Source: a candidate division WOR-3 bacterium (GTDB taxonomy: Bacteria; Hydrothermota; Tepidihabitantia; SM23-42). From it: a DNA stretch of 64,000 bases. A program made the translations under genes and the position numbers. The stretch lies in the NCBI GenBank assembly GCA_020341755.1, contig CP070834.1, positions 1,749,141 through 1,813,140 on the forward strand. Reading direction: 5' to 3'. This document shows, piece by piece, positions 1 to 64,000 of this stretch. The first letter of the stretch is position 1. Each line of letters opens with the position of its first letter. The notes under the pieces were generated by a model, which saw only the letters and a list, made by a program, of their open reading frames with translations, made no database searches and had not been told where the DNA came from.

Positions 1-1
1 G

Positions 2-370
2 GTGAAAAAAGATGAGGTTGTGTTCAAAGAAGGTGCCACCGGTGATGCCTTTTACCTCATCGTATCAGGAAGTGTACGGATCTCGACCATTGTTCCAGGC
101 GTGGGAGAAGAAGCACTTACTGTTCTGCGTGAAGGTGAGTATTTTGGTGAAATGGCACTCATTGATGACGCACCGCGTTCCGCATCTGCAATTGCCAACG
201 ATGATACGATCCTTTTAATGATCGGGAAGGATGATTTCAGGAAACTGCTTGCCCAGGAAACCGGTATCGCATACAAACTCTTGTGGGTGTTCACCAAGAC
301 CCTTTCGGCACGTCTGCGCAAGACCGATGAACAGTTGAAGAGTATATTTTCTATCGCTAAAACATTCTGA
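2..370 (+). CDS. cyclic nucleotide-binding (CAP/Crp-type cNMP-binding) domain protein, 5' partial
   Basis: The 122-aa ORF has no upstream stop inside the window. It carries the motifs FKEGATGDAFYLIVSGSV and GEYFGEMALIDDAPRSASAIA, which resemble the cNMP-binding beta-roll and its phosphate-binding cassette. Confidence 0.6.
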   Translation: MKKDEVVFKEGATGDAFYLIVSGSVRISTIVPGVGEEALTVLREGEYFGEMALIDDAPRSASAIANDDTILLMIGKDDFRKLLAQETGIAYKLLWVFTKTLSARLRKTDEQLKSIFSIAKTF

Positions 371-439
371 TATTCGCGCGTCGGTAGTCTGGTATATGGA
401 TAGATGTTCGTCCAAAGGAGTACGTGGTTGAGGTAGTAT

Positions 440-3400
440 ATGTTTGATTTTTTTGGCGGCAAAGATCCGGAAAGAGCCTATCAGAAGGCACAAGAATATA
501 TTAGGGAACAGCGTATAGATGCTGCTATAAAGATCCTTGAAACCAACCTTACGGAAACCGAAGACAGTTTCGATCTGTATCTGCTTCTCGCCCGTCTTTC
601 TTTCGATAACGAAGAGCGGGAGAGGGCTATGCAGGTAGTCCGGATCGCCAAGTCGATTGTACCGACGCGAACCGATGAGATCACAGCATTGGTGTCGGAA
701 TTGTATTACCAACATGCCTCCATCGACACCGCTGATTTTCTCCTTGAAATGTTCATCGAACAGAAACGCTTCGATGAAATTTCGAAAGTACTCCGCATGC
801 TGAGTGAACGCGAGATTCAGCTGTTAATAACCCGGTATGATAAATACAGGCAGGCAATTGATAAGAAGAAAATTATTTCGGGGGAAGATGCCAATAAACT
901 TATCATGCTCGCATCGGCGAGATTCTATGCGAACGATAGCGAAGCCGCCATCGTTGCCCTAGATTCGATCTCTGAAGGAGAGACATTCATACGACCGCTT
1001 CTGGAATGGGCTCGCGTGGTCGCCCGGGAGCGGTATGCTGACTGGCGCGCGCAGTTTCTCTTGATAAAACTCCAGCTTGCATGTAAAGATTTTTATGGTG
1101 CGCTGAACCAGGCACAGAGGACTACAGATAAATTTCCGGAGAGTGTAGTTTCTGTTATTGGCTTGATCGGCGCCGCAAAACCGTCACAAGATCTGAAAGA
1201 AAAGTATACGAAATTCATCACCGACCTGCATATAAAGAAGGGCGATCTCACTACGTCGATCGATCTGCTCTTGAGTCTGGAGACCAAGGACAAGAAAAAA
1301 GTCGATGATGTCATAAAGGGTCTGCGTGAGCTCGAGAGGATTAATCCTAATAATATCCGTATCCTTTACGCGCTAGCGGACACCTATATAAGCGCAAACC
1401 GACTCAGTCTTGCGGTCAGTGAGCTGGACAAAATACTCGAAGCCGACAGTACCCAGTACAATGAAGTCATATCCCGGTACCGAAAAGCGTTTGATACCGA
1501 ACCGAGCAATCCCCAGGTCATCGAGGGACTGGTCGGCACATACCTCAAACATGGTGATTATGAGAGTGCGGTCGATATCGTGGGAAAGTCGTATGAGGCA
1601 GATCCTGGACATGTCGATGAGTACATTGCCCAGCTCAATACGATCCTTGAAAAGAAACTAGATAACCCGAAGGCACTCTATCTCATGGGATTGTGCTACG
1701 CCCGCAAGAACGATCATGAGAATGCGGCGGTTATTTTCGAGAGCCTGCTCGATGAGGGTGAATACCAGTATGTGTATGATGCCGCTGAGGAGATTCAAAA
1801 ATATCAACCGGATGATCTCCATTATCTCCAATTCCGTACACGCAGCATGATCGCACTCGGTAAGGCAGAATCCGCTTTCGAGGTGCTTAAGGATTATATC
1901 GAACAGAATCCCGATGAAACCGGACCGTTTTTGCCAACATTGGATGCCATCGTCAGGGAAAAACCCGATCTTGGAGAGAGGGTACTGCCCATATACCAGC
2001 GATATTCGCGAGAACAGCCGTTCGTAAGCAACCTGGCGATAGCACGGGCATATGCCTTTTCAGAAGACTACGAGCAGGCGGTCAAACTCTTCGAACAGAT
2101 GCTCGACGACGAGGAGAATAAAGGTGCTGTTAAAAGAGCGCTGATCGAGACGATACAGGAGCGTCCCAAGGCAGTCCAGCTGCTTCTCGCAGCAGCGCGT
2201 GTGTTTATGAAAGAGGGGGAGGTTGAGATCGCCACGCGGTTTTTCAAGACCGCTCAGATGGTCGATCCCAAGGCATTTTTTGAAATAGTCGACGAGTTCT
2301 ACGATGTGTTGAAAACTTTTCCCAAGGACCGGGAAGTCCGCACCCTGCTCGTGGATGCATTTTTCAGCAGGAAGTTATGGAACAGAGTGGTCGAAGAAAC
2401 GAAAAGGGCTATTGAGGTTTTTGGTCGTGATGCGCAGTATTTCAATTTGAAATTGGGAGAAGCGCTCGTTGAGGACGGGAATCTCAGCGATGCGGTCAGA
2501 CCCCTCATGCTTTCGCTGGATGGAGATGAAGACTATTCCGGCGAGGTACTGGAGTATCTGGGTAAGATTCTGAGTATCGACAAGAGTAACGTCCCCGCGC
2601 ATTTCGCACGGGGACGGGCACTGAGCCGTGCCCATCGCGTTGAGGAGGCAGTCGAGGAATATCTCCTTACTGTCCGGATACTGCCGGCCCGCGCCGAATA
2701 TGTCCTCGACGAACTCAAGAATCTTGCCGAAAAATCTGTTGCCAATCCTGGTGTCATTTTCGCCATGGGTACGGTCGAACTGATTCTGGAAATATACAGC
2801 GATGCAATAAAACATCTGCAGCAATCATGTGAACTCGACAATAAATTCGTCAAAAACGTGATCCCGCTGTTTGAACGCCTTATTCAGAACGAACCTTCGC
2901 CGCAGCTGGAGTTCGCCATGGCAAAGGTATATCATATAGCCAACTTTCGGAACACCGCTGTAAATTATTATATCAGAGCACAGTCTCACGACCGTAATTT
3001 ACGCGAACGTGCGATTTCGGAAATAAAGAAAATATGCGCCGAGGACAAGAGCGATATTGAGTCTGCCAAGGGACTTGCGCAACTCTATCTTGATTTTAGT
3101 AATCACGAAGATGCATTGGATCTAGTTAATCAGATATACTCGGTCAATCCGAAAGAGGGTATGTGGGCAAAGAATTTTGTTGCCGGAATACTGCAGAAAA
3201 ATCATCAGCATATCCCATCATATTACTTCCTCGCACGGATCTTTTTAGATGATAAAAATTTCAAAAAAGCCGTTGAAGTGCACGAGCGTTTGCTCGAGAT
3301 GACGCCCGCAGAAACAACTAAGGTCATATCGATACTGAATAACATAAAAGAAAAGGATGCAGAGATTTTATTGTTTCTCGGTTCTCTTTATAAAGGCACC

Positions 3401-4168
3401 GGTGAACTGCATAAATCCCTTTCACTCTTTAACGATCTCTTTGCACTCGACCCAACATACGGTACGGCGATAAATCATCACATCAAGGAAATACTCAAGA
3501 AAAACACGAACCTAGGAGATGCGTACTTGCTGGCTCACAAGATCTTCATGTACAATAAGGAGTATGAGAGAGCTGTTGAGGCTATAAGGCGGGCAAAGGA
3601 ATTAAACATCGGTAAGGAAGAAGTCATACTCCAGGAGGGTCAAACATACTATGCCATGGGCGATCCCGAAAAGGCGATACAACTTTACACCGAGCTTCTG
3701 ACGACTACCAAAGACAGGAAATCGATATACCGGTTGATCAGAAATACCCGTGACAGATATTTCAAGGAAAAGATCGCTCTTATAAAAGGTGATGATGACC
3801 GGTGCCGGCTGGAAAGGGCACACCTGTATCTGATGGTCAATAAACCATCCATGGCGGAAAAAGAATTGAAATTTGTACCTCAGAACCGTTTTTCCATGAA
3901 AAAACACTCCATATTAAAAGCGAGGCTCTGTCTCCTCAAGCGCCGTCCTCTTGATGCGCTCGAGATCATGAAAACGTATACTCCGGATGAAGAAACCGCG
4001 ACTGTCTACGCAGATATCTATGAAGCACTGGGCTCATTCGAAGCGGCTGCTCAAGTTTTGCGAGAAGCAGGTTCTCACGATGTTGGGCATAAGATCGCTG
4101 TTTACGAGAAGCTTGCCCAGGAAAGAAGGCTGACAAAAGGAAGATATATTATTGAAGGGAGGAGTTGA
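440..4168 (+). CDS. very large tetratricopeptide (TPR) repeat protein
   Basis: The 1242-aa ORF is built throughout from repeated roughly 34-aa helical units with a TPR-like pattern (A/L/Y-rich, e.g. ...ALYLMGLCYARKNDHENAAVIFESLL...). It has no catalytic motifs. Confidence 0.6.
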   Translation: MFDFFGGKDPERAYQKAQEYIREQRIDAAIKILETNLTETEDSFDLYLLLARLSFDNEERERAMQVVRIAKSIVPTRTDEITALVSELYYQHASIDTADFLLEMFIEQKRFDEISKVLRMLSEREIQLLITRYDKYRQAIDKKKIISGEDANKLIMLASARFYANDSEAAIVALDSISEGETFIRPLLEWARVVARERYADWRAQFLLIKLQLACKDFYGALNQAQRTTDKFPESVVSVIGLIGAAKPSQDLKEKYTKFITDLHIKKGDLTTSIDLLLSLETKDKKKVDDVIKGLRELERINPNNIRILYALADTYISANRLSLAVSELDKILEADSTQYNEVISRYRKAFDTEPSNPQVIEGLVGTYLKHGDYESAVDIVGKSYEADPGHVDEYIAQLNTILEKKLDNPKALYLMGLCYARKNDHENAAVIFESLLDEGEYQYVYDAAEEIQKYQPDDLHYLQFRTRSMIALGKAESAFEVLKDYIEQNPDETGPFLPTLDAIVREKPDLGERVLPIYQRYSREQPFVSNLAIARAYAFSEDYEQAVKLFEQMLDDEENKGAVKRALIETIQERPKAVQLLLAAARVFMKEGEVEIATRFFKTAQMVDPKAFFEIVDEFYDVLKTFPKDREVRTLLVDAFFSRKLWNRVVEETKRAIEVFGRDAQYFNLKLGEALVEDGNLSDAVRPLMLSLDGDEDYSGEVLEYLGKILSIDKSNVPAHFARGRALSRAHRVEEAVEEYLLTVRILPARAEYVLDELKNLAEKSVANPGVIFAMGTVELILEIYSDAIKHLQQSCELDNKFVKNVIPLFERLIQNEPSPQLEFAMAKVYHIANFRNTAVNYYIRAQSHDRNLRERAISEIKKICAEDKSDIESAKGLAQLYLDFSNHEDALDLVNQIYSVNPKEGMWAKNFVAGILQKNHQHIPSYYFLARIFLDDKNFKKAVEVHERLLEMTPAETTKVISILNNIKEKDAEILLFLGSLYKGTGELHKSLSLFNDLFALDPTYGTAINHHIKEILKKNTNLGDAYLLAHKIFMYNKEYERAVEAIRRAKELNIGKEEVILQEGQTYYAMGDPEKAIQLYTELLTTTKDRKSIYRLIRNTRDRYFKEKIALIKGDDDRCRLERAHLYLMVNKPSMAEKELKFVPQNRFSMKKHSILKARLCLLKRRPLDALEIMKTYTPDEETATVYADIYEALGSFEAAAQVLREAGSHDVGHKIAVYEKLAQERRLTKGRYIIEGRS

Positions 4169-6174
4169 TGAAATGCCCCTTTCTTATTATTAAAAGAGAT
4201 ACCCTGGATGAGGATGGGATCAAAACCGGCGAGGAAATAGAGATACAGGATTGCATCAAGAATGATTGTATGATATTTGACGGCGCAACCAAACTGTGTT
4301 CGTTGCTTGCATCGAATATGAAGGCCGGTGTGCTCATAGACGATTTGAAACAGGGGATGAAGGAGGTTAAGGAGGAGATATACCAGCGCTCGGAAGCCAT
4401 GAGTGTCACCCTGTCCACGACCGTTCAGACACTGCAGGATGCTGTCCTCGGAAGGTTTGATCTGCTCCAGAAGCAGAATGAAGTTATCGCGCTCGGATTT
4501 GACAAGATCGGTGAGACTGTTGGCAATCGGTTTGAGGGGCTCAATGCACATGTTAATCAACTTCTTGAGGCAGTGACCGCACTCAGCAGTACGCTTGAGA
4601 AAAGCAAGGATATGGTCATTGAGAATATGAACACGACCAGGGATACGCTCGTGAATCAGAGTGAAGGTGTGAGGATGTCCATACAGTCGCTGCAGCGTAT
4701 CGTCAACGAGGTGCAGGGAACGCACGTACAGTTCTCGACCGATGTTAAAGCATTTTCTGAAGCACTGCTCGTGCAGCTCGGTGAACTCAAAGACAGCGCT
4801 GTGAGGCGAAACGATGACGTGTGCTCACGGCTCGATATGGTGAAGCAGGGCCTCGATAAGGTCATGACCACCAGTCAGATCGGCATGGAAACCATTAGTG
4901 GAGCAATGGAGCGGATCATTTCGACCGCTCAGGCTGTGGTGACTGGGCTCGGGCAAATGGATACGATGATCGGTCAGTTGAACAATCTGAACGAACTCGT
5001 CAAGGGCGAGATCGCAGGCCTGAAAACTGAAACGCTCAATACCTTGAGCGCGATCGCCGGTAAGGTCGATGGCATCGAAGGATCGTTCGCTGAGACCCTG
5101 AAACCCGGTATCGAGATCATATCAACAATGAAGGCAGAGATAAAGGAATCGATCACGCATCTTGCTTCCGATATCCAGATGGTGGGGGAGATACTCAAAT
5201 CCGAAGTCGGTACGCTCAGATCTGATCAAGCGGCAAGTCTGGGGAATGTGCAGGGCACCATAATGCAGTTGCACACATTGTTCAGATCATCCTCAGAGAA
5301 TCTGGAGAACATGAACGATATGATCAAGAACCTTAATACTAATTATCTCGAATCACTAGGGAAGATAGCCGGGCTTGCCGAGGGTATGCGCAAAGGTGTG
5401 GATAAGGTCGGAGAAGGCATGCAGATGTCCGTGAGGGATCTGGTTCAGGAGATGAAGAACGAGATCGGGAGCCTGGAGAAACAGTATGAGAAAACCTTCG
5501 GCGATATCGCTCAACTCGCCGAGAAGTTCGGAGGATTGAACACAAGGCTCAAGGAAATGACTATTGAGATCGAAAAAGAGTTCAAGGACAGTTTTGAACG
5601 TCAGGCAAAACTTTCTGAACATACGAAGACCATACTGGAGCATATTAAAGAATATTTCGAGAAGCAGGAAGAGCGCTATAAGGAAGAACATGAGACGAAA
5701 CAAAAGAAGGAGGCGATCGATCATTTTGATCGAGCAACGCTGTACTTCTATCGAGGCAATTACGAACTTGCGATCAATGAGATCGATAAAGCCCTCGAGA
5801 TTGAAAAAACAGCAGAATACTTGAACCTCAAGGGCGTACTGTTGACAGAGCTGGGACGTTTTGATGATAGTAAGAAAGTATATGGAGAAGCCCTGAAGCT
5901 CGAGAGTAATCTTGCCGAAATACATAACAATCTCGGGCTGCTCTATTTGAAAATGAAAAAACTCGATGATGCCGTCGTCTCGTTCCAGGAAGCAGTGAAG
6001 AAAAATGTGAACTATGCCCGTGCGTACGTAAACCTGGGTAAGGCATATATTGAGTCGGAAAAATACGACGATGCGATCAAAGCCTTCGAGAAGGCGCTGG
6101 AAATAGATCCTGCGAATGCTGCAGCACGAGAAGCGATCGATCTCTACAAGAAAGGCAAGATCGGTACTGAATAA
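4165..6174 (+). CDS. coiled-coil protein with C-terminal TPR repeats
   Basis: The 669-aa ORF overlaps the upstream gene by 4 nt (ATGA). Its long central region is Q/E/L/K-rich with a heptad-like pattern. The C-terminal roughly 130 aa are clear TPR units (AINEIDKALEIEKTAEYLNLKGVLL..., AYVNLGKAYIESEKYDDAIKAFEKALEIDP). Confidence 0.5.
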   Translation: MMKCPFLIIKRDTLDEDGIKTGEEIEIQDCIKNDCMIFDGATKLCSLLASNMKAGVLIDDLKQGMKEVKEEIYQRSEAMSVTLSTTVQTLQDAVLGRFDLLQKQNEVIALGFDKIGETVGNRFEGLNAHVNQLLEAVTALSSTLEKSKDMVIENMNTTRDTLVNQSEGVRMSIQSLQRIVNEVQGTHVQFSTDVKAFSEALLVQLGELKDSAVRRNDDVCSRLDMVKQGLDKVMTTSQIGMETISGAMERIISTAQAVVTGLGQMDTMIGQLNNLNELVKGEIAGLKTETLNTLSAIAGKVDGIEGSFAETLKPGIEIISTMKAEIKESITHLASDIQMVGEILKSEVGTLRSDQAASLGNVQGTIMQLHTLFRSSSENLENMNDMIKNLNTNYLESLGKIAGLAEGMRKGVDKVGEGMQMSVRDLVQEMKNEIGSLEKQYEKTFGDIAQLAEKFGGLNTRLKEMTIEIEKEFKDSFERQAKLSEHTKTILEHIKEYFEKQEERYKEEHETKQKKEAIDHFDRATLYFYRGNYELAINEIDKALEIEKTAEYLNLKGVLLTELGRFDDSKKVYGEALKLESNLAEIHNNLGLLYLKMKKLDDAVVSFQEAVKKNVNYARAYVNLGKAYIESEKYDDAIKAFEKALEIDPANAAAREAIDLYKKGKIGTE

Positions 6175-6197
6175 TAATAGCGCAAAGTGAGGTGATC

Positions 6198-6584
6198 ATG
6201 AGCATTATTGACAAACTGAAAAAAGGGAAAAAGGTGGAGTCAGTGCTCGACGCCCTTACGAAAAAAAAGGAACCTGAATCGAACGAGCCACCGAAGAAAC
6301 CGAGCGATCTTGACGTTGAGGTCAGGGAACTCAATCCTTCGGGTGGTGGAAAAGCGGAAGTACTTGAGGATTATGATATGGAAATGGTTGAGGAGAAATC
6401 TGTCCGCGAATTCAGAACCGAAGGTATGCATGAGTTTGAACTCGATAGTCTGGGAACGTCGAGCGATGCTGTCATGAAAGCGGAGTTTAAATTTCGGATC
6501 AATGACCTAATCGATAAAAATCAGATCGATGATGCGATCGCAGTCCTCGAGGAATTGAAACGTAAACTTACTGAAAAGCCGTAG
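6198..6584 (+). CDS. small acidic hypothetical protein
   Basis: The 128-aa ORF starts at an ATG preceded by a GAGGTG Shine-Dalgarno. It is the fourth gene in the same-strand block and is K/E/D-rich low-complexity sequence with no recognisable domain. Confidence 0.4.
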   Translation: MSIIDKLKKGKKVESVLDALTKKKEPESNEPPKKPSDLDVEVRELNPSGGGKAEVLEDYDMEMVEEKSVREFRTEGMHEFELDSLGTSSDAVMKAEFKFRINDLIDKNQIDDAIAVLEELKRKLTEKP

Positions 6585-6643
6585 AAAAAATCTGATCTAT
6601 ATTTGTTACTAATACTCCATAAAAAGAAGAGTATCGGTGTGCG

Positions 6644-6697
6644 CCAGAAATAGAATTTTCCCTAAAGAGAGGTTCTATTTCCTGGAGCGTTTTTTGA
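6644..6697. terminator. bidirectional intrinsic terminator-like hairpin between convergent genes
   Basis: The stem CCAGAAATAGAA and TTCTATTTCCTGG (roughly 12 bp with one bulge) flanks a 17-nt loop. On the + strand it is followed by a TTTTTT run. It overlaps the last codons of ppdK on the - strand. Confidence 0.45.
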
Positions 6698-9452
6698 TTT
6701 TTCTCTTCGTCGTTGGTCTCTTTTTCCGTTTCGGCGTTTTATAGAGAACTGCTGCCTGGGCTGCAGATAATCGTGCTATAGGAACGCGGAATGGGGAGCA
6801 TGAAACATAATCCATTCCAACGCGGTGGCAGAAATGGACAGACACAGGTTCGCCACCATGTTCACCACATATGCCGATCTCAAGATTCTGTTTGGTGCTG
6901 CGTCCTTTCTCGATACCGATCTTGACCAGTTCACCGATCCCGGGTTGATCAATGCTCTGGAACGGATCTTGCGGTAAGATGCCCTGTTCAATATATGCAG
7001 GAAGAAAACCGCCAATATCATCACGGGAAAAACCGAAACCCATCTGCGTGAGATCATTGGTCCCGTAGGAGAAGAAATCGGTTACATGGGCAATCTGATC
7101 CGCGGTCAGGCAGGCACGCGGGATCTCGATCATGGTGCCGAAGAGGTGTTTTATTTTCTTCAGACCGTATTTTCTGCATACCTCTTTGTATATGCACTTC
7201 ACAAGCTCCTTTTGCATGCCGAGTTCTTTTGCCTCGGCGACGACCGGAACCATGATCTCAGGGTAAGGATCTTTCCCTTCTTTCAGGAGTTCTGCTGCCG
7301 CTTCGAAGATCGCCCGTATCTGCATTTCGCTGATCTCCGGATAGGTAATACCAAGCCGCACGCCCCGATGTCCCATCATGGGATTTGATTCGTGCAAAGA
7401 ATCGGCACGTTCCATGAGTTCCTCATGTGAGATGCCCAGGTCTGTTGCCAGCTGCTCGAGACGGTTCCTGTCACGCGGGACGAATTCGTGGAGCGGCGGA
7501 TCGAGCAGCCGCATGACGACCGGCAGACCGTCCATTGCTTCGAGAACGTCCTTGATGTCTTTTTTCACGTAGGGGTAGAGTTCCTGCAGTGCCTTCTTGC
7601 GCTCATCCTGAGACTTGGACATGATCATCTTCCTCAACCGGAACAGCGGTTCCTCAGAACCTTTACCGTAGAACATATGCTCGGTCCTCATAAGACCGAT
7701 GCCCTGGGCACCGAATTTGCGCGCCCGGTCAGCATCAGCGGGTGTGTCGGCATTTGCGCGAACTCCGAGTTTTTTTACCTTGTCACATACCTTGAGGAAG
7801 CTCTGGAGCAGTACATTTTCTTCTGCGGATTCCATCATAGGCAATTCACCCTCGTACACACAGCCCTTGGTACCGTTCAAAGTGAGCCAGTCGCCCTGTT
7901 TGTAGGTTTTGCCATCGACGATGAGTTCCTTTTTTTCGTAATTAATGCGCAATGCGCCGCACCCAACGATACAACACTTGCCCCATCCCCGGGCGACCAG
8001 TGCGGCGTGTGACGTCATACCTCCCCGGGCAGTCAGGATCGCCTGGGCAGCACGCATGCCTTCCACATCCTCAGGATTAGTTTCTTCCCGGACGAGTATG
8101 ACCTTCTTACCGGTTTTTTTCCATGCGACCGCCTCGCTCGATGCGAATACGATTTGACCAGTGGCTCCGCCCGGACCGGCTGGTAATCCTTTTGCGATAG
8201 GGTTGTGCGTCATCTCCACCTTGGGATCGATCATCGGGTGCAGCAATTCGTCGAGCTGTGACGGGCTTACGCGCATGACTGCCTGTTCTGGTGTAATGAG
8301 TTTTTCCTTCAGCATATCGAGTGCCATCTTTACGGCTGCCGGACCGTTTCGTTTTCCAACACGTGTCTGAAGCATGAAGAGCCGATTATTCTCGATGGTG
8401 AATTCGATATCCTGCATGTCATGATAATGCTTTTCAAGTTTTTTCCGATATGTCTCTAATTGCCGGTACAATTTGGGCATTATCTTTTGCAGCGTCGGCA
8501 GATCCCGGTTGTGATCAGACTGCGAGTACTCGTTGATCGGTGCCGGGGTTCTTGTGCCCGCAACGACATCCTCTCCCTGGGCGTTCACGAGATATTCGCC
8601 ATAGAACTTGTTGTCTCCATTGCCCGGATTCCGCGTGAATCCCACTCCGGTTGCCGAATCTTCACCCATATTACCGAAAACCATTGCCTGGACATTGACC
8701 GCGGTTCCCCAGTCATCGGGGATACCTTCGATGCGACGGTAACTGACGGCTCTTTTTCCGTTCCATGATGCGAATACCGCTTTGATCCCGCCCCAGAGTT
8801 GCTGATCCGGATCGTCCGGGAACTCTTTATGTAAAACCTGCTTTATCTTTGATTTAAATCGTTCACACAGCAATTTCAGGTCCTCAACAGTTAGTTCGAT
8901 ATCCAGTGAATAGCCCATCTGATTTTTAATATCGCCCATGATCGCTTCGAGCTGCTTGCGAATTCCGGATTCCTCATTCGCGGGTTCTATGCCTGCTGCC
9001 TTTTCCATGACGACGTCTGCATACATCATGATGAGCCTGCGGTATGCATCGTAGGCGAAACGTTCATCATTGCTCTGTTTTATTAGACCGGGAATCGTCC
9101 GCTTGGTCAAACCGATGTTCAAGATCGTTTCCATCATCCCCGGCATTGACTGCCTGGCACCGGAACGTACCGAGACGAGAAGAGGAATACGGGCGTCGCC
9201 GAATTTTTTACCCATGATCTTTTCTATTCGTTTTATCGAAGAGGATACTTCCTTTTTTAATTGCCCGGGCAGTGTTTTCTTTTTCATATAGAAGGTGCAG
9301 ACGTCGGTCGTTATCGTGAACCCCGGGGGGACGGGTATCCCGATATTGGTCATCTCGCTGAGGTTTGCCCCCTTACCGCCAAGTAGATTTTTCATTTTCA
9401 TGTTACCCTGTGCTTTTTTACCGCCAAAATTGTACACCAATCTCTTTGCCAT
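6675..9452 (-). CDS. ppdK: pyruvate, phosphate dikinase
   Basis: The 925-aa ORF has the PPDK N-terminus MAKRLVYNFGGKKAQGNMKMKNLLGGKGANLSEM. It has the central phospho-histidine region (...GGMTSHAALVARGWGK...) and a C-terminal PEP-utilising TIM barrel ending ...FDYVSCSPFRVPIARLSAAQAA. Unusually, a roughly 22-aa polybasic tail follows. Confidence 0.9.
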   Translation of the reverse strand: MAKRLVYNFGGKKAQGNMKMKNLLGGKGANLSEMTNIGIPVPPGFTITTDVCTFYMKKKTLPGQLKKEVSSSIKRIEKIMGKKFGDARIPLLVSVRSGARQSMPGMMETILNIGLTKRTIPGLIKQSNDERFAYDAYRRLIMMYADVVMEKAAGIEPANEESGIRKQLEAIMGDIKNQMGYSLDIELTVEDLKLLCERFKSKIKQVLHKEFPDDPDQQLWGGIKAVFASWNGKRAVSYRRIEGIPDDWGTAVNVQAMVFGNMGEDSATGVGFTRNPGNGDNKFYGEYLVNAQGEDVVAGTRTPAPINEYSQSDHNRDLPTLQKIMPKLYRQLETYRKKLEKHYHDMQDIEFTIENNRLFMLQTRVGKRNGPAAVKMALDMLKEKLITPEQAVMRVSPSQLDELLHPMIDPKVEMTHNPIAKGLPAGPGGATGQIVFASSEAVAWKKTGKKVILVREETNPEDVEGMRAAQAILTARGGMTSHAALVARGWGKCCIVGCGALRINYEKKELIVDGKTYKQGDWLTLNGTKGCVYEGELPMMESAEENVLLQSFLKVCDKVKKLGVRANADTPADADRARKFGAQGIGLMRTEHMFYGKGSEEPLFRLRKMIMSKSQDERKKALQELYPYVKKDIKDVLEAMDGLPVVMRLLDPPLHEFVPRDRNRLEQLATDLGISHEELMERADSLHESNPMMGHRGVRLGITYPEISEMQIRAIFEAAAELLKEGKDPYPEIMVPVVAEAKELGMQKELVKCIYKEVCRKYGLKKIKHLFGTMIEIPRACLTADQIAHVTDFFSYGTNDLTQMGFGFSRDDIGGFLPAYIEQGILPQDPFQSIDQPGIGELVKIGIEKGRSTKQNLEIGICGEHGGEPVSVHFCHRVGMDYVSCSPFRVPIARLSAAQAAVLYKTPKRKKRPTTKRKIKKRSRK

Positions 9453-9508
9453 CGTAATGCTCCTTTCTTAACACAACGTACGGATAATCTTACCGACGGT
9501 CGTACCGT

Positions 9509-10828
9509 CTAAATTTTGAGATATTTCTTTATCAGGTCTTCTAATTTCGGACCGGATTTTATCTGCAGTTCATAATCAACTTTTACTGCCGGTTTGTTGA
9601 GTTTCATGAACTTCCTGAGATCGACCGGTGTTGCCATGACGATCGTATCTGCCGGTGTGTTGTTGATGCTTTTTTCCAGTTGACGGACCTGGGTTTTGCC
9701 GTATCCGAGCGCCGGTATGACATTACCGAGATGCGGGTACTTCGTGTATGCCTTTTTGATGGTGCCGATCACATATGGCCGCGGATTGACAATCTTCCTT
9801 GCCCGGAATTTCTCGGCCGTAACCACACCGGCACCAAAGGACATTCCGCCGTGCGTAAGCGTGGGACCATCCTCAATAACGACCACCCGTTTATTTTTTA
9901 TCATCGCGGGTCGGTCAACATACGTGGGCGATGCTGCTTCGATTATCGTAGCGCGTTGGTTCATGTGTGCTATATTCTCACGCAGTGCCTTGACGTCTTT
10001 ACGCCTGGCAGTAACGACTTTATTGATGACAACAACATCGGCAAACCTGACATTTGCTTCACCGGGATGGAAGGTGCTTTCGTCACCGACACGGAAGGGA
10101 TCCGCGATGACGATGTGCAGGTCGGAATGGTAGAACGGCAGATCATTATTGCCACCATCCCATACCACGACATCAGAGATTTTCTCTGCCTGCTTCAGTA
10201 TTCTGCCATAGTCGACACCGGCAAAAACCGTGTTACCGCGCATTATGTGCGGTTCATACTCTTCTCTTTCTTCAATGGTACATTTGTGCTTATCCAGGTC
10301 TTTCATTTTCGAAAAACGCTGGACGATCTGTTTTTTAAGATCACCATACGGCATCGGGTGGCGTATCACGGAAAATTTCACGCCTTTTTCATGCAGAATG
10401 TCGCAAACCTTACGGGTCGTCTGGCTCTTACCAGCACCCGTTCTTACGGCGCAGATTGATATGACCTTGCGTTTTGATTTGATGATTGATGATTTCAATC
10501 CCAGCAGCCAGAAATCGGCACCCGCCGCGATGACCTCGGAGGCTTTATGCATAACATAGTTATGAGATATATCAGAATATGAAAATGCAACCACATTTAT
10601 TTTGTTTTTCTTGATAATGCTCGTCAGTTCCTTTTCGGGTCGTATGGGGATACCGCTGGGGTATAATCTCCCCGCTAATTCTTTTGGGTATTTGCGGTCC
10701 TCGATATTGGGTATCTGTGTCGCAGTAAAACAAATTACTTTGAATCTTCTGTTATTTCTGAAAAAAACGTTAAAATTATGGAAATCCCTTCCAGCCGCAC
10801 CCATGATGACAACACGTCGTGATTGCAT
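9509..10828 (-). CDS. P-loop protein, cyclic 2,3-diphosphoglycerate synthetase-like (CPGS family)
   Basis: The 439-aa ORF begins with the motif VVIMGAAGRDFHNFNVFF and has a Walker A motif AVRTGAGKSQTT near residue 125. Both are recalled as characteristic of the cpgS family. The assignment rests on memory of the family signature only. Confidence 0.45.
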   Translation of the reverse strand: MQSRRVVIMGAAGRDFHNFNVFFRNNRRFKVICFTATQIPNIEDRKYPKELAGRLYPSGIPIRPEKELTSIIKKNKINVVAFSYSDISHNYVMHKASEVIAAGADFWLLGLKSSIIKSKRKVISICAVRTGAGKSQTTRKVCDILHEKGVKFSVIRHPMPYGDLKKQIVQRFSKMKDLDKHKCTIEEREEYEPHIMRGNTVFAGVDYGRILKQAEKISDVVVWDGGNNDLPFYHSDLHIVIADPFRVGDESTFHPGEANVRFADVVVINKVVTARRKDVKALRENIAHMNQRATIIEAASPTYVDRPAMIKNKRVVVIEDGPTLTHGGMSFGAGVVTAEKFRARKIVNPRPYVIGTIKKAYTKYPHLGNVIPALGYGKTQVRQLEKSINNTPADTIVMATPVDLRKFMKLNKPAVKVDYELQIKSGPKLEDLIKKYLKI

Positions 10829-10949
10829 AAAAAAACCTCCTTTTCAACCCCTATTATATCTGAAAAATTGGTCGATGTCAATATAAGAATAGAAAAAAAC
10901 TTCGGAATTCACGGTTTACCGTTGATTGTTGTATATTGTCATATAGAGT

Positions 10950-11837
10950 ATGGGTATGACTGCGAAAGACCGATGGCAGGCCAGCCTGGAGCGCTGTGAA
11001 CGGATATGCAAGGAGGGGCTGTCAGCACGATCAAAGGAAGTTTTGAGACGGACTGTTCGATCATACTATCGGCATTACGGCAGAATCCTGCCGTGGCGAG
11101 AAACTACAGATCCATATAATATTCTCGTGTCAGAGATCATGCTGCAGCAAACACAGGTCGACCGGGTGATGGAGAAATATCATGCGTTCATACAGAGATA
11201 TCCCGATTTTTCGGCACTTAACCGGGCTTCCCTGCGTTCTGTGTTTCGGTTATGGCAAGGACTCGGTTATAACCGACGTGCACGCTGTCTGAAGATGATT
11301 GCCCGTCATGTCGAAAATGAGTGGCAAGGGCTAGTACCAGCAGATCAGGAGCGATTAAGTTGTCTGCCTGGTGTGGGCATGGCAACGGCTGGAGCCATCG
11401 CGGCATTTGCATTCAATAAACCGGTCGTGTTCATTGAAACCAATATTCGTACGGTTTTTCTACACTTTTTTTTCGCGGAGCGTGATAATGTACGGGATGT
11501 GGAGGTGATGCCTTTAATTGCCGCGACTCTGGACCGCAGGCATCCCCGTACGTGGTACTGGGCATTGATGGATCTGGGAGTAGAAATAAAACGGATATAT
11601 GGAAACCCATCCCGAAAAAGTGCCCATTATACGAAACAAAGCCGTTTCCAGGGATCGAACCGATACCTGCGCGGGCAGATAATCCGTTTGCTTACCAGGA
11701 CGCGCAAGTCCGTTCCAGAGCTAGTTCAGATGACCGGTAATGGAACAAGGAGGCTGCACAGCGTTCTGAAAGAACTGAAAAAAGAGCGGCTGGTGGAGCA
11801 GAAAGGTGCCTTCTATACCATAGCCACCGATGGTTAG
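10950..11837 (+). CDS. HhH-GPD superfamily DNA glycosylase (MutY/Nth-like), lacking the usual Fe-S cysteine cluster
   Basis: The motifs LVSEIMLQQTQVDRV and LPGVGMATAGAIAAFAF match the helix-hairpin-helix plus Gly/Pro loop with a catalytic Asp region. The ALMDLG segment is not followed by the CX6CX2CX5C cysteines. The C-terminal roughly 70 aa look like a winged-helix domain. Confidence 0.6.
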   Translation: MGMTAKDRWQASLERCERICKEGLSARSKEVLRRTVRSYYRHYGRILPWRETTDPYNILVSEIMLQQTQVDRVMEKYHAFIQRYPDFSALNRASLRSVFRLWQGLGYNRRARCLKMIARHVENEWQGLVPADQERLSCLPGVGMATAGAIAAFAFNKPVVFIETNIRTVFLHFFFAERDNVRDVEVMPLIAATLDRRHPRTWYWALMDLGVEIKRIYGNPSRKSAHYTKQSRFQGSNRYLRGQIIRLLTRTRKSVPELVQMTGNGTRRLHSVLKELKKERLVEQKGAFYTIATDG

Positions 11838-11913
11838 TCCCGCGGCATACTCTGCGAGAATGTAGCAAATTACTTGACATTATTTAACTTTTCCGTATAA
11901 TATGATGTCTAAA

Positions 11914-11987
11914 GGGCGAATAGCTCAGTTGGCGAGAGCGTCTGCCTTACAAGCAGAAGGTCACCCGTTCAAGTCGGGTTTCGCCCA
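11914..11987 (+). tRNA. tRNA-Val (anticodon TAC)
   Basis: The 74-nt sequence GGGCGAATAGCTCAGTTGGCGAGAGCGTCTGCCTTACAAGCAGAAGGTCACCCGTTCAAGTCGGGTTTCGCCCA folds as a cloverleaf. It has a 7-bp acceptor stem, D stem GCTC/GAGC, anticodon stem TCTGC/GCAGA with loop CTTACAA (anticodon TAC), and T stem ACCCG/CGGGT with loop TTCAAGT. Confidence 0.85.
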
Positions 11988-12029
11988 TGTCGGGGTATAT
12001 CCCCCCTGTATTAAAAATATAGAAGGAGA

Positions 12030-12542
12030 GTGGTTGTGCCGAAAGGTCAGAGGGGTATTAGAGGAGGACTGAAACCCCATCTTGATGATCCCTATCTAAC
12101 CAGAAAAAGCCCAAAAGAGCCGGCCGTCTGTCCACGCTGCGGATTGGTATACAGACGGAGGCGGTGGGAATACAACCCGGATTTTCAGCCCCGGGGAAAA
12201 GTCGGCAAGCAGAAATGCCCGGCCTGTCGCAAGATAGAGGATCATTATGTTATGGGTATCGTGTTGATCCGTGGCGGATTTTTTGCCCAGCGACGAGATG
12301 AAATCCTCAATATGATGCGCAATGAGGAAAAAAAAGAGTTACTCCACAATCCCCTGGATCGTATCATGACGATTGAAGAACATGATGATTGGGCACAGGT
12401 AGAGACAACCTCTGAGAATTTGGCAGTCCACTTAGGTCGTATGCTCTACCACTCGTATGGTGGTAGTGTCGAGTATAAATTTTCTGATGATCAGAAGTTA
12501 GCAAGGGTAATTTGGTTGAGAAACAAGAAGGAGGCAAAATAA
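12030..12542 (+). CDS. zinc-ribbon hypothetical protein, first gene of the groES-groEL transcription unit
   Basis: The 170-aa ORF starts at a GTG preceded by AGGAGAG. It has CPRC...CPAC (two CxxC pairs) in the N-terminal half. Its stop overlaps the groES start as TAATG. Confidence 0.45.
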
Positions 12543-12835
12543 TGAAGATAAAACCACTTCATGATCATATTCTTGTGGAACGTGTTGAGGAAGAGATGAA
12601 GAAAGGCGGTATTATAATACCAGATACGGCAAAAGAAAAACCTCAACAGGGAAAAGTGATTGCCGTGGGAGATGGACGCAGGGATGAAAAGGGTAACAAG
12701 ATACCACTCGATGTGAAAAAAGGGAATATCATCCTGTTCGGTAAATATGCCGGCACAGAGATTAAGCTCATGGATAAGGACTATCTGATCATTCGTGAGG
12801 ATGATGTATTGGGCATCGTCGAAAAAGAAAAATAG
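12542..12835 (+). CDS. groES: co-chaperonin GroES
   Basis: The 97-aa [21 protein letters not shown]...[27 protein letters not shown] is a canonical Cpn10. The ORF track begins 30 nt earlier, but the internal ATG aligns with the GroES N-terminus. Confidence 0.9.
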
Positions 12836-14479
<1,644 letters not shown>

Positions 14480-14489
14480 TACGTCATGC

Positions 14490-14525
14490 AGGGGCTGGAG
14501 CCACTATGGCTCCAGCCCTTTGCAC
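14490..14525 (+). terminator. hairpin directly downstream of groEL (intrinsic terminator-like)
   Basis: GGGGCTGGAGCC-acta-GGCTCCAGCCC forms an 11-bp perfect GC-rich stem. It starts 10 nt after the groEL stop and is followed by TTTG. The U-tract is weak. Confidence 0.5.
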
Positions 14526-14539
14526 AACCACTCATTACC

Positions 14540-14830
14540 ATGCCGACATACGAATATGAATGTGTAAAGTGCAGTTATACATTTGAGGAATTCCAGAAGA
14601 TCACTGATAGACCTTTGACCAGTTGCCCCAAGTGCAAAGGCAAACTGCGACGGCTCATAACCGGTGGTGCTGGTATCATCTTCAAGGGAAGCGGTTTCTA
14701 TGTAACCGATTATAAAAAATCACATCTTCCTCAGAAGCATGAGGAGAAGAAAAAAGACCTGACCGAGTCACAAAAGCCCCCAAAACCTCCGGCAGAAACA
14801 CCAAAGAAAAACGATAGCAAACCAGCCTGA
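14540..14830 (+). CDS. FmdB-family zinc-ribbon protein
   Basis: The ORF starts MPTYEYECVKCSYTFEEFQKITDRPLTSCPKCKGKLRRLITGGAGIIFKGSGFYVTDY, with the CxxC...CxxC arrangement typical of the FmdB putative regulatory protein family. The C-terminal tail is basic and Pro-rich. The true start is taken as the internal ATG of the 14486 ORF. Confidence 0.6.
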   Translation: MPTYEYECVKCSYTFEEFQKITDRPLTSCPKCKGKLRRLITGGAGIIFKGSGFYVTDYKKSHLPQKHEEKKKDLTESQKPPKPPAETPKKNDSKPA

Positions 14831-14917
14831 AAAAGCGCATAGATACTCGGCATGGGATTGAAATAGGCGCTTTTTAGGTGTTGATTATAATGGGTAAGTA
14901 TTGTACAATCACCTGTC

Positions 14918-15130
14918 ATGTATATGGTGGCACGTTTTTTCATTGTACTCGGTGTTCTGTTCATCGCTCTGGGTATTGTTGTATATCTGTTACCCGGACT
15001 CGCTAATTTCCACCTCCCCGGTGATATTGTCATAAGACGTAATAATGCTGTCTTTTACTTTCCAATCATAACCAGCCTCGTCCTGTCGGTTCTGCTTACC
15101 ATCCTGCTGAATATCCTCGGCAGAAAATAG
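14918..15130 (+). CDS. DUF2905-family small membrane protein
   Basis: The 70-aa ORF has two hydrophobic helices around LPGDIVIRRNNAVFYFPIITS. This matches what I recall as the DUF2905 signature (LPGDI...FYFPITTS). Confidence 0.6.
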   Translation: MYMVARFFIVLGVLFIALGIVVYLLPGLANFHLPGDIVIRRNNAVFYFPIITSLVLSVLLTILLNILGRK

Positions 15131-15136
15131 GGATAG

Positions 15137-16195
15137 ATGAGAGCACAGGATTTTCTCGGCGAACTGGGGCACAAGATGCGCCAACCACTTTTTTTCTGCG
15201 CAGGTGAACCGTCCGGCGACATGTATGCCGCATTACTCGCCGGGCATATACGAAGCATTCATCCGCATGCCAGGATGTTCGGCGTGGGCGGTCGACAAAT
15301 GCAGGAGGCAGGGATCACAATCGTGAAACCGTATCACGACATGCAGGTATTCGGATTCGCATCAGCACTCGTGTCTGTATGTGCATCCCTTCGCACCTAT
15401 CACGAGATTGTACAGTTACTCAAGACCATACGACCCCGGATCTTCATCCCGGTAGCGTATCCGGGGATGAACCTCCTTGTATGCCGTTATGCAAAGAAAC
15501 TTGGAGCAGAAGTTTACTATTTCATACCGCCACAGATCTGGGCATGGGGCATGTTCAGAAAGCATTTCCTGCGGGCATGGGTGGATACGGTGATCAGTAT
15601 CTTACCGTTCGAGCACCGATTGTACTCAAGGTTGGGTGTAAACACCGTGCTGATACAAAACCCGCTCGAGAGAACATTGCGAGCATACCGTCGGACCAAT
15701 AGGAAACCATGCATCGGGTTCATGCCGGGTTCGCGCGTGCGCGATGCACGACGGCAGCTTCCTATGATGAGCCGTGTAGCCGCCCGGGTGCTGGGTTCCC
15801 GACCAGATATGCGGTGTGTTTTCATAATCCCAGAGAAGAACGGATCATTGCACCGGGCAGTACGGGAGACGACCGACATGCTGAACCGGCAGGTCGAAGA
15901 GGAAAGGACTGCGATAGAAACAGAAGACCGTTATGCGGTCATGAAGAACTGTGACCTGCTCATTGTATCATCGGGTACAGCATCGCTCGAAGCATTTCTC
16001 ATGCATGTTCCACAGATATTCGTACACAAACCTTCTTTTATTGATCATTATTTCCTCAAACCTTTTCTGAGGATAAAGGAATTCAATCTGGTGAATCTAC
16101 TCCACGAAGAAGGAAAAGTTCCCGCATGCGTACACCGAGATAGTGATGTGCTGGTGCAGTTCATACAGCAGAATCTGCATCGTTATTTCGATTGA
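15137..16195 (+). CDS. lpxB: lipid-A-disaccharide synthase
   Basis: The 352-aa ORF has the N-terminal FFCAGEPSGDMYAALLAGHIRSIHPHARMFGVGG, a GT19-type (A/G)GExSGD motif. Length and overall pattern fit LpxB. Confidence 0.7.
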   Translation: MRAQDFLGELGHKMRQPLFFCAGEPSGDMYAALLAGHIRSIHPHARMFGVGGRQMQEAGITIVKPYHDMQVFGFASALVSVCASLRTYHEIVQLLKTIRPRIFIPVAYPGMNLLVCRYAKKLGAEVYYFIPPQIWAWGMFRKHFLRAWVDTVISILPFEHRLYSRLGVNTVLIQNPLERTLRAYRRTNRKPCIGFMPGSRVRDARRQLPMMSRVAARVLGSRPDMRCVFIIPEKNGSLHRAVRETTDMLNRQVEEERTAIETEDRYAVMKNCDLLIVSSGTASLEAFLMHVPQIFVHKPSFIDHYFLKPFLRIKEFNLVNLLHEEGKVPACVHRDSDVLVQFIQQNLHRYFD

Positions 16196-16225
16196 CGCTG
16201 GTTATTATCCTGTGTATAATCGTTC

Positions 16226-17074
16226 GTGGATATGACAAACCTGGTAACCAGCCCATATGGTCTTGGTGAATCATTGATCGCTTCGCTGCTCGAGGAAGGG
16301 GAATCTGTTTACACGATCTTCCCGTCACCAAAGAACGTCCCTATGTCGTATCTCGGCAAGCCGAGCCTGAAATACGGATTCATCCGTTTTGACCAGGATG
16401 ACAGGGTCGAGAAGGCTCTGCCCAGGAAAGTGGTGAACATTTTTCACATATATGACCTGTTCACAGGTCCTTTTACCCGGGTATTTCGAGCGAATGTGAC
16501 TGCTACCCTGTCACTGCTCGACTGGGCGCGGACCATAAAGGTGCAGCAATTTATTTTTATCTCGAGCGGTGATGTCTACGGCGATGGTTCAGATATACTC
16601 GAAGATGCCGAGTTTCGCCCCCGCAGTTTCTATGGCACCACCAAAAGCCAGGCAGAGACGCTCTTGAAGTATTATGCTAAATTCTTTGATGTCAAGGTGG
16701 TGAGGGTCTTTTTCCCTTTTGGTAAGAATTACTCGGACGGGTATGTTTTCGGTATTTATGATGCGGTCAGACGTGGTGAAAGTGTCGATACCGAATACCA
16801 TATGATCAGCCCGTCGTATGCATGCGACCTTTCCGGTCCCCTGCTGCAATTGGCGCGCGTAAAGGGTCATCAAAAAGTGAATGCATGCGGTGCACCAATA
16901 GCGGTTGAAGGGTTCATCGAAATGCTGAAGAGCGTGAGTTCTGGCCAGCCCAAGACGATCAACACAGGGTCGGTGCGATTGACCGGCAGTAATGAAAAAG
17001 CAAAGGAACTTCTTAATTACCGCGAAACACCACTCAAGGAAGCACTAATGCAGAGCTTCGGAGACCGCACGTAA
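16226..17074 (+). CDS. NAD-dependent epimerase/dehydratase-family protein with degenerate nucleotide-binding motif
   Basis: The 282-aa ORF has an SDR catalytic YGTTK (YxxxK) motif and an extended-SDR-like layout. The N-terminal glycine motif is degenerate (VTSPYGLGESL instead of TGGAGFIG). Confidence 0.45.
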   Translation: MDMTNLVTSPYGLGESLIASLLEEGESVYTIFPSPKNVPMSYLGKPSLKYGFIRFDQDDRVEKALPRKVVNIFHIYDLFTGPFTRVFRANVTATLSLLDWARTIKVQQFIFISSGDVYGDGSDILEDAEFRPRSFYGTTKSQAETLLKYYAKFFDVKVVRVFFPFGKNYSDGYVFGIYDAVRRGESVDTEYHMISPSYACDLSGPLLQLARVKGHQKVNACGAPIAVEGFIEMLKSVSSGQPKTINTGSVRLTGSNEKAKELLNYRETPLKEALMQSFGDRT

Positions 17075-17143
17075 GTTCTGCCATTGTCCGAGTGACACCA
17101 TCGATATGAGGGATATTTTGGCAGCACCACGCGGCAGGGAATC

Positions 17144-18205
17144 GTGAAGATACTCCACGTCGCCATAGAGAATTTCCAGGATGTGCCCGGACTGCTCTGC
17201 CGCAGCCACGGTGTGTTCGGTGATGACAGTACGCTCGTAACCCTGGCCCGGTCACGGCTGGGTTTTCCCAACGGCATTCCGCTTGATTACCCCTTATTCA
17301 ATGAACCATCGATCCGGATCCTGCGCAGGATCGCTGGTCGGGAAAATGTAAATGTACTCGTGGAAGAACTGCAGCTCAAGATCCGCGGAGAGAACAGGGT
17401 GGCGCGAGGATATTATAGAATGCGGGATGTAGTGTGGCTAACCCGATTATATCCATTGTGGCGCAGGTACGGATTAGGTGATTTTGATGTATATCACTTT
17501 GATGGTGACCTTCCTTTTATCTTTGGAGACCGGATGCTCCGTCGTCTTAAACACAAAAAGATCGTGACGCATTTTTTTGGGTCGGAGCTGCGGAAATGGG
17601 GTATGAATCCGTTTCTGCGTGAATATGCACAACTGCGGATCACATCGGAACTCGATCATACGAAGATCGATCCTGAATTAGTCTTCATTCCCATACCCTA
17701 TGATGCGACCGCTATTACCCCCCGTTACAAAGAGAATTCGGTACTCAGGGTTGGCCACTCGCCGACGCGCAGGACCGCCAAAGGTACGGCTGATATTATC
17801 ACGGCAGTCCAGGAACTCAAAAAGGAGATCGACTTCGAATTCCTGCTCATCGAAGGGGTCAGCCACGCGAAATGCATGGATTTGAAGCGCTCCTGTGATA
17901 TCGGGATCGACCAGATCGGGAATTATGCGGGAACCGGTTATGGCAGAAGTGGATTGGAGTTTCTTGCGCTCGGTATTCCGACGATTACGGAGATCCCGGA
18001 CGAGTACGAACCGCTCCTGCCCGGGCATCCGTTCGTCAAAGCGACGATAGGGAATTTCAAAGACATATTGTACCGGCTGTTGCGTGACAAAGCATTACGG
18101 CAGAAAAAACGGAAACGCGGGATAGCGTGGGTGCGCACCTTTCCACACCCCTACAGGATCATATCACGAGTTTACGAAGAATACAAGAAACTGGGCTGGA
18201 TATAA
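17144..18205 (+). CDS. glycosyltransferase-like protein (GT4/GT1 C-terminal-like)
   Basis: The 353-aa ORF starts at a GTG. The segment ...GYGRSGLEFLALGIPTIT... resembles the GT-B C-terminal donor-binding region (EGFGLxxLEAMAxGxPVI). The N-terminal half is not recognisable. Confidence 0.35.
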   Translation: MKILHVAIENFQDVPGLLCRSHGVFGDDSTLVTLARSRLGFPNGIPLDYPLFNEPSIRILRRIAGRENVNVLVEELQLKIRGENRVARGYYRMRDVVWLTRLYPLWRRYGLGDFDVYHFDGDLPFIFGDRMLRRLKHKKIVTHFFGSELRKWGMNPFLREYAQLRITSELDHTKIDPELVFIPIPYDATAITPRYKENSVLRVGHSPTRRTAKGTADIITAVQELKKEIDFEFLLIEGVSHAKCMDLKRSCDIGIDQIGNYAGTGYGRSGLEFLALGIPTITEIPDEYEPLLPGHPFVKATIGNFKDILYRLLRDKALRQKKRKRGIAWVRTFPHPYRIISRVYEEYKKLGWI

Positions 18206-18214
18206 GAATTCGGT

Positions 18215-19747
18215 TTACGGGGATAAGTCGTACAGGTATGCCGCAGCGCCGGGTTCCAGTTTCATGTCAATACGTTCACCCATGGTATTGAGATATGAGA
18301 TAAACAGCTGTTCTTCATCGGCGCCGAAGGCAGTGGCGACATGCGAAAAAAGGATCCAGACACGTTTTTTACCCTGTAAACCCTGAAGTTCATTATTGTA
18401 GCCTGACCAATCATCCCGTGATTCAGCTCCGACAATATGATCACCCGTATACCCGATTCGTCCCTGGTAATACCGGAACGCATTGTAGGCACCGTAATAT
18501 ACATAGAGCACATCGCCATCCTGATACTGACTGACGACGTACTCGAGCGCGGGCCGGAGTTCCTCCGGCGCGCGCGGTTGGATCAGCCGGTAGCCTGCGT
18601 TCGCAACCGGGTAGGCGATCAAAAGCAAGACCACTACCGCACCGAGGAGGCGTGAAGTATTTGCGATCGCCTTTGCGAGGTATACGATGCCCAAAGCAAG
18701 CGGCAGGAGCATGAGCGGCGTCAAAAAGAGCAGGAGCCGACCCTCGAAAGGATAGAGTTGCAGTCCCGAGGCGAAAAAGGTAAATATGAGCGTGAACATG
18801 ACCACGCCCAGCACGGCCCGGCACTTTCGGAACTGGACAACACACCCGGTGAAAAAGCTGATGACCGCAAGGATGAGTCCGTACTCCCACAACCCGAGCG
18901 GGAACTTGAACATGCGCAGGAACACATATCCATACCACGCGATATCTGAGAGACTCCGGGGAGGCAGGGGAGCAAATGCATGTTGCCAGAACGTAAGCAG
19001 TTCTGGACTGGTGCTTGAACTCCTGAGTACGGCGAGGTATTGAACCAGAAAACTTGTCAGGGCGGCAAGGCACGCAATGCTCAGCCACCAGAACATGCGG
19101 TACTTTTTCGTGTGCAGGATCCAGAGCACGCTCACCAGTATACAGGCAGTAAACACAAAGACCGCTGGGTAGGAGAACCAGAAACCGACCGCACCAATCA
19201 CTCCCAGGAGAAGAACGTAACGCGGCTGTAGTTTATTTTGTAATACCCATAAACACGAAAGTATGATAAGGAGACCGACCATGACATCGCCTGAATACGG
19301 TTTTACCTCGGATGCAAAATATATGAGATGGTCGCCCACGGAAAAGAGCAGCAGTGCAACCGGGATCGCTGAACGCTCCAGGGTCTTTTTTACTACCTGC
19401 CAGAACAGAACTAACGCCAGTATCCCGGCAATAAGGGGGAACAGGCGCAGTGCCATTTCTCCGGTACCCAGCATAGTGCTCGCAAATTTTTCTGAGATGA
19501 GGAATCCAATCGGTGCCGCCTGGACATAACCGAGCGGTTGAAGAAGTCCCGCGTATGATCGCTCGAGTATATTCAGCGCAAGCGGTGCCTCGCCTTCGGT
19601 CAGGGAACGATTGAACAGAAATTGTGCAATCCTCAGCACGATGCCGAGTACGATGATGCTGCTGATCCCAGTTCGAGAGCTCATAATCCTGATACCATGA
19701 TCAAGATATCGATCAAAAGTCCATTTCAAGGTTTTTTTGCGCTCCAT
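18215..19747 (-). CDS. polytopic membrane glycosyltransferase, GT-C type (ArnT/PMT family 39/83-like)
   Basis: The 510-aa ORF has roughly 11 predicted TM helices followed by a roughly 130-aa soluble C-terminal domain. This architecture is typical of undecaprenyl-phosphate-dependent GT-C transferases. It is convergent with the lpxB block. Confidence 0.4.
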   Translation of the reverse strand: MERKKTLKWTFDRYLDHGIRIMSSRTGISSIIVLGIVLRIAQFLFNRSLTEGEAPLALNILERSYAGLLQPLGYVQAAPIGFLISEKFASTMLGTGEMALRLFPLIAGILALVLFWQVVKKTLERSAIPVALLLFSVGDHLIYFASEVKPYSGDVMVGLLIILSCLWVLQNKLQPRYVLLLGVIGAVGFWFSYPAVFVFTACILVSVLWILHTKKYRMFWWLSIACLAALTSFLVQYLAVLRSSSTSPELLTFWQHAFAPLPPRSLSDIAWYGYVFLRMFKFPLGLWEYGLILAVISFFTGCVVQFRKCRAVLGVVMFTLIFTFFASGLQLYPFEGRLLLFLTPLMLLPLALGIVYLAKAIANTSRLLGAVVVLLLIAYPVANAGYRLIQPRAPEELRPALEYVVSQYQDGDVLYVYYGAYNAFRYYQGRIGYTGDHIVGAESRDDWSGYNNELQGLQGKKRVWILFSHVATAFGADEEQLFISYLNTMGERIDMKLEPGAAAYLYDLSP

Positions 19748-19829
19748 GGGTCAATTATAACCCCGCCATGATTGTAGTCAATATCGTCGCAGGCCAAAGG
19801 CTACCAACAGGCATACCCTGTCTCTGCCC

Positions 19830-19857
19830 TTGACACACTTGGATATATCGGTATAAT
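19830..19857 (+). promoter_or_regulatory. sigma70-like promoter (TTGACA-16-TATAAT)
   Basis: A consensus TTGACA and TATAAT are separated by 16 nt in the divergent intergenic region, roughly 135 nt upstream of ispA. Confidence 0.45.
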
Positions 19858-19948
19858 TTTTTGTGATAACGGAGGTATATAACGACCCATTAGATGTTTG
19901 ATGCCCCATAACGATAAATCATCTTCTTTTTCCGAGAGTAACCCTGTA

Positions 19949-19976
19949 TTGACAGAGATTGATTTTAGGTTAAAAT
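19949..19976 (+). promoter_or_regulatory. second sigma70-like promoter (TTGACA-16-TAAAAT) proximal to ispA
   Basis: TTGACA, a 16-nt spacer, then TAAAAT. The -10 element ends 16 nt before the ispA ATG, which would give a very short leader. Confidence 0.4.
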
Positions 19977-19992
19977 GTGATTTAACTCATTT

Positions 19993-20865
19993 ATGACAGT
20001 AACAGATATCAACACAACACTTGGTGAATACAAAGTCCTTATCGATAAGGCTCTTTATAGTTATTTTTCAGGCAAAAATAGATTATTCGACATGATGTAT
20101 TACTCGCTCGACAACGGTAAACGGATACGACCGATACTCGTGATCGCAACATTCAAAGCCTGCGGAGGCTCGGATATGGGGGTAATCATGCCGATCGCCT
20201 GCGGGCTCGAGCTCATCCACACCTATTCACTGATCCATGATGACCTGCCATCTATGGACGATGATGATTTCAGGCGTGGTAAGGCATCGGCGCATAAACA
20301 ATACGGCGAGGCAGCCGCGATCCTTTCGGGTGACGGGCTGTTCGCATATGCCTTTGAGCTTTTTACCCAGGGCAGCGGTTCTCCCGAACAGAAAACCGCG
20401 GTAATCACGCACGTCAGCCAAGCAGTCGGTCCTGGGGGCGTGGTCTATGGTCAGGTGCTGGATACGACCGACCGACCGGTGCCGTCGCCAAAGATGCTGA
20501 GAAAGATACACCTGAACAAGACTGCAAAATTCATCGCGGCGTCCGTGAAATGCGGCGCGATCATGGGTTCGGCATCACAAAAACAGTCCGATGCACTCCA
20601 TGATGCGGGCATATATCTTGGTATGCTGTTCCAGTACACCGATGATATCCTCGATATTACCGGAAGAAAAGAACGGCTCGGCAAGACACCGGGCAAGGAC
20701 GCAGCTGCGGGTAAACTTACGGCAGCCGGATTGTATGGTCTCGATGGTGCCCGGTTTCGGGCGGAAAGGTATGCGCAGCGTGCGACCGACGGGTTCCTGG
20801 CCTGCGGCAAGCAGTTTCAGGAACTTGTTCAGATCACAGATTTCGTGTTGAAAAGGACATATTGA
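19993..20865 (+). CDS. ispA: polyprenyl diphosphate synthase (farnesyl/geranylgeranyl diphosphate synthase)
   Basis: The 290-aa ORF has the first Asp-rich motif LIHDDLPSMDDDDFRRG and the second Asp-rich motif FQYTDDILD. Confidence 0.8.
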   Translation: MTVTDINTTLGEYKVLIDKALYSYFSGKNRLFDMMYYSLDNGKRIRPILVIATFKACGGSDMGVIMPIACGLELIHTYSLIHDDLPSMDDDDFRRGKASAHKQYGEAAAILSGDGLFAYAFELFTQGSGSPEQKTAVITHVSQAVGPGGVVYGQVLDTTDRPVPSPKMLRKIHLNKTAKFIAASVKCGAIMGSASQKQSDALHDAGIYLGMLFQYTDDILDITGRKERLGKTPGKDAAAGKLTAAGLYGLDGARFRAERYAQRATDGFLACGKQFQELVQITDFVLKRTY

Positions 20866-20905
20866 TGAGCGGGAGAATGAAGATCACTTACGGAGCAAAC
20901 TGGGT

Positions 20906-22765
20906 ATGTCGGTATTAAAAAGAATTAACAAACCGGCAGATTTACGGAAACTTTCCATTGATGAACTTCAAATGCTTGCCCGGGAGATACGACACAAGAT
21001 CGTGCATACCTGTGCCGATACCGGGGGGCATGTTGCTCCTTCACTCGGCGTCGTAGAATTGACCCTCGCCCTGTACCGGGTATTCGATGCCGCCAGTGAC
21101 AAGATCATCTGGGATGTCGGGCACCAAACGTATGCACAGAAATTGATCACCGGACGTCGAGACCGATTCCATACCCTGCGAACGTTCAAGGGCATCAGTG
21201 GGTTTCCGAAGCGGAAGGAGTCGAAGTATGATGTATTCGATACCGGACACAGTTCGACCTCCCTTTCTGCAGCGACCGGTTTCGTACTGGCACGTGATGC
21301 ACGTGGAGAAAACCATAATATCATCAGCGTTATTGGAGACGGATCGCTCGGTGCCGGGATAGCGTTCGAAGCCCTGAACCATCTCGGGCATCTGAAAAAA
21401 GACGTGATCGTCGTGCTGAACGATAATGAACGATCCATAGGCGAGAGCGTCGGCGCCCTGAGTCAGTATCTCACCAGGGTCATCACGACCACCACCTATA
21501 ACCGGTTTCGGGACGATCTCTGGAAATTTCTCGGACGTTTTCCTCCGTATTTCAGGGACCGAAGCCGCAATCTGGCAAAGAGGATACAGGAGGGTTTCAA
21601 GGGTCTTTATGCGCCCGCGGTCATTTTTGAGGAACTCGGTTTCCGGTACATCGGTCCGCTGAACGGGCACCGGCTCGATGAACTGATCGATACATTCGCC
21701 CGCATCAAAGATATGCGGGGACCGCGTTTTGTACATGTCGTTACAAAGAAAGGCAAGGGATTCCGGACCGCCGAGGAACACCCTGAGACATTCCACGGCA
21801 TCGGACCGTTCTGCGTTGAGAGCGGTGCTGTGAAGAAAAAGGGTCAATCATGGACCGGTGTTTTCGGCGAAGAGATCGTACGGCTCGCCAAGAAAAACAA
21901 AAAGATCATTGGTATTACGGCCGGTATGTGTCTGGGGACCGGGCTCAAGAAATTCCGTGAGGAATTACCCCGACAGTTCTATGATGTCGGTATTACTGAG
22001 CAGCATGCCGTGACCATGGCAGCAGCGCTTGCCCTGGAAGGGTTCATCCCGGTATGTGCTATATATTCAACCTTCCTGCAGCGGGCATACGATCAGATAA
22101 TACATGATGTATGCCTGCAGAACGCGCCGGTCATATTTGCGGTCGATCGGGCGGGTCTTGTCGGACAGGATGGCCCGACCCATCACGGTCCGTTCGATCT
22201 CTCGTATTTCCGCTGCGCACCGAATATGATCATCAGCGCTCCGAAAGATAAAAATGAGTTCATCGCTTTGCTCAGTACTGCCGTCGCCCACCGGAAAGGT
22301 CCGTTCATGATACGGTATCCGCGTGGGTCATGCACTGATTTTGGCAAGAAGGCTCCTTCCAGGATCCCCATAGGGACTTGGGAGATACTGCACTCCGGCA
22401 AGAAAATCGCGGTTCTGGCAGTGGGTTCAATGGTAGCGGAAGCGGAAAAAGCCCTGCCCGTGCTGAGGAAGTCTAGAGTGGACCCGGTGCTGGTGAATGC
22501 GCGTTTCATTAAACCCCTCGATGAGAAGATGCTCAGGCGCCTGGCACAGAAGGTCACGACGTTCGTCACGGTGGAAGAGAATACGGTACTCGGTGGATTC
22601 GGCTCTGCGGTCATGGAATTCTGTTCGAAGAATGATCTTCCGGTCAAGGTCTCGTGCATCGGTCTTCCCGATGAATTCGTCGAGCACGGGTCACGCGATA
22701 AGCTACTCGCTCTTGCCGGACTCACGGCGGAAAATGTCGCTCGACGGCTATTGAATATAAGATGA
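20906..22765 (+). CDS. dxs: 1-deoxy-D-xylulose-5-phosphate synthase
   Basis: The 619-aa ORF starts MSVLKRINKPADLRKLSIDELQMLAREIR... It has a TPP-binding GDGSLGAG...N region. Organisation and length are those of DXS, which is typically co-transcribed with ispA. Confidence 0.9.
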   Translation: MSVLKRINKPADLRKLSIDELQMLAREIRHKIVHTCADTGGHVAPSLGVVELTLALYRVFDAASDKIIWDVGHQTYAQKLITGRRDRFHTLRTFKGISGFPKRKESKYDVFDTGHSSTSLSAATGFVLARDARGENHNIISVIGDGSLGAGIAFEALNHLGHLKKDVIVVLNDNERSIGESVGALSQYLTRVITTTTYNRFRDDLWKFLGRFPPYFRDRSRNLAKRIQEGFKGLYAPAVIFEELGFRYIGPLNGHRLDELIDTFARIKDMRGPRFVHVVTKKGKGFRTAEEHPETFHGIGPFCVESGAVKKKGQSWTGVFGEEIVRLAKKNKKIIGITAGMCLGTGLKKFREELPRQFYDVGITEQHAVTMAAALALEGFIPVCAIYSTFLQRAYDQIIHDVCLQNAPVIFAVDRAGLVGQDGPTHHGPFDLSYFRCAPNMIISAPKDKNEFIALLSTAVAHRKGPFMIRYPRGSCTDFGKKAPSRIPIGTWEILHSGKKIAVLAVGSMVAEAEKALPVLRKSRVDPVLVNARFIKPLDEKMLRRLAQKVTTFVTVEENTVLGGFGSAVMEFCSKNDLPVKVSCIGLPDEFVEHGSRDKLLALAGLTAENVARRLLNIR

Positions 22766-25700
22766 ATTTCATCATTTCGATATTCCTCTTCACACAGCTG
22801 CTGAATCCCTATGAACATCGCATACTCTTCACTTCAGAGGGTGACTTGGTCGTATTCGCTCGTTATTTCAGCGGCGAGCTAATCAGCATCGATAGTGTGA
22901 AGAGCATTAATGATTACCTCGACGAGAGTATCAAGACGCACAACCGGGAACTCCTCCTGCAACGGCTGAAACAGGATATCGTACAGCAGGGAGGATATGC
23001 AAACAAAGGATTATTCGGCACGTTTGAAATACCCTTGCCCAAGGGAACGTTCGGCGAGTTCATGGGTGAGACCGGTAAACTCGATGTCGGAGGCCATGTC
23101 AAGATCACTATGGGCGGAAGCAGGACCTTCCTCGAGAACCTGCCTGAAACCCAGGGGTCGTCCTGGCTGCCCGAGCTCGAGATGAAACAGGAGATGGCGG
23201 TGAATCTGGATGGCCAGGTCGGCGATCGGATGCGTGTTTTTATCGACCATAACTCCGAACGCATTAACGAGTCACAGAACAAGATCACCGTCACCTATAC
23301 GGGCAGGGAAGATGAGATAATACAGGAGATCGAGGGTGGTGACACGCAGCTCTCCATTCCGGCGACAAATTATACCGGAGATATCCCATCGCATCGAGGG
23401 CTCTTCGGCATAAAATCGTCCGCGAAACTGGGACCGCTCGACCTGGTCGCCATTGCCAGTAAAGAACAGACCCAGACCGAGGAGATAGAGATAGAAGGCT
23501 CGATACAGGCGGAGATCGATACTATCTGGGCGCGTAGATACCAGACGCGCAGGTTTTTCTCGCTCGGTTTGCCCGAGCCCGATGCCGTCATACGCGACCT
23601 GCGGGTCTATGTTGATGATAACATCCCGCAGAATAATAATGTTGAACCCACGTATTCCGGAACTGCATATCTCGATATTAATGATGATAATATCCCCGAT
23701 TTTCAGGGCAACCCGACGAATTCTGATTCGGGGTATTTTTCCCGAAAGACCGAGGGCACCAATGATTATTATATATATGATCCCGCTCGCCAGGTCATTG
23801 AACTGAATTATTCGATCCCTGAGCAACAGGTGCTGGGTGTGTATTACAAAAAGATCATCGGCATCGATACGTTCGAGGTCGGCAGGCTGCCCAGTACCGC
23901 TGATACAACGATACAACTGAAACTGCTCTGTCCTGAATACCGGGACACGACCTCGGCGACGTTCGACTATGAACAAAAAAATTATTATCAGGTGGCAAGC
24001 CGTGGGTCACGGCTCGATAGTCTGAAGATATACTATCTGACGACCGGCGGCGACCATCAGGACCGGCAGGGCGATACAACGTATCTTGAACTGCTCGGAC
24101 TCGATGTCAATCCGCGCGATGGTCGCGTGGACGAAAATTATGTTTACTATTCGAGCCGCGGACTTCTGATCTTTCCTGATCCCGAGCCGTTCGCTTCATC
24201 TGTTTTAAACAATCCTATACCCGAGATATACCGCGACCCAACATTCACCGGTACGGGTTCCTATTACCTGTTCGCGAAGACGCTCGAGGCAAAGCCGGTA
24301 TACAATCTGCCGACGAACGTGGAGACCGTTTTCGTCTATGTCGACGAACAGCTCCAGACCCAGGGTGAGGATTATCACGTTGACTATGACGCCGGCAAGC
24401 TCGAGTTCATGAGGCCCATACAACCCAATCAGCGCGTGCGGATAAAGGCGGAGTACGCGCCGTTCTTTTCGGCCGCCGAGAAGTCGCTCGTCGGCGTGCG
24501 CGGAACACTGCGACCTTTTGGTGATGCCATGCTCGGTTCGTCATTTTTCTGGCGTAATGAATCATACCCTGCTGAGCATATTCGTTTGCGTGAGGAGCCG
24601 TTCAACCGTATGGTCTGGGAGGTCGATTTCACGCTGCCGCAAAAACTACCGTTCATAACACGGGTCGTGGATTGGCTTCCCCTGGTGAGTACCGAGACCG
24701 AATCCCAGTTGAATTTCAGCTTTGAAAATGCATATTCGATCTCTAATCTCAATGCGAAAGGCGAAGTTTTTCTCGATGACCTGGAGTCGACGACCATCGT
24801 CAGCAATGATGTCTCGATCAACCGGACATCGTGGTTCCCGTGTTCAAAACCGGTGGACCGGGATACGAATGATTTTACGCAGACGCGGCTGGTGTGGTAC
24901 AATCCGCGGGACAGGGAACGGCTGCAGGCGAACGACATCTATGAGGATCCGATCGATGAGAACGAGATCGCCGATGTGCTGAATATTAAATTTACACCGG
25001 ATGACAGCCTGTCGTATGCTGGATTGACCCAGTATATTTACACCGAGGATTTTGACGAGATCGAAAATCTCGAGCTCATCATCAATGGTAAGGGCGGGCG
25101 GATGCATGTTGATTTCGCACAGGATATCAATGAAGATCAGCTGCGAAGGAATCAAGACGGTGCACTTGTCGGGTATGGTTCGTTCCAGGACGAGGATATG
25201 AACAAGAATTATGTCTGGACCCAAAATGATGAAGATACGGGGCTTGACGGTGTGTATGGCGACGATGGTTCAAACCAGGACGCGCTGGACGACGGCAATG
25301 ACGATTACGTTGCCTATGATAGTACCGGTCGCGTCAACGGTACGGAGGGGAATAGGATATGGGACACCGAGGACCTCAACCGGGACGGCACGCTCAATGG
25401 AGAAGACCGGTATTTCAGTTATGTCATAGACCTTGACAGTGATAGTTTCCAGATCGATGCTGGTCTGCGAGAAGGGTGGAAGATGTTCCGTGTTCCTATC
25501 AAGGATACGCTGAACCAAGATACGGTCGTCGGGGTGCCGGACTGGCACAATATCAAATACGTACGCATATGGTTCGACAATTTCACCCAGCCCGAGACCC
25601 TTCTGCTCTTCAGGCTCAGCGCGACCGGCAGCCGGTGGAAGAATTATGGCATTGTCGGAGGTAGACAGCCGCCTCTTCAGAGCGAATCGTTCAGTCTGGC

Positions 25701-28164
25701 ACCGGTCAATACCAAGACAAACACGAATTATCTACCGCCCTATCCGGTGGAGCGGGATGAATTCGGACAGGTCAAGACCGAAGGCGGTCTGGAGCTGAGG
25801 CTCACAGATATCGAGGAGAACCATACGTGCGTGGCGCATCGCAGGACCGATGACAATGAGGACTACCGGGCGTATGACACACTGACATTTTATCTGCACG
25901 CGAACAATTCCAATCCGCTGGTATCGCTGAGGATCGGTAGTGACAGTTTGAATTTCTACGAGTATACAACGGATTTTGAAAATGGAGAGATCGGGTACAA
26001 CCAGTACCGGCTGTTCAGGGTGGCGATGGTGCAGTTCCTCGATCTAAAGAAAGAGAAGAATGAAGCAGGTGTCGATACGATGATCGCCGGCGAATATATC
26101 GTCGTCGGGAATCCATCCCTTGCGCAGAATAAATTTCTGGAGATCCGTTTGACCAATGCATTCGTCACTCCGCTGAGCGATACCTTCTGGTTCAACGATG
26201 TCATGCTCCTATCCCCGAAATCAGACGTCGGCAGGATATTGCGCAGCAATGGTTCACTGAACGTTGCCGATCTTGCTCATGTTAACTTCGCCTACGATGA
26301 ATCGAACGGCCGGTTCAAACGATTATCAGAATCCAAGGAGATTTCGACGTCGGGCGCGAGCAGGAGTTATCTGGTCAGTACGACGGTGTCGCTCAATAAA
26401 CTCCTGCCTGACAGTTGGTATTTCAGTATTCCTGTTACGTACAGCTATCGCAACTCCCAGACCAGTCCCCGTTTCTGGTATAATGCGAATGATATCGAAG
26501 TGAGCGGAGCAGATGCGGATTTATTGAGGAGAGCGGTCATTATCAAGTCATACTCGACCGGGTTTTCCAAAACGAACTCAAAACACTGGCTGCTGAAGAA
26601 TACTCTTGACCGCATTGCGCTATCGTACGATCGGACACAGCAGTCTTCGAGTGCAGAACAGGATTCCAGTTCTACGGATAACAAGGTCTATCGATCCTCG
26701 TATACGCTTGATCCGAGGTGGAACCTGAAGATGCTGGGTCAGACATTTTTTCTGCTTCCAAGGAATGTAAGTCTGAACGCCACGTATACCGACAACCTCG
26801 TCGAATCATTCTTCCGTGAAACGGTTGTCGATACCTTCCGAGAGGCTGATCTCGGGACACGCCATAACCGCACACTGACACCATCGGTTTCGATCGCCAT
26901 GAGCCCGCATCAGATTGTAAATGCTACGTACACCTTCAACCAGGTGCGTGATTCGGTAGAAACCCGCGGTCGATTCGGAGAAGAAGTGCAGCGCAATCAA
27001 ACCATCAATGCCTCCCTGGCCCAGAGTTTTAAGATCGTTAGCCCGCGATTTTATTATAATGCCACCTATACTGAAAATCACAGTTTTGAGTTGCGACAGC
27101 AAGAGGATCTGCGGAATGTTACGAATACTGGACGATACGGTGTCGATGCTACGTTCAATATCACGACCTTGCTGCGACTCATCGGGCGACTTCGCGACGA
27201 AACCCAGGATTCGCTCATTGTTGCCGGATCGCCGGCCTGGTTCGCCAAGAAGATCGATGACCTGGCAAAATACGTTACCAATCCGACCTTTAACTATTCA
27301 CGGCAGCGAAACTCGAGCTACCTGCAGATCAGACAGCGGCCGGATATCGCCTACCAGTGGGGGTGGGTGGATTCGCTGCCCGACGATATCGTTGCCGAGG
27401 GTAGTTATCCTGGCAGGGGTATGACCGATACCTATGGTGTCAATTCCGGTATCAACATCGCACAGTTATTCAGTCTTTCAGGGGGTTACAGTGGAGCCGT
27501 AGGTCGAACATTTTACTACGACAAAGAAATAAGAAATGAATCGGTTGCCTACCCCAACGCATCGCTCCGGATCAGTAATCTTCATGCGCTTCCATTTTTG
27601 AAGAAATATACGCGAAACTCGTCGCTCATGGCGTCTTTCAACCAGTTGTATGACAAGAAATTCGAGATCATCGATGATAGTACTTCGCTTCTCTCTGAAT
27701 CTCAGACATTCAATTTGAACCCCCTGGTGAGCTGGCAGACAACCTGGCTCAAGGGGATTTCCAGTCAGCTCGATATCACCTATTCAGAGACAAACGCCAA
27801 GGAGTATGATGTCGTTGACACGCTGCCCTCGAAGAGAGTGAACATGGGTGGTTCGGTGAATTTTTCCTACCGGTTCAGTGCTCCACGAGGATTGGGGATT
27901 CCGCTCCTCAGGGGGTTGAAATTCTCATCGAACATGTCCCTGAACCTGGGGGGGAGTTACAGCCGCACCAGGAACTACTCACGCGATCTGGTTAATCCCA
28001 TCAATGATTCGAGTACACTCGGTGTAAACGTGGGATTATCCTATGATTTTTCCTCCAGCATAACCGGTGGCGCGACGGTCGATTATACGCAGAACAGAGA
28101 CTATAATGCCGATCAAGACACGCGACGCGTCGGTATGAATTTCTGGGTCAATATTAATTTCTAA
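22762..28164 (+). CDS. giant outer-membrane-type protein, candidate SprA/Sov-like type IX secretion translocon
   Basis: The 1800-aa ORF overlaps the dxs stop by ATGA. It has an N-terminal hydrophobic segment. The extreme C-terminus GMNFWVNINF has alternating hydrophobic residues and a terminal Phe, which is the beta-barrel OMP signature. Many Y/N/S/T-rich beta-strand-like segments are present. Its size and the genomic context (a glutaminyl cyclase next door, a T9SS CTD cargo gene 10 kb away) suggest SprA. Confidence 0.35.
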   Translation: MNFIISIFLFTQLLNPYEHRILFTSEGDLVVFARYFSGELISIDSVKSINDYLDESIKTHNRELLLQRLKQDIVQQGGYANKGLFGTFEIPLPKGTFGEFMGETGKLDVGGHVKITMGGSRTFLENLPETQGSSWLPELEMKQEMAVNLDGQVGDRMRVFIDHNSERINESQNKITVTYTGREDEIIQEIEGGDTQLSIPATNYTGDIPSHRGLFGIKSSAKLGPLDLVAIASKEQTQTEEIEIEGSIQAEIDTIWARRYQTRRFFSLGLPEPDAVIRDLRVYVDDNIPQNNNVEPTYSGTAYLDINDDNIPDFQGNPTNSDSGYFSRKTEGTNDYYIYDPARQVIELNYSIPEQQVLGVYYKKIIGIDTFEVGRLPSTADTTIQLKLLCPEYRDTTSATFDYEQKNYYQVASRGSRLDSLKIYYLTTGGDHQDRQGDTTYLELLGLDVNPRDGRVDENYVYYSSRGLLIFPDPEPFASSVLNNPIPEIYRDPTFTGTGSYYLFAKTLEAKPVYNLPTNVETVFVYVDEQLQTQGEDYHVDYDAGKLEFMRPIQPNQRVRIKAEYAPFFSAAEKSLVGVRGTLRPFGDAMLGSSFFWRNESYPAEHIRLREEPFNRMVWEVDFTLPQKLPFITRVVDWLPLVSTETESQLNFSFENAYSISNLNAKGEVFLDDLESTTIVSNDVSINRTSWFPCSKPVDRDTNDFTQTRLVWYNPRDRERLQANDIYEDPIDENEIADVLNIKFTPDDSLSYAGLTQYIYTEDFDEIENLELIINGKGGRMHVDFAQDINEDQLRRNQDGALVGYGSFQDEDMNKNYVWTQNDEDTGLDGVYGDDGSNQDALDDGNDDYVAYDSTGRVNGTEGNRIWDTEDLNRDGTLNGEDRYFSYVIDLDSDSFQIDAGLREGWKMFRVPIKDTLNQDTVVGVPDWHNIKYVRIWFDNFTQPETLLLFRLSATGSRWKNYGIVGGRQPPLQSESFSLAPVNTKTNTNYLPPYPVERDEFGQVKTEGGLELRLTDIEENHTCVAHRRTDDNEDYRAYDTLTFYLHANNSNPLVSLRIGSDSLNFYEYTTDFENGEIGYNQYRLFRVAMVQFLDLKKEKNEAGVDTMIAGEYIVVGNPSLAQNKFLEIRLTNAFVTPLSDTFWFNDVMLLSPKSDVGRILRSNGSLNVADLAHVNFAYDESNGRFKRLSESKEISTSGASRSYLVSTTVSLNKLLPDSWYFSIPVTYSYRNSQTSPRFWYNANDIEVSGADADLLRRAVIIKSYSTGFSKTNSKHWLLKNTLDRIALSYDRTQQSSSAEQDSSSTDNKVYRSSYTLDPRWNLKMLGQTFFLLPRNVSLNATYTDNLVESFFRETVVDTFREADLGTRHNRTLTPSVSIAMSPHQIVNATYTFNQVRDSVETRGRFGEEVQRNQTINASLAQSFKIVSPRFYYNATYTENHSFELRQQEDLRNVTNTGRYGVDATFNITTLLRLIGRLRDETQDSLIVAGSPAWFAKKIDDLAKYVTNPTFNYSRQRNSSYLQIRQRPDIAYQWGWVDSLPDDIVAEGSYPGRGMTDTYGVNSGINIAQLFSLSGGYSGAVGRTFYYDKEIRNESVAYPNASLRISNLHALPFLKKYTRNSSLMASFNQLYDKKFEIIDDSTSLLSESQTFNLNPLVSWQTTWLKGISSQLDITYSETNAKEYDVVDTLPSKRVNMGGSVNFSYRFSAPRGLGIPLLRGLKFSSNMSLNLGGSYSRTRNYSRDLVNPINDSSTLGVNVGLSYDFSSSITGGATVDYTQNRDYNADQDTRRVGMNFWVNINF

Positions 28165-28172
28165 CATCTCTT

Positions 28173-28979
28173 ATGTCAGGCCGGTTCCGTATCAGATGGT
28201 CGATCTGGTTACTCGTGCTGCTCGCAGGTGTTTCTGCGTCACCTCTCGGGGCGAGGCGTCCTTATGTTGTCCTCGAGGAGTTTTGTGCGATCGGCGAGCG
28301 TGTTCCCGGCACGGCGGGACACAGAGAAGCACGAGATTACATTATACGAAATCTTGAAAATCCCCAGATCGATTCCTTTTACGCGCGTGGGGTCACGTTC
28401 TATAATATTTTAAAAAGGTTTCCCGGTGAGCACACGATCGGGATCGCGGCACACTGGGATTCGGATATCGGTTGTCCCGGGGCTAATGATGGAGGGTCGG
28501 GTGTCGCTCTCCTTTTAAGTCTCGCAGATACCCTTGAAAAAAACCCGGCTGAGCGGGGTATCGATATTATTTTTTTTGACGGCGAGGACGTCGGCAAAGC
28601 GGATCGTATCGGTTCCCAGCATTTTGCCGAGCAGTGCCGTGACGAATATTCCTTTATCGTTGTGATCGATATGGTAGGCGACAAGGATCTCCAGATCTTC
28701 CAGGAAGGATACTCGGTCAGGAGTTTTCCTCTTCTCGTCGACAGCTTGTGGGAGATCGCCATGCAGGCGGCACCTTCAGCATTCATACCGGCAGTACGGT
28801 ACTTCATTATCGATGATCATGTTTCCCTTATCACCAACGGTATCAGAGCGGTGAACGTGATTGATTTTGACTACCCATACTGGGATACCCGAGATGACAC
28901 GATCGACAAGTGCAGTGAAGAAAGTCTGCACAAAGTCTATGCTTTTCTCCTCGCTCTTGTGTATGGTGATCGATCTTAG
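28173..28979 (+). CDS. M28-family zinc enzyme, glutaminyl-peptide cyclotransferase-like
   Basis: The 268-aa ORF has a signal peptide. Motifs AAHWDSD, ANDGGSGVA, IIFFDGEDVG, VVIDMVG and IIDDHVSL...YPYWDTRDDT align with the metal-binding and catalytic positions of M28 aminopeptidases and animal-type glutaminyl cyclases (FFDGEE, DDH, VWHTMDD). Confidence 0.55.
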   Translation: MSGRFRIRWSIWLLVLLAGVSASPLGARRPYVVLEEFCAIGERVPGTAGHREARDYIIRNLENPQIDSFYARGVTFYNILKRFPGEHTIGIAAHWDSDIGCPGANDGGSGVALLLSLADTLEKNPAERGIDIIFFDGEDVGKADRIGSQHFAEQCRDEYSFIVVIDMVGDKDLQIFQEGYSVRSFPLLVDSLWEIAMQAAPSAFIPAVRYFIIDDHVSLITNGIRAVNVIDFDYPYWDTRDDTIDKCSEESLHKVYAFLLALVYGDRS

Positions 28980-29010
28980 GAAAAACCGCTGTGCGTGATG
29001 GGAACATGAA

Positions 29011-29328
29011 ATGAAGAGACGTACCATTATTGTTCTGTGTATGGTAATAGCCGTGCTGATCGCTGTCACGATCGCTGGCTATGTACAGAGGCAGCGCTTA
29101 CGGCAGCAGTATACCCTGCTCATCGAAGAAGCGGCGGTTTGCATATCCATTAACCATGCGAGTGCAGAAGAACTCACAACACTCCCCGGGATCGGTCCTC
29201 TGTGTGCACAGCGCATCATCGAATACCGGGAAGCGCATGGACCGTTCAGGAGTCTCGACGACCTTAAGGACGTCAAAGGTATTGGGGAAAAAATTTTCAG
29301 TCGTATCGCACCATACATAAAACTGTAG
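29011..29328 (+). CDS. comEA: ComEA-family helix-hairpin-helix DNA-binding protein
   Basis: The 105-aa ORF has an N-terminal TM/signal segment followed by INHASAEELTTLPGIGPLCAQRIIEYREAHGPFRSLDDLKDVKGIGEKIFSRIAPYI, a tandem HhH as in ComEA. Confidence 0.75.
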   Translation: MKRRTIIVLCMVIAVLIAVTIAGYVQRQRLRQQYTLLIEEAAVCISINHASAEELTTLPGIGPLCAQRIIEYREAHGPFRSLDDLKDVKGIGEKIFSRIAPYIKL

Positions 29329-29384
29329 TTATTTGGCAAACTCTGCCGCTGTGGTATCACCGTACTCATGTTCGGCATGCAGAA

Positions 29385-29412
29385 TTGACTTGCCGGTGTA
29401 TGTGTATACAAT
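29385..29412 (+). promoter_or_regulatory. sigma70-like promoter (TTGACT-16-TACAAT)
   Basis: TTGACT, a 16-nt spacer, then TACAAT. An AGGAGG Shine-Dalgarno follows and the ATG at 29433 is roughly 20 nt downstream. Confidence 0.45.
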
Positions 29413-29432
29413 ATGCTACAAAAGGAGGTATC

Positions 29433-29822
29433 ATGGAACTGCCATATGGTGATATAAAAGGAAACACTTTAAGCATGAAGTTTTCGACGGCGGATTATTC
29501 AATCGCATCGGTCATGAACGCGATCAAGGTACATATAGACGTCCTGGAAGAACTCGGCGTCATGTTCCTCGGTGCCCAGACCGAGATCGTTGCCGGGCCG
29601 ACACCGGTGTTCCAGCCAGTACCGGTTGTGGCACAGTTCGTGTATACAGGCAAAGACAATACCCGGGACACTCTCGAGAAAGTGTATACACTCGTGTGGC
29701 AGGGTATCATCGCATCGTTCCCCGATGAAGCATCCTGGTCCCAAGCCAAAGAGGCGTACGCATCCTTCATAGCTGCCCAAGCCGATCTGCTGCGTGCTCG
29801 TACCGAGGCATCGAAAGAATAG
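29433..29822 (+). CDS. hypothetical protein (129 aa)
   Basis: The start is at the internal ATG with a strong AAAGGAGG Shine-Dalgarno 5 nt upstream. No recognisable domain. Confidence 0.45.
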   Translation: MELPYGDIKGNTLSMKFSTADYSIASVMNAIKVHIDVLEELGVMFLGAQTEIVAGPTPVFQPVPVVAQFVYTGKDNTRDTLEKVYTLVWQGIIASFPDEASWSQAKEAYASFIAAQADLLRARTEASKE

Positions 29823-29883
29823 TCCTGCACCTGACGTGCTGCATGCAGGATGCGGGCGTTCCCAGCCCCTTATATAGCAACAC

Positions 29884-31392
29884 ATGGTCTTCTTAACTGC
29901 TCTGTTTCTCATCAACCTGCAGGCTGACCTGCGCTGGGTCGAGGTCGATGTTGCACTCTGGCAGGATGGCAGGGCGGATTTCGTGTACCGGGTGCACTGG
30001 AACGTTATGTCCGGGACGATGAGCGGGTTCTACTTCCAGGAAAAGACCGTCGATCCCTATTTTGAATACGAGAGCGCCTATGCAGTCGATGACTGGGGTA
30101 ACGAGTACCGGATCGAGATCAAGGACCTCGGCAACAAGTACGATATCATACTGGGAGACAAAAAACGCTTCGGCCCCGGAGAAATCACCTATATCTTCCA
30201 CTTTGGAGGAGACCTCGGCAGCAGTGGCAATCTGGCGCTGACCGAGAGTGAATTCGGTGACCTCGTCGTGTTCCACTGGGCACCTGCTCAATGGGATGAG
30301 CCTCTTGAACACTATACAGTGTACGTGTACTATCCGATCAAATCAGCGCGTGGGAGGGTGGACCCTGCTGAATACGGATTCCGGACAGAGCGGTTCATGA
30401 ATGAAGAGTACCTGCTTTCGTATTTCAGTCAGGAATACGAAGGGGAGCAGTGGTTCACGGTTCGTATTCACAAGAACGATCCTCCGTCGACGTATAAAAT
30501 GCTCATCCAACAATACGTACCTGCCGAATACTTCCGTGCTGAGAAATTCGGAACCATAACGATCACTCCAGAAGCCCGCGATGGATTCGGCTTTCCTCTG
30601 GAGATTTTGTGGATGCTTGTGTACATCGTCCCCTATCTCATGTATGGCAACCGGAAGGCGAAAAAGATAAAAGGTACCTACAGCCAGGTAGCAAGCCTGA
30701 CGTGGCTTCGGGACGACTGGGTACCTCCTAAGATCGAAGTGGCACAATTCCGGAAATCGGGTAAAGTCGCCAAACTTGATCTGATAGAGGCAGCGTTCTT
30801 GCTCGATTATCCGGTCAATAAGATCTTGACCATCCTGGCATCGAAATTAGAAGATAACGGTATCATCAAAGTACAATCTACGGCACCGGTCAAGATAACC
30901 GTCCTGCAGCGACCGACCGTGAGATACTATGAAGCAGCATTTCTCGATGCAGTAAAACCGGATGGCACTTTCGATGAAGCAGGCCTACAGAGAGTGGTCA
31001 CGGAAGTCGTTGAGAAGATTTCCCAGAAGGCTTGGGACTGCGATCTCGAGGCAACGAAATTGTATTATGAAGAGAAGATCGGTGCCCATGTTCCTGAAAC
31101 ATCGCTCGATAAAGAATACGATAAACGTGAATATTATGATTACCTCATGAACAGGGATTTCACGCGGCGCCATTATTACAGCGAACGGGAGCAGGGTTTT
31201 GTCATACCGGGGGAAGCGGTCAAGAGCTATTCTGCTTTCGTACGTTCGGATGCATGTCATAGCGCATGCTATGTGCATACAGCATGCCATGATGCCTGTC
31301 ATTCAGCATGTCATTCGGCCTGTCATTCAGCGTGCCATTCAGCATGCCATTCGGCGTGCCATTCGGCGTGTGTGAGTGGAGGAGCCCACTGA
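29884..31392 (+). CDS. membrane protein with C-terminal Cys/His-rich (His-Ser-Ala-Cys)n tandem-repeat tail
   Basis: The 502-aa ORF has its first ATG directly after an in-frame TAG. It has an N-terminal hydrophobic segment, a roughly 240-aa beta-rich domain, a central TM helix (FPLEILWMLVYIVPYLMYG) and a cytosolic-looking domain. It ends ...SDACHSACYVHTACHDACHSACHSACHSACHSACHSACHSACVSGGAH. Confidence 0.55.
   Translation: MVFLTALFLINLQADLRWVEVDVALWQDGRADFVYRVHWNVMSGTMSGFYFQEKTVDPYFEYESAYAVDDWGNEYRIEIKDLGNKYDIILGDKKRFGPGEITYIFHFGGDLGSSGNLALTESEFGDLVVFHWAPAQWDEPLEHYTVYVYYPIKSARGRVDPAEYGFRTERFMNEEYLLSYFSQEYEGEQWFTVRIHKNDPPSTYKMLIQQYVPAEYFRAEKFGTITITPEARDGFGFPLEILWMLVYIVPYLMYGNRKAKKIKGTYSQVASLTWLRDDWVPPKIEVAQFRKSGKVAKLDLIEAAFLLDYPVNKILTILASKLEDNGIIKVQSTAPVKITVLQRPTVRYYEAAFLDAVKPDGTFDEAGLQRVVTEVVEKISQKAWDCDLEATKLYYEEKIGAHVPETSLDKEYDKREYYDYLMNRDFTRRHYYSEREQGFVIPGEAVKSYSAFVRSDACHSACYVHTACHDACHSACHSACHSACHSACHSACHSACVSGGAH
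31251..31372 (+). repeat. imperfect 12-nt tandem repeat (about 10 units, consensus CATTCRGCNTGY) encoding (HSAC)n
   Basis: The repeat is directly visible at the 3' end of the 29884..31392 CDS. The unit differences lie almost only at third codon positions. Confidence 0.8.
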
Positions 31393-31542
31393 ATGCAGAA
31401 CGCTGAATGCAGAAGGCAGAATATTGCAGTCTTCGACTGCATCGATGATCCCGGTTATGTTATTAAAAAATATGCATATTCAAGGAATCGGGATTCTCGC
31501 TTCGCGGAACAGTGATGAAACAGAAAGATTACGGAGATCTTT

Positions 31543-31620
31543 ATGCGAAATAAGACATGTATGATTGCTGATTTTAAATTTATAATTGATAATTTGAAAT
31601 GTCAAATTGAGAAGAAATGA
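31543..31620 (+). CDS. candidate small ORF (25 aa, MRNKTCMIADFKFIIDNLKCQIEKK), possible precursor peptide
   Basis: An ATG with GGAG 6 nt upstream starts the ORF. Its stop overlaps the ATG of the radical SAM gene as ATGA. It is AT-rich and small, and could alternatively be promoter or leader sequence. Confidence 0.25.
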   Translation: MRNKTCMIADFKFIIDNLKCQIEKK

Positions 31621-32975
31621 TACAAGAAAGAGAACTCAAAGCACAAGACTGCCAAATAAAAAAATATCATACAGGTAATTATGCAGAATCCGGGCAGTTT
31701 GACCTCGGGTGGGTGGATGAGTTTGTAAAGAAGATCAGTCCGTATATCTTTGTACGAGAACTAGACAGTCTTTTGATACTCATACCAAATCAGGCTTATA
31801 AATTGAATCCTTCGGGAATTGCGGTCCTGTCTTTCTTGCTAAAGGGATACAGCATACAGGAGTTCCTCCAGACCATCGGTGATACCTCCGACAAACGACG
31901 GGATCTCCACATGTTCTTCTGCGACCTTAGAGCGGTAATCAATGGCTGCCTGCGTGAGAACGATCACCGGGAAGCAGTCGCCTATTATGAGTTCAACGGG
32001 AATGTCGGAAAATACCCTGTTTTGAGCGAAGTTGCAGTAACGTACCGATGTAATCTCAAATGCCGTTTTTGTTACGTGGGGCACCAGCGCAGCCCGGAGA
32101 TGAACACGAATGATATGAAAAAAGTACTGCTGCGCATACGCCACGAAGCACAGGTGCCATCGGTGAGTTTTACCGGCGGTGAACCGCTGCTCAGACAGGA
32201 TCTTGGTGAACTGGTAGCGTATGCTACCGGCATCGACATGTGGACGAATTTGATCACCAATGGCACACTCCTCACACAAGAATTAGCTGATGAACTGAAA
32301 GGAGCGGGTTTGAAAAGTGCGCAGGTCAGTATTGAAGGACATGCAGCACTGGTTCATGATCGGTTGACCGGAGTGAGCGGATCGTTCAAGAAGACCCTCA
32401 CGGCCATCCGCATACTCCAGAATACGGGGGTCAGGGTACACACGAACACGACCCTTTCCCGGGAAAACATTCAGCACGCAGAGCAGATACTGTGTCTCGC
32501 GCGCAGATTAGGATTGAAAAGGGTATCGATGAACCTGCTGATCCCATGCGGAAGTGCAGCACAGAGCAGTGATCTGTGGGTCTCATATTCTGAGGTCGGT
32601 GATCATATCCTGAGGCTCAAACGACGAGCCCGCGAGGAAGGAATCGATTTTCTCTGGTATTCACCCGTACCCCTGTGCACATTCAATCCCATTGCCCATG
32701 GTTTTGGTAATAAATCGTGTGCCGCATTAACCGGTCTGCTGAGCATCGACCCGCAGGGGAATATCATTCCCTGTTCGTCATGGCCCATGCCGATCGGGTC
32801 GCTGCTCCGAAAAAGTTTTCAGGATATATGGCAGACCCCGATGTTGAGTTACTTCGAGAACGTTGAATACGCACCAGAAAAGTGCCGAAGGTGCGAGCAT
32901 TTAGATGTGTGTAAAGGAGCATGCCCCCTGTACTGGCATGCATGCGGTGTGGGAGAACTCGATGCAAGAGCATAG
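31617..32975 (+). CDS. radical SAM/SPASM-domain enzyme with N-terminal PqqD-like RiPP-recognition element
   Basis: The 452-aa ORF has the CNLKCRFCY (CxxxCxxC) radical SAM cluster motif with a GGEPLL SAM-binding motif. The C-terminal Cys-rich region CSSWP...CRRCEHLDVCKGACPLYWHAC is SPASM-like. The N-terminal roughly 100 aa (DSLLILIPNQAYKLNPSGIAVLSFLLKGYSIQEFLQTI) resemble PqqD/RRE. Confidence 0.75.
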   Translation: MIQERELKAQDCQIKKYHTGNYAESGQFDLGWVDEFVKKISPYIFVRELDSLLILIPNQAYKLNPSGIAVLSFLLKGYSIQEFLQTIGDTSDKRRDLHMFFCDLRAVINGCLRENDHREAVAYYEFNGNVGKYPVLSEVAVTYRCNLKCRFCYVGHQRSPEMNTNDMKKVLLRIRHEAQVPSVSFTGGEPLLRQDLGELVAYATGIDMWTNLITNGTLLTQELADELKGAGLKSAQVSIEGHAALVHDRLTGVSGSFKKTLTAIRILQNTGVRVHTNTTLSRENIQHAEQILCLARRLGLKRVSMNLLIPCGSAAQSSDLWVSYSEVGDHILRLKRRAREEGIDFLWYSPVPLCTFNPIAHGFGNKSCAALTGLLSIDPQGNIIPCSSWPMPIGSLLRKSFQDIWQTPMLSYFENVEYAPEKCRRCEHLDVCKGACPLYWHACGVGELDARA

Positions 32976-33876
32976 GACATACCTTATCTTTGACAGGATC
33001 GGTTCTGGCATGCGTATGTTCTTTTCCGTACTGCTTGTCGCCGTGGGCTTCCTTGTACAACTTGCCACTAAAAATATCCTTGCCGGATTGCCATTTATTA
33101 TCTTCTGTGCAGTCTTCAATATGCTGCGCGGTATCAGTATCAAGAAAATTGTACCGAAGGAATTAACCTGGCAGGAAGTGACTCCTGCCAAGATAGAGGA
33201 CGTGATCACTCAGTGCAAAAAGATCAAGCGGTTCAGGAGCAGTAACACGGGTTGTATTGTGATCGCTGTCCTCTTGGTTTTTGGTCTTTCTTTCGGTGCT
33301 CCGGTCCTTTTCTCCCTGCTGTCATCGAGTCCTTTTGCACTCGTTGCGACCATTATAAATGCTGTAATCCTCTTTGCCGCAACGGGTTTAAGCGGACGAA
33401 AATCTGCCTGGATGCCGCACGCCCTCGATATCAAGGCGAAGATTGTGCAGCGGATGCTCGCATCAACGGTGTTCAAGAACGAACCCGGAGTCATGGCAGT
33501 CCCCTATATTGAGATAGGAAAAGGAGGTGCCGGGACGTTTCCCAATGATGTCCGTTTTTTGTTGAAATTCAAGGATGCACCCGATGATCTGATCGGTCTG
33601 CAAGCCCAGATCTCGATCAATACGGTTAAAGGAAGGCCCTATCCATACCTTTATGTAGTGCTCATCGCGAAGCACGCATTCAGTCTTTTCAAAAAATTCC
33701 CCGGCAAGGAACCCGACAAACTTGTCATCGAGCAGAAACGGACAGGTGAAGTCGATGTGGTCGTTATCAGACAGCGTACCACCAAGACATCAGGGTATCA
33801 CACTGATGAACATGTCCAGGATTATATCCTTCGTCAGGGTATCGTTCTGACCAGACAGACCATCAAAACTACCTGA
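32962..33876 (+). CDS. membrane protein (4 TM helices plus soluble C-terminal domain), translationally coupled to the radical SAM gene
   Basis: An internal ATG with a GGGAGA Shine-Dalgarno starts the ORF, which overlaps the last 14 nt of the radical SAM CDS. Hydrophobic helices occur at roughly residues 20-45, 50-70, 115-140 and 145-170. No recognisable domain. Confidence 0.45.
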   Translation: MQEHRTYLIFDRIGSGMRMFFSVLLVAVGFLVQLATKNILAGLPFIIFCAVFNMLRGISIKKIVPKELTWQEVTPAKIEDVITQCKKIKRFRSSNTGCIVIAVLLVFGLSFGAPVLFSLLSSSPFALVATIINAVILFAATGLSGRKSAWMPHALDIKAKIVQRMLASTVFKNEPGVMAVPYIEIGKGGAGTFPNDVRFLLKFKDAPDDLIGLQAQISINTVKGRPYPYLYVVLIAKHAFSLFKKFPGKEPDKLVIEQKRTGEVDVVVIRQRTTKTSGYHTDEHVQDYILRQGIVLTRQTIKTT

Positions 33877-34651
33877 AATACAGATCAGTCCTGCGGTCAA
33901 CAAAGAGATCATTGTGATCGTTCATTTTCTTATTCAGGGCGTGCTCAGGGTCAATGTCGATTACCTTCAAGCAAGATTCTTCGCCGACTCTTATGAGAAT
34001 TTCTCCGACGGGTGATACAACCTGGCTCATGCCTATGAAGTGGTACTTCTTACCATTACGTATTTCATCGCCTGTGCGATCGGCAGTGATGATGAATACC
34101 CGGTTCTCGACCGCGCGCGTCTTCATGGCATCGGGGCAATAGGGAGTAACCAGATTCGCTGCCTGCAGGATGACCTGAGCACCTTTCAGAGCAAGTGTCC
34201 TCATCGCTTCGGGATATATCCAATCCCAGCAAATCAGCATGCCGAATTTCACACCGCGGTATTCAAAGATGTGAAACCCGGTGTCGCCGGGACGAAAGAA
34301 GAAGTGTTCCTCGAAGTACAGATGCGACTTCCGGTAGGTCGCGATGATCTCTGGTCCAGCAACGAACGACATGGAATTGTAATAGTCGTCGCCCGCCCGT
34401 TCGGCAAAGCCAAAGGCAATAGCACATCCTGTCTTTTCTGAGAGAGTCATAATGCAATGAGTCGTTTCACCGTTTGCCGGTTCGGCGAGTGATGCCAGTT
34501 CATCGATGTTCAGGAATGCATACCCGGTATTGAACAGTTCGGGGAGCACGATGAGATCGGCACATATTCCCTTGATCATACGTTCGACACATTCGAGATT
34601 CTTCTTTTTATTCCCGAACGATGGGTCGAACTGCAGGAACCCGACCTTCAT
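33869..34651 (-). CDS. carbon-nitrogen hydrolase (nitrilase superfamily)
   Basis: The 260-aa ORF starts MKVGFLQFDPSFGNKKKNLECVERMIKGICADLIVLPELFNTGY (catalytic Glu). It has ...MLICWDWIYPE (catalytic Cys in the ICWD context). Confidence 0.75.
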   Translation of the reverse strand: MKVGFLQFDPSFGNKKKNLECVERMIKGICADLIVLPELFNTGYAFLNIDELASLAEPANGETTHCIMTLSEKTGCAIAFGFAERAGDDYYNSMSFVAGPEIIATYRKSHLYFEEHFFFRPGDTGFHIFEYRGVKFGMLICWDWIYPEAMRTLALKGAQVILQAANLVTPYCPDAMKTRAVENRVFIITADRTGDEIRNGKKYHFIGMSQVVSPVGEILIRVGEESCLKVIDIDPEHALNKKMNDHNDLFVDRRTDLYFR

Positions 34652-34657
34652 GATCGA

Positions 34658-35311
34658 TTAAAAACCCAGGTGAGCATTAACGAGCATCACTGAGATGTTT
34701 GTTTGCCATGGACGGTACTGGATAATCGAAGTCACCCGGCAAATCCTGGCCGGAGCATTACAGTCACTGCACTGTCCTGTTTCCGCACATGGTGTTTTGC
34801 TGCCGACCCGTCTGGCGTTCATGACCGCGGCTATGTTTTTGCTCCGTTTGATACCGCTGTCAATGTCGTCTGTGATCTTATTGTAACCGGCAACGATGAT
34901 CACGTTATCTGGACCGTAAATCATATGAGCGACACGATTGCCAATACCATCGATATTGATGATATCACCGTGCCTGGTTATGGCGTTTGCGCTTGTCAGG
35001 TAGTAATCAGCCCGTCCTTCTTTCTGCCTGATCTCACGGCTCTCAAGAAGAGGGATTTCCTTTTTCCAGTGATGCACGACGGAATTGCCTCTTTTTTCGA
35101 GTTCCTCTAATATGCCTATCTCACGTATCGTGACCGACCCACCGACACCGACCGTTGCATCCACCGGTATAGTGTCCAGCAATGCCTGCCGCGCATCATC
35201 GATAGAAGCGGCATATGTCGAATGAAACGCTCTTTTTTCCAACGCCTTTGCCACGGCTGCCAGCCTGGTTTCGTGATACCAGGTTTCATACTCACTGTAT
35301 TCGGGAATCAT
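34658..35311 (-). CDS. LUD-domain protein (LutC/YkgG-like)
   Basis: The 217-aa ORF has a pattern VGVGGSVTIREIGILEELEKRG...LTSANAITRHGDIINIDGIGNRVAHMIYGPDNVIIVAGYNKI typical of DUF162/LUD. A short C-terminal Cys cluster is present. Confidence 0.6.
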   Translation of the reverse strand: MIPEYSEYETWYHETRLAAVAKALEKRAFHSTYAASIDDARQALLDTIPVDATVGVGGSVTIREIGILEELEKRGNSVVHHWKKEIPLLESREIRQKEGRADYYLTSANAITRHGDIINIDGIGNRVAHMIYGPDNVIIVAGYNKITDDIDSGIKRSKNIAAVMNARRVGSKTPCAETGQCSDCNAPARICRVTSIIQYRPWQTNISVMLVNAHLGF

Positions 35312-35664
35312 GTTTTCTTTATCCTTTTCAAATCATCCCAGGTAGCATATGCACGACGCAGGTGAGGTATGGTTATCGATCCGCCAACAATGAGCCCGAT
35401 GGTCAGGGCTTCGGCAAGTTGTTTATCGCTGACACCATTATCGTAACAGTTGATTAAGTGGAAAACTATACAATCTTCGCAACGCAGGACGAGCGAGGCA
35501 ACCAATCCAATCAATTCCTTTGTTGTGGCGGGCAGCGTACCTTCCTTATAGACCTGGGTATCGAGGTAGAAAAACCTCTTTGCATCCTGTCCACAGTATT
35601 TCGACATGTTTTTTATCAATGCTTCGCGGTCTACTGTGAACTCTTCTGGTTTTCTGATGGGCAT
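35308..35664 (-). CDS. carboxymuconolactone decarboxylase/AhpD-like family protein
   Basis: The 118-aa ORF has the CEDCIVFHL (CxxC...H) motif in an all-helical AhpD-core-like context. Confidence 0.6.
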   Translation of the reverse strand: MPIRKPEEFTVDREALIKNMSKYCGQDAKRFFYLDTQVYKEGTLPATTKELIGLVASLVLRCEDCIVFHLINCYDNGVSDKQLAEALTIGLIVGGSITIPHLRRAYATWDDLKRIKKT

Positions 35665-35737
35665 ATGTTATACCTCCTTGTGGAATTACGGCGTATGTAT
35701 TATATCGTAGTGTCTGTGTATGTCAACAGCAGCGGAA

Positions 35738-35773
35738 ATGAGAAAGGGTCGGCATGAGCCGACCCTTTCTCAT
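35738..35773 (-). terminator. perfect 16-bp stem/4-nt loop hairpin just downstream of pckG
   Basis: ATGAGAAAGGGTCGGC-atga-GCCGACCCTTTCTCAT lies 14 nt after the pckG stop. The U-tract is poor, so the assignment is as a terminator-like structure. Confidence 0.45.
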
Positions 35774-35786
35774 TATGTTACGTGTA

Positions 35787-37667
35787 TTATGCGAGTTTGT
35801 CGGGATCGATATAATCACCGTGTGTTTTTTGTGCTTCGAGCAATCGTTTACGCTGCTCCTCCAGGACATCGAAGAGTATCTTGGGCGTATCAGTGACCTT
35901 GGTTTCATAGACCTCTTTAATCCGGTTAATCTTTGCAAGATTCTCGGGTACGCGTACCGTAAATTGTTTTGTGTATGCTTCCTTGCTGTAGTCTTTGTTC
36001 AGGACATCTTTGAACAATTTCTTCAAGTCATCGTATTTCGGGATGCGCCCAGTCGGTGTATCGATCGCTCCGACGTCGTTGTGCGCCCGTAGTTCCATCC
36101 ATTTATACCAGACTTTCTTGTCGGTTTTTTCATTGAGGAAGTTGCCATCCTTGTCCTTCAAAAAGTAGTTCACGGAAAAAATAAGCGGAGTTTTTTTCAG
36201 ATCTTTTACGAAATCGAGATTTTTCTGGATATATTCGCCGACCGGGATCGACAAGAAATCAAGGTTCGACATGAGGTTGAATTTTCTCACGCCTGCCTTG
36301 CCCAGGGTCGCCGCGGTTGTCTCTGATTCCAGAGATGCACCTTTGGTGATGATGCCATGCGTCCAGTCGAATGATTCCTCGACCGGTACCCAGGTGTCAG
36401 AATCGCGACCACCATAGACCATGCCGCCGACTGCAACACCATCTGGATCGTGGAGCGCCGGATCGAGATTCTCAAGATTCTCAAGTGAAATGGTAAAACG
36501 AGCATTGGGATGTGATACTGGAATTTCATTGCCTTTATCATCCTTCTTGCCCTTGTGCCATTCGCCTGAATGATTGTAGCCTTTCGGAGGTATTTCTCCA
36601 TCCTTGCCGATCCAATGAGCACCCTTTTCCGGAGTGACGAGTACGTTGGAGACGATCAGTTCGCCGGGATCACGGAGTGCTTTCCACTGTATCGGATCAT
36701 CTTTCGAATTGATGCCCTGGATGATCCCGAACATGCCCTTTTCCACATTGACGGCACGGACTTCTCCATCTTTTTTCCTCAGATAGGCGATGTCATCACC
36801 GACGATCGTTTCGTTGTCGAGCATTGCAGTCGATGTCTTACCGCACAGAGAAGGAAAGGCACCGGTGAAATACGTGACCCGGTTCGACGGTCCGTGCACA
36901 CCCATGACGAGCATATGTTCAGTTAACCATCCTTCTTTTGAACCACGGTTGATCGCCAGACGCATGGACAGTTTTTTCAATCCGATTGTATTCCCGCCGT
37001 ACTGTGTATTGGAACTGTAGACCGTATTACCCTGGAGGTCGATATAGATGCGACGTTTGTCGAGATTCTTACTTGTCTTCCGTTCGTCTAATTCACCGGC
37101 TGAATGGACCATCTTGAAGAATTGAGCCTTAGCCCCCTGTCGAATGAATTCCTCATATCCGCGACGATAGAGCAGATCTTCACTGTGTGCGACGTATGCA
37201 GAATCTGTGAGCTGAACGACCGGGATCGAGAAGATGGAATTCGTTGGTCCCAGGCAGAAGAAACGGATGTAGAGCTCCTTTCCTTTCATGATATCTTTCA
37301 TGATTTCGTGAATTTCCTTCAGACATTCGTCGCGGTCACCGGTTCTGATGGTGGGTCCCAGGTCAACACCCTTGGGAACGAGAATCACCGTATGTTCCTT
37401 GTCCCGTGCCTGATCATGGAAGTTGTCGAAGTGAATGGTATGACCGTCGGTAGCGAGTTTTTGTTCTTCTTTGTTCGTGATGGTTCGTTCCCTGATGTAC
37501 GTAACATCTTCCGGCGTATCGGCACACACAAAGACTGTCTCAGGACTACAGTGTTCAATGTATTTTGCAATGAAAGTATGGAGATCGGGGCTGTTAATTT
37601 TCATGAGTTTGGCGAAACCGTTGTCCCCTAATCTTTTTTGTAAGACACCCTTCGTCTTGTCGTCCAT
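35787..37667 (-). CDS. pckG: phosphoenolpyruvate carboxykinase (GTP)
   Basis: The 626-aa ORF has the GTP-PEPCK kinase-1a-like P-loop FPSLCGKTSTAM and other family-specific regions (YxGGN..., GMHG). An AGGAGG Shine-Dalgarno precedes the ATG. Confidence 0.85.
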   Translation of the reverse strand: MDDKTKGVLQKRLGDNGFAKLMKINSPDLHTFIAKYIEHCSPETVFVCADTPEDVTYIRERTITNKEEQKLATDGHTIHFDNFHDQARDKEHTVILVPKGVDLGPTIRTGDRDECLKEIHEIMKDIMKGKELYIRFFCLGPTNSIFSIPVVQLTDSAYVAHSEDLLYRRGYEEFIRQGAKAQFFKMVHSAGELDERKTSKNLDKRRIYIDLQGNTVYSSNTQYGGNTIGLKKLSMRLAINRGSKEGWLTEHMLVMGVHGPSNRVTYFTGAFPSLCGKTSTAMLDNETIVGDDIAYLRKKDGEVRAVNVEKGMFGIIQGINSKDDPIQWKALRDPGELIVSNVLVTPEKGAHWIGKDGEIPPKGYNHSGEWHKGKKDDKGNEIPVSHPNARFTISLENLENLDPALHDPDGVAVGGMVYGGRDSDTWVPVEESFDWTHGIITKGASLESETTAATLGKAGVRKFNLMSNLDFLSIPVGEYIQKNLDFVKDLKKTPLIFSVNYFLKDKDGNFLNEKTDKKVWYKWMELRAHNDVGAIDTPTGRIPKYDDLKKLFKDVLNKDYSKEAYTKQFTVRVPENLAKINRIKEVYETKVTDTPKILFDVLEEQRKRLLEAQKTHGDYIDPDKLA

Positions 37668-37810
37668 CTTTGTAACCTCCTTAATATAATCACAACAGTA
37701 TTGTTCTTAACTGATTCATACTAAAATACTTGGATAAAGAGTCTTTACTGTAAGCATCGAAACGCAAAGAGTATTATATCCATATTAGGTAAAAAGGCAA
37801 GTAAAAAATG

Positions 37811-38041
37811 CTATTTGTGTGTTTTTGTACCCCGGAAGGTGAACGCATTCTGTTTCATGCTGATACGGCTACCCTTATCTGTGCCAATGAGATTACCGCA
37901 TGAGCAGAGTACCCGCGTTCCATCGCGTACACTGAAATCTTTGATAATACGGTCTTTCCAACAGTGAAGTACACGCCCCTTACCGATCTTATGATATTTA
38001 AAGACTTTTTTCCTGCACCGTGAGCATTTTATCGTGAGCAT
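37811..38041 (-). CDS. small zinc-ribbon hypothetical protein
   Basis: The 76-aa basic ORF has CSRC...CSCG cysteine pairs. No other support. Confidence 0.3.
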   Translation of the reverse strand: MLTIKCSRCRKKVFKYHKIGKGRVLHCWKDRIIKDFSVRDGTRVLCSCGNLIGTDKGSRISMKQNAFTFRGTKTHK

Positions 38042-38122
38042 GGATGTATTATATCCTTATTTTCCACTGGTCACTATGCACCATTATATTTGCGGTCAGG
38101 TCGGGTTGCAGGGTTTTATGCA

Positions 38123-39239
38123 TCAATGCAGGACAATGAAGGTTCGGTGCAGAGTGCCATGATTCCTTGATTTCAACAGATATACGCCGTTCGGCAGGTC
38201 ATCTACATCGATACAGGCCGTGCGCTGGAGCAGGTCCACGGACAAAATTTTAGCGCCGGTCACATCGTAGATATCACATATACCCATTGTGTACTCGGTT
38301 ACTATGGAGAGCCGTGTCCGTGCTGGATTCGGGAGTACGCGGATACAAGACACTGAAGCATCACTGATTTCCTCCATACCGACGATCTGCTCAAAATGCA
38401 CGGTACCTGCCTCACCCGGTTGAGGATTCCCATAGGATCCAGTACCGGCATAACCACCGTATGCAGAAAGCCAGTTTCCAATGGTATCGAGCTGTTGTAC
38501 ATAGAATATCTTGATGCGGCCACCGGCACCGCCGCCACCACCACCAAAGCTCCCGTCACCGCCTGCATTGCCGTCAGCACGCAATCCGCTGTAACGTATC
38601 GTAACTGAGTCGGCACTAATCCGTATTCCACCACCTGAACCACCGCCGCCCGCTTCGAGGCTGCCGTCAAATCCGCGCTCACCAGATACTTTTATCTGTG
38701 CAGTATCGATGATTACACAGACGCCATAAAGGGAAATCATAGCGCCACCATTGCCTCCGATGCCATCGACCGCGCTCAACCGTCCGGCACCGCCGCCAGA
38801 GCCAGGTTCGATCAGGGTATCTGAAAAGTTACCATAGATGGTTCCTCCAGTTCCTCCATACAGATCACCGCCCATACCGCCGTTGCCGCCGTAGGCACCG
38901 CCACCGCCTGCACCGCCGCTCACGCCACCGGCACCTCCACCGCCCGTGCCGTAACCCCAGGGGTGTGCGTTAAGGTAGCCACCAAAAGGACCGCGAGTCG
39001 ATCCAATTATCGATGCTGTATGGACCATGATGCGGGGTGCGATAAGCTCGAGTACCCCAAAACTGTCGGCTGCCATGCTCCATGGTCGTACATACAGTAT
39101 TCCATTATTGCGTATATCGACCAGTACATTGTATTGATGCCGTCCACAGATCGTGAGGCTGTCGTTGTCCACGATCAAACTGTCCGTATCCTCATACACA
39201 TATGAGAGAGCAATGAACACCAATAATACAAAATGCATG
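38123..39239 (-). CDS. glycine-rich secreted protein with T9SS C-terminal sorting domain (Por_Secre_tail-like)
   Basis: The start is at ATG MHFVLLVFIALSYV (signal peptide), preceded by an AGGAGG Shine-Dalgarno. The body has many GGxGG repeats interspersed with short beta-strands. The C-terminal roughly 80 aa (...IRVLPNPARTRLSIV...ICDIYDVTGAKILSV...LPNGVYLLKS...TFIVLH) match the T9SS CTD pattern. Confidence 0.6.
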
Positions 39240-39328
39240 TTTCCTCCTCTGGTATATAATAACAGCCGCGGTATAGATGTCAAGAGGACCATGTTGACAA
39301 TATTTCGTTATTAGATATAATTACTTTT

Positions 39329-40342
39329 ATGTTGCAGGAATTAAGTGAATGTATTGGTGTCAGCGGTGCTGAGAGCAAGGTACGGAACCTAGTCAGGACT
39401 ATAATAGAGCCTGACGTCGACGATATTGTCGAAGATGCCTATGGTAATCTGATAGCACGTCGTGGCAAACACACCGCTGCCAAGATATTGCTTGCTGCGC
39501 ATATGGATGAGGTCGGTTTCATGATTACGGGTATAACCAAGGAAGGTTTTTTGAAGTTTCGGACGATCGGGATCGTCCCCCACGTACTCCTTGCTAAGAA
39601 GGTGATCGTGGGAATAGATGAAATACCGGGTGTTATTGGCCATAAGCCCATACATCAAATGACCGATGACGAGCGGAAAAAGATGCCTGCGATCGATACT
39701 CTCTTTATTGATATTGGAGCTCATAGCAAAGACGATGCCCAGAAAATGGTCCAGGTCGGGACGCACGGAACGTTCGATACCGCATTCAGCCAGGAGGGTG
39801 ATCGGATCTATGGCAAGGCTTTTGACGACAGGATAGGGTGTTATATATTGATCCAGATTATCAAAACGATACAGTGCCCGTGTATGTTTGCATTCACGAC
39901 CCAGGAAGAGGTCGGTCTTCGAGGTGCGCGGATCGCGGCATACACTGCAGCGCCAAAGGTAGCATTGGCCATCGATACCACCGCCTCAGGTGAGTGGCCT
40001 GCCGAGGAGGATATACCGAAGTATCCCGAAATCGGTAAGGGTCCAGTGCTGACCATAGCGGATCGTTCGATCATTGCTGACAGAGAAGTGGTCTCTGTGC
40101 TCGAACAGACAGCACAGGACAATAATATTTCCTATCAGTATAAGAAACCGGGTATTGGCGGTACTGATGCGGGCGCAATACATGTCAGCAGGGAAGGGGT
40201 ACGTGCGGCAGTAGTTCAGACTGCGGCACGATACATACACTCGCCGCTGTCAATTGCTTCGATGCAGGATATTAATGATAATATTTCGTTGGTTAGGGCA
40301 ACGGTGGAACGCATACACGCTGAAGGAGCCCGATGGAACTAA
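39329..40342 (+). CDS. M42-family metallopeptidase (glutamyl aminopeptidase/FrvX-like)
   Basis: The 337-aa ORF has the LLAAHMDEVGFMITGI (HxDE) motif and the layout of M42 proteins. Confidence 0.7.
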   Translation: MLQELSECIGVSGAESKVRNLVRTIIEPDVDDIVEDAYGNLIARRGKHTAAKILLAAHMDEVGFMITGITKEGFLKFRTIGIVPHVLLAKKVIVGIDEIPGVIGHKPIHQMTDDERKKMPAIDTLFIDIGAHSKDDAQKMVQVGTHGTFDTAFSQEGDRIYGKAFDDRIGCYILIQIIKTIQCPCMFAFTTQEEVGLRGARIAAYTAAPKVALAIDTTASGEWPAEEDIPKYPEIGKGPVLTIADRSIIADREVVSVLEQTAQDNNISYQYKKPGIGGTDAGAIHVSREGVRAAVVQTAARYIHSPLSIASMQDINDNISLVRATVERIHAEGARWN

Positions 40343-41337
40343 TTAAACACTTATGCAATACCTATGGTCCGGCGGGTCGTGAAGACCGCGTTCGGGATAT
40401 CATCGAGAAGGAGATCAAGAACTACTGCCAGCATATTGAGGTTGACCGGCTGGGCAATCTCATCGCGCACGTCTCTCCGAAGCCGCGAAAAAAATCAGAC
40501 GAAAAAATCATGCTGTGCGCTCATATGGATGAGATCGGTCTGATCGTTACCCATGTAGATGAGAGTGGTTTCTGTCGGTTTACGAGTATTGGTGGTGTAT
40601 TTCCCCAGCGGATCTTATATGAAAGGGTGATATTTGAAAATGATGTTGTCGGTGTTATTGGTGTCGAGACGAAACCAGAAACACCCATACCTCCGCGCAT
40701 GGATAATATGTTCATCGATATCGGCGCCCGGAGTAAAGATCAGGCACTCAAAATGGTACAGATTGGCGATATTGCTGCTTTTTACCAGCAGCCGCATATC
40801 ATCGATAATCGCCTCATCGGCAAGGCGCTGGATGATCGACTCGGCTGTTACTGTTTAATTGAGGTGATGAAGTCGATAAAAAAGCCTTCGGATGATCTAT
40901 ATTTCGTGTTCACGGTACAGGAAGAGGTTGGGTGCCGCGGAGCAAAAACGGGGGCATTCAGCATCGGACCAAAATACGCTGTTGCTGTGGATATGACGAT
41001 CACCGGAGATACTCCCGGGTGTCCGAAAATGGAAATGGCACTCGGAAAAGGCGTTGCCATTAAAATAAAGGATTATGCTTTCATCGCTCACCCGAAGATC
41101 AAAGATGCCCTGGTCGACCACGCGAAGGCATTGAAGGTTCCCTTTCAGCTGGAGATTCTTGAGAGAGGAACTACAGATGCGTCCGTCATTCAACTCGCAA
41201 AAGAAGGCGTACAGAGCGGGGTCATCAGCATCCCGGGACGCTACATACATTCTGTCAATGAAATGTGCGACCTCGCTGATGTCGAGGGAGCCATCAAGGT
41301 CCTGACCAGGGTATGCGAGAAAGGCATAGGATCATGA
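40333..41337 (+). CDS. M42-family metallopeptidase, tandem paralog
   Basis: The 334-aa ORF has LCAHMDEIGLIVTHV and the same architecture as the upstream gene. It overlaps that gene by 10 nt. Confidence 0.7.
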   Translation: MELIKHLCNTYGPAGREDRVRDIIEKEIKNYCQHIEVDRLGNLIAHVSPKPRKKSDEKIMLCAHMDEIGLIVTHVDESGFCRFTSIGGVFPQRILYERVIFENDVVGVIGVETKPETPIPPRMDNMFIDIGARSKDQALKMVQIGDIAAFYQQPHIIDNRLIGKALDDRLGCYCLIEVMKSIKKPSDDLYFVFTVQEEVGCRGAKTGAFSIGPKYAVAVDMTITGDTPGCPKMEMALGKGVAIKIKDYAFIAHPKIKDALVDHAKALKVPFQLEILERGTTDASVIQLAKEGVQSGVISIPGRYIHSVNEMCDLADVEGAIKVLTRVCEKGIGS

Positions 41338-42089
41338 AGAGAGGGTATTCGGTTATTATAACCGCGACAGATTCGGTGGCGTCAAGGCATATTTTTATTT
41401 CACGCATGGGACTCAAGATCATACTTGGCGTGGGGATTCTTCTTGTCATTGCTGCAGTGATCGCGGCTGCCTATTACTCGGTCGTGTACTATCAGGCGCT
41501 TCAGTCGGTCATGCTTCGCAGGCGAAATGCCGAGATAGAACAGGAATTCGCGAAACTTCAGGAGATAAAGGATAATCTGGAGATCGTTGAGCAGAATAAT
41601 CGTAAACTGAAGGTCATGCTGGGGATCGACAAGACGCCGCCATCGGTTAAACCGTATATCGACAGCGTTATCCCGGATTATTCAAATACCATCAATATGA
41701 TCGTAGAAAAAGAGGAAAATATACCATCGCTACTTCCGACCCTTGGTCAGATATCAAGGAATTACAGCCCTGAACACGAGGGTATCGATATTGCTGCTCC
41801 GCGCTTCTCGCCGGTCGTTGCTGCGGCATCTGGTTTTGTCGGTGATGCTGGATGGGACGCGGTGTATGGCAATTATGTCGTCATCGAACACGACGCGAAT
41901 TATTCGACTTTCTATGGACACCTTCACTCGATAGGTGTCAGACAGGGTGAAAAGATAACCAGCGGTACGGTCGTAGGCACGATCGGCTCGACCGGTCGCT
42001 CGACATCCCCGCACTTGCATTATGAAGTACGTTTCCGCGGTGAGCCAGTCGATCCCATGGGTTACCTGCAATTACTAGTACCCTTGTAA
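41334..42089 (+). CDS. M23-family peptidase (LytM-type)
   Basis: The ORF has an N-terminal TM segment and a coiled-coil region. The C-terminal HEGIDIAAP...GNYVVIEHDANYSTFYGHLHS...GSTGRSTSPHLHYEVR matches the HxxxD and HxH motifs. Confidence 0.75.
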   Translation: MKRGYSVIITATDSVASRHIFISRMGLKIILGVGILLVIAAVIAAAYYSVVYYQALQSVMLRRRNAEIEQEFAKLQEIKDNLEIVEQNNRKLKVMLGIDKTPPSVKPYIDSVIPDYSNTINMIVEKEENIPSLLPTLGQISRNYSPEHEGIDIAAPRFSPVVAAASGFVGDAGWDAVYGNYVVIEHDANYSTFYGHLHSIGVRQGEKITSGTVVGTIGSTGRSTSPHLHYEVRFRGEPVDPMGYLQLLVPL

Positions 42090-42092
42090 GGA

Positions 42093-43055
42093 GTGAAGAT
42101 GAAAATACTCATAACCGGCATATCGGGTTTCACCGGAAGTCATCTTGCTGAATATTTTCTTAACAAGGGGCAGGATGAGCTGCACGGGACCATACGGTGG
42201 CGTTCCGATCTCCAGAATATCGTACATATACGCCGGAACCTTGTGCTGCATGAATGCGACATCACTGATGCATCAGCTGTGAAGAGCGTTATCCTGCAGG
42301 TAAAACCGGATCAGATATTCCATCTGGCGGCACAGAGTTATGTACCTTTTTCCTGGCGTGCTCCGCATCAGACGCTGAGTACCAATATACTCGGTGAGCT
42401 GAATCTCTTCGAAGCGCTCCGGCAGACCAAGATGGAATCGCTGGTCCATATTGCGGGGTCGAGCGAAGAGTATGGACTGGTGCATCCCGAAGAGATACCT
42501 ATCAAGGAGACGAATGCCCTCCGTCCACTGAGTCCGTACGGCGTCAGCAAGGTAGCCCAGGATCTCCTCGGGTACCAGTATTTTAAAAGTTATGGATTAC
42601 CGATTATCCGCACGAGGGCATTCAATCATGAAGGACCTCGGCGGGGTGAGGTGTTTGTAACCTCCACGTTCTCCAAGCAGATCGTCGAGATAGAGAAGGG
42701 CAAAAAGGACCCGGTGATACATGTCGGAAACCTGAATGCTGTCCGAGATTACCTGGATGTTCGTGATGTTGTCAGGGCGTATGCGCTTGCTCTTTCCAAG
42801 GGTTCCCCCGGTGAAGTGTATAATATCTGCAGCGGTGAGGGCATAAAGATCGAAGATATGCTCAAGAAACTATTGTCACTCTCACGGGTAGAGGTGAAGA
42901 TAGAAAAGGATCCTGCCCGGATGAGACCATCAGACGTTGAACTGCTCGTCGGATCATCGGAAAAATTCCGGCAGGCAACCGGTTGGGAACCGGAAATCCC
43001 ATTCATGCAAACACTACAGGACCTACTGGACTATTGGCGGGCGAGAATATCGTGA
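42093..43055 (+). CDS. GDP-mannose 4,6-dehydratase family protein (GMD/Rmd clade)
   Basis: The 320-aa ORF starts MKILITGISGFTGSHL, has a YxxxK (SPYGVSKVAQDL) and the family-specific FNHEGPRRGEVFVT motif. The GNLNAVRDYLDVRDVVRAY segment is closer to Rmd-type reductases than to the RDWGHAKDYV of GMD. Confidence 0.6.
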   Translation: MKMKILITGISGFTGSHLAEYFLNKGQDELHGTIRWRSDLQNIVHIRRNLVLHECDITDASAVKSVILQVKPDQIFHLAAQSYVPFSWRAPHQTLSTNILGELNLFEALRQTKMESLVHIAGSSEEYGLVHPEEIPIKETNALRPLSPYGVSKVAQDLLGYQYFKSYGLPIIRTRAFNHEGPRRGEVFVTSTFSKQIVEIEKGKKDPVIHVGNLNAVRDYLDVRDVVRAYALALSKGSPGEVYNICSGEGIKIEDMLKKLLSLSRVEVKIEKDPARMRPSDVELLVGSSEKFRQATGWEPEIPFMQTLQDLLDYWRARIS

Positions 43056-43972
43056 AAGTCGTCTTTGTGACAGGGTGCGAGGGTTTTGTCGGGTCATATC
43101 TGGTCAAGGCATTGCGTGAATCACTCTACAAGGTCGAGGCGACATGCTATCCCTTACTCCTGCCCAAGGAAGGAACGTGCAAACCACTGGACGTATTGAA
43201 CCCCGATATGACGAAGGAAGCACTCAAGGAGTCAGAGCCAGATGTAGTATTCCATCTCGCTGCGGTGAGTTCTGTTTCCAAATCGATACGGGATGCGGCA
43301 TTAACCTACGATACCAATATCATGGGGACCGTGAACCTCCTGGAAGCTGTAAAAGGATTGGAAAAGAAAGTGCGCTTCATATTCATTTCGACGTGTGAGG
43401 TGTACGGTGATGGTGGTGGAGATATCACAGAAGATGCACCCATCGTTCTCAATAATCCGTATGCCGTCAGTAAATATGCAGCGGAATTAGTGTGCCGGGA
43501 TTATGTCAGGCAGGGATTTGATTGCGTTATCCTGAGGGCATTCACGCACACCGGACCAGGACAGGCACGCGGTTTCGTACTGCCCCATATCGCTGCCCAG
43601 GTGGCAGAGATCGAGAAAAACAAACGACCGCCACTCGTTGAACTCGGCAATATCGACGTAATGAGGGAGTTCATGAACATCGCGGATGTAATGAGCGCGT
43701 ACGTGAAGGCCATCGATGTCTGTGAGGCGGGGAGGGTTTACAATGTAGCTTCAGGACAGGGATACAGCATACGTACTGCCGTTGACATATATAAGGAACT
43801 GGCAAAGACACCGTTCGAGGTGAAGACACAACCGTCGAAAATCCGTCCGAATGATACTCCTCGACTGATCGGTAATGGAAAGAGGTTCATGGAAGCGACC
43901 GGCTGGCAACCACAGTACCGATTTGAAAAGACCATTGAAGATCTTCTTAATTATTGGCGCGCAAAAGTATAG
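43052..43972 (+). CDS. NAD-dependent epimerase/dehydratase, divergent GMD/Rmd-family paralog
   Basis: The GTG start overlaps the upstream stop as GTGA. The N-terminal VFVTGCEGFVGSYL, the PYAVSKYAAE (YxxxK) and FTHTGPGQARGFV (a variant of NHESPRRG) are all present. Confidence 0.5.
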   Translation: MKVVFVTGCEGFVGSYLVKALRESLYKVEATCYPLLLPKEGTCKPLDVLNPDMTKEALKESEPDVVFHLAAVSSVSKSIRDAALTYDTNIMGTVNLLEAVKGLEKKVRFIFISTCEVYGDGGGDITEDAPIVLNNPYAVSKYAAELVCRDYVRQGFDCVILRAFTHTGPGQARGFVLPHIAAQVAEIEKNKRPPLVELGNIDVMREFMNIADVMSAYVKAIDVCEAGRVYNVASGQGYSIRTAVDIYKELAKTPFEVKTQPSKIRPNDTPRLIGNGKRFMEATGWQPQYRFEKTIEDLLNYWRAKV

Positions 43973-44008
43973 TTTCATCTTTCCCTAGCGCGTTCATTAT
44001 TATGCAGT

Positions 44009-45121
44009 ATGCATGACCACCGTTCAATGACAATACTGGTTATCAACTGGCAGGATTGGGAGAACCCGTATGCCGGTGGTGCTGAGGTCTATCTGTACGA
44101 GATATTTTCCCGCATCGCACGACGCGGGCATCGAATCCTGCTGCTGGCAAGCCGAGCCGAAGGCCAAAAGCGGTATGAGACCCGTGATGGATTTGAAATA
44201 TACCGTATAGGCAAACGACAAAATTTCAACTTCTATGTGCCGTACGCTCTCCGCTGGCTCCTCAGAAAATATCCGGTCGATGTTGTGATCGACGACCTGA
44301 ATAAAATACCGTTCTATTCACCACTGTTCACGAAGAAGAAGGTCGTACCGATGATCATGCATCTTTTCCGTGATGCTATTTACCGGGAAGCTGACCCTCT
44401 GTCTGCCAGTTATGTATTCCTGACCGAAAGGATCATCCCTGTCTGTTATCCGCACTCAGAATTCATTGCCATTTCGCGGAGCACTGCCGAAGACCTTGAA
44501 GCGATCGGTGTCCGCAACAAGATACACATTGTGCACAGCGGGGTTCTGCCGGTGAAATCCGCGAGGAGGTACCGACATCAGAAGAATCTCGTTGTGTACG
44601 TGGGTCGCGTCAAAAAATATAAATCGATCGATCATTTCATTGAAGCCCTGGGATTGGTCCGGAAACACAAGAACGTACGTGCGATGATAGTCGGTGACGG
44701 CGATGCCCGGCATAATCTTATGGATTATGCTGCCAGACGCAATATTGAAATTACGTTCACCGGTTTTGTCAGCGAACAAGAGAAATGTCGAATATATCAA
44801 GAGGCTCGTGTCGTTGTGCAACCATCCATGAAAGAAGGGTGGGGATTGACCACGATAGAGGCGCAATCACTGGGTACACCAGTCGTATGTGCCGATGCAC
44901 CCGGACTGCGCGAAGCCGTCGTCAACGGTTCCACCGGGTATCTCTATCCGTATGGTGATATCGAAGTCCTGGCCGAACGCATCCTGGTATTACTCGAGGA
45001 TGATGCGACATGGAAGCGATTTTCCCGTGCCGCCGCCAGGTGGGCTGAGAACTTCTCCTGGGACGGCTCGGCACGAAAACTCGAGAACATACTCGAACAG
45101 ATAGTCAGCAAACGACCGTAG
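44009..45121 (+). CDS. glycosyltransferase family 4
   Basis: The 370-aa ORF has the C-terminal EGWGLTTIEAQSLGTPVVCADAPGLREAVVNGSTGYL, matching the GT4 E-x7-E region. Confidence 0.7.
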   Translation: MHDHRSMTILVINWQDWENPYAGGAEVYLYEIFSRIARRGHRILLLASRAEGQKRYETRDGFEIYRIGKRQNFNFYVPYALRWLLRKYPVDVVIDDLNKIPFYSPLFTKKKVVPMIMHLFRDAIYREADPLSASYVFLTERIIPVCYPHSEFIAISRSTAEDLEAIGVRNKIHIVHSGVLPVKSARRYRHQKNLVVYVGRVKKYKSIDHFIEALGLVRKHKNVRAMIVGDGDARHNLMDYAARRNIEITFTGFVSEQEKCRIYQEARVVVQPSMKEGWGLTTIEAQSLGTPVVCADAPGLREAVVNGSTGYLYPYGDIEVLAERILVLLEDDATWKRFSRAAARWAENFSWDGSARKLENILEQIVSKRP

Positions 45122-45130
45122 GGAGGTATC

Positions 45131-47371
45131 GTGAGATACAGCATAGCAGTGTGTACTATTCTCGTTATTGCTGGTGTGCTCGGTGCAGCTGAAGGGGATT
45201 TCGATCGGGGGGAGGCGGCATACGAGCAGGGTGCCTATCGAAGCGCTGAAGTCTTTTTTCAGAATATTTTGAGGGAGGATCCCCATCATGCACATGTGCC
45301 CGATGCCATTTTCTATTTGGTGAACATTCACCAATATCGTGGAAACATACCCGCTTTTCTCGCCTGGGCACAGCGTTTCCTCAATGAATGCCCGTACGAC
45401 AAACGGCGCCAGGACGTATTCACGCGTGTCATTCAGAAACTTATTGAGCGTAGCGCACATACTCTTGCCTGCGAATTCATAGAGCAGTATGATTTTTTCG
45501 TGATCGACCAGAAAACGCTCGAGGACATCGGATTTGGACTCCTGCAGCAGAACGAGTTAGAACTCGCTGATAGCGTGTTCGCTCTGTGCGTGCCATCTGA
45601 CACCATACACATCCTGCGGGCACGCCTCGCCGATACGGATGAAAAGCGACGGCATTATTACGAACTCGTGGGCGGAGCGAAAGGCAGCCTGTACATCATC
45701 GAAATGCTGCTTGCCCAGGGCGATACCCTGCAGGCATTCGATATGTTCCGCACCGTCGATCGAGAGAACATCCGCGATGATGTACTCATCAGGTATGCGC
45801 CTGTCGCGCTGTTGTACGATAAGGTGTATTTCACTGCTCTCTGTGAACGTCTCGAACAAATGCCAGAGTATCGGCAAAAGGCAGTACTGCTAAAAGCGCT
45901 GCTGGATGGGACATTCGACCGGTCGATCATACCGCAAGATTATCACGAATGCTCATTATATGTTGCAGCCATGCAGCAGGATACATTCCAGCAAGAAGCC
46001 ATTCCAGGATTTCCGGGAGACAGCATAGCACTGGACAGCATACTCGTCATGAAATCACAGTACGGTTCTCATTTTGTGCTGGATTCTTTGCACGCCGAGA
46101 GGCTTTTGATGCTGGGCGATACAACCACAGCATCACGCATGATCGCTCCCTATGTAGGATATGTGAATACGTCCAGGTATGCGCGTATCATCCAGGGTAT
46201 GGAATTATTTAATAAAAATGATTACCGGCGGGCAGCTACCCATTTTATCCTCGCCGAGGTCGAGGAACCACATGTTCGGTTCATGCTGGCACAGGCTCTG
46301 ACTAGGCTGGGCATGGATGCTGAATACTTGTATGAGGAGGTGCTGCATGTGGCGCAGCCACAGGATACCATACTCAGGGCGGCGGCAACCAGGGAATTGA
46401 TCGAACGGCAGTATACTCGTGGAGCGTATGACCGGGTGATTGCCTATGATCCCAACATGTTTATGGTGGGTTCAGATGACGCCTGGGTACTCGGGTTGTA
46501 CACACGCAGTCTAGCACGAATGGGGGAACTGGAGCGGGCCGACATGGTCTATTCGGAATTTATCCAGGACACGTATGACCACGATGTGTTGATGAGTGAC
46601 TACGGTGAATATCTCATCGAGGCAAAGAATTTTAAAAAAGCCAGGGTCTATTATGACTCGCTCGTCCAAGCAACAGGCAGGTCTCCAATTTTTTTGTATA
46701 ACTGGGCTCTTGTACCGTTCATGCAGGGTGCTGTGGATACTGCACAGGCACGGTTCACGTTCCTTCTCGAGAACTATCCAGGTTCTGAAGATTATCAGCG
46801 GGCTGCGTTCAAGCTTGCGACGATGCTATATCTTGAAGAGCAATTCGATTCTGCTGCAGTTCTTTATGGCACAGCCCGAGAAGATAGTACGCTCGCCCGT
46901 GACGCGCTGCGCAATCAACTCATCTGCTACAAGAAATCCGGTTCGTGGTTCAAGGTCGTCAAGACCGGTCAGGAGATACTGGCTGCAGAATTGTACGAAG
47001 AGGAACATGAAACGCGATTCGATATCGGGTATGCCTGGCTGCGGGCAGGACGCCCAGAGCGGGCTGTCGAGCATTTGCTGACCGCATCCCGTACTCACCC
47101 CTCACCAGAATATTATTACTGGCTTGCAGAGGCTTACCTTGCGAGAGCCGATTTCGGCAACGCATTATATTTCTACCGGATGATAGTCGATGTATTCCCG
47201 GGTGATGAGATGTGGACACCCACGGCGTGGTACAAGACCGGCATCGTGCTTGAATTCATGGATGCCGAGGATGAAGCAAAGGCTGTGTACCGTCATATCA
47301 TTAAAACCCGCGGTGCGGCTGATACCTGGGGCGTTGAAGCCCGACGCCGTATCGAGTACATGGAGCAGTGA
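45131..47371 (+). CDS. secreted TPR-repeat protein
   Basis: The 746-aa ORF has a GTG start with GGGAGG upstream, and a signal peptide MRYSIAVCTILVIAGVLGAAEG. The TPR-like helical repeats run throughout. Confidence 0.55.
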   Translation: MRYSIAVCTILVIAGVLGAAEGDFDRGEAAYEQGAYRSAEVFFQNILREDPHHAHVPDAIFYLVNIHQYRGNIPAFLAWAQRFLNECPYDKRRQDVFTRVIQKLIERSAHTLACEFIEQYDFFVIDQKTLEDIGFGLLQQNELELADSVFALCVPSDTIHILRARLADTDEKRRHYYELVGGAKGSLYIIEMLLAQGDTLQAFDMFRTVDRENIRDDVLIRYAPVALLYDKVYFTALCERLEQMPEYRQKAVLLKALLDGTFDRSIIPQDYHECSLYVAAMQQDTFQQEAIPGFPGDSIALDSILVMKSQYGSHFVLDSLHAERLLMLGDTTTASRMIAPYVGYVNTSRYARIIQGMELFNKNDYRRAATHFILAEVEEPHVRFMLAQALTRLGMDAEYLYEEVLHVAQPQDTILRAAATRELIERQYTRGAYDRVIAYDPNMFMVGSDDAWVLGLYTRSLARMGELERADMVYSEFIQDTYDHDVLMSDYGEYLIEAKNFKKARVYYDSLVQATGRSPIFLYNWALVPFMQGAVDTAQARFTFLLENYPGSEDYQRAAFKLATMLYLEEQFDSAAVLYGTAREDSTLARDALRNQLICYKKSGSWFKVVKTGQEILAAELYEEEHETRFDIGYAWLRAGRPERAVEHLLTASRTHPSPEYYYWLAEAYLARADFGNALYFYRMIVDVFPGDEMWTPTAWYKTGIVLEFMDAEDEAKAVYRHIIKTRGAADTWGVEARRRIEYMEQ

Positions 47372-47372
47372 T

Positions 47373-47900
47373 ATGAAGAAGGGATATTTGAACATGACGC
47401 GCATGTCTCTTTTTAAAACATGGGTTGGTATAGTAGGTTTGTGCTTCGTATTCTCATGGTGGATGTCGTGTTGCGGTTATTCGACCAGGTCATTACTGCC
47501 CGCACATCTGCAGACCGTGCACATTTCGTTATTCACCAATAAAACCCTGAAGGCAGGACTAGATGAGCTGGCCACGAACCAGGTCATACGTGCATTCGGG
47601 AGCGGGAGCAACCTTCGTATTACGGATAAACAGAATGCGGATCTTGTCATCGAAGGGGACGTGTCGGGATTTTCCAAAACCCCGTATACGTACACCAGTG
47701 ACCAGAACGTGATCGATTATAAGATCGCGATCACATTCAAAGTACGATGTGTTGATGTAGCACGTAACGATATTTTCTGGGAAGGTGCGGTTTCGGAATG
47801 GGCAACGTATGCAGCCGATGCCGATGAAGACGGCGCGATCGATGAAGCAATGAAAAAAACTGCCGAACTGCTCGTGGTGACGATCTTAACGAACTGGTGA
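47373..47900 (+). CDS. lipoprotein, LptE-like
   Basis: The start is at the ATG 2 nt after the upstream stop, followed by a signal peptide with WWMSCCGY. The arrangement CGY...LQTVHISLF...VIRAFGS...DYKIAITFKVR parallels E. coli LptE (CGWHLR...KVMIL...EYQMIMTV). Confidence 0.4.
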   Translation: MKKGYLNMTRMSLFKTWVGIVGLCFVFSWWMSCCGYSTRSLLPAHLQTVHISLFTNKTLKAGLDELATNQVIRAFGSGSNLRITDKQNADLVIEGDVSGFSKTPYTYTSDQNVIDYKIAITFKVRCVDVARNDIFWEGAVSEWATYAADADEDGAIDEAMKKTAELLVVTILTNW

Positions 47901-47930
47901 TTCCATGAGACGGCATGCGAGGAGAGGAGT

Positions 47931-49913
<1,983 letters not shown>

Positions 49914-49945
49914 CACGGTGCCCATGCTTCAGTGCTGTAGTGTAA

Positions 49946-50458
49946 ATGGAATACCTGGTTATCCTGGCTGTTGTCTTCATTGGCTATGTCGTGTGGAAAT
50001 ACTGGGCGCTGTTGATCGGTGCCGGATATGATCCAACGCCCATGGATAAAGTGTACAAAATGCTGAACATAGCCCGGACTACAAAGGATGATATCGTGTA
50101 TGACCTGGGAAGTGGCGACGGCAGGATCGTTATCGCGGCTGCAAAGCACTTCGGTGCACAAGCCCATGGTATCGAGGCCGATCCATTCAGGTTCTTGTTC
50201 TCGTGGTGCTGGGTGCTGCTATCGGGTCAGTCAGGACGCGTGCACCTCCATTTCGGGAATTTTCATAAGAAACACATCAGCGATGCGACCGTGGTGACGC
50301 TCTTTTTGTACAAAACGGCGAATGAACGATTGAAGGATAAATTGAAAAACGAGTTGAACCCGGGAACACGCATCGTCAGTTATGTTTGGCAATTCGAGGG
50401 ATGGGACAGGGAGGCGTGCCTGGTCGATGACAGGATATATCTGTATCTGATCAGGTAG
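49946..50458 (+). CDS. class I SAM-dependent methyltransferase, membrane-anchored
   Basis: The 170-aa ORF has an N-terminal TM helix and the motif I VYDLGSGDGRIVIAAA. Confidence 0.6.
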   Translation: MEYLVILAVVFIGYVVWKYWALLIGAGYDPTPMDKVYKMLNIARTTKDDIVYDLGSGDGRIVIAAAKHFGAQAHGIEADPFRFLFSWCWVLLSGQSGRVHLHFGNFHKKHISDATVVTLFLYKTANERLKDKLKNELNPGTRIVSYVWQFEGWDREACLVDDRIYLYLIR

Positions 50459-50477
50459 CTGCGACCATGTTCTTGAT

Positions 50478-51701
50478 ATGAGACCAAATCATCCCAAATC
50501 CTGGTCCATAGTATATGCCGGTTTTGTGGTCATCGTGATGCTGGTAACCGTTTGGTCTGTCGGTCTTGATCGTCCATGCTATCACGATGAGTGTCATTTC
50601 GTCGAAACAGTCGAGTTGTTCGTTCGGGATATGGGACTGTCGACGTTCCAAACGTATAATGAGATGTCAACACCCCTGCCCTTTATACTGTACGCGCTCT
50701 GGGGCAGGATTTTTGGTTTTCATTTGCACGTACTCCGTCTGTTCTCACTGCTCGTCGCAGTGATAACCTATGCGCTATTATACCGATTGCTGAACGAGGT
50801 AATCGGCAGCAAGAGCATTGTGTTCGCGAGTGCTGCTTTTATGATTCTGAATCCCTATATGATAGGTCTGAGCATTTTTGTGTATACGGATATGCTCACG
50901 CTTCTCTTTGTCATCATGTCATGCTTCGCACTACTCCATAGGAAACCGGTTCTGTTGTTCGTTTCGCTTGCCGGAGCGCTTCTCTGCCGCCAGTTCACGC
51001 TCTTTTTGATCGTTGCGATGTTCATTTTTTTTATGCTTGTTCTTTCCAGAAAAAGGGACAGGAGCGTTCTCGCTATGATAGCTGCCTGCGCAGGTGCCAT
51101 TGTACCATACGCCGCGCTCATTGTATTGTGGCGAGGCTTGATCCCGGACAATGCGGTGCGGACCGTGTATCTGGATGCAGGACTCTCCTATAATCCCAGT
51201 CATCTCATCTTGTACATGGCCATGTTCTGTGTGTATCTGTTGCCTTTTGTAATAGTGAACTGGCGGCTGTACCGGGAGCTGCGGGTGTTGGTCGCGAGTT
51301 TCGTTCTCGCCTGGGGCTACTGGCTTTTCCCTGTCTCCGCCTCACCGTATACGGTTATGATAGATAGACACACTACCGGCTTTTTCCATCGTGCTTTGAA
51401 GAACATGCTAATCAACGATTTGCTGGTGCATACCGTCTATTTCCTGCTTTTCATGGCGGCGCTCCCGATCATATGGTGTATCGTACGTGACCTTTACTGG
51501 AGAATACACCGTAACAATATCGATCTATGCCTATTTCTCGATCTGTCTATCATATGTTACCTCATCATCATGCCCTTTGCCTACATGGCGTGGGAGAAAT
51601 ATTTCCTTTTGATACTGCCATTTGGTATTCTGCGTTTCCTTCTCATGGCATTCCCGGCTGGTTCACGAGCCTCACAAACTGCGCAAGGAGGCTGTGCTTG
51701 A
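50478..51701 (+). CDS. polytopic membrane protein, possible GT-C-type glycosyltransferase
   Basis: The 407-aa ORF has roughly 11 TM helices. The first extracytoplasmic loop contains an HDECHF (DE-type) motif. Confidence 0.3.
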   Translation: MRPNHPKSWSIVYAGFVVIVMLVTVWSVGLDRPCYHDECHFVETVELFVRDMGLSTFQTYNEMSTPLPFILYALWGRIFGFHLHVLRLFSLLVAVITYALLYRLLNEVIGSKSIVFASAAFMILNPYMIGLSIFVYTDMLTLLFVIMSCFALLHRKPVLLFVSLAGALLCRQFTLFLIVAMFIFFMLVLSRKRDRSVLAMIAACAGAIVPYAALIVLWRGLIPDNAVRTVYLDAGLSYNPSHLILYMAMFCVYLLPFVIVNWRLYRELRVLVASFVLAWGYWLFPVSASPYTVMIDRHTTGFFHRALKNMLINDLLVHTVYFLLFMAALPIIWCIVRDLYWRIHRNNIDLCLFLDLSIICYLIIMPFAYMAWEKYFLLILPFGILRFLLMAFPAGSRASQTAQGGCA

Positions 51702-51734
51702 CGTGGACCCTATGAGCACTATAATACACATGCC

Positions 51735-53780
51735 GTGAAAGTCGATATATCGATCGTAATCGTCAACTATAATGTCAAGGCATTCCTCGAACAATGCCTG
51801 ATGGCGATACAGCGAGCAGTGCGGGATTTCACGGTGGAGATATTCGTTGTCGACAATGCGTCGGTAGACGGAAGCCAAGCCATGGTCAAGAAGAAATTCC
51901 CCCACGTCCGTTTGATCGAGAACCGCAAGAATGTCGGATTTTCCAAAGCGAACAATCTTGCCTTACGTCAGATCCGGGGTCGACATGTACTACTGCTCAA
52001 TCCCGATACCCTGATTCAGGAGGATACCCTGACGGTCCTGAGAGCGTATCTCGATGCGCATGCCGATGTCGGAGCAGCGGGAGTGAAACTCATCAATCCC
52101 GATGGCAGTTTTCAGATCGGGAGCAGGCGCGGTCTACCTACACCGTGGGTCGCGTTCTCACGCATCATCGGGTTGAGCAGGGTGTTCCCGAAGAGCCGAA
52201 TATTCGGACGGTACAACATGACGTACCTCGATCCAGATACGGAGGCTGACGTTGATGTGCTGACGGGGTCCTTGATGTATGTACGCAGAGAAGTGCTCGA
52301 AGAGATCGGCTATTTTGACGAAGATTACTTCATGTACGGAGAGGATGTCGATCTCTGTTACCGGATCAAACAGGCTGGCTCGCGTATTGTATACATACCG
52401 AAAACTCAGGCAATACATTACAAGGGCGAAAGTACGAAAAAGGGCGAGATGTCCTTCGTGACGCATTTCTACAACGCGATGCTCATATTTTCGCGCAAGC
52501 ACTTCAACAACCGGTATTCATTGTTCCTCCGCCTGCTCTTAACTATTGGTATCTTCAGTCGGGCGGCGGTTTCCTATCTGTGGCGGATGTTGAAGTATAT
52601 CGCGGCACCCGGGTTGGACCTTGCTGTTATTGTCCTTTCGATTTATGTCGCAATCATTCTATGGCTGCCCGGAATCGCGCTGGAACGTTTTCGGGTGGTC
52701 CTGCCCATATACACCTTTATCTGGCTGGTATGCCTCTATTTTGCCGGAGCATATCACAAGAAACGACGCTATCGGCTGAAGCCGATACTCGGCAGCAGCA
52801 TTACCGGATTATTGATCAATTCGACATTCACATATTTTTTCAAGCAGTTTGCCTATTCACGGGTCGTCGTGCTCATATCCTTCGTCCTCATCACGCTGAG
52901 CCTCAGTCTCTGGCGTTTCCTGTATCGGTTCATCGGCCCCATGGCAAAAAAAGGACCGCTCGCCAGGGTCAGACGGGCAGTTATCATCGGAGCTGGCAAA
53001 GAAGGTAAACGCATACTGAAGAAACTGCAGAAGCGTCCTGACATGCAATACGAGGTGTGTGGTTTTGTCGATTTCGATGAAAAGAGTATCGGCAAGGCGG
53101 TCGACGGCGCTGAAGTCCTGGCTTCCATCGATAATATACGGGAAGTGATCCGTGTGGAAAAGATCAATGATGTTATCTTCTCGTCTGACAGGCTTACCAA
53201 TGCTCAGATTCTGGAGACGATCGTGCGCGCGCAGGCGAGTGGTGTGAATTTCAGAATAGTACCGCACGAACTCGAATACATCGTTGCGAAATCATCCGTC
53301 GATGATATAGAGGGTATACCGCTACTCGATATTGCTGGAGTTGCCGACCCGCTCGATCTTATGTTCAAGCGCATATTCGATATTTTTATTTCCGCAGTCG
53401 TCGTCGTGTTGACCTCACCGCTCCTGCTCGTTAATGTGCTGGCAGGCGGTAGGCTGAAGAAGAGGCTGATAATCGGACAGGGGGGCAAACCCGTCCAGAT
53501 GAGTATCTTCGATGGCGGTATTACGTTATTCAGACATATACCGCTGTATTTTTCGATCTTCACCGGCACATTGAGCCTGGTCGGGTCAGAGATCCAGGAG
53601 TATACTACGAACGAAGAACATGCAACATACAAACCCGGTTTGACCGGTCTGGTCCAGTTGAAATCCCGGGAAAAGCAAAAGGCACTCACCCGTGAAGAAA
53701 AGGATTACTATAATCTGTATTATGTAAAAAACCAGTCACTGATTACCGATCTCCAGATCTTCTTGAGATCACTATGGTAA
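51735..53780 (+). CDS. fusion protein: N-terminal GT2 glycosyltransferase, TM region, CoA-binding-like domain and C-terminal polyprenyl-glycosylphosphotransferase (Bac_transf)-like domain
   Basis: The 681-aa ORF has an N-terminal ISIVIVNYN...VVDNASVDGS...LLLNPDT GT2 signature. The C-terminal VIIGAGKEGKRI...FKRIFDIFISAVVVVLTSPLL...LSLVG...KPGLTGLVQL has WbaP/PglC-type motifs. The DE dyad region appears substituted. Confidence 0.55.
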   Translation: MKVDISIVIVNYNVKAFLEQCLMAIQRAVRDFTVEIFVVDNASVDGSQAMVKKKFPHVRLIENRKNVGFSKANNLALRQIRGRHVLLLNPDTLIQEDTLTVLRAYLDAHADVGAAGVKLINPDGSFQIGSRRGLPTPWVAFSRIIGLSRVFPKSRIFGRYNMTYLDPDTEADVDVLTGSLMYVRREVLEEIGYFDEDYFMYGEDVDLCYRIKQAGSRIVYIPKTQAIHYKGESTKKGEMSFVTHFYNAMLIFSRKHFNNRYSLFLRLLLTIGIFSRAAVSYLWRMLKYIAAPGLDLAVIVLSIYVAIILWLPGIALERFRVVLPIYTFIWLVCLYFAGAYHKKRRYRLKPILGSSITGLLINSTFTYFFKQFAYSRVVVLISFVLITLSLSLWRFLYRFIGPMAKKGPLARVRRAVIIGAGKEGKRILKKLQKRPDMQYEVCGFVDFDEKSIGKAVDGAEVLASIDNIREVIRVEKINDVIFSSDRLTNAQILETIVRAQASGVNFRIVPHELEYIVAKSSVDDIEGIPLLDIAGVADPLDLMFKRIFDIFISAVVVVLTSPLLLVNVLAGGRLKKRLIIGQGGKPVQMSIFDGGITLFRHIPLYFSIFTGTLSLVGSEIQEYTTNEEHATYKPGLTGLVQLKSREKQKALTREEKDYYNLYYVKNQSLITDLQIFLRSLW

Positions 53781-53814
53781 CCGGCCATGGGTCAAATCCA
53801 TTTACCATTATTTA

Positions 53815-55776
53815 TTAAAAGGTTTCCAGCGGGTCGACATCGATCTCCAGGGCACAGCCTTTAGCCCTGTGTGAGAGCAAAAATCTGAGCCGGCTATGCC
53901 GGTATGTCCTTGCCACTTTCAGCAAGATGAATACGCGGTGGTATTTCCTGACCCGGTAGTATAATGACCGGTTCGGTCCGAAGATCTGCACGCCGGACAG
54001 GGGTCTGAGTTTGGCGGCGATCGAACGAGCCTCGCGCCAAACCGAGTCTTCATTAGTTCCCTTGATACGGAGGAGTATCAACCTGGAGAAGGGGGGGAAG
54101 CGCAGTTCCCTGCGCACCGGTACTTCTTCTGCATAGAATTTTGGATAATCCTGCAGCTGGCTGCACATGATCGCATACTGGTCAGGGTGATAGGTTTGTA
54201 TGAGTACAGTACCCGGTCTTTCACCGCGTCCCGAACGTCCGGCGACCTGGGTGATGAGCTGAAAGGTCCGTTCGCTGCTCCTGAAATCCGGGAGATGGAG
54301 CATGAGATCAGCATTGACTACACCAACGAGTGTCACACCCGGGAAGTGGAATCCTTTTGTCACAAGCTGGGTGCCGAGCAGTACGCAGGCTTCACCTTGT
54401 TGGAAAGCGGAGAGTACGGTTTCTGTTCTCCCTTTTTTCCTGGCAATATCGCGGTCGAGGCGCACGACCGCTGCCGTGGGATTGACTCGCTGGACGATGC
54501 GTGTGGCGATCTCCTCGATCCGCTGGGTTCCGGCACCACGGTACAGGAGTGTCGTCCGTGAACACTGGGGGCATATCGATATTTTTTCGCGTTTGTACTT
54601 ACAGATGTGGCACGAAAGACTTGCCCGTCTTTTCTGTTCCGGTTTGTGATAGACCAACGGCAGGCCACAATACGGACATTTGGCGACAAAACCGCAGGAT
54701 GGGCACATGAGGTGCGGTGCGAATCCTCGGCGGTTCAAAAACAGTATCACCTGTTCGTTTCTTTCGACCACCTCCTGGATCGAACGCTCCAAGCGGGGGG
54801 ATAGGTACCCCTTTTCTTTTCTCAGGTCGATCATCTGGATGCCCGGTAGTGCCTTAGCGTCGATACGCTGGTCAAGCGTATGGAGGCGGTATTTACCGGC
54901 CATTGCATTGTGATACGACTCGATCTGCGGTGTCGCACTTCCGAGCACGGCAACGATGTTCTCCAGCCGCGCGCGCATCACGGCGACATCCCGGGCATGG
55001 TAGCGCGGTGCCCGTTCGTGTTCTTTGTACGAGTGATCATGTTCTTCATCGACGATTACCAGTTCCAGTCCGGGGACCGGAATGAAGACAGCCGAGCGGG
55101 GTCCGATAATGACATCGTATTCACCGCGTTTGATCGCATACCAGACGTTTCTGCGCTGCGTTTGGTTGAGCGATGAGTGTATGGTGATAACCCTTCCTGA
55201 GAACCTCTCCTTGAATCGGTCGAAAAGGAGTGGGGTCATAGATATTTCAGGGACGAGTACGAGCACCCGACCTCCCCGTGCCAGGACATTATCCGTGCAC
55301 TGGAGATACACCTCGGTCTTTCCGCTCCCGGTTATGCCGTACAGAAGAAAAGTCCCATATGTTCGCTGCTTCAGTGCTGCCTGGATGTCCTGTATCGCGG
55401 CTGCCTGAGCAGGGTTGGGGATCAGGGGTTCTCGCACCACGAGCGGTTCGGCACGCTGCAGGGTAGGTTCATGTCGCCTGAGTATTTTCTGGGGGATGGC
55501 AAGCCGGAGTACTTCACCCATGTGCGCAAGATAGTAATCGGCGATCCACGAATACAACTGGATGAGCGGCGAAGGAAGGAATTGATGCTCGATAATATCG
55601 TGGATTTTCTTGATATGCTTCACCTTGCGTGAAGAATATGTTCGTATGACGATCCCGTATTTTTCCGCATCGCGAAGCGGGACCTGGACGAGATCGCCGA
55701 CGCCTACCGTATCCGGTGCATCGTATGTAAGCATATCGAATCTTGTCTTCGGGATTGCGACGTCAATCTTCACCAT
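53815..55776 (-). CDS. priA: primosomal protein N' (replication restart helicase)
   Basis: The 653-aa ORF has Walker A LLYGITGSGKTEVY, a DEEH box VIVDEEHD and zinc-binding CPSCG...CPYCG...CHIC...CPQC. Confidence 0.85.
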   Translation of the reverse strand: MVKIDVAIPKTRFDMLTYDAPDTVGVGDLVQVPLRDAEKYGIVIRTYSSRKVKHIKKIHDIIEHQFLPSPLIQLYSWIADYYLAHMGEVLRLAIPQKILRRHEPTLQRAEPLVVREPLIPNPAQAAAIQDIQAALKQRTYGTFLLYGITGSGKTEVYLQCTDNVLARGGRVLVLVPEISMTPLLFDRFKERFSGRVITIHSSLNQTQRRNVWYAIKRGEYDVIIGPRSAVFIPVPGLELVIVDEEHDHSYKEHERAPRYHARDVAVMRARLENIVAVLGSATPQIESYHNAMAGKYRLHTLDQRIDAKALPGIQMIDLRKEKGYLSPRLERSIQEVVERNEQVILFLNRRGFAPHLMCPSCGFVAKCPYCGLPLVYHKPEQKRRASLSCHICKYKREKISICPQCSRTTLLYRGAGTQRIEEIATRIVQRVNPTAAVVRLDRDIARKKGRTETVLSAFQQGEACVLLGTQLVTKGFHFPGVTLVGVVNADLMLHLPDFRSSERTFQLITQVAGRSGRGERPGTVLIQTYHPDQYAIMCSQLQDYPKFYAEEVPVRRELRFPPFSRLILLRIKGTNEDSVWREARSIAAKLRPLSGVQIFGPNRSLYYRVRKYHRVFILLKVARTYRHSRLRFLLSHRAKGCALEIDVDPLETF

Positions 55777-55861
55777 GCAATTATAGTAACGAGATAATGA
55801 AAGTCAATGAAACCGCCGCCGTGCTCCCGGAAATAATGGCACAGCAGGGTGACAAGAAATG

Positions 55862-57061
55862 TTATTTGGAAACTACCTTCAAGAATTTATGTTTGCCGGC
55901 TCTGACGATGACCGGTTTCGTGAGCCTTACGACATGATTGATATCGGATACACAGACACCATCTATATCAATGGCACCTTCCCGGATTTTTCTCTTTGCT
56001 TCACCGCGTGACTTCATGAGACCGGTGACGACGAGCAGGTCGACGACAGAGAGCTCGGCTGCATCGATCATGTGTGTTTTTATGTCCATGGGCATTTGTT
56101 TCTTCGTGAATACTTTCTCGAAATCAGCTGCTGCTCGTTCGGCACTTGAGGGCGAATGGTACAGTCGGACAATCGCCTTGGCGAGTTCGAATTTAATATC
56201 CCTGGGATTGACCGTACCTGCTTCCAGAGCACTACGGTACTCTTCAATCGTATGTGCGTACAGGTCGGTCGTCAGCTCGAAATATTTTATGATCAGGTTG
56301 TCTGGTATCGACATGATCTTCCCAAACATAGCCCCAGCCGGTTCTGTAATGCCGATGTAATTTCCGTAACTCTTGCTCATTTTACGCACGCCATCGGTTC
56401 CTTCTAGAATGGGAAGCATCATCACGACCTGAGGTTCCATCTTGAATTCGCGCATCAATTCCCGGCCTACGAGCAAGTTGAATTTTTGATCGGTCCCGCC
56501 AAGTTCTACATCTGCTTCCACGGAAACCGAATCGTAGCCCTGACACAAAGGGTACATGATCTCGTGCATGTACACCGGTTGCCCTGCTTTCATACGCTGG
56601 TCGAAATCATCACGTTCCAGGATGCGGGCGACCGTGTATTTTGCCGCGAGTTCGATGAAGTCATACATTGTGAGAGCGCCAAGCCATGTACTGTTGTAGG
56701 TGAAGGTGGTTTTGTCTTTGTCGAGAATCATGAAGATCTGCTTTTTGTATTGTTCCATGTTTTTTTCGACCTGTTCTTTCGTCAATTTCGGTCGTGTTTT
56801 AGAGACACCGGAGGGATCACCGATCATGCCGGTGAAATCACCGACGATGATGACCGCTGTATGACCGAGCTCCTGGAACTGGCGGAGTTTACGCAGCACG
56901 ACACTGAAACCGAGGTGGATCTCGGGTCCTGACGGGTCTATCCCGAGTTTAATGCGCAGTTGTTTCTTTTTTTTGAGTTTTTTGAGCAGTTCTTCTTCGG
57001 ATATGATCTCAGCAGTCATGCTCTTGATTATTTCCATCTGTTTTTTCGGATCCAGTGCCAT
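55862..57061 (-). CDS. tyrS: tyrosine--tRNA ligase
   Basis: The 399-aa ORF has the HIGH-type motif PEIHLGF and KMSKS, with a C-terminal S4-like domain. Confidence 0.85.
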   Translation of the reverse strand: MALDPKKQMEIIKSMTAEIISEEELLKKLKKKKQLRIKLGIDPSGPEIHLGFSVVLRKLRQFQELGHTAVIIVGDFTGMIGDPSGVSKTRPKLTKEQVEKNMEQYKKQIFMILDKDKTTFTYNSTWLGALTMYDFIELAAKYTVARILERDDFDQRMKAGQPVYMHEIMYPLCQGYDSVSVEADVELGGTDQKFNLLVGRELMREFKMEPQVVMMLPILEGTDGVRKMSKSYGNYIGITEPAGAMFGKIMSIPDNLIIKYFELTTDLYAHTIEEYRSALEAGTVNPRDIKFELAKAIVRLYHSPSSAERAAADFEKVFTKKQMPMDIKTHMIDAAELSVVDLLVVTGLMKSRGEAKRKIREGAIDIDGVCVSDINHVVRLTKPVIVRAGKHKFLKVVSK

Positions 57062-57153
57062 CTATCGATTCCTCCTTCTGGTGCCGTGGTTAGGCAAAGG
57101 TATGTTGTTTATTATAACAAAAAATAGGTATGACGTCAATCATAGAACCTGTC

Positions 57154-57870
57154 CTATATGCGCCCTCTCAGTATTGAGTTCACTACATAACGCTGCGCGA
57201 TCACAAGATATCTATGCATCATATCCTGATACCCGCTGGGCAGGGGTGCACGAAAGGTTTCTTCTCGAGCATGTTCCGGTACGTATGTCTGCAGAGCCCA
57301 TTTTCCAGCGCCCTGTATTGCTTTGCCGATGGCATGTATCCCGTCTGTATCAATTATGCCGGGCACGCACGTGGTCCTGAATTCGTACTCGACTGTGCCC
57401 GTCATGAGCAGATCGATGGATTCCCGTACGGTATCGATCGGTGCGGACATACCGGCTGCGAGGGCATAACGCTCATCGAGTGGCGCCTTGATATCCATGG
57501 CGACGTAGTCGACGAGCTCTTGCATGATAAGGGATCTCAACGCATCGGGAAGGGTACCGTTCGTATCGCACTTCACCAGCATACCGAGATGTTTAATGCG
57601 CTGGCAGAGGGTGATGGTCTCGGACAGACAGACGAGTGGTTCGCCACCGGTGAGCACGATACCATCGAGCCACGTTTCCTTGTCCGCGATGATGCGTTCG
57701 ATGGAATTCCAGGGGATGATATCGTGTGCCCCGGGGTCACTGAGTAACCGCCAGTTCTGGCAGTACGGGCAATTGAGATTGCACGTATCGCAAAATAGGA
57801 CCATCGTGATCTTACCATCCCAGTCAATGAGTGATGTCTCTATTAATGCCCGTATCATCACGTCGCTCAA
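57154..57870 (-). CDS. radical SAM activase (NrdG/PflA-like glycyl-radical-enzyme activating family)
   Basis: The 238-aa ORF has ETSLIDWDGKITMVLFCDTCNLNCPYCQNW (CxxxCxxC after the DxxGxxxxxF context) as in class III RNR activases. No nrdD is adjacent. Confidence 0.55.
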   Translation of the reverse strand: MSDVMIRALIETSLIDWDGKITMVLFCDTCNLNCPYCQNWRLLSDPGAHDIIPWNSIERIIADKETWLDGIVLTGGEPLVCLSETITLCQRIKHLGMLVKCDTNGTLPDALRSLIMQELVDYVAMDIKAPLDERYALAAGMSAPIDTVRESIDLLMTGTVEYEFRTTCVPGIIDTDGIHAIGKAIQGAGKWALQTYVPEHAREETFRAPLPSGYQDMMHRYLVIAQRYVVNSILRGRI

Positions 57871-57888
57871 TAGAAAAGATGTGTTACG

Positions 57889-58365
57889 CTATGTGAGATA
57901 CTCATCGACCTCCTTTTTGAGGATTTCCACGAGTACCGGGATCTTTTCTTTGACCGGTTGTGTACACTCTTCGGTGAACGATTCGTTGTCCGCTATTTCG
58001 ATGGTAAACAGCTCGATCTGGTGAGGCATATCATAGCCGAACCGGGCGCCCATTTTCAGAGCAGTGAGGAAACTGATCCCATGACTGAGGGAAACGGACG
58101 ATGGTACATCGCTCGAATCGACGGTCGTCCGGAAAATATCCCCGGGCGTTCCTTCTGCCGTCTTTATGGAATCGACGATGATGATCCTCTCGTATCCGAG
58201 AATCTCATCGAGCATGGTGAGGCCATCGATACTTCCGGACCGTATCGTCACGCGGGGATCGCTGAGGATATTCTTCAGCTGCTCGGCGATTTTAATACCA
58301 ACCGCATCATCGCACCGATACGGATTGCCGAGTCCATAGATGATGATCTTTTGTTTCGCATTCAT
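57889..58365 (-). CDS. hydrogenase maturation endopeptidase (HycI/HyaD family)
   Basis: The 158-aa ORF starts IIIYGLGNPYRCDDAVGIKIAEQL, matching the GxGN...DDGxG metal site. Confidence 0.75.
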   Translation of the reverse strand: MNAKQKIIIYGLGNPYRCDDAVGIKIAEQLKNILSDPRVTIRSGSIDGLTMLDEILGYERIIIVDSIKTAEGTPGDIFRTTVDSSDVPSSVSLSHGISFLTALKMGARFGYDMPHQIELFTIEIADNESFTEECTQPVKEKIPVLVEILKKEVDEYLT

Positions 58366-58444
58366 GGTTCAACGTACATACACAGAGAGGCACCTGGTTG
58401 CGGGTGCCTCTCATATTTTTTCGTTCGTTCTCTGAGAGAACGTA

Positions 58445-59908
58445 CTACGTGTTCCTGACGGAAGTTATCAGTTTTCGGTCGGCATCCAGTATATCTATCT
58501 GAAGGGGTACACGTCCGTCAACGGTGTGGGTAGCGCATGCAAAACACGGGTCATAGGCACGGAATGCCATTTCGACCATGTTGAGCAAGCCGTCATCTAC
58601 CTTACCGCCTTTGATCAGACCTCGTGCCGCCTTTTCGATCGACATATTAATGGCTGCTGAGTTGTTCACGGTGGCAACGATCAGGTTTGCTCTATGCAGC
58701 CGTCCATTTTCATCGGTCTCATAATGGTGGAAGAGGGTACCACGCGGCGCTTCGATGACGCCGATACCTTCTTTGGGAACCTGGAAATCCATGTTGCGCA
58801 CGTTCGGGTCGAGGATTTCGGGATCGTTGATGAGCTGGACCATTGCTTCTGCTGCCTGAAGTGCCTCGATGAGCCGTGCCCAGTGCGTTGCGAGCGTGTG
58901 GTGTACGGGTTTGCCGCCAAGGGTTTCATAGAATCTTTCGTACTGCTGTTGGGCAAGTGGGGTTGCCATACCGTCTGACGCATTGAGCCGGCCGAGCGGC
59001 GCTACCCGGTACACACCGCTGTCCTTACCATCGACGAAGCCCTTCCAGCCGACATTTTTCAGGTAAGGGAACTTAATGTACGTCCACGACTCGACACCTT
59101 CTGCAATGTGATTCAGATACTCATGAACCTTGAACTTGGCGAATTCCTTTCCATCCGGATCGACTACGCGTATCCAGCCATCGTAGAAATTGACCTTGTT
59201 GTTGTCATCAACCAGTCCCATGTAATAGGTGTTGTGGGTGTATATCCCTCCGACGATAAGATCGACATATGCTTTGTTTTTCAGGACGATATCCTCGAAC
59301 ACCTGCAGGCTGAACTTGGCGAACTCGACAGAATCTTCGGCAGTCTTCTTGAACTCGGCGTGCATCTCTTTGGGCATTGCCTTGCTGACGCCACCGGGCA
59401 GGCAGTGAACCGGATGGACCACCCTGCCACCCATTGTCTGGATGATGTTCCGTGCGCGTTTACGGATGTCTATGACCTTTTTGCCGATCTCGACGCCGAC
59501 CTTACCGATGACCCCGACAACATTACGCTGTGCCTTTGGTGCATCCGGACCGACCACGAAGTCCGGACCGCCGAGGAAATAGAAATGGAGATTATGGTCC
59601 TCGAACATGAAGGTATTATAGATAAATTCCCGTATCTTTTGTGCGGCAGGCGGTGGTTTGACACCGTACAGATCATCGAGCGCCTTGCCGGAAACGGTAT
59701 GATGGGTCGTTGGACAAACACCGCAGATCGTTTCGGTTATACGTGGCATTTCTTCAGCAAGACGCCCTACGGCAAACCGTTCATAACCGCGGAGTTCGGG
59801 GATCTGGAGACAGGCATGCGCGACATCGCCTTTATCATCGAGGAATATTTCTATCTTGCCGTGACCCTCGAGGCGGGTAATAGGATCGATCTTTATTTCT
59901 TTGTACAT
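58445..59908 (-). CDS. mvhA: [NiFe] hydrogenase large subunit, F420-non-reducing (MvhA-like)
   Basis: The 487-aa ORF has the N-terminal RLEGH motif (ITRLEGHGKIEI) and the C-terminal DPCFACATH (DPCxxCxxH) Ni-Fe ligands. A roughly 20-aa extension follows, as removed by the maturation protease. Cys, not Sec, occupies the first position of DPCxxC. Confidence 0.85.
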   Translation of the reverse strand: MYKEIKIDPITRLEGHGKIEIFLDDKGDVAHACLQIPELRGYERFAVGRLAEEMPRITETICGVCPTTHHTVSGKALDDLYGVKPPPAAQKIREFIYNTFMFEDHNLHFYFLGGPDFVVGPDAPKAQRNVVGVIGKVGVEIGKKVIDIRKRARNIIQTMGGRVVHPVHCLPGGVSKAMPKEMHAEFKKTAEDSVEFAKFSLQVFEDIVLKNKAYVDLIVGGIYTHNTYYMGLVDDNNKVNFYDGWIRVVDPDGKEFAKFKVHEYLNHIAEGVESWTYIKFPYLKNVGWKGFVDGKDSGVYRVAPLGRLNASDGMATPLAQQQYERFYETLGGKPVHHTLATHWARLIEALQAAEAMVQLINDPEILDPNVRNMDFQVPKEGIGVIEAPRGTLFHHYETDENGRLHRANLIVATVNNSAAINMSIEKAARGLIKGGKVDDGLLNMVEMAFRAYDPCFACATHTVDGRVPLQIDILDADRKLITSVRNT

Positions 59909-59910
59909 GA

Positions 59911-60876
59911 TTAAACCCCCTGTTTCCTTTTCAGTATCGAACTCGGTAATGAGTACATGTAGAACAATCCGATCGGATCAATGACACTTTCTGCTATTTT
60001 TTCAATTTCCTTTTCATCGTCGACGTCGATGATCGATGCAAGGCTCGAGAGGAACTTCGCTCCCATGTCCTTGACCTCTTTGGTAGGGCCAAAACAACCA
60101 CGACACGGCATGTTGGCATTGATACACCGTTCGCCGCAGCCGCCTCTCGTTGCCGGTCCCAGACAGATGATGCCTTCGGCGAGAAAGCACTTTTCAGGAT
60201 CGGCGATCACATGTGATATTCTCTTAATATCCTTTATAGCAAGCGTATCGGGTTTTGATTTGTTCCGCTCGCAGGTCTCGCAGAGCGCTTTATCAACGGT
60301 CAATACAGAGCCTTTGGGGGGTAGTTTGCCTTCGAGTATGGCGGTCACGGCCTGCATGATCAGTTCGGGTGGAGGTGCGCAGCCCGGCAGGTAATAATCT
60401 ACCTCGATCGTCTGGTCCAAGGTCTTCACCGTATCGAAGAATTCCGGGAGAGTGAGTTTGCCGTATGGTGTATCGGTTGTTGTCTGCGGGTATATACCCT
60501 TGGGGTTCTGTGTTGAACGGGTAAGTTTGTACGCGGTTTCGAAGATCTCCTTCTTGTTCGCGATGTTGGCGAGACCGGGAATGCCCCCGAGGTGTGCGCA
60601 GGCACCAAATGGGATGACCAGCTGAGACTTTTTCCGCAGGAGTTTTACCATTTCTTCCTGTTCTTCGGTCCTGACGGCACCATTAATGAAACTGACTGCG
60701 ATGGATTTATCCTCCATCGCTTCGACATCGGCTCGTTTGAAGTCCATAGCAACCGGCCAGAGCCTGATGTCAACAGCATCAACAACTTTCAAAATATCTT
60801 CAGCGAGATCAACAACTGCTTCTTCGCATCCACCGCATGAGGCGCACCAGTAAAATGCGACTAATGGCTTTGCCAT
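59911..60876 (-). CDS. mvhG: [NiFe] hydrogenase small subunit (MvhG-like)
   Basis: The 321-aa ORF starts FYWCASCGGCEEA (proximal cluster CxxC...). Additional Cys clusters are CETCERN and CRGCFGP. Confidence 0.8.
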   Translation of the reverse strand: MAKPLVAFYWCASCGGCEEAVVDLAEDILKVVDAVDIRLWPVAMDFKRADVEAMEDKSIAVSFINGAVRTEEQEEMVKLLRKKSQLVIPFGACAHLGGIPGLANIANKKEIFETAYKLTRSTQNPKGIYPQTTTDTPYGKLTLPEFFDTVKTLDQTIEVDYYLPGCAPPPELIMQAVTAILEGKLPPKGSVLTVDKALCETCERNKSKPDTLAIKDIKRISHVIADPEKCFLAEGIICLGPATRGGCGERCINANMPCRGCFGPTKEVKDMGAKFLSSLASIIDVDDEKEIEKIAESVIDPIGLFYMYSLPSSILKRKQGV

Positions 60877-60986
60877 TTATTTCCTCCTTTCAAAGGAACC
60901 TATCAACCGTCGTCGAGAGATGACGGGCAGGAAATAATACGAACTGTTTATTTTTATGGGAACGTACATAGCAACGTGATACATCA

Positions 60987-63095
60987 TTACTTATTCATCT
61001 CCTTGACAATACTAGCAAATTTACGTGCTTCATCCTTGCCGATCCACTCCAGTCTTACTGAATTCTTGTTGAACCCGAGGAGATCGAGATTGATCCGTAA
61101 AATCTGTTCCCGTGCCTTTGCCCGGAAGTTGCCTCGAGCATAGTGACAGGCGTTGGGGTAGCATCCACCGATCAGCACTCCTTTGGCACCATTTTGCAGT
61201 GCATCCATCACATGTGAAATGTCGACGGCACCGCTACACGGTACCCGGATTATCCTGACGTTTTGTGGATACGCAACCCTGTCATATGCCGCCCGGTCTG
61301 TGGCATTATACGCAGACCACTTACACAAAAGCGCGAGAATATCGCCCTGCCTGACGAGTGCACGGATGTGACTGCTCAAAGCCGCCGGATTGAACCCTTC
61401 TAATTGACTGGCGTACGAAGGGCACGTTATCGCACAGATGCCGCAGCCCATACACAGTGTTTCGTCGACATGTATCTTGTCTTCGACGATCGATATGGCG
61501 CCGTACGGGCATGTACCGATGCACATACGGCATACACTGCAGAGATCTTCGTTGACAACTGCGTTCGGCTGCTGCATTTCGATCTTGTCCTGATGGAACA
61601 AATTCACGACGGAAAAGGCTGCCTTACGCGCATCGATCAGAGCATCCCGTACGCCGGCCGGGAAGGTCGCTGCACCAGCAGTAAAGATACCCCTCGGCAG
61701 TTCCATATTACCGAGACTTGCGTTTTCAAAGAGTATGGGGAAATCATGCTCTAAACGCACGCCGAGTTTATTGAACGTTTGCGTATCAGGCGTGAAGCCG
61801 GAACTCAATACCACGGTGTCTGCTTCGATCTCGAGCAGTTCGTTGGTGTAGAGATCCTCTGTCCGGACCACGAGATTGCCATTTCTTTGGAAAACCTCTG
61901 ACGGTTTTCCTTTGATAAAGGACACGCCGCGTTCACGCAGGGTATTGTACAAATATTCAAACGTACCGCTGCTCCGCATATCCATGGCAGCGATATATAC
62001 CTGTACGTCGGGGAAACGGTCGACTACCAGCTTGGCTTCTTTCAGTCCGAGAAAACAGCATATCTTCGAGCAATAGAGAAGATGTTTGCTGTCACGGGAA
62101 CCTGCACAATAGATGAACACTATCTTTTTTGGATTGAGCCTGCCGGATGTGACCGCACGTTCGAATTCTAGCGTCGTCATGACACCATCGAGTCTTTTAT
62201 AGCCATATTCCTCTACTCGGGCAACATCGTACCAGGCAAGACCGGTCGCGACGACAATTGCACCTGCCTGTATTTCTTTATCGATACCTTTTTCATCGAG
62301 CGAGATTTTACCCTCACATACCTTGACGCATTCGCCGCAGCGCGTACACGTATCGAAATCGATGGCATATATATCAGGGTAGGTCGGTTCGTAGTAAATC
62401 GCCTTCCGCATCTTGCCGGCATCATCGACCTCGACCGGACACACATCAGCACACTTGCCGCAATTGGTACACTCGATCACACCGCGCGGATGGGTGTGGA
62501 GGGAAACCGTATAATTGCCAACCGTGCCGGTGACACCGGTTACTTCAGCATTGGTATAAATACGGCTCGTGTCGTTCTGGAGCATGTTACCGATCTGGGG
62601 CATGAGGGTGTGGCCATAGGGCGTGCCCTCGGGATAGAGCCGGTCGAGCTGTGCGACGGTACCACCGAGGAATGGTTTTTGTTCAATCATAGTGACCGTA
62701 ATGCCATTGCGCGCCAGTTGAGACGTTACTTCAATACCGGCAATACCTCCTCCGATTACGATCACCTCTTTGTGTTTAATGGGAAAGACCCTGGTGGTAA
62801 CCGGTGTTACGTGCTCCAATTTTGCCACGGCAGCGGTTATAAGATCCCACGCTTTTTCAATCCCGTGCCCGGGTAGAACAACGTGTTCGTGCAGATTGAC
62901 GTACTCGGCGGTCGCGTGTGGAAAGAGACCTTCCATTACGGTCGGGCTGCAGCCGGCGATGACGACTTTTTCATCGGGTTTAATCTGGAACTTCTTCTTG
63001 CAGAGATCATCATGCTGTTCGAGGATAACATTCGGACCGAGGTCTTTTTTCGGTAACTGTATCTTACCCTTGCATGTGCAGACTAATACTCTCAC
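60987..63095 (-). CDS. hdrA: heterodisulfide reductase subunit A fused to an MvhD-like domain
   Basis: The 702-aa ORF has an FAD-binding VIGGGIAGIEVTSQLA and an inserted 2x[4Fe-4S] ferredoxin (CTNCGKCADVCP, CTRCGECVKVCE). It has a C-terminal ferredoxin (CSVCRMCIGTCP, CMGCGICAITCP). The final roughly 110 aa (...VPCSGAVDISHVMDALQNGAKGVLIGGCYPNACHYARGN...) are MvhD-like. Confidence 0.85.
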   Translation of the reverse strand: MRVLVCTCKGKIQLPKKDLGPNVILEQHDDLCKKKFQIKPDEKVVIAGCSPTVMEGLFPHATAEYVNLHEHVVLPGHGIEKAWDLITAAVAKLEHVTPVTTRVFPIKHKEVIVIGGGIAGIEVTSQLARNGITVTMIEQKPFLGGTVAQLDRLYPEGTPYGHTLMPQIGNMLQNDTSRIYTNAEVTGVTGTVGNYTVSLHTHPRGVIECTNCGKCADVCPVEVDDAGKMRKAIYYEPTYPDIYAIDFDTCTRCGECVKVCEGKISLDEKGIDKEIQAGAIVVATGLAWYDVARVEEYGYKRLDGVMTTLEFERAVTSGRLNPKKIVFIYCAGSRDSKHLLYCSKICCFLGLKEAKLVVDRFPDVQVYIAAMDMRSSGTFEYLYNTLRERGVSFIKGKPSEVFQRNGNLVVRTEDLYTNELLEIEADTVVLSSGFTPDTQTFNKLGVRLEHDFPILFENASLGNMELPRGIFTAGAATFPAGVRDALIDARKAAFSVVNLFHQDKIEMQQPNAVVNEDLCSVCRMCIGTCPYGAISIVEDKIHVDETLCMGCGICAITCPSYASQLEGFNPAALSSHIRALVRQGDILALLCKWSAYNATDRAAYDRVAYPQNVRIIRVPCSGAVDISHVMDALQNGAKGVLIGGCYPNACHYARGNFRAKAREQILRINLDLLGFNKNSVRLEWIGKDEARKFASIVKEMNK

Positions 63096-63955
63096 GATTC
63101 ACCCCCTACTTTTGCCAGGAGAGCGGTTGGTCGTACTCTGTTGAAACGGAAACCGACCGCGTTTTTGTCCAGCCCGAAGCTCAGACCGAGCAGCTGCGGG
63201 TAATAGAGTACCGGCAGGTTGTATTGTGTTTCGAATTTTTCTTCAGCCTTACGCTGATTGTCTTCATACATGACCGTACAAAAAGGGCAAATGGAAATGA
63301 GGGCATCGGCAGCCTCTGTCTTTGCGATCTGTAGTTTGTGATTCGCCATGGTGACCGCAAGTGCCTCGTCTACACCGAGTACCGAACCACCGCAGCACAT
63401 TTTTTTGTCGGGGTATTTTACGGATGTTGCTCCGGTTGCCGTGACCAGTTCGTCAAAGGTGTGCGGGACTTCTGGATCGTCGAATCCATAGAGATATGAC
63501 GGTCTCATGTAGTGACATCCGTAGTGGGCGATGACGTTCAGGGCTGAGAGCGGTTTCTTTACGGCGGCTTTGATTTTTGCGATACCGATATCCTCGTAGA
63601 GCATTCTCACATAATGTTTAACCGTTACATCATGAGGGAACGCAAACCCCAGTTCCTTGCATTTTCTGTAGAAGGAATTGTTCTGCAGTTCGAGCTGAGC
63701 ATCTGAAAGCATGGCAGTACAGGAATTGCAGAGCGTTATAATATTGAGGTTCAAGGCGCTGGCAATCGAGATGTTGCGTGCCGCAATGAGTAGCGACGTC
63801 TCGGCATCGACCGCCTTCATCGGGAAGCCGCAACATGATGCGCCTGACATTTCCTCGAATTCTATGCCGAGAGCGTGAGCGGTATTTCGTGCACTCAGTT
63901 CGTAATGTTGTGCCCGAACGGGTACTGTGCAGCCTAAAAAAAGTGCATATTTCAT
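63092..63955 (-). CDS. hdrB: heterodisulfide reductase subunit B (two CCG domains)
   Basis: The 287-aa ORF starts MKYALFLGCTVP...GASCCGFP, has a second ...KKMCCGGS... motif and ends ...ISICPFCT. It overlaps the hdrA start by 4 nt. Confidence 0.8.
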   Translation of the reverse strand: MKYALFLGCTVPVRAQHYELSARNTAHALGIEFEEMSGASCCGFPMKAVDAETSLLIAARNISIASALNLNIITLCNSCTAMLSDAQLELQNNSFYRKCKELGFAFPHDVTVKHYVRMLYEDIGIAKIKAAVKKPLSALNVIAHYGCHYMRPSYLYGFDDPEVPHTFDELVTATGATSVKYPDKKMCCGGSVLGVDEALAVTMANHKLQIAKTEAADALISICPFCTVMYEDNQRKAEEKFETQYNLPVLYYPQLLGLSFGLDKNAVGFRFNRVRPTALLAKVGGES

Positions 63956-64000
63956 CGCTTCACCACCTTTTCAATACCAGTGTACTCGAGTATTTTCACG

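What the first reader, a model, noticed from the sequence alone, without database searches (positions are those of the whole stretch)
22762..28979. ispA-dxs operon running directly (ATGA overlap) into a 1800-aa OMP-like giant and a glutaminyl-cyclase-like gene
The 1800-aa protein ends in an alternating-hydrophobic strand with terminal Phe (...NFWVNINF), the hallmark of beta-barrel outer-membrane proteins. At this size the best-known candidates are SprA/Sov translocons of the type IX secretion system. The next gene, 8 nt later, is a secreted M28 glutaminyl-cyclase-like enzyme. In Bacteroidota that enzyme pyroglutamylates T9SS cargo N-termini. A protein with an unmistakable T9SS CTD lies at 38.1-39.2 kb. 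Fusion of this pair to the isoprenoid genes ispA-dxs by overlapping stop/start codons is an unusual operon context. If SprA is confirmed, this would be a T9SS core component in a lineage that (judging from Mvh/Hdr and the general gene content) is not a classical Bacteroidota member.
Basis: partly seen in the sequence, partly recalled or inferred. Interest (0 to 1): 0.6.

Follow-up and report, generated by a model that had tools for sequence, protein, structure and literature searches.

The report
Compact SprA secretion pore in WOR-3

Summary
ORF 22762-28164 (1800 aa) scores 370 bits on the SprA/Sov model TIGR04189 (cut-off 200). It is colinear end to end with Bacteroidota SprA. AlphaFold models of both halves find only Flavobacterium johnsoniae SprA in the PDB (E 1e-41 to 1e-61; next hit 1e-5). 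The genome is a candidate division WOR-3 MAG. About 80 relatives share the 1793-1820 aa size, roughly 600 aa shorter than Bacteroidota SprA through many scattered deletions.

The dxs-sprA ATGA overlap is conserved in all 14 related loci that could be tested, and persists as GTGA at 38% identity. It is therefore an old operon arrangement, probably with no functional meaning.

The next gene belongs to the bacteroidal type-II glutaminyl-cyclase group of M28 enzymes. In this clade the zinc-binding His is Asp and the protein is not a lipoprotein, so activity is unproven. SprA itself carries a nearly invariant Gln after an 11-residue leader.

Type-A CTD cargo genes are present: one in the window and at least nine near sprA in relatives. 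No other T9SS core gene lies in the 64 kb, and the rest of the genome could not be searched.

Verdict: new member of a known kind, moderate interest.

The parts
19830..19857 (+). Candidate sigma-70 promoter of the operon (TTGACA-16-TATAAT, 12 of 12). A second 11/12 site lies at 19949-19976.
   Evidence: Consensus scan. This is a pattern match only. No comparable site lies directly upstream of sprA.
19993..20865 (+). ispA-type short-chain prenyl (farnesyl) diphosphate synthase, 290 aa
   Evidence: NF045485 270.7 bits (cut-off 275, so just below it); PF00348 181.8 bits (cut-off 27). Syntenic in all related loci that extend far enough.
20906..22765 (+). dxs, 1-deoxy-D-xylulose-5-phosphate synthase, 619 aa
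   Evidence: TIGR00204 802.9 bits; 72-76% identical in relatives.
22762..22765 (+). ATGA stop/start overlap between dxs and sprA (translational coupling inferred)
   Evidence: The same 4-nt overlap is found in all 14 related loci where the junction could be read, and as GTGA in L019.
22762..28164 (+). sprA/sov homologue: compact (1800 aa) T9SS outer-membrane translocon
   Evidence: TIGR04189 370.5 bits (cut-off 200); PF14349 91.2 bits. phmmer to PDB 6h3i/6h3j E 2e-25 in colinear stretches. Colinear alignment with Bacteroidota SprA. AF2 models with pLDDT 86 and 81; Foldseek top four hits are SprA chains.
22762..22797 (+). Codons 1-12: an 11-residue uncharged hydrophobic leader (MNFIISIFLFT) followed by Gln12, the candidate +1 residue after signal-peptide cleavage
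   Evidence: M-x(9-10)-Q-[LF]xxPYE in 76 of 78 clade orthologues. Residues 2-14 are modelled as a helix. Cleavage itself is inferred, not shown.
28173..28979 (+). M28-family, glutaminyl-cyclase-like periplasmic protein, 268 aa. It has an SPI-type signal and no lipobox. Asp238 (28884-28886) replaces the zinc-ligand His.
   Evidence: PF04389 94 bits. The top eight PDB hits are bacteroidal type-II QCs, E 9e-23 to 8e-16, against 5e-11 for true aminopeptidases. Motif analysis. JGI names many orthologues 'glutaminyl-peptide cyclotransferase'.
29011..29328 (+). comEA-like helix-hairpin-helix protein with an N-terminal membrane anchor, the last conserved gene of the block
   Evidence: TIGR00426 65.9 bits (cut-off 53.1); PF12836 86 bits. 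It follows sprA (with or without the M28 gene between) in all relatives, including L018 and L019.
38123..39292 (-). Gly-rich secreted protein with a type-A T9SS C-terminal sorting domain (residues 320-387, about 38126-38335): candidate cargo
   Evidence: TIGR04183 25.3 bits (cut-off 23); PF18962 31.4 bits (cut-off 27). Sequence. It seeded a local jackhmmer search that found more CTD proteins in relatives.

Best explanation
ORF 22762-28164 encodes the SprA/Sov orthologue of a candidate division WOR-3 bacterium. SprA is a very large single-chain outer-membrane beta-barrel that acts as the translocon of a type IX secretion system.

By analogy with F. johnsoniae SprA, the proposed pathway is as follows. 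Proteins carrying a type-A C-terminal domain are exported to the periplasm by Sec. They enter the barrel from the periplasmic side. They leave through a lateral opening, bound to a carrier protein.

The WOR-3 version is a streamlined full-length form, about 600 residues shorter through many small deletions, and it ends in a canonical aromatic beta-signal.

The gene is probably transcribed from the strong promoter-like site upstream of ispA. It is translationally coupled to dxs through a conserved ATGA overlap. This most likely reflects an inherited operon arrangement that gives steady housekeeping expression, not a biochemical link to isoprenoid synthesis.

The downstream M28 protein is a periplasmic member of the bacteroidal glutaminyl-cyclase family. 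It may convert N-terminal Gln of exported proteins, SprA's own Gln12 among them, to pyroglutamate.

Shown here: family membership, fold, synteny, presence of CTD cargo, and the motif changes in the M28 protein. Inferred: transport mechanism, signal cleavage before Gln12, cyclase activity, co-transcription, and the existence of the remaining T9SS parts.
For: - TIGR04189 scores 370.5 bits (cut-off 200) and SprA_N 91 bits.
- The only PDB sequence hits are F. johnsoniae SprA.
- The alignment with 2400-2460-aa Bacteroidota SprA is colinear end to end at about 20-25% identity. The length difference is spread over at least 18 deletions.
- AF2 models of residues 601-1800 (pLDDT 86.2) and 1-1200 (pLDDT 80.7) consist mostly of long beta-strands. 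In Foldseek the four best hits are SprA chains 8gl6/8gl8/6h3i/6h3j (E 1e-56 to 1e-46 and 5e-61 to 5e-41). The next hit is about 1e-5.
- Cargo: there is one TIGR04183-positive protein in the window. Nine of ten proteins tested in relatives' loci within 10 kb of sprA pass the cut-off, including a T9SS-dependent M6-like metalloprotease homologue (NF052323, 337 bits).
- The size class of 1793-1820 aa is shared by about 80 homologues, those that carry an organism name being labelled WOR-3.
- ispA-dxs-sprA-M28-comEA is conserved in all related loci that extend far enough, with the ATGA overlap in 14 of 14.
- The M28 protein is closest to solved bacteroidal QCs. It keeps the catalytic Glu138 and the QC-specific Asp139 ligand.
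- Gln12 is conserved in 76 of 78 orthologues. More distant SprAs, including Bacteroidota ones, also have A|Q at the predicted cleavage site.
Against: - No other T9SS core gene (PorV, PorU, PorK/L/M/N, SprE/PorW, SprT/PorT) was detected among the 48 ORFs of the 64-kb window or in about 20 related loci. The remaining roughly 2.3 Mb of the genome could not be searched.
- The barrel could only be modelled in two halves, so closure, strand number, cap and lateral gate are not verified.
- The cyclase-like protein has Asp238 where all characterised QCs have the zinc-ligand His. It also lacks a loop and the lipid anchor.
- The M28 gene is missing next to sprA in L019, so the pairing is not obligatory.
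- An 11-residue uncharged leader is unusually short for a Sec signal peptide.
- Two recent WOR-3 genome papers do not mention T9SS, secretion or gliding.
Confidence: 0.85

Rival explanations
1. The protein is an SprA-family barrel, but it does not work as part of a canonical T9SS. It could be a stand-alone outer-membrane export or uptake channel in a lineage that lacks the PorKLMN motor and ring and the PorV shuttle.
For: No other T9SS core gene is found in 64 kb or in related loci. About 600 residues are lost relative to the characterised protein. Identity to Bacteroidota SprA is only 20-25%.
Against: Classical type-A CTD proteins are frequent right next to sprA in this clade. CTDs are only known as T9SS signals. 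The equivalog-level HMM is passed with a wide margin. T9SS genes are normally scattered in Bacteroidota genomes (established knowledge of the family), so their absence from one 64-kb window says little.
Confidence: 0.1
2. The downstream M28 protein is not a glutaminyl cyclase. It would then be an aminopeptidase, an enzyme with a different metal and substrate, or a catalytically dead binding protein. Its position next to sprA would be plain synteny.
For: His to Asp at the third zinc ligand in 110 of 119 clade orthologues, while 146 of the 150 nearest cluster representatives keep His. A loop is deleted relative to the His-bearing outgroup L018. There is no lipobox. The M28 gene is absent next to sprA in L019. 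NCBI calls it only 'M28 family peptidase'.
Against: The eight best solved relatives are all bacteroidal QCs, about 10 orders of magnitude better than true aminopeptidases. The catalytic Glu138, the QC-specific Asp139, Asp166 and the DDH motif are all kept, and PMC7948796 describes Asp183 as bacteroidal-QC-specific. Asp can still ligate a metal. Candidate substrates with Gln at +1 are common in the clade.
Confidence: 0.3
3. The coupling of sprA to ispA-dxs is functional. Isoprenoid (undecaprenyl-phosphate) supply would be co-regulated with T9SS because type-A cargo is anchored to a lipid-linked surface glycan.
For: The ATGA/GTGA overlap is kept from 88% down to 38% SprA identity. Neighbours include lpxB, a sugar epimerase and a PMT_2/ArnT-like glycosyltransferase.
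Against: More distant compact SprA genes sit in unrelated contexts: secDF, lptFG, bamA-ompH. No such link is known in Bacteroidota. ispA-dxs is a common housekeeping operon to which downstream genes can simply be appended.
Confidence: 0.1

Closest known systems
SprA of Flavobacterium johnsoniae (PDB 6H3I, 6H3J, 8GL6, 8GL8) and Sov of Porphyromonas gingivalis; NCBIfam TIGR04189
   Same: The equivalog HMM is passed. The sequence is colinear over its whole length. The predicted fold of both halves matches. The gene sits in a lineage with type-A CTD proteins. A Gln lies at the predicted mature N-terminus.
   Different: 1800 aa against 2403 aa, with at least 18 scattered deletions; the largest are about 81 and 104 aa in the last third and about 60 aa at the N-terminus. 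Identity is only 20-25%. The protein ends in a terminal Phe beta-signal, which the two Bacteroidota SprA sequences examined here (P0114, P0117) do not. The leader is very short and uncharged. The gene is translationally coupled to dxs. Partner proteins were not identified.
Bacteroidal type-II glutaminyl cyclases (PgQC 6QQL, TfQC 6QRO, BtQC 4FUU, PdQC 3TC8)
   Same: M28 fold family. Same motifs: HxD, GANDG (Asp ligand), GED (catalytic Glu plus QC-specific Asp ligand), DMVG, DDH. Exported to the periplasm.
   Different: The third metal ligand is Asp238 instead of His. The protein is about 40-60 residues shorter. It is not a lipoprotein. It is encoded directly after sprA. Activity is untested.
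The Bacteroidetes Q-rule (Bochtler et al. 2018, PMC5837995)
   Same: Gln follows the predicted signal-peptide cleavage site in SprA and in roughly 9 of about 21 exported protein families seen in the window and related loci. A QC-family gene is present.
   Different: The rule was described as typical of Bacteroidetes and not of the whole FCB group. Here it appears in WOR-3, the sample is small, the cleavage sites were judged by eye, and several leaders are unusually short.
ispA-dxs operon (xseB-ispA-dxs in Escherichia coli; from my own knowledge)
   Same: ispA is directly followed by dxs in one transcription unit.
   Different: The unit is extended downstream by sprA, an M28 gene and comEA. There is no xseB. 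More distant relatives have folD upstream.

Membership tests
SprA/Sov T9SS translocon (TIGR04189, PF14349) | Score above the curated cut-off of the equivalog HMM | tested here: met
   370.5 bits against 200, E 1.7e-110; PF14349 91.2 bits against 27.
SprA/Sov T9SS translocon (TIGR04189, PF14349) | Homology over the whole length, not just one domain | tested here: met
   Five colinear phmmer stretches to 6h3j. MAFFT alignment with P0114 and P0117 covers residues 1-1800 with only insertions on the Bacteroidota side.
SprA/Sov T9SS translocon (TIGR04189, PF14349) | Fold of the solved translocon | tested here: met
   Foldseek on both half-models: SprA chains rank 1-4, E 1e-41 to 5e-61, TM (query-normalised) 0.43-0.61; the next hits are 1e-5 to 7e-6.
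SprA/Sov T9SS translocon (TIGR04189, PF14349) | Closed 36-strand barrel with extracellular cap and lateral opening | tested here: inconclusive
   The 1200-residue limit forced modelling in halves. The DSSP strand list of the C-terminal model gives roughly 27-28 long strands in about the last 680 residues (my count), but closure, cap and gate cannot be judged.
SprA/Sov T9SS translocon (TIGR04189, PF14349) | Partner proteins PorV (carrier), Plug, PPI, SprE/PorW, SkpA | not testable with these tools
   None was recognised in the window. The TPR protein at 45131-47371 matches only generic TPR structures.
Type IX secretion system (whole system) | Cargo with a type-A C-terminal sorting domain | tested here: met
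   Window 38123-39292. Nine of ten proteins from relatives' loci are above the TIGR04183 cut-off.
Type IX secretion system (whole system) | PorK/L/M/N (GldK/L/M/N) motor and ring; PorU/PorV/PorZ/PorQ attachment complex; PorT/SprT | not testable with these tools
   Absent from the 64-kb window and from about 20 loci of up to ±10 kb around sprA homologues. There are only weak sub-threshold PorZ-model hits, driven by the CTD.
Bacteroidal type-II glutaminyl cyclase | Closest solved relatives are QCs, not aminopeptidases | tested here: met
   Top eight PDB hits are 7d1b, 6qro, 3tc8, 3gux, 7d18, 6qql, 7cje and 4fuu (E 9e-23 to 8e-16). The YwaD aminopeptidase scores 5e-11. Re-annotation of 3tc8 and 4fuu as QCs is from PMC7948796.
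Bacteroidal type-II glutaminyl cyclase | Single-zinc site formed by Asp, Asp (QC-specific) and His | tested here: not met
   Asp106 and Asp139 are present, but the His position is Asp238 in the window protein, in the 10 locus orthologues that cover the site, and in 110 of 119 clade proteins. 146 of 150 wider representatives keep His.
Bacteroidal type-II glutaminyl cyclase | Inner-membrane lipoprotein anchor (Cys after the signal peptide) | tested here: not met
   No lipobox. The predicted SPI cleavage is ...VSA|S in the window and ...WA|K in relatives. Only 3 of 119 have a lipobox-like motif.
Bacteroidal type-II glutaminyl cyclase | Cyclisation of N-terminal Gln to pyroglutamate | not testable with these tools
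   Needs an enzyme assay or N-terminal mass spectrometry.

The most novel reading that the evidence does not exclude
The WOR-3 clade runs a streamlined T9SS. In this reading, a minimal 1800-aa SprA is hard-wired to housekeeping isoprenoid genes. It is paired with a soluble, metal-site-remodelled (Asp-Asp-Asp) glutaminyl cyclase. Both serve a Q-rule-type secretome that uses unusually short uncharged leaders. That would carry both the Q-rule and the T9SS-cyclase association beyond Bacteroidota. It would also define the smallest natural SprA scaffold, and the system might work with a reduced or different set of partner proteins.
Probability: 0.15. Interest if true: 0.6.

Novelty: new member of a known kind. 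Interest (0 to 1): 0.35.

Why it matters
- It places the T9SS translocon and its CTD cargo in candidate phylum WOR-3. Current reviews list T9SS genes for Bacteroidota and a few FCB phyla but not WOR-3 (PMC11285876). No paper in the searched library links the two.
- The roughly 1800-aa form is the shortest size class recovered in the one homology search run here. It shows which roughly 600 residues of the 2400-aa model protein are dispensable, which could guide structural and mechanistic work.
- The conserved sprA/cyclase-like gene pair and SprA's invariant Gln give genomic support to the T9SS/Q-rule co-occurrence noted by Bochtler et al. (PMC5837995).
- None of this changes what a T9SS is understood to be.

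Tried and rejected
A local jackhmmer over the fetched loci replaced it.
- Looking up the exact SprA protein to extend beyond the window failed because it is not indexed.
- The three large TPR proteins (440-4168, 4165-6174, 45131-47371) were considered as SprE/PorW candidates. They show only generic TPR matches, so they are not claimed.
- Unannotated ORFs (9509-10828, 17144-18205, 18215-19747, 29385-29822, 29884-31392, 32905-33876, 50478-51701) were scanned for PorV/PorP/PorT-type families, with no result.
- Small barrel-like ORFs in relatives (L003:19689-20282, L004:14388-14843) had no family hit.
- Weak PorZ, PorU and PorE model hits in relatives are due to the shared CTD and lie far below the cut-offs, so they are rejected as evidence for those components.
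- Two WOR-3 genome papers and their supplements contain nothing on T9SS.
- An Rfam scan for a SECIS element near the in-frame TGA in L012 and L007 found nothing at gathering threshold.
- The idea that the 1800-aa size reflects truncation or a split gene was rejected. The alignment is colinear to both ends and about 80 orthologues share the size.
Full report
**1. Observation**

| Feature | Coordinates | Size / detail |
|---|---|---|
| ispA | 19993-20865 | 290 aa |
| dxs | 20906-22765 | 619 aa |
| large ORF | 22762-28164 | 1800 aa |
| M28 gene | 28173-28979 | 268 aa, 8 nt after the 1800-aa ORF's stop |

- The ATG of the 1800-aa ORF overlaps the dxs TGA as ATGA.
- The large protein ends ...VGMNFWVNINF.
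- ispA and dxs are identified by NCBIfam and Pfam. dxs is far above its cut-off; ispA scores 270.7 bits on NF045485, just below its 275-bit cut-off, and passes Pfam polyprenyl_synt.
- A protein with a type-A T9SS sorting domain lies at 38123-39292 on the minus strand (TIGR04183 and PF18962, both above cut-off).

**2. Identity of the 1800-aa protein**

- It scores 370.5 bits on TIGR04189, 'T9SS outer membrane translocon Sov/SprA', whose curated cut-off is 200. It scores 91 bits on Pfam SprA_N.
- Against all PDB sequences it matches only F. johnsoniae SprA, in five colinear stretches.
- A MAFFT alignment with homologues up to 2459 aa shows colinearity from end to end, at about 20-25% identity to Bacteroidota proteins.
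- The roughly 600-residue difference is spread over at least 18 deletions. The largest are about 81 aa after residue 1491, about 104 aa after residue 1595, and about 60 aa at the N-terminus. The protein is therefore a compact full-length form, not a fragment.
- AlphaFold2 models were built on a 63-sequence alignment:

| Model | Mean pLDDT | Foldseek (PDB) ranks 1-4 | Next hit |
|---|---|---|---|
| residues 601-1800 | 86.2 | SprA chains 8gl6, 8gl8, 6h3i, 6h3j; E 1e-56 to 1e-46 | about 1e-5 |
| residues 1-1200 | 80.7 | same four SprA chains; E 5e-61 to 5e-41 | about 1e-5 |

- Both models are dominated by long beta-strands.
- Barrel closure, strand count, cap and lateral gate could not be assessed because only halves fit the size limit.

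**3. Lineage and distribution**

- The identical protein is NCBI JSW02_08630, 'hypothetical protein', from a candidate division WOR-3 MAG with a 2.38-Mb contig.
- Fifteen genome loci from WOR-3, Ca. Stahlbacteria and TA06 MAGs carry orthologues at 55-70% identity.
- About 80 database proteins of 1793-1820 aa form this group. They are followed by 1814-2003-aa proteins at 27-33% identity, then by 2100-2500-aa Bacteroidota-type proteins at 21-26%.
- A few WOR-3 homologues are already auto-named 'cell surface protein SprA' or 'SprA N-terminal domain-containing protein'.
- NCBI taxonomy does not place WOR-3 or Stahliibacteriota inside the FCB group. From my own knowledge, phylogenomic trees usually place WOR-3 close to it.
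[quoted passage not shown] WOR-3 is not listed.
- No paper in the library links WOR-3 with T9SS. Two WOR-3 genome papers are silent on it.

**4. Operon context**

- The block ispA-dxs-sprA-M28-comEA is present in every related locus long enough to show it.
- The 4-nt ATGA overlap between dxs and sprA is present in 14 of 14 loci.
- It persists in an outgroup at 43% SprA identity (L018, folD-ispA-dxs-sprA-M28-comEA).
- It also persists, as GTGA, at 38% identity in a hydrothermal-vent contig (L019). There the M28 gene is missing and comEA follows sprA directly.
- Compact SprA genes at 27-33% identity sit in unrelated contexts: secDF, lptFG, or bamA-ompH nearby.
- A perfect sigma-70 consensus lies upstream of ispA. 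No comparable site lies before sprA.
- My inference is a single transcription unit with translational coupling, inherited within one WOR-3 lineage. A functional tie to isoprenoid or undecaprenyl-phosphate supply is possible, because lpxB, an epimerase and an ArnT-like transferase are neighbours. It is unsupported.

**5. The M28 gene**

- Its eight best solved relatives are the bacteroidal type-II glutaminyl cyclases, or structural-genomics entries since re-annotated as such. Their E-values run from 9e-23 to 8e-16, against 5e-11 for true aminopeptidases.
- It keeps His94-x-Asp96, Asp106 (GANDG), the catalytic Glu138, the bacteroidal-QC-specific ligand Asp139, Asp166 and Asp214-Asp215-His216.
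- The third zinc ligand is different. It is His299 in PgQC (PMC7948796) but Asp238 here.
  - The 10 locus orthologues that cover the site also have Asp, as do 110 of 119 clade proteins.
  - By contrast, 146 of the 150 nearest 50%-cluster representatives have His.
  - The L018 outgroup M28 protein keeps His and a longer loop after HWDS.
- The clade proteins have SPI-type signals, not lipoboxes.
- JGI calls many of them 'glutaminyl-peptide cyclotransferase'. NCBI calls them 'M28 family peptidase'.
- The protein therefore belongs to the QC family by descent, but one defining feature is not met and activity is open.

**6. Gln at the mature N-terminus**

- Seventy-six of 78 clade SprA proteins begin with M, then 9-10 uncharged hydrophobic residues, then Gln-[LF]-x-x-Pro-Tyr-Glu.
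- More distant SprAs, including Bacteroidota ones, have ...A|Q at a conventional cleavage site.
- In a by-eye survey of signal-like N-termini in the window plus 17 loci, about 9 of 21 non-lipoprotein families have Gln at the likely +1 position. Several are CTD proteins.
- Bochtler et al. report more than 48% for Bacteroidetes, under 9% for most Chlorobi and 77% for Ignavibacterium. They noted a phylogenetic co-occurrence of T9SS and high Q-values (PMC5837995).
- My survey is small and subjective. It is a lead, not a result.

**7. The rest of the T9SS**

- NCBIfam or Pfam scans of all 48 window ORFs found no PorV, PorU, PorK/L/M/N, SprE or SprT. The related loci did not show them either.
- Cargo is well represented. 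A local jackhmmer search seeded with the window CTD found 11 further CTD proteins, plus a weaker 620-aa family. Nine of ten tested pass TIGR04183.
- A genome-wide survey was not possible with the remaining caps.

**8. Verdict**

This is a new phylum-level member, in a compact size class, of a known machine. It comes with a conserved but probably incidental operon fusion and a cyclase-like neighbour with a remodelled metal site.

- Confidence that the protein is an SprA orthologue acting as a T9SS-type translocon: 0.85.
- Interest: moderate (0.35).

Noticed in passing
L012:3200-5410 (+) and L007:3278-5488 (+): A beta-propeller (BNR/Ycf48-like) protein with a type-A CTD is interrupted by an in-frame TGA at the same codon in two genomes, and coding sequence is conserved on both sides (GGT TGA GGT AAT GCT GAG...). 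It could be selenocysteine, readthrough or two genes. A small hairpin (GACGG-CGGGA-CCGTC) lies about 30 nt downstream. There is no Rfam hit at gathering threshold. The gene is absent from the window.
   Followed up: partly
window 22762-22797; also L005:663-2120, L003:19689-20282, and the 620-aa family after comEA in L001/L004/L005/L006/L007/L012: Several exported proteins of this clade start with very short (10-13 residue) leaders that have no positive charge, followed directly by Gln. This is unusual for Sec signal peptides.
   Followed up: partly
window 17144-18205 (+): A 353-aa protein that is 67-69% identical across relatives, more conserved than SprA, with no Pfam or NCBIfam match. It lies between an epimerase-like gene and the ArnT/PMT_2-like gene.
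   Followed up: partly
window 29884-33876 (+): A conserved trio: a secreted 502-aa protein (weak hit to a Cys-Xaa-Xaa-Xaa radical-SAM target model), a radical SAM/SPASM enzyme (31617-32975) and a membrane protein (32905-33876). It is probably a maturase-substrate cassette.
   Followed up: no
window 28132-28164 (C-terminus of SprA), compared with P0114 and P0117: The WOR-3 SprA and the intermediate-lineage SprAs examined (P0082, P0086, P0093) end in a terminal Phe beta-signal (NINF, FRF, FKF, FTF); P0087 ends RFD. The two Bacteroidota SprA sequences examined end in non-aromatic tails. This may relate to the divergent BAM machinery described for Bacteroidota (PMC12611786, seen only as a title and abstract).
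   Followed up: no
L020:13635-19316: In one distant lineage with a compact SprA (P0084, 29% identity), sprA lies two genes upstream of bamA (Omp85) and an OmpH/Skp gene. A Skp homologue is part of the extended translocon in F. johnsoniae (PMC10994853).
   Followed up: no
L018:1984-3579 (-): A second M28 peptidase, 531 aa and carrying a Por_Secre_tail CTD, lies upstream of the ispA-dxs-sprA block in the 43%-identity outgroup. It is an M28 enzyme that is itself T9SS cargo.
   Followed up: no
window 58445-63955 (-): VhuA/VhuG-like NiFe hydrogenase subunits, an HdrA fused to a VhuD-like domain, and HdrB. This fits the hydrogenotrophic metabolism reported for WOR-3 (PMC12542636).
   Followed up: no

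Follow-up and report, generated by a model that had tools for sequence, protein, structure and literature searches.

Much new peptide chemistry comes from radical SAM/SPASM maturases and, to our knowledge, nearly all of their characterised substrates are short, secreted peptides. Among the described systems closest to the locus studied here are the sactipeptides and ranthipeptides (SkfA/SkfB, the SCIFF pair CteA/CteB, PapA/PapB with CX3D repeats, and thuricin CD with CX3CX3C), in which a maturase made of a RiPP recognition element (RRE), a radical SAM domain and a SPASM domain acts on a Cys-rich, often periodic core. Repeated motifs are also often present in the precursors of triceptides, which include HaaA. 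Its maturase HaaB joins the C2 of His1 to the C-beta of Ala3 on an HAA motif (PMC11499958). Of the curated families, TIGR04117 and PF27846 come nearest and cover the repeat only; the first is named "Cys-Xaa-Xaa-Xaa repeat radical SAM target protein" (Syntroph_Cxxx), and the printed name of the second, tSAM_targ_Cxxx_rpt, can be read as radical SAM target Cxxx repeat. The host protein itself recalls DUF2207 (PF09972), whose usual partner is LemA (PMC12631010), and our search of the DUF2207 literature returned only LemA-linked proteins and stress tolerance. No publications on the three-gene cassette were found, and nothing relevant came from the literature on the Cxxx-repeat tail, on TIGR04117/PF27846 or on DUF2207 in combination with radical SAM.

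The window, that is, the whole 64,000-nt stretch of candidate division WOR-3 DNA that was analysed, holds three consecutive genes, here called A, B and C, in which the apparent substrate of a radical SAM/SPASM enzyme is the predicted cytoplasmic tail of a membrane protein of about 500 residues, a tail with an (Ala-Cys-His-Ser)n sequence that has stayed exact across deep divergence.

Repeat tail and reading frame

The last 48 residues of A read SDAC-HSAC-YVHTAC-HDAC-(HSAC)x6-VSGGAH and hold 10 Cys and 10 His, with 8 of the 10 Cys in a strict C-x3-C register (Table 1). The six perfect 12-nt units that encode His-Ser-Ala-Cys in frame (CATTCAGCATGT, CATTCGGCCTGT, CATTCAGCGTGC, CATTCAGCATGC, CATTCGGCGTGC and CATTCGGCGTGT) are exactly those quoted in a preliminary description of this DNA, and the flanking degenerate copies HDAC and YVHTAC were found as it had stated; its repeat stands, but not the start that it gave, position 31251, which falls mid-codon. 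All six units are distinct in DNA, and every one of their 29 pairwise differences lies at a third codon position, columns 6, 9 and 12 being the only variable ones, so that the nonsynonymous differences named there as evidence against selection on the peptide are absent among them. Since 8 of the 36 possible single substitutions of one HSAC unit are synonymous, at least four events would all be synonymous by chance with P ~0.002. TRF reports the repeat at period 12 with 7.4 copies and a score of 87, and at periods 24 and 36 with scores of 108-114, the repeat's scores being the highest in the window.

The reading frame of the repeat is not an artefact, because the same tail terminates about 80 of the 96 homologues obtained in a whole-protein search. 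The possibility that a sequencing frameshift had placed the repeat outside the true frame, also raised in the preliminary description, is rejected for the window, where the frame runs unbroken from a conserved protein into the repeat. The minus-strand ORFs across the repeat (30985-31302, 31220-31345 and 31323-31442) are without support. Frameshifted versions of A were seen in some proteins of high-GC MAGs (P0225, P0290 and P0054) and look quite different. A second tandem repeat, at 38866-38945, was considered as a part of the system and rejected, since it encodes Gly-rich sequence in a secreted protein that is unrelated.

Table 1. Positions of the genes, domains and repeat units in the window
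Feature	Positions	Strand	Remarks
Gene A, 502-aa DUF2207-like single-pass membrane protein with repeat tail	29884-31392	+	ORF, 96 homologues
Beta-sandwich of A, predicted exported (residues 13-213)	29920-30522	+	AF2 pLDDT >90; signal-like N-terminus before it
Single TM helix of A (residues 239-270)	30598-30693	+	AF2 helix
Winged-helix-like helix/hairpin domain of A, predicted cytoplasmic (residues 290-400)	30751-31083	+	AF2 pLDDT 85-95
Start of pre-tail motif, KSYSAFVR (A residues 447-454)	31222-31245	+	recurs in the tails of distant homologues
Repeat tail of A (residues 455-502, last 48 aa)	31246-31389	+
Two extra units, DAC and HSAC	31249-31269	+	further copies beyond those of the preliminary description
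YVHTAC unit	31270-31287	+	flanks the perfect HSAC units
HDAC unit	31288-31299	+	flanks the perfect HSAC units
Six perfect 12-nt HSAC units, wobble-only differences	31300-31371	+	in frame of ORF 29884-31392
14-nt tandem repeat at the spacer	31389-31422
A-B spacer, 224 nt	31393-31616	+
7-bp hairpin in the spacer	31425-31441
Gene B, 452-aa radical SAM/SPASM enzyme, proposed tail maturase	31617-32975	+	PF04055, PF13186
PqqD-like RRE of B (residues 28-135)	31698-32021	+	Pfam PqqD, PDB profile search
Radical SAM [4Fe-4S] motif CX3CX2C of B (C145/C149/C152)	32049-32072	+	100% conserved, 83 orthologues
SPASM region of B (residues 354-436)	32676-32924	+	seven conserved Cys: 354, 368, 386, 423, 426, 432, 436
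Gene C, 304 aa, 4 TM helices	32962-33876	+	14-nt overlap with the 3' end of B
C-terminal alpha/beta domain of C (residues ~155-302)	33424-33867	+

Conservation of the tail and its copy number

Five WOR-3 genomes share the 48-aa tail without a single residue change, with only synonymous differences in its DNA, and the A proteins of the relatives are 93, 74, 68 and 67% identical to that of the window. In the comparison with the 93%-identical relative, 18 of 150 nt differ in the tail region and 18 of 18 differences are synonymous; zero changes in 48 residues at 74% identity correspond to P ~0.74^48 = 5e-7. Judged by these alignments, the tail is under strong purifying selection at the level of the peptide, as the preliminary description had suggested in preference to recent slippage, the synonymous sites being scrambled and 26 of the 659 adjacent unit pairs in 120 arrays being identical in DNA. 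The ACHx units never vary in A, C or H, and at their fourth position they have S (761), D (77), N (20) or G (14). The locus collection was made with a degenerate DNA pattern for ACHxACHxACV, which selects the motif by construction; the claim of conservation therefore rests on the homology searches instead.

The five WOR-3 genomes have equal tail copy numbers. In four of them AGY encodes the serine of the first HSAC and TCN that of the later ones, with the same split in the syntenic relative L125, and from this preservation by position the units can be taken as positionally orthologous. Copy number differs between deep lineages only, with 3 to 10 periodic Cys. The idea that tail length might vary between strains thus found no support, and the comparison of repeat number in related genomes that had been recommended gave no polymorphism among the five.

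Host protein A

The structure of A predicted by AF2 has a mean pLDDT of 80.9. Its beta-sandwich matches, in Foldseek, ribophorin I/OST1 (an oligosaccharyltransferase subunit) and the N-domain of M1 aminopeptidases at E ~1e-7, and homologues of A have clear Sec-type signal peptides. The TM helix is followed by NRKAKKIKG, which by the positive-inside rule would place the C-terminal part in the cytoplasm; we infer a topology with the beta-sandwich outside and the C-terminal domain and tail in the cytoplasm. Within the winged-helix-like domain, W384 and D387 are invariant, and in the equivalent region relatives of A give weak TIGR04222 matches (best 29 bits versus a 43-bit cut-off). Ahead of the tail region comes a disordered linker (residues 402-432, pLDDT ~40), and the tail is drawn as a helix with low confidence (pLDDT <50). 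Just ahead of the repeat lies a pre-tail motif of consensus [YF]xxF[hydrophobic]x[ST]xxC[YFH], a candidate recognition sequence for B.

Against the N-terminal domain of DUF2207, A scores 16.7 bits (E 0.0086), below the gathering score of 24.4; two relatives give 19.8 (P0004) and 16.8 bits (P0015), and four distant ones have a precomputed PF09972 match. The relationship of A to DUF2207 would be distant, with compatible fold and architecture according to the predicted structure, and membership is not established. A query without the tail retrieved only 301 clusters among 1.84 billion representatives, so that A forms a small family of its own, separate from DUF2207/TIGR04222. A sequence search against solved structures gave a chance-level match only, the exact-sequence look-up of A found no record, and the Pfam and NCBIfam scans revealed in A no GTPase, PPIase or chaperone domain of the HypB, SlyD or CooJ type, and no homology to these proteins.

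The sole curated match on the tail of A was TIGR04117 (17.2 bits, E 0.004, versus an unreached cut-off of 50 bits), which aligns residues 455-492 with profile positions 59-97 of 98; 4 of 53 members of the A family match it at all, the best with E 0.001. PF27846 is precomputed on 14 of 96 relatives, the closest ones not among them, and its match on P0015 is weak.

Gene neighbourhood and enzyme B

In 102 of 123 loci the gene directly 3' of A, in the same orientation, is an orthologue of B (38-63% identity); 5 further loci have one at another place in the locus. These loci span more than 25 phyla, Asgard archaea included (Thor-, Heimdall- and Promethearchaeota); A-B is a widespread system. The carrier lineages are mostly anaerobes and mostly uncultured, Desulfobulbus alkaliphilus DSM 24258 being the one cultured carrier. 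The gene order of the window recurs in three homology-derived neighbourhoods and in the syntenic relative L125, with flanking genes that differ completely between loci. In 12 of the 123 loci there is no B within the 8-kb block, and in the WOR-3 chromosome CP070802 over 0.5 Mb separate A from a B-C pair whose B is without its N-terminal half.

The A-B spacer contains no terminator-like site according to the terminator scan, and 28900-34000 has no Rfam match. No small ORF of the spacer is conserved; one was considered as the real substrate and rejected, since the 40-aa ORF at 31393-31515 has no homology to a 43-aa ORF of L125, a close relative with a rearranged spacer. Gene C follows B in 42 of the 45 loci with the window's tail type (type 1), and comparison with PDB structures gives it a chaperone-like fold. 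B and C are the only conserved neighbours, and the conserved cassette has neither a protease nor an ABC exporter.

B was identified by PF04055 (95.6 bits versus a cut-off of 29.5) and PF13186 (38.9 versus 21.5). The seven SPASM Cys, CX2CX5CX3C included, are at least 99% conserved in 83 orthologues; the canonical last SPASM Cys is present in 26 of them, and 75 keep E447. Of 24 orthologues of B, 19 are matched by Pfam PqqD (best E 1.5e-9), and because the window copy reaches only E 0.14, the RRE is established at the level of the family. In the profile search against the PDB, the RRE found first that of the lasso-peptide protein TfuB1 (E 0.0017), with PqqD (E 0.47) and TbiB1 (E 1.1) among non-significant matches. 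The solved structures nearest to B are peptide-modifying enzymes, namely PqqE (4e-20), SkfB (1.5e-16), SuiB and CteB, and anSME is also matched (E 1e-4). No NCBIfam equivalog was reached: the best scores belong to the tetrapyrrole enzymes AhbD (157.8 bits versus a cut-off of 500) and NirJ2, and among the best 25 of 87 matches the nearest peptide maturases, WgkB, StsB (NF045574, 98.3 versus 625 bits), DynA and PapB (NF047865, 81.6 versus 340 bits), are far below cut-off, with no triceptide synthase model among those 25.

Discussion

The explanation of the whole that we consider rather probable is that the repeat is the C-terminal tail of a DUF2207-like membrane protein and that this tail is the substrate of the adjoining enzyme, since the gene that comes right after it is nearly always one for a peptide-modifying radical SAM enzyme. 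On the best reading, the tail would resemble a RiPP core that is borne by a protein: B would crosslink it one unit at a time, and it would remain on A. The preliminary description had left the choice between a metal-binding tail and a crosslinked RiPP core; the core fits much better, given the RRE-bearing radical SAM/SPASM gene directly 3' of A and an Ala as invariant as Cys and His, and a tail of the SlyD, HypB or CooJ type fits more poorly because its host is a membrane protein and not a metallochaperone.

In the mechanism that we propose, A would insert with the beta-sandwich outside and with the winged-helix-like domain and the (Ala-Cys-His-Ser/Asp)n tail in the cytoplasm, where the PqqD-like recognition domain of B would dock on the pre-tail motif. 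B could then install one crosslink per four-residue unit, moving iteratively along the tail; its auxiliary Fe-S clusters would assist the 5'-deoxyadenosyl radical chemistry. The type of crosslink is a guess by analogy, in which Cys-sulfur-to-carbon thioethers of the sactionine/ranthionine type appear the most likely chemistry and a His-C2 to Ala-C-beta cyclophane per H-x-A triplet would come second. C has a cytoplasmic domain that resembles secretion chaperones, and it probably keeps hold of the unfolded tail or anchors B to the membrane. As the conserved cassette carries neither protease nor exporter, the modified tail would stay on A, as a rigid Cys/His-rich module that may bind metal or act in redox. 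It is a doubtful, though conceivable, extension of this scheme that the modification of each unit is previously undescribed, neither sactionine/ranthionine nor triceptide (e.g., on the adjacent Cys-His pair), yielding a polymer-like metal-binding or redox module, templated by the ribosome, that remains joined covalently to A on its cytoplasmic side, with C as its dedicated membrane chaperone.

Several observations count against the tail as substrate. The 450-residue body of A is unlike known RiPP leaders, and we know of none that resembles a membrane protein of that size; the best NCBIfam scores of B go to tetrapyrrole enzymes and not to peptide maturases; some loci have no nearby B and the A of CP070802 is far from its B-C pair; and the PqqD match of the window RRE and the pLDDT of the tail are both low. 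The A-B linkage would likewise be compatible with a tail that helps B in another way, e.g., in the delivery of Fe-S clusters or metal. An unmodified tail that binds Ni, Zn, Cu, Fe or Fe-S, with B acting on another substrate or receiving metal or clusters from it, seems unlikely to us: the density of Cys and His at a period of four, a modelled helix that, at low confidence, would put Cys on one face, and carriers that are mostly anaerobes using many Fe-S proteins all speak for it, but simple metal tails are usually loose in composition and variable in length, whereas here 48 residues are identical at 67% protein identity, Ala is as invariant as the potential ligands and the fourth position is limited to S/D/N/G. 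The linkage to an RRE-bearing radical SAM/SPASM enzyme across bacteria and archaea, and a host without GTPase, PPIase or chaperone domain, argue in the same direction, and metal binding as such is compatible with the substrate model, as a modified tail could still bind metal. We give no more credit to the idea that the system is the same and its chemistry another, with B a three-residue cyclophane synthase of the triceptide type, which would join the C2 of His to the C-beta of Ala in each H-x-A and leave the Cys free as metal ligands. H-[S/D/N/G]-A does fit Omega1-X2-X3, with positions 1 and 3 invariant and 2 variable, repetition is frequent in triceptide precursors and the HaaB product is precisely such a link, but the invariance of Cys is left unexplained and the best 25 of the 87 NCBIfam matches of B include no triceptide synthase.

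Release of the tail from A after modification and its export as a free Cys/His-rich peptide, the 450-residue body being a giant leader, would follow the logic of RiPP pathways with their RRE-bearing radical SAM/SPASM enzymes and could use the disordered linker ahead of the tail region; we find it improbable, because protease and ABC exporter are missing from a conserved cassette whose flanking genes differ completely from locus to locus, because the exported domain, TM helix and cytoplasmic domain of A are conserved under their own selection, and because the tail is predicted to be cytoplasmic. Still much less credible is a slippage-prone contingency repeat changing length in frame between strains, for which the unit length, a multiple of three, and the range of periodic Cys among deep lineages could be cited, since the six units are all distinct in DNA, adjacent pairs are rarely identical, and five WOR-3 genomes keep both the count and the positions of AGY and TCN serines. 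Equally hard to believe is the covalent attachment of haem, with the overlapping C-x3-C-H motifs as variant c-type sites and the tail as a multihaem wire. CX3CH is a known variant of CXXCH, CHSACH reads as CX3CH, and the best NCBIfam scores of B are those of the haem-pathway enzymes AhbD and NirJ; these scores, however, are less than one third of the cut-offs, B has a peptide-recognition domain, known haem lyase systems work outside the membrane and the tail is predicted inside, and ccm/ccs genes are not linked in the three neighbourhoods or in L125. We have rejected c-type haem attachment on predicted topology and gene context, and retain the tail as the probable substrate of B.

If the tail is modified, RiPP-like maturation would extend to integral membrane proteins, the tail would probably turn out to have crosslinks or metal-binding sites in a repetitive architecture, and a function would be gained for an otherwise unannotated gene trio. 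Should the modification of each unit prove undescribed, it would define a new class of protein-borne, RiPP-like cofactor whose carriers span over 25 bacterial phyla as well as Asgard archaea.

Compared with the described systems, the tail shares with TIGR04117 and PF27846 the C-terminal, period-4 Cys and a predicted modification by the radical SAM product of an adjoining gene, but the members of TIGR04117, a paralogous family, are proteins of about 98 aa, A is a membrane protein of 502 aa, and the two do not match outside the repeat. Proteins of the DUF2207 and TIGR04222 families follow the same plan as A, an exported beta-sandwich being succeeded by a TM segment, then a cytoplasmic region and a tail of low complexity, and in two A homologues (L054 and P0095) the Cys repeat ends with a Gly-rich ...GGW tail; in contrast to DUF2207 loci, LemA is absent here and a radical SAM/SPASM gene is present instead, and all matches of A are below cut-offs. 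HypB, SlyD and CooJ also have a terminal segment rich in His and Cys, but not the strict four-residue register, invariant Ala, length fixed among relatives, membrane host and radical SAM link seen here. From the His-Xaa-Ser system (HxsABCD) the tail differs in register, C-H-S-A and not H-x-S; A has no HxsA match in NCBIfam at E up to 0.01, and B scores 75.8 bits versus 267.9 for HxsC and 91 versus 500 for HxsC4. With the triceptides, as HaaA/HaaB, the likeness is one of sequence fit only, and consists of repeated H-x-A triplets with invariant His and Ala and a radical SAM/SPASM maturase, whereas an invariant Cys follows each triplet here and the host is a large membrane protein. The sactipeptide and ranthipeptide systems come close in their RRE-bearing radical SAM/SPASM maturase and Cys-rich, often periodic core, but they have short precursors with an N-terminal leader and usually a protease or exporter, and the core proposed here is the C-terminus of a 502-aa membrane protein with no conserved processing genes; since the fourth position is mostly Ser, an acceptor half or an Asp/Glu acceptor is not required in the tail. 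QhpD, which forms Cys-to-Asp/Glu thioethers in the dehydrogenase subunit QhpC, and anSME, which acts on sulfatases, have other motifs, no tandem repeat, membrane anchor or C partner, and weak sequence similarity, but in both cases, as proposed for A-B, it is a functional protein, and not a released peptide, that keeps the modification.

Results

The Cys/His-rich tail of A, a DUF2207-like membrane protein of 502 aa, translates as SDAC-HSAC-YVHTAC-HDAC-(HSAC)x6-VSGGAH from the 3' end of its ORF (Table). The preliminary description had reported a 12-nt coding repeat whose units vary only at wobble positions, which is what we find: the six units it quoted match letter for letter at 31300-31371, no two of these HSAC units are alike in DNA, and 29 of their 29 pairwise differences fall in third codon positions. 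Since a unit admits 36 single substitutions, of which only 8 are synonymous, at least four substitution events that are all silent would be expected with P about 0.002. Tandem Repeats Finder gave the array a period of 12, 7.4 copies and scores of 87 to 114, the highest in the window. The array had been drawn too short, however, as the tail starts two units earlier and holds ten Cys in all. The repeat is real, non-random and biologically meaningful.

Table. Genes of the cassette, upstream neighbors, and predicted architecture of A (nucleotide positions count along the window)
Feature	Position	Strand	Basis
1800-aa SprA_N (T9SS) protein	22762-28164	+	synteny with L125
M28 peptidase	28173-28979	+	synteny with L125
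ComEA-like helix-hairpin-helix protein	29011-29328	+	
A, 502-codon ORF	29884-31392	+	
A, tail-coding region (3' end of ORF)	31246-31389	+	ORF translation
B, 452-aa radical SAM/SPASM protein	31617-32975	+	PF04055 95.6 bits, PF13186 38.9 bits
C, 304-aa 4-TM protein, chaperone-like domain	32962-33876	+	
A, beta-sandwich	residues 13-213		AlphaFold, confident
A, single long TM helix, then NRKAKKIKG	residues 239-270		AlphaFold
A, helix/hairpin, winged-helix-like domain	residues 290-400		AlphaFold, confident
A, disordered linker	residues 402-432		AlphaFold
A, tail, helical	C-terminal		AlphaFold, low confidence

The claim that selection acts on the peptide is borne out by five WOR-3 genomes (the window and loci L125, L107, L092 and L121), in which the 48-residue tail is exactly alike, A as a whole being 93%, 74%, 68% and 67% identical to that of the window, respectively; zero replacements in 48 residues at 74% background identity has P about 5e-7. 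Against L125, the tail DNA differs at 18 of 150 nt, always synonymously, and wobble positions are essentially randomized among the tails of the window, L107, L121 and L092. In these four the first HSAC takes an AGY serine codon and later ones TCN, a split also seen in L125, so that the units are positionally orthologous and do not evolve in concert. Across 120 arrays from other genomes, 526/623 HSAC units are distinct in DNA within their own array and only 26/659 adjacent pairs are identical.

A degenerate DNA pattern for ACHxACHxACV, scanned against GTDB species representatives, listed more than 120 loci, among others in Anaerolineae, Spirochaetota, Planctomycetota, Myxococcota, Acidobacteriota, Aminicenantes, Omnitrophota, Desulfobacterota, Kiritimatiellae, Verrucomicrobiota, Gemmatimonadota, Nitrospirota, Elusimicrobiota, Clostridia, Armatimonadota, Hydrogenedentota, WOR-3, and Thor-, Heimdall- and Promethearchaeota; one cultured carrier, Desulfobulbus alkaliphilus DSM 24258 (L067), is among them. 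The ACHx units of the loci listed never vary at A, C or H, and at x they have S (761), D (77), N (20) or G (14); among the species representatives listed, the longest periodic run holds 8-10 Cys in most loci (83 of 125). By tblastn, 102 of the 123 loci listed have an orthologue of B, the radical SAM/SPASM protein, directly downstream of A in the same orientation; five have it elsewhere in the locus (among them several Asgard archaea, where it is upstream and divergent), four are cut off by the end of the contig or block before it could appear, and in 12 it was not found within the 8-kb block. A, B and C are placed alike in L125, a close relative with conserved synteny, and three neighborhoods of distant homologues keep the order A-B followed by an overlapping gene without Pfam annotation, amid otherwise unrelated flanking genes; in L001 and L002, though not in L004, this last gene is a match to C. 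An iterated HMM located C immediately behind B in 42 of the 45 loci whose tail is of the window's type (...ACVSGGxx), and found C in none of the 19 type-2 loci.

Type-2 tails, found in Anaerolineae, Myxococcota and Asgard archaea (L004, L005, L010, L012, L020, L028 and others), consist of ACHS runs broken by VHD, VC or DC, end in ...ACVS[SRKN]F or ...VSSCAGSF and hold at least 13 Cys, with longest periodic runs of 3-4; their loci keep B, followed by a different unannotated gene in place of C. On the complete WOR-3 chromosome CP070802, A (L121, 1.664 Mb) and a B-C pair (L126, 2.22 Mb) are over 0.5 Mb apart; the B of this pair, of 277 aa, matches residues 176-451 of the window's B, lacks the RRE (RiPP recognition element) and cluster motif, and is preceded by unannotated ORFs of 455, 100 and 214 aa. 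The pair could represent a trans-acting arrangement, or else a copy that has split or decayed.

A homology search with whole A returned 96 relatives, about 80 of which, down to 23% identity, have (ACH[S/D])n-ACVSGGx[H/R], or a sequence close to it, at the C-terminus; most of the others stop at contig edges, and a few (e.g., P0054, P0059, P0091) carry the tail in a frameshifted or read-through version. The seemingly tail-less, high-GC homologues P0225, P0290 and P0054 contain pseudo-repeats (for example LPQRLPLGLPQ or PATAPATRP), which are (ACHS)n DNA read out of frame after assembly or gene-calling frameshifts, and tail loss was accordingly rejected for them. In L054 and P0095/P0096 the Cys repeat is followed by a Gly-rich ...GGGGSSGGGGASGGW or CACACACAGGGW end, resembling the low-complexity tails of ordinary DUF2207/TIGR04222 proteins; by this analogy, there are hints that the Cys/His repeat arose from, or replaced, such a tail. 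The only Pfam match to A is N-terminal and below threshold (DUF2207, 16.7 bits against 24.4), and the only NCBIfam match, TIGR04117 ('Cys-Xaa-Xaa-Xaa repeat radical SAM target protein'; 17.2 bits against 50), is to the tail. Residues 1-450, searched without the tail against 1.84 billion cluster representatives, matched only 301 clusters with E no higher than 1e-3; A belongs to a small, distinct family outside mainstream DUF2207. The AlphaFold model (53 sequences, mean pLDDT 80.9), whose beta-sandwich Foldseek matched to ribophorin I/OST1 and the N-domain of M1 aminopeptidases, together with the clear Sec-type signal peptides of A homologues, would place the sandwich outside the cell and the tail in the cytoplasm. 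Along the modeled repeat helix pLDDT stays below 50, and toward the last residues, 497-502 (VSGGAH; 31372-31389), it rises to 69-94, with a beta-bridge at 498-499; the conserved ACVSGGxH end may be docked on a folded domain.

B starts 225 nt downstream of A. Its C145-x3-C149-x2-C152 motif and SPASM-region Cys 354, 368, 386, 423, 426, 432 and 436 are at least 99% conserved among 83 orthologues. In residues 437-452 (32925-32975) the canonical final SPASM Cys is not conserved, a Cys occurring nearby in 26/83, and E447 is kept in 75/83, so that one auxiliary cluster may be liganded by a carboxylate or left with an open site. Residues 28-135 form a PqqD-like RRE: Pfam PqqD matches 19/24 orthologues (best E 1.5e-9; 0.14 for the window's B alone), and a PDB profile search ranked the lasso-peptide RRE TfuB1 first (E 0.0017), with PqqD and TbiB1 at E near 1. 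Among solved structures, those closest to full-length B are PqqE (4e-20), SkfB (1.5e-16), SuiB and CteB. No NCBIfam equivalog was reached, AhbD scoring highest (157.8 against 500) and the GeoRSP, PqqE, WgkB, StsB, DynA, PapB and HxsC models falling still further under their cut-offs.

The A-B spacer holds, within 31389-31441, 2.4 copies of a 14-nt tandem repeat, CTGAATGCAGAACG, overlapping the A stop codon, and then a perfect 7-bp hairpin, TGCAGTC-TTC-GACTGCA (31425-31441), without a T-run; it had no Rfam match. In the 91%-identical relative L125 the spacer (4379-4610) is rearranged, the module with repeat and hairpin being duplicated, and is conserved with the window only in the last ~45 nt before B. 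A second tandem repeat (38866-38945, minus strand, periods 6 and 36) codes for a Gly-rich segment in an unrelated 389-aa protein (38123-39292), whose syntenic counterpart in L125 has a Por_Secre_tail (T9SS) domain; a tie to the Cys/His repeat was therefore rejected. The SprA_N, M28 and ComEA-like genes are common to L125 but not to other phyla, and thus lie outside the cassette.

Discussion

A strictly periodic Cys/His/Ala tail and a radical SAM/SPASM enzyme bearing an RRE form a deeply conserved pair, from which we conclude that the tail of A is, on balance, probably the substrate of B. The conserved pre-tail motif [YF]xxF.x[ST]xxC[YFH] would be the docking site of the enzyme, which would then modify the four-residue units one after another. 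The known SPASM maturases of Cys-rich cores (SkfB, CteB, PapB and QhpD) make thioethers, and because every unit has an invariant Cys, Cys thioethers of sactionine or ranthionine type would be the first choice by analogy. The second would be a His-C2 to Ala-C-beta cyclophane in each H-x-A triplet, which would account for invariant H and A with variable x and has a direct precedent in HaaB, acting on an HAA motif (PMC11499958). C could act as a chaperone for the tail or bring B to the membrane.

Other explanations fare less well. Variation driven by slippage is contradicted by the data, and the suggested difference in tail length between strains is not supported, as the same tail recurs in five WOR-3 genomes and length differs only between deep lineages. 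A plain metal-binding tail, as the regularly spaced Cys and His might suggest, could coexist with modification, but by itself leaves the invariant Ala, the letter-perfect conservation and the enzyme linkage without explanation; of the two functional ideas in the preliminary description, the RiPP-like core is thus the better, given the partner of A. CX3CH would suit haem attachment, which is at odds with the predicted cytoplasmic tail and the gene context. A released natural product would fit the RiPP-like logic of such an enzyme, but processing genes are absent from the conserved cassette; with neither protease nor exporter there, and with conserved domains of its own in A, the tail modified by B would most likely stay on A, where metal binding, redox or signaling across the membrane are candidate roles.

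Since Cxxx repeats are already curated as radical SAM targets (TIGR04117; PF27846), the kind is known, although A of the window failed TIGR04117 membership on score and size. No curated family model covers the body of A, B or C, and we found no literature on the ACHS-type tail motif or the A-B-C cassette. What is new here is that such a target is fused to a membrane protein of DUF2207-like type and has a dedicated RRE-bearing radical SAM/SPASM enzyme, to which the window's tail type adds a membrane chaperone-like partner. The system is widespread, uncharacterized and experimentally tractable and, by inference from gene context, probably involves new chemistry. With the tail remaining on A, it would be closer to QhpC/QhpD or sulfatase/anSME than to a secreted RiPP.
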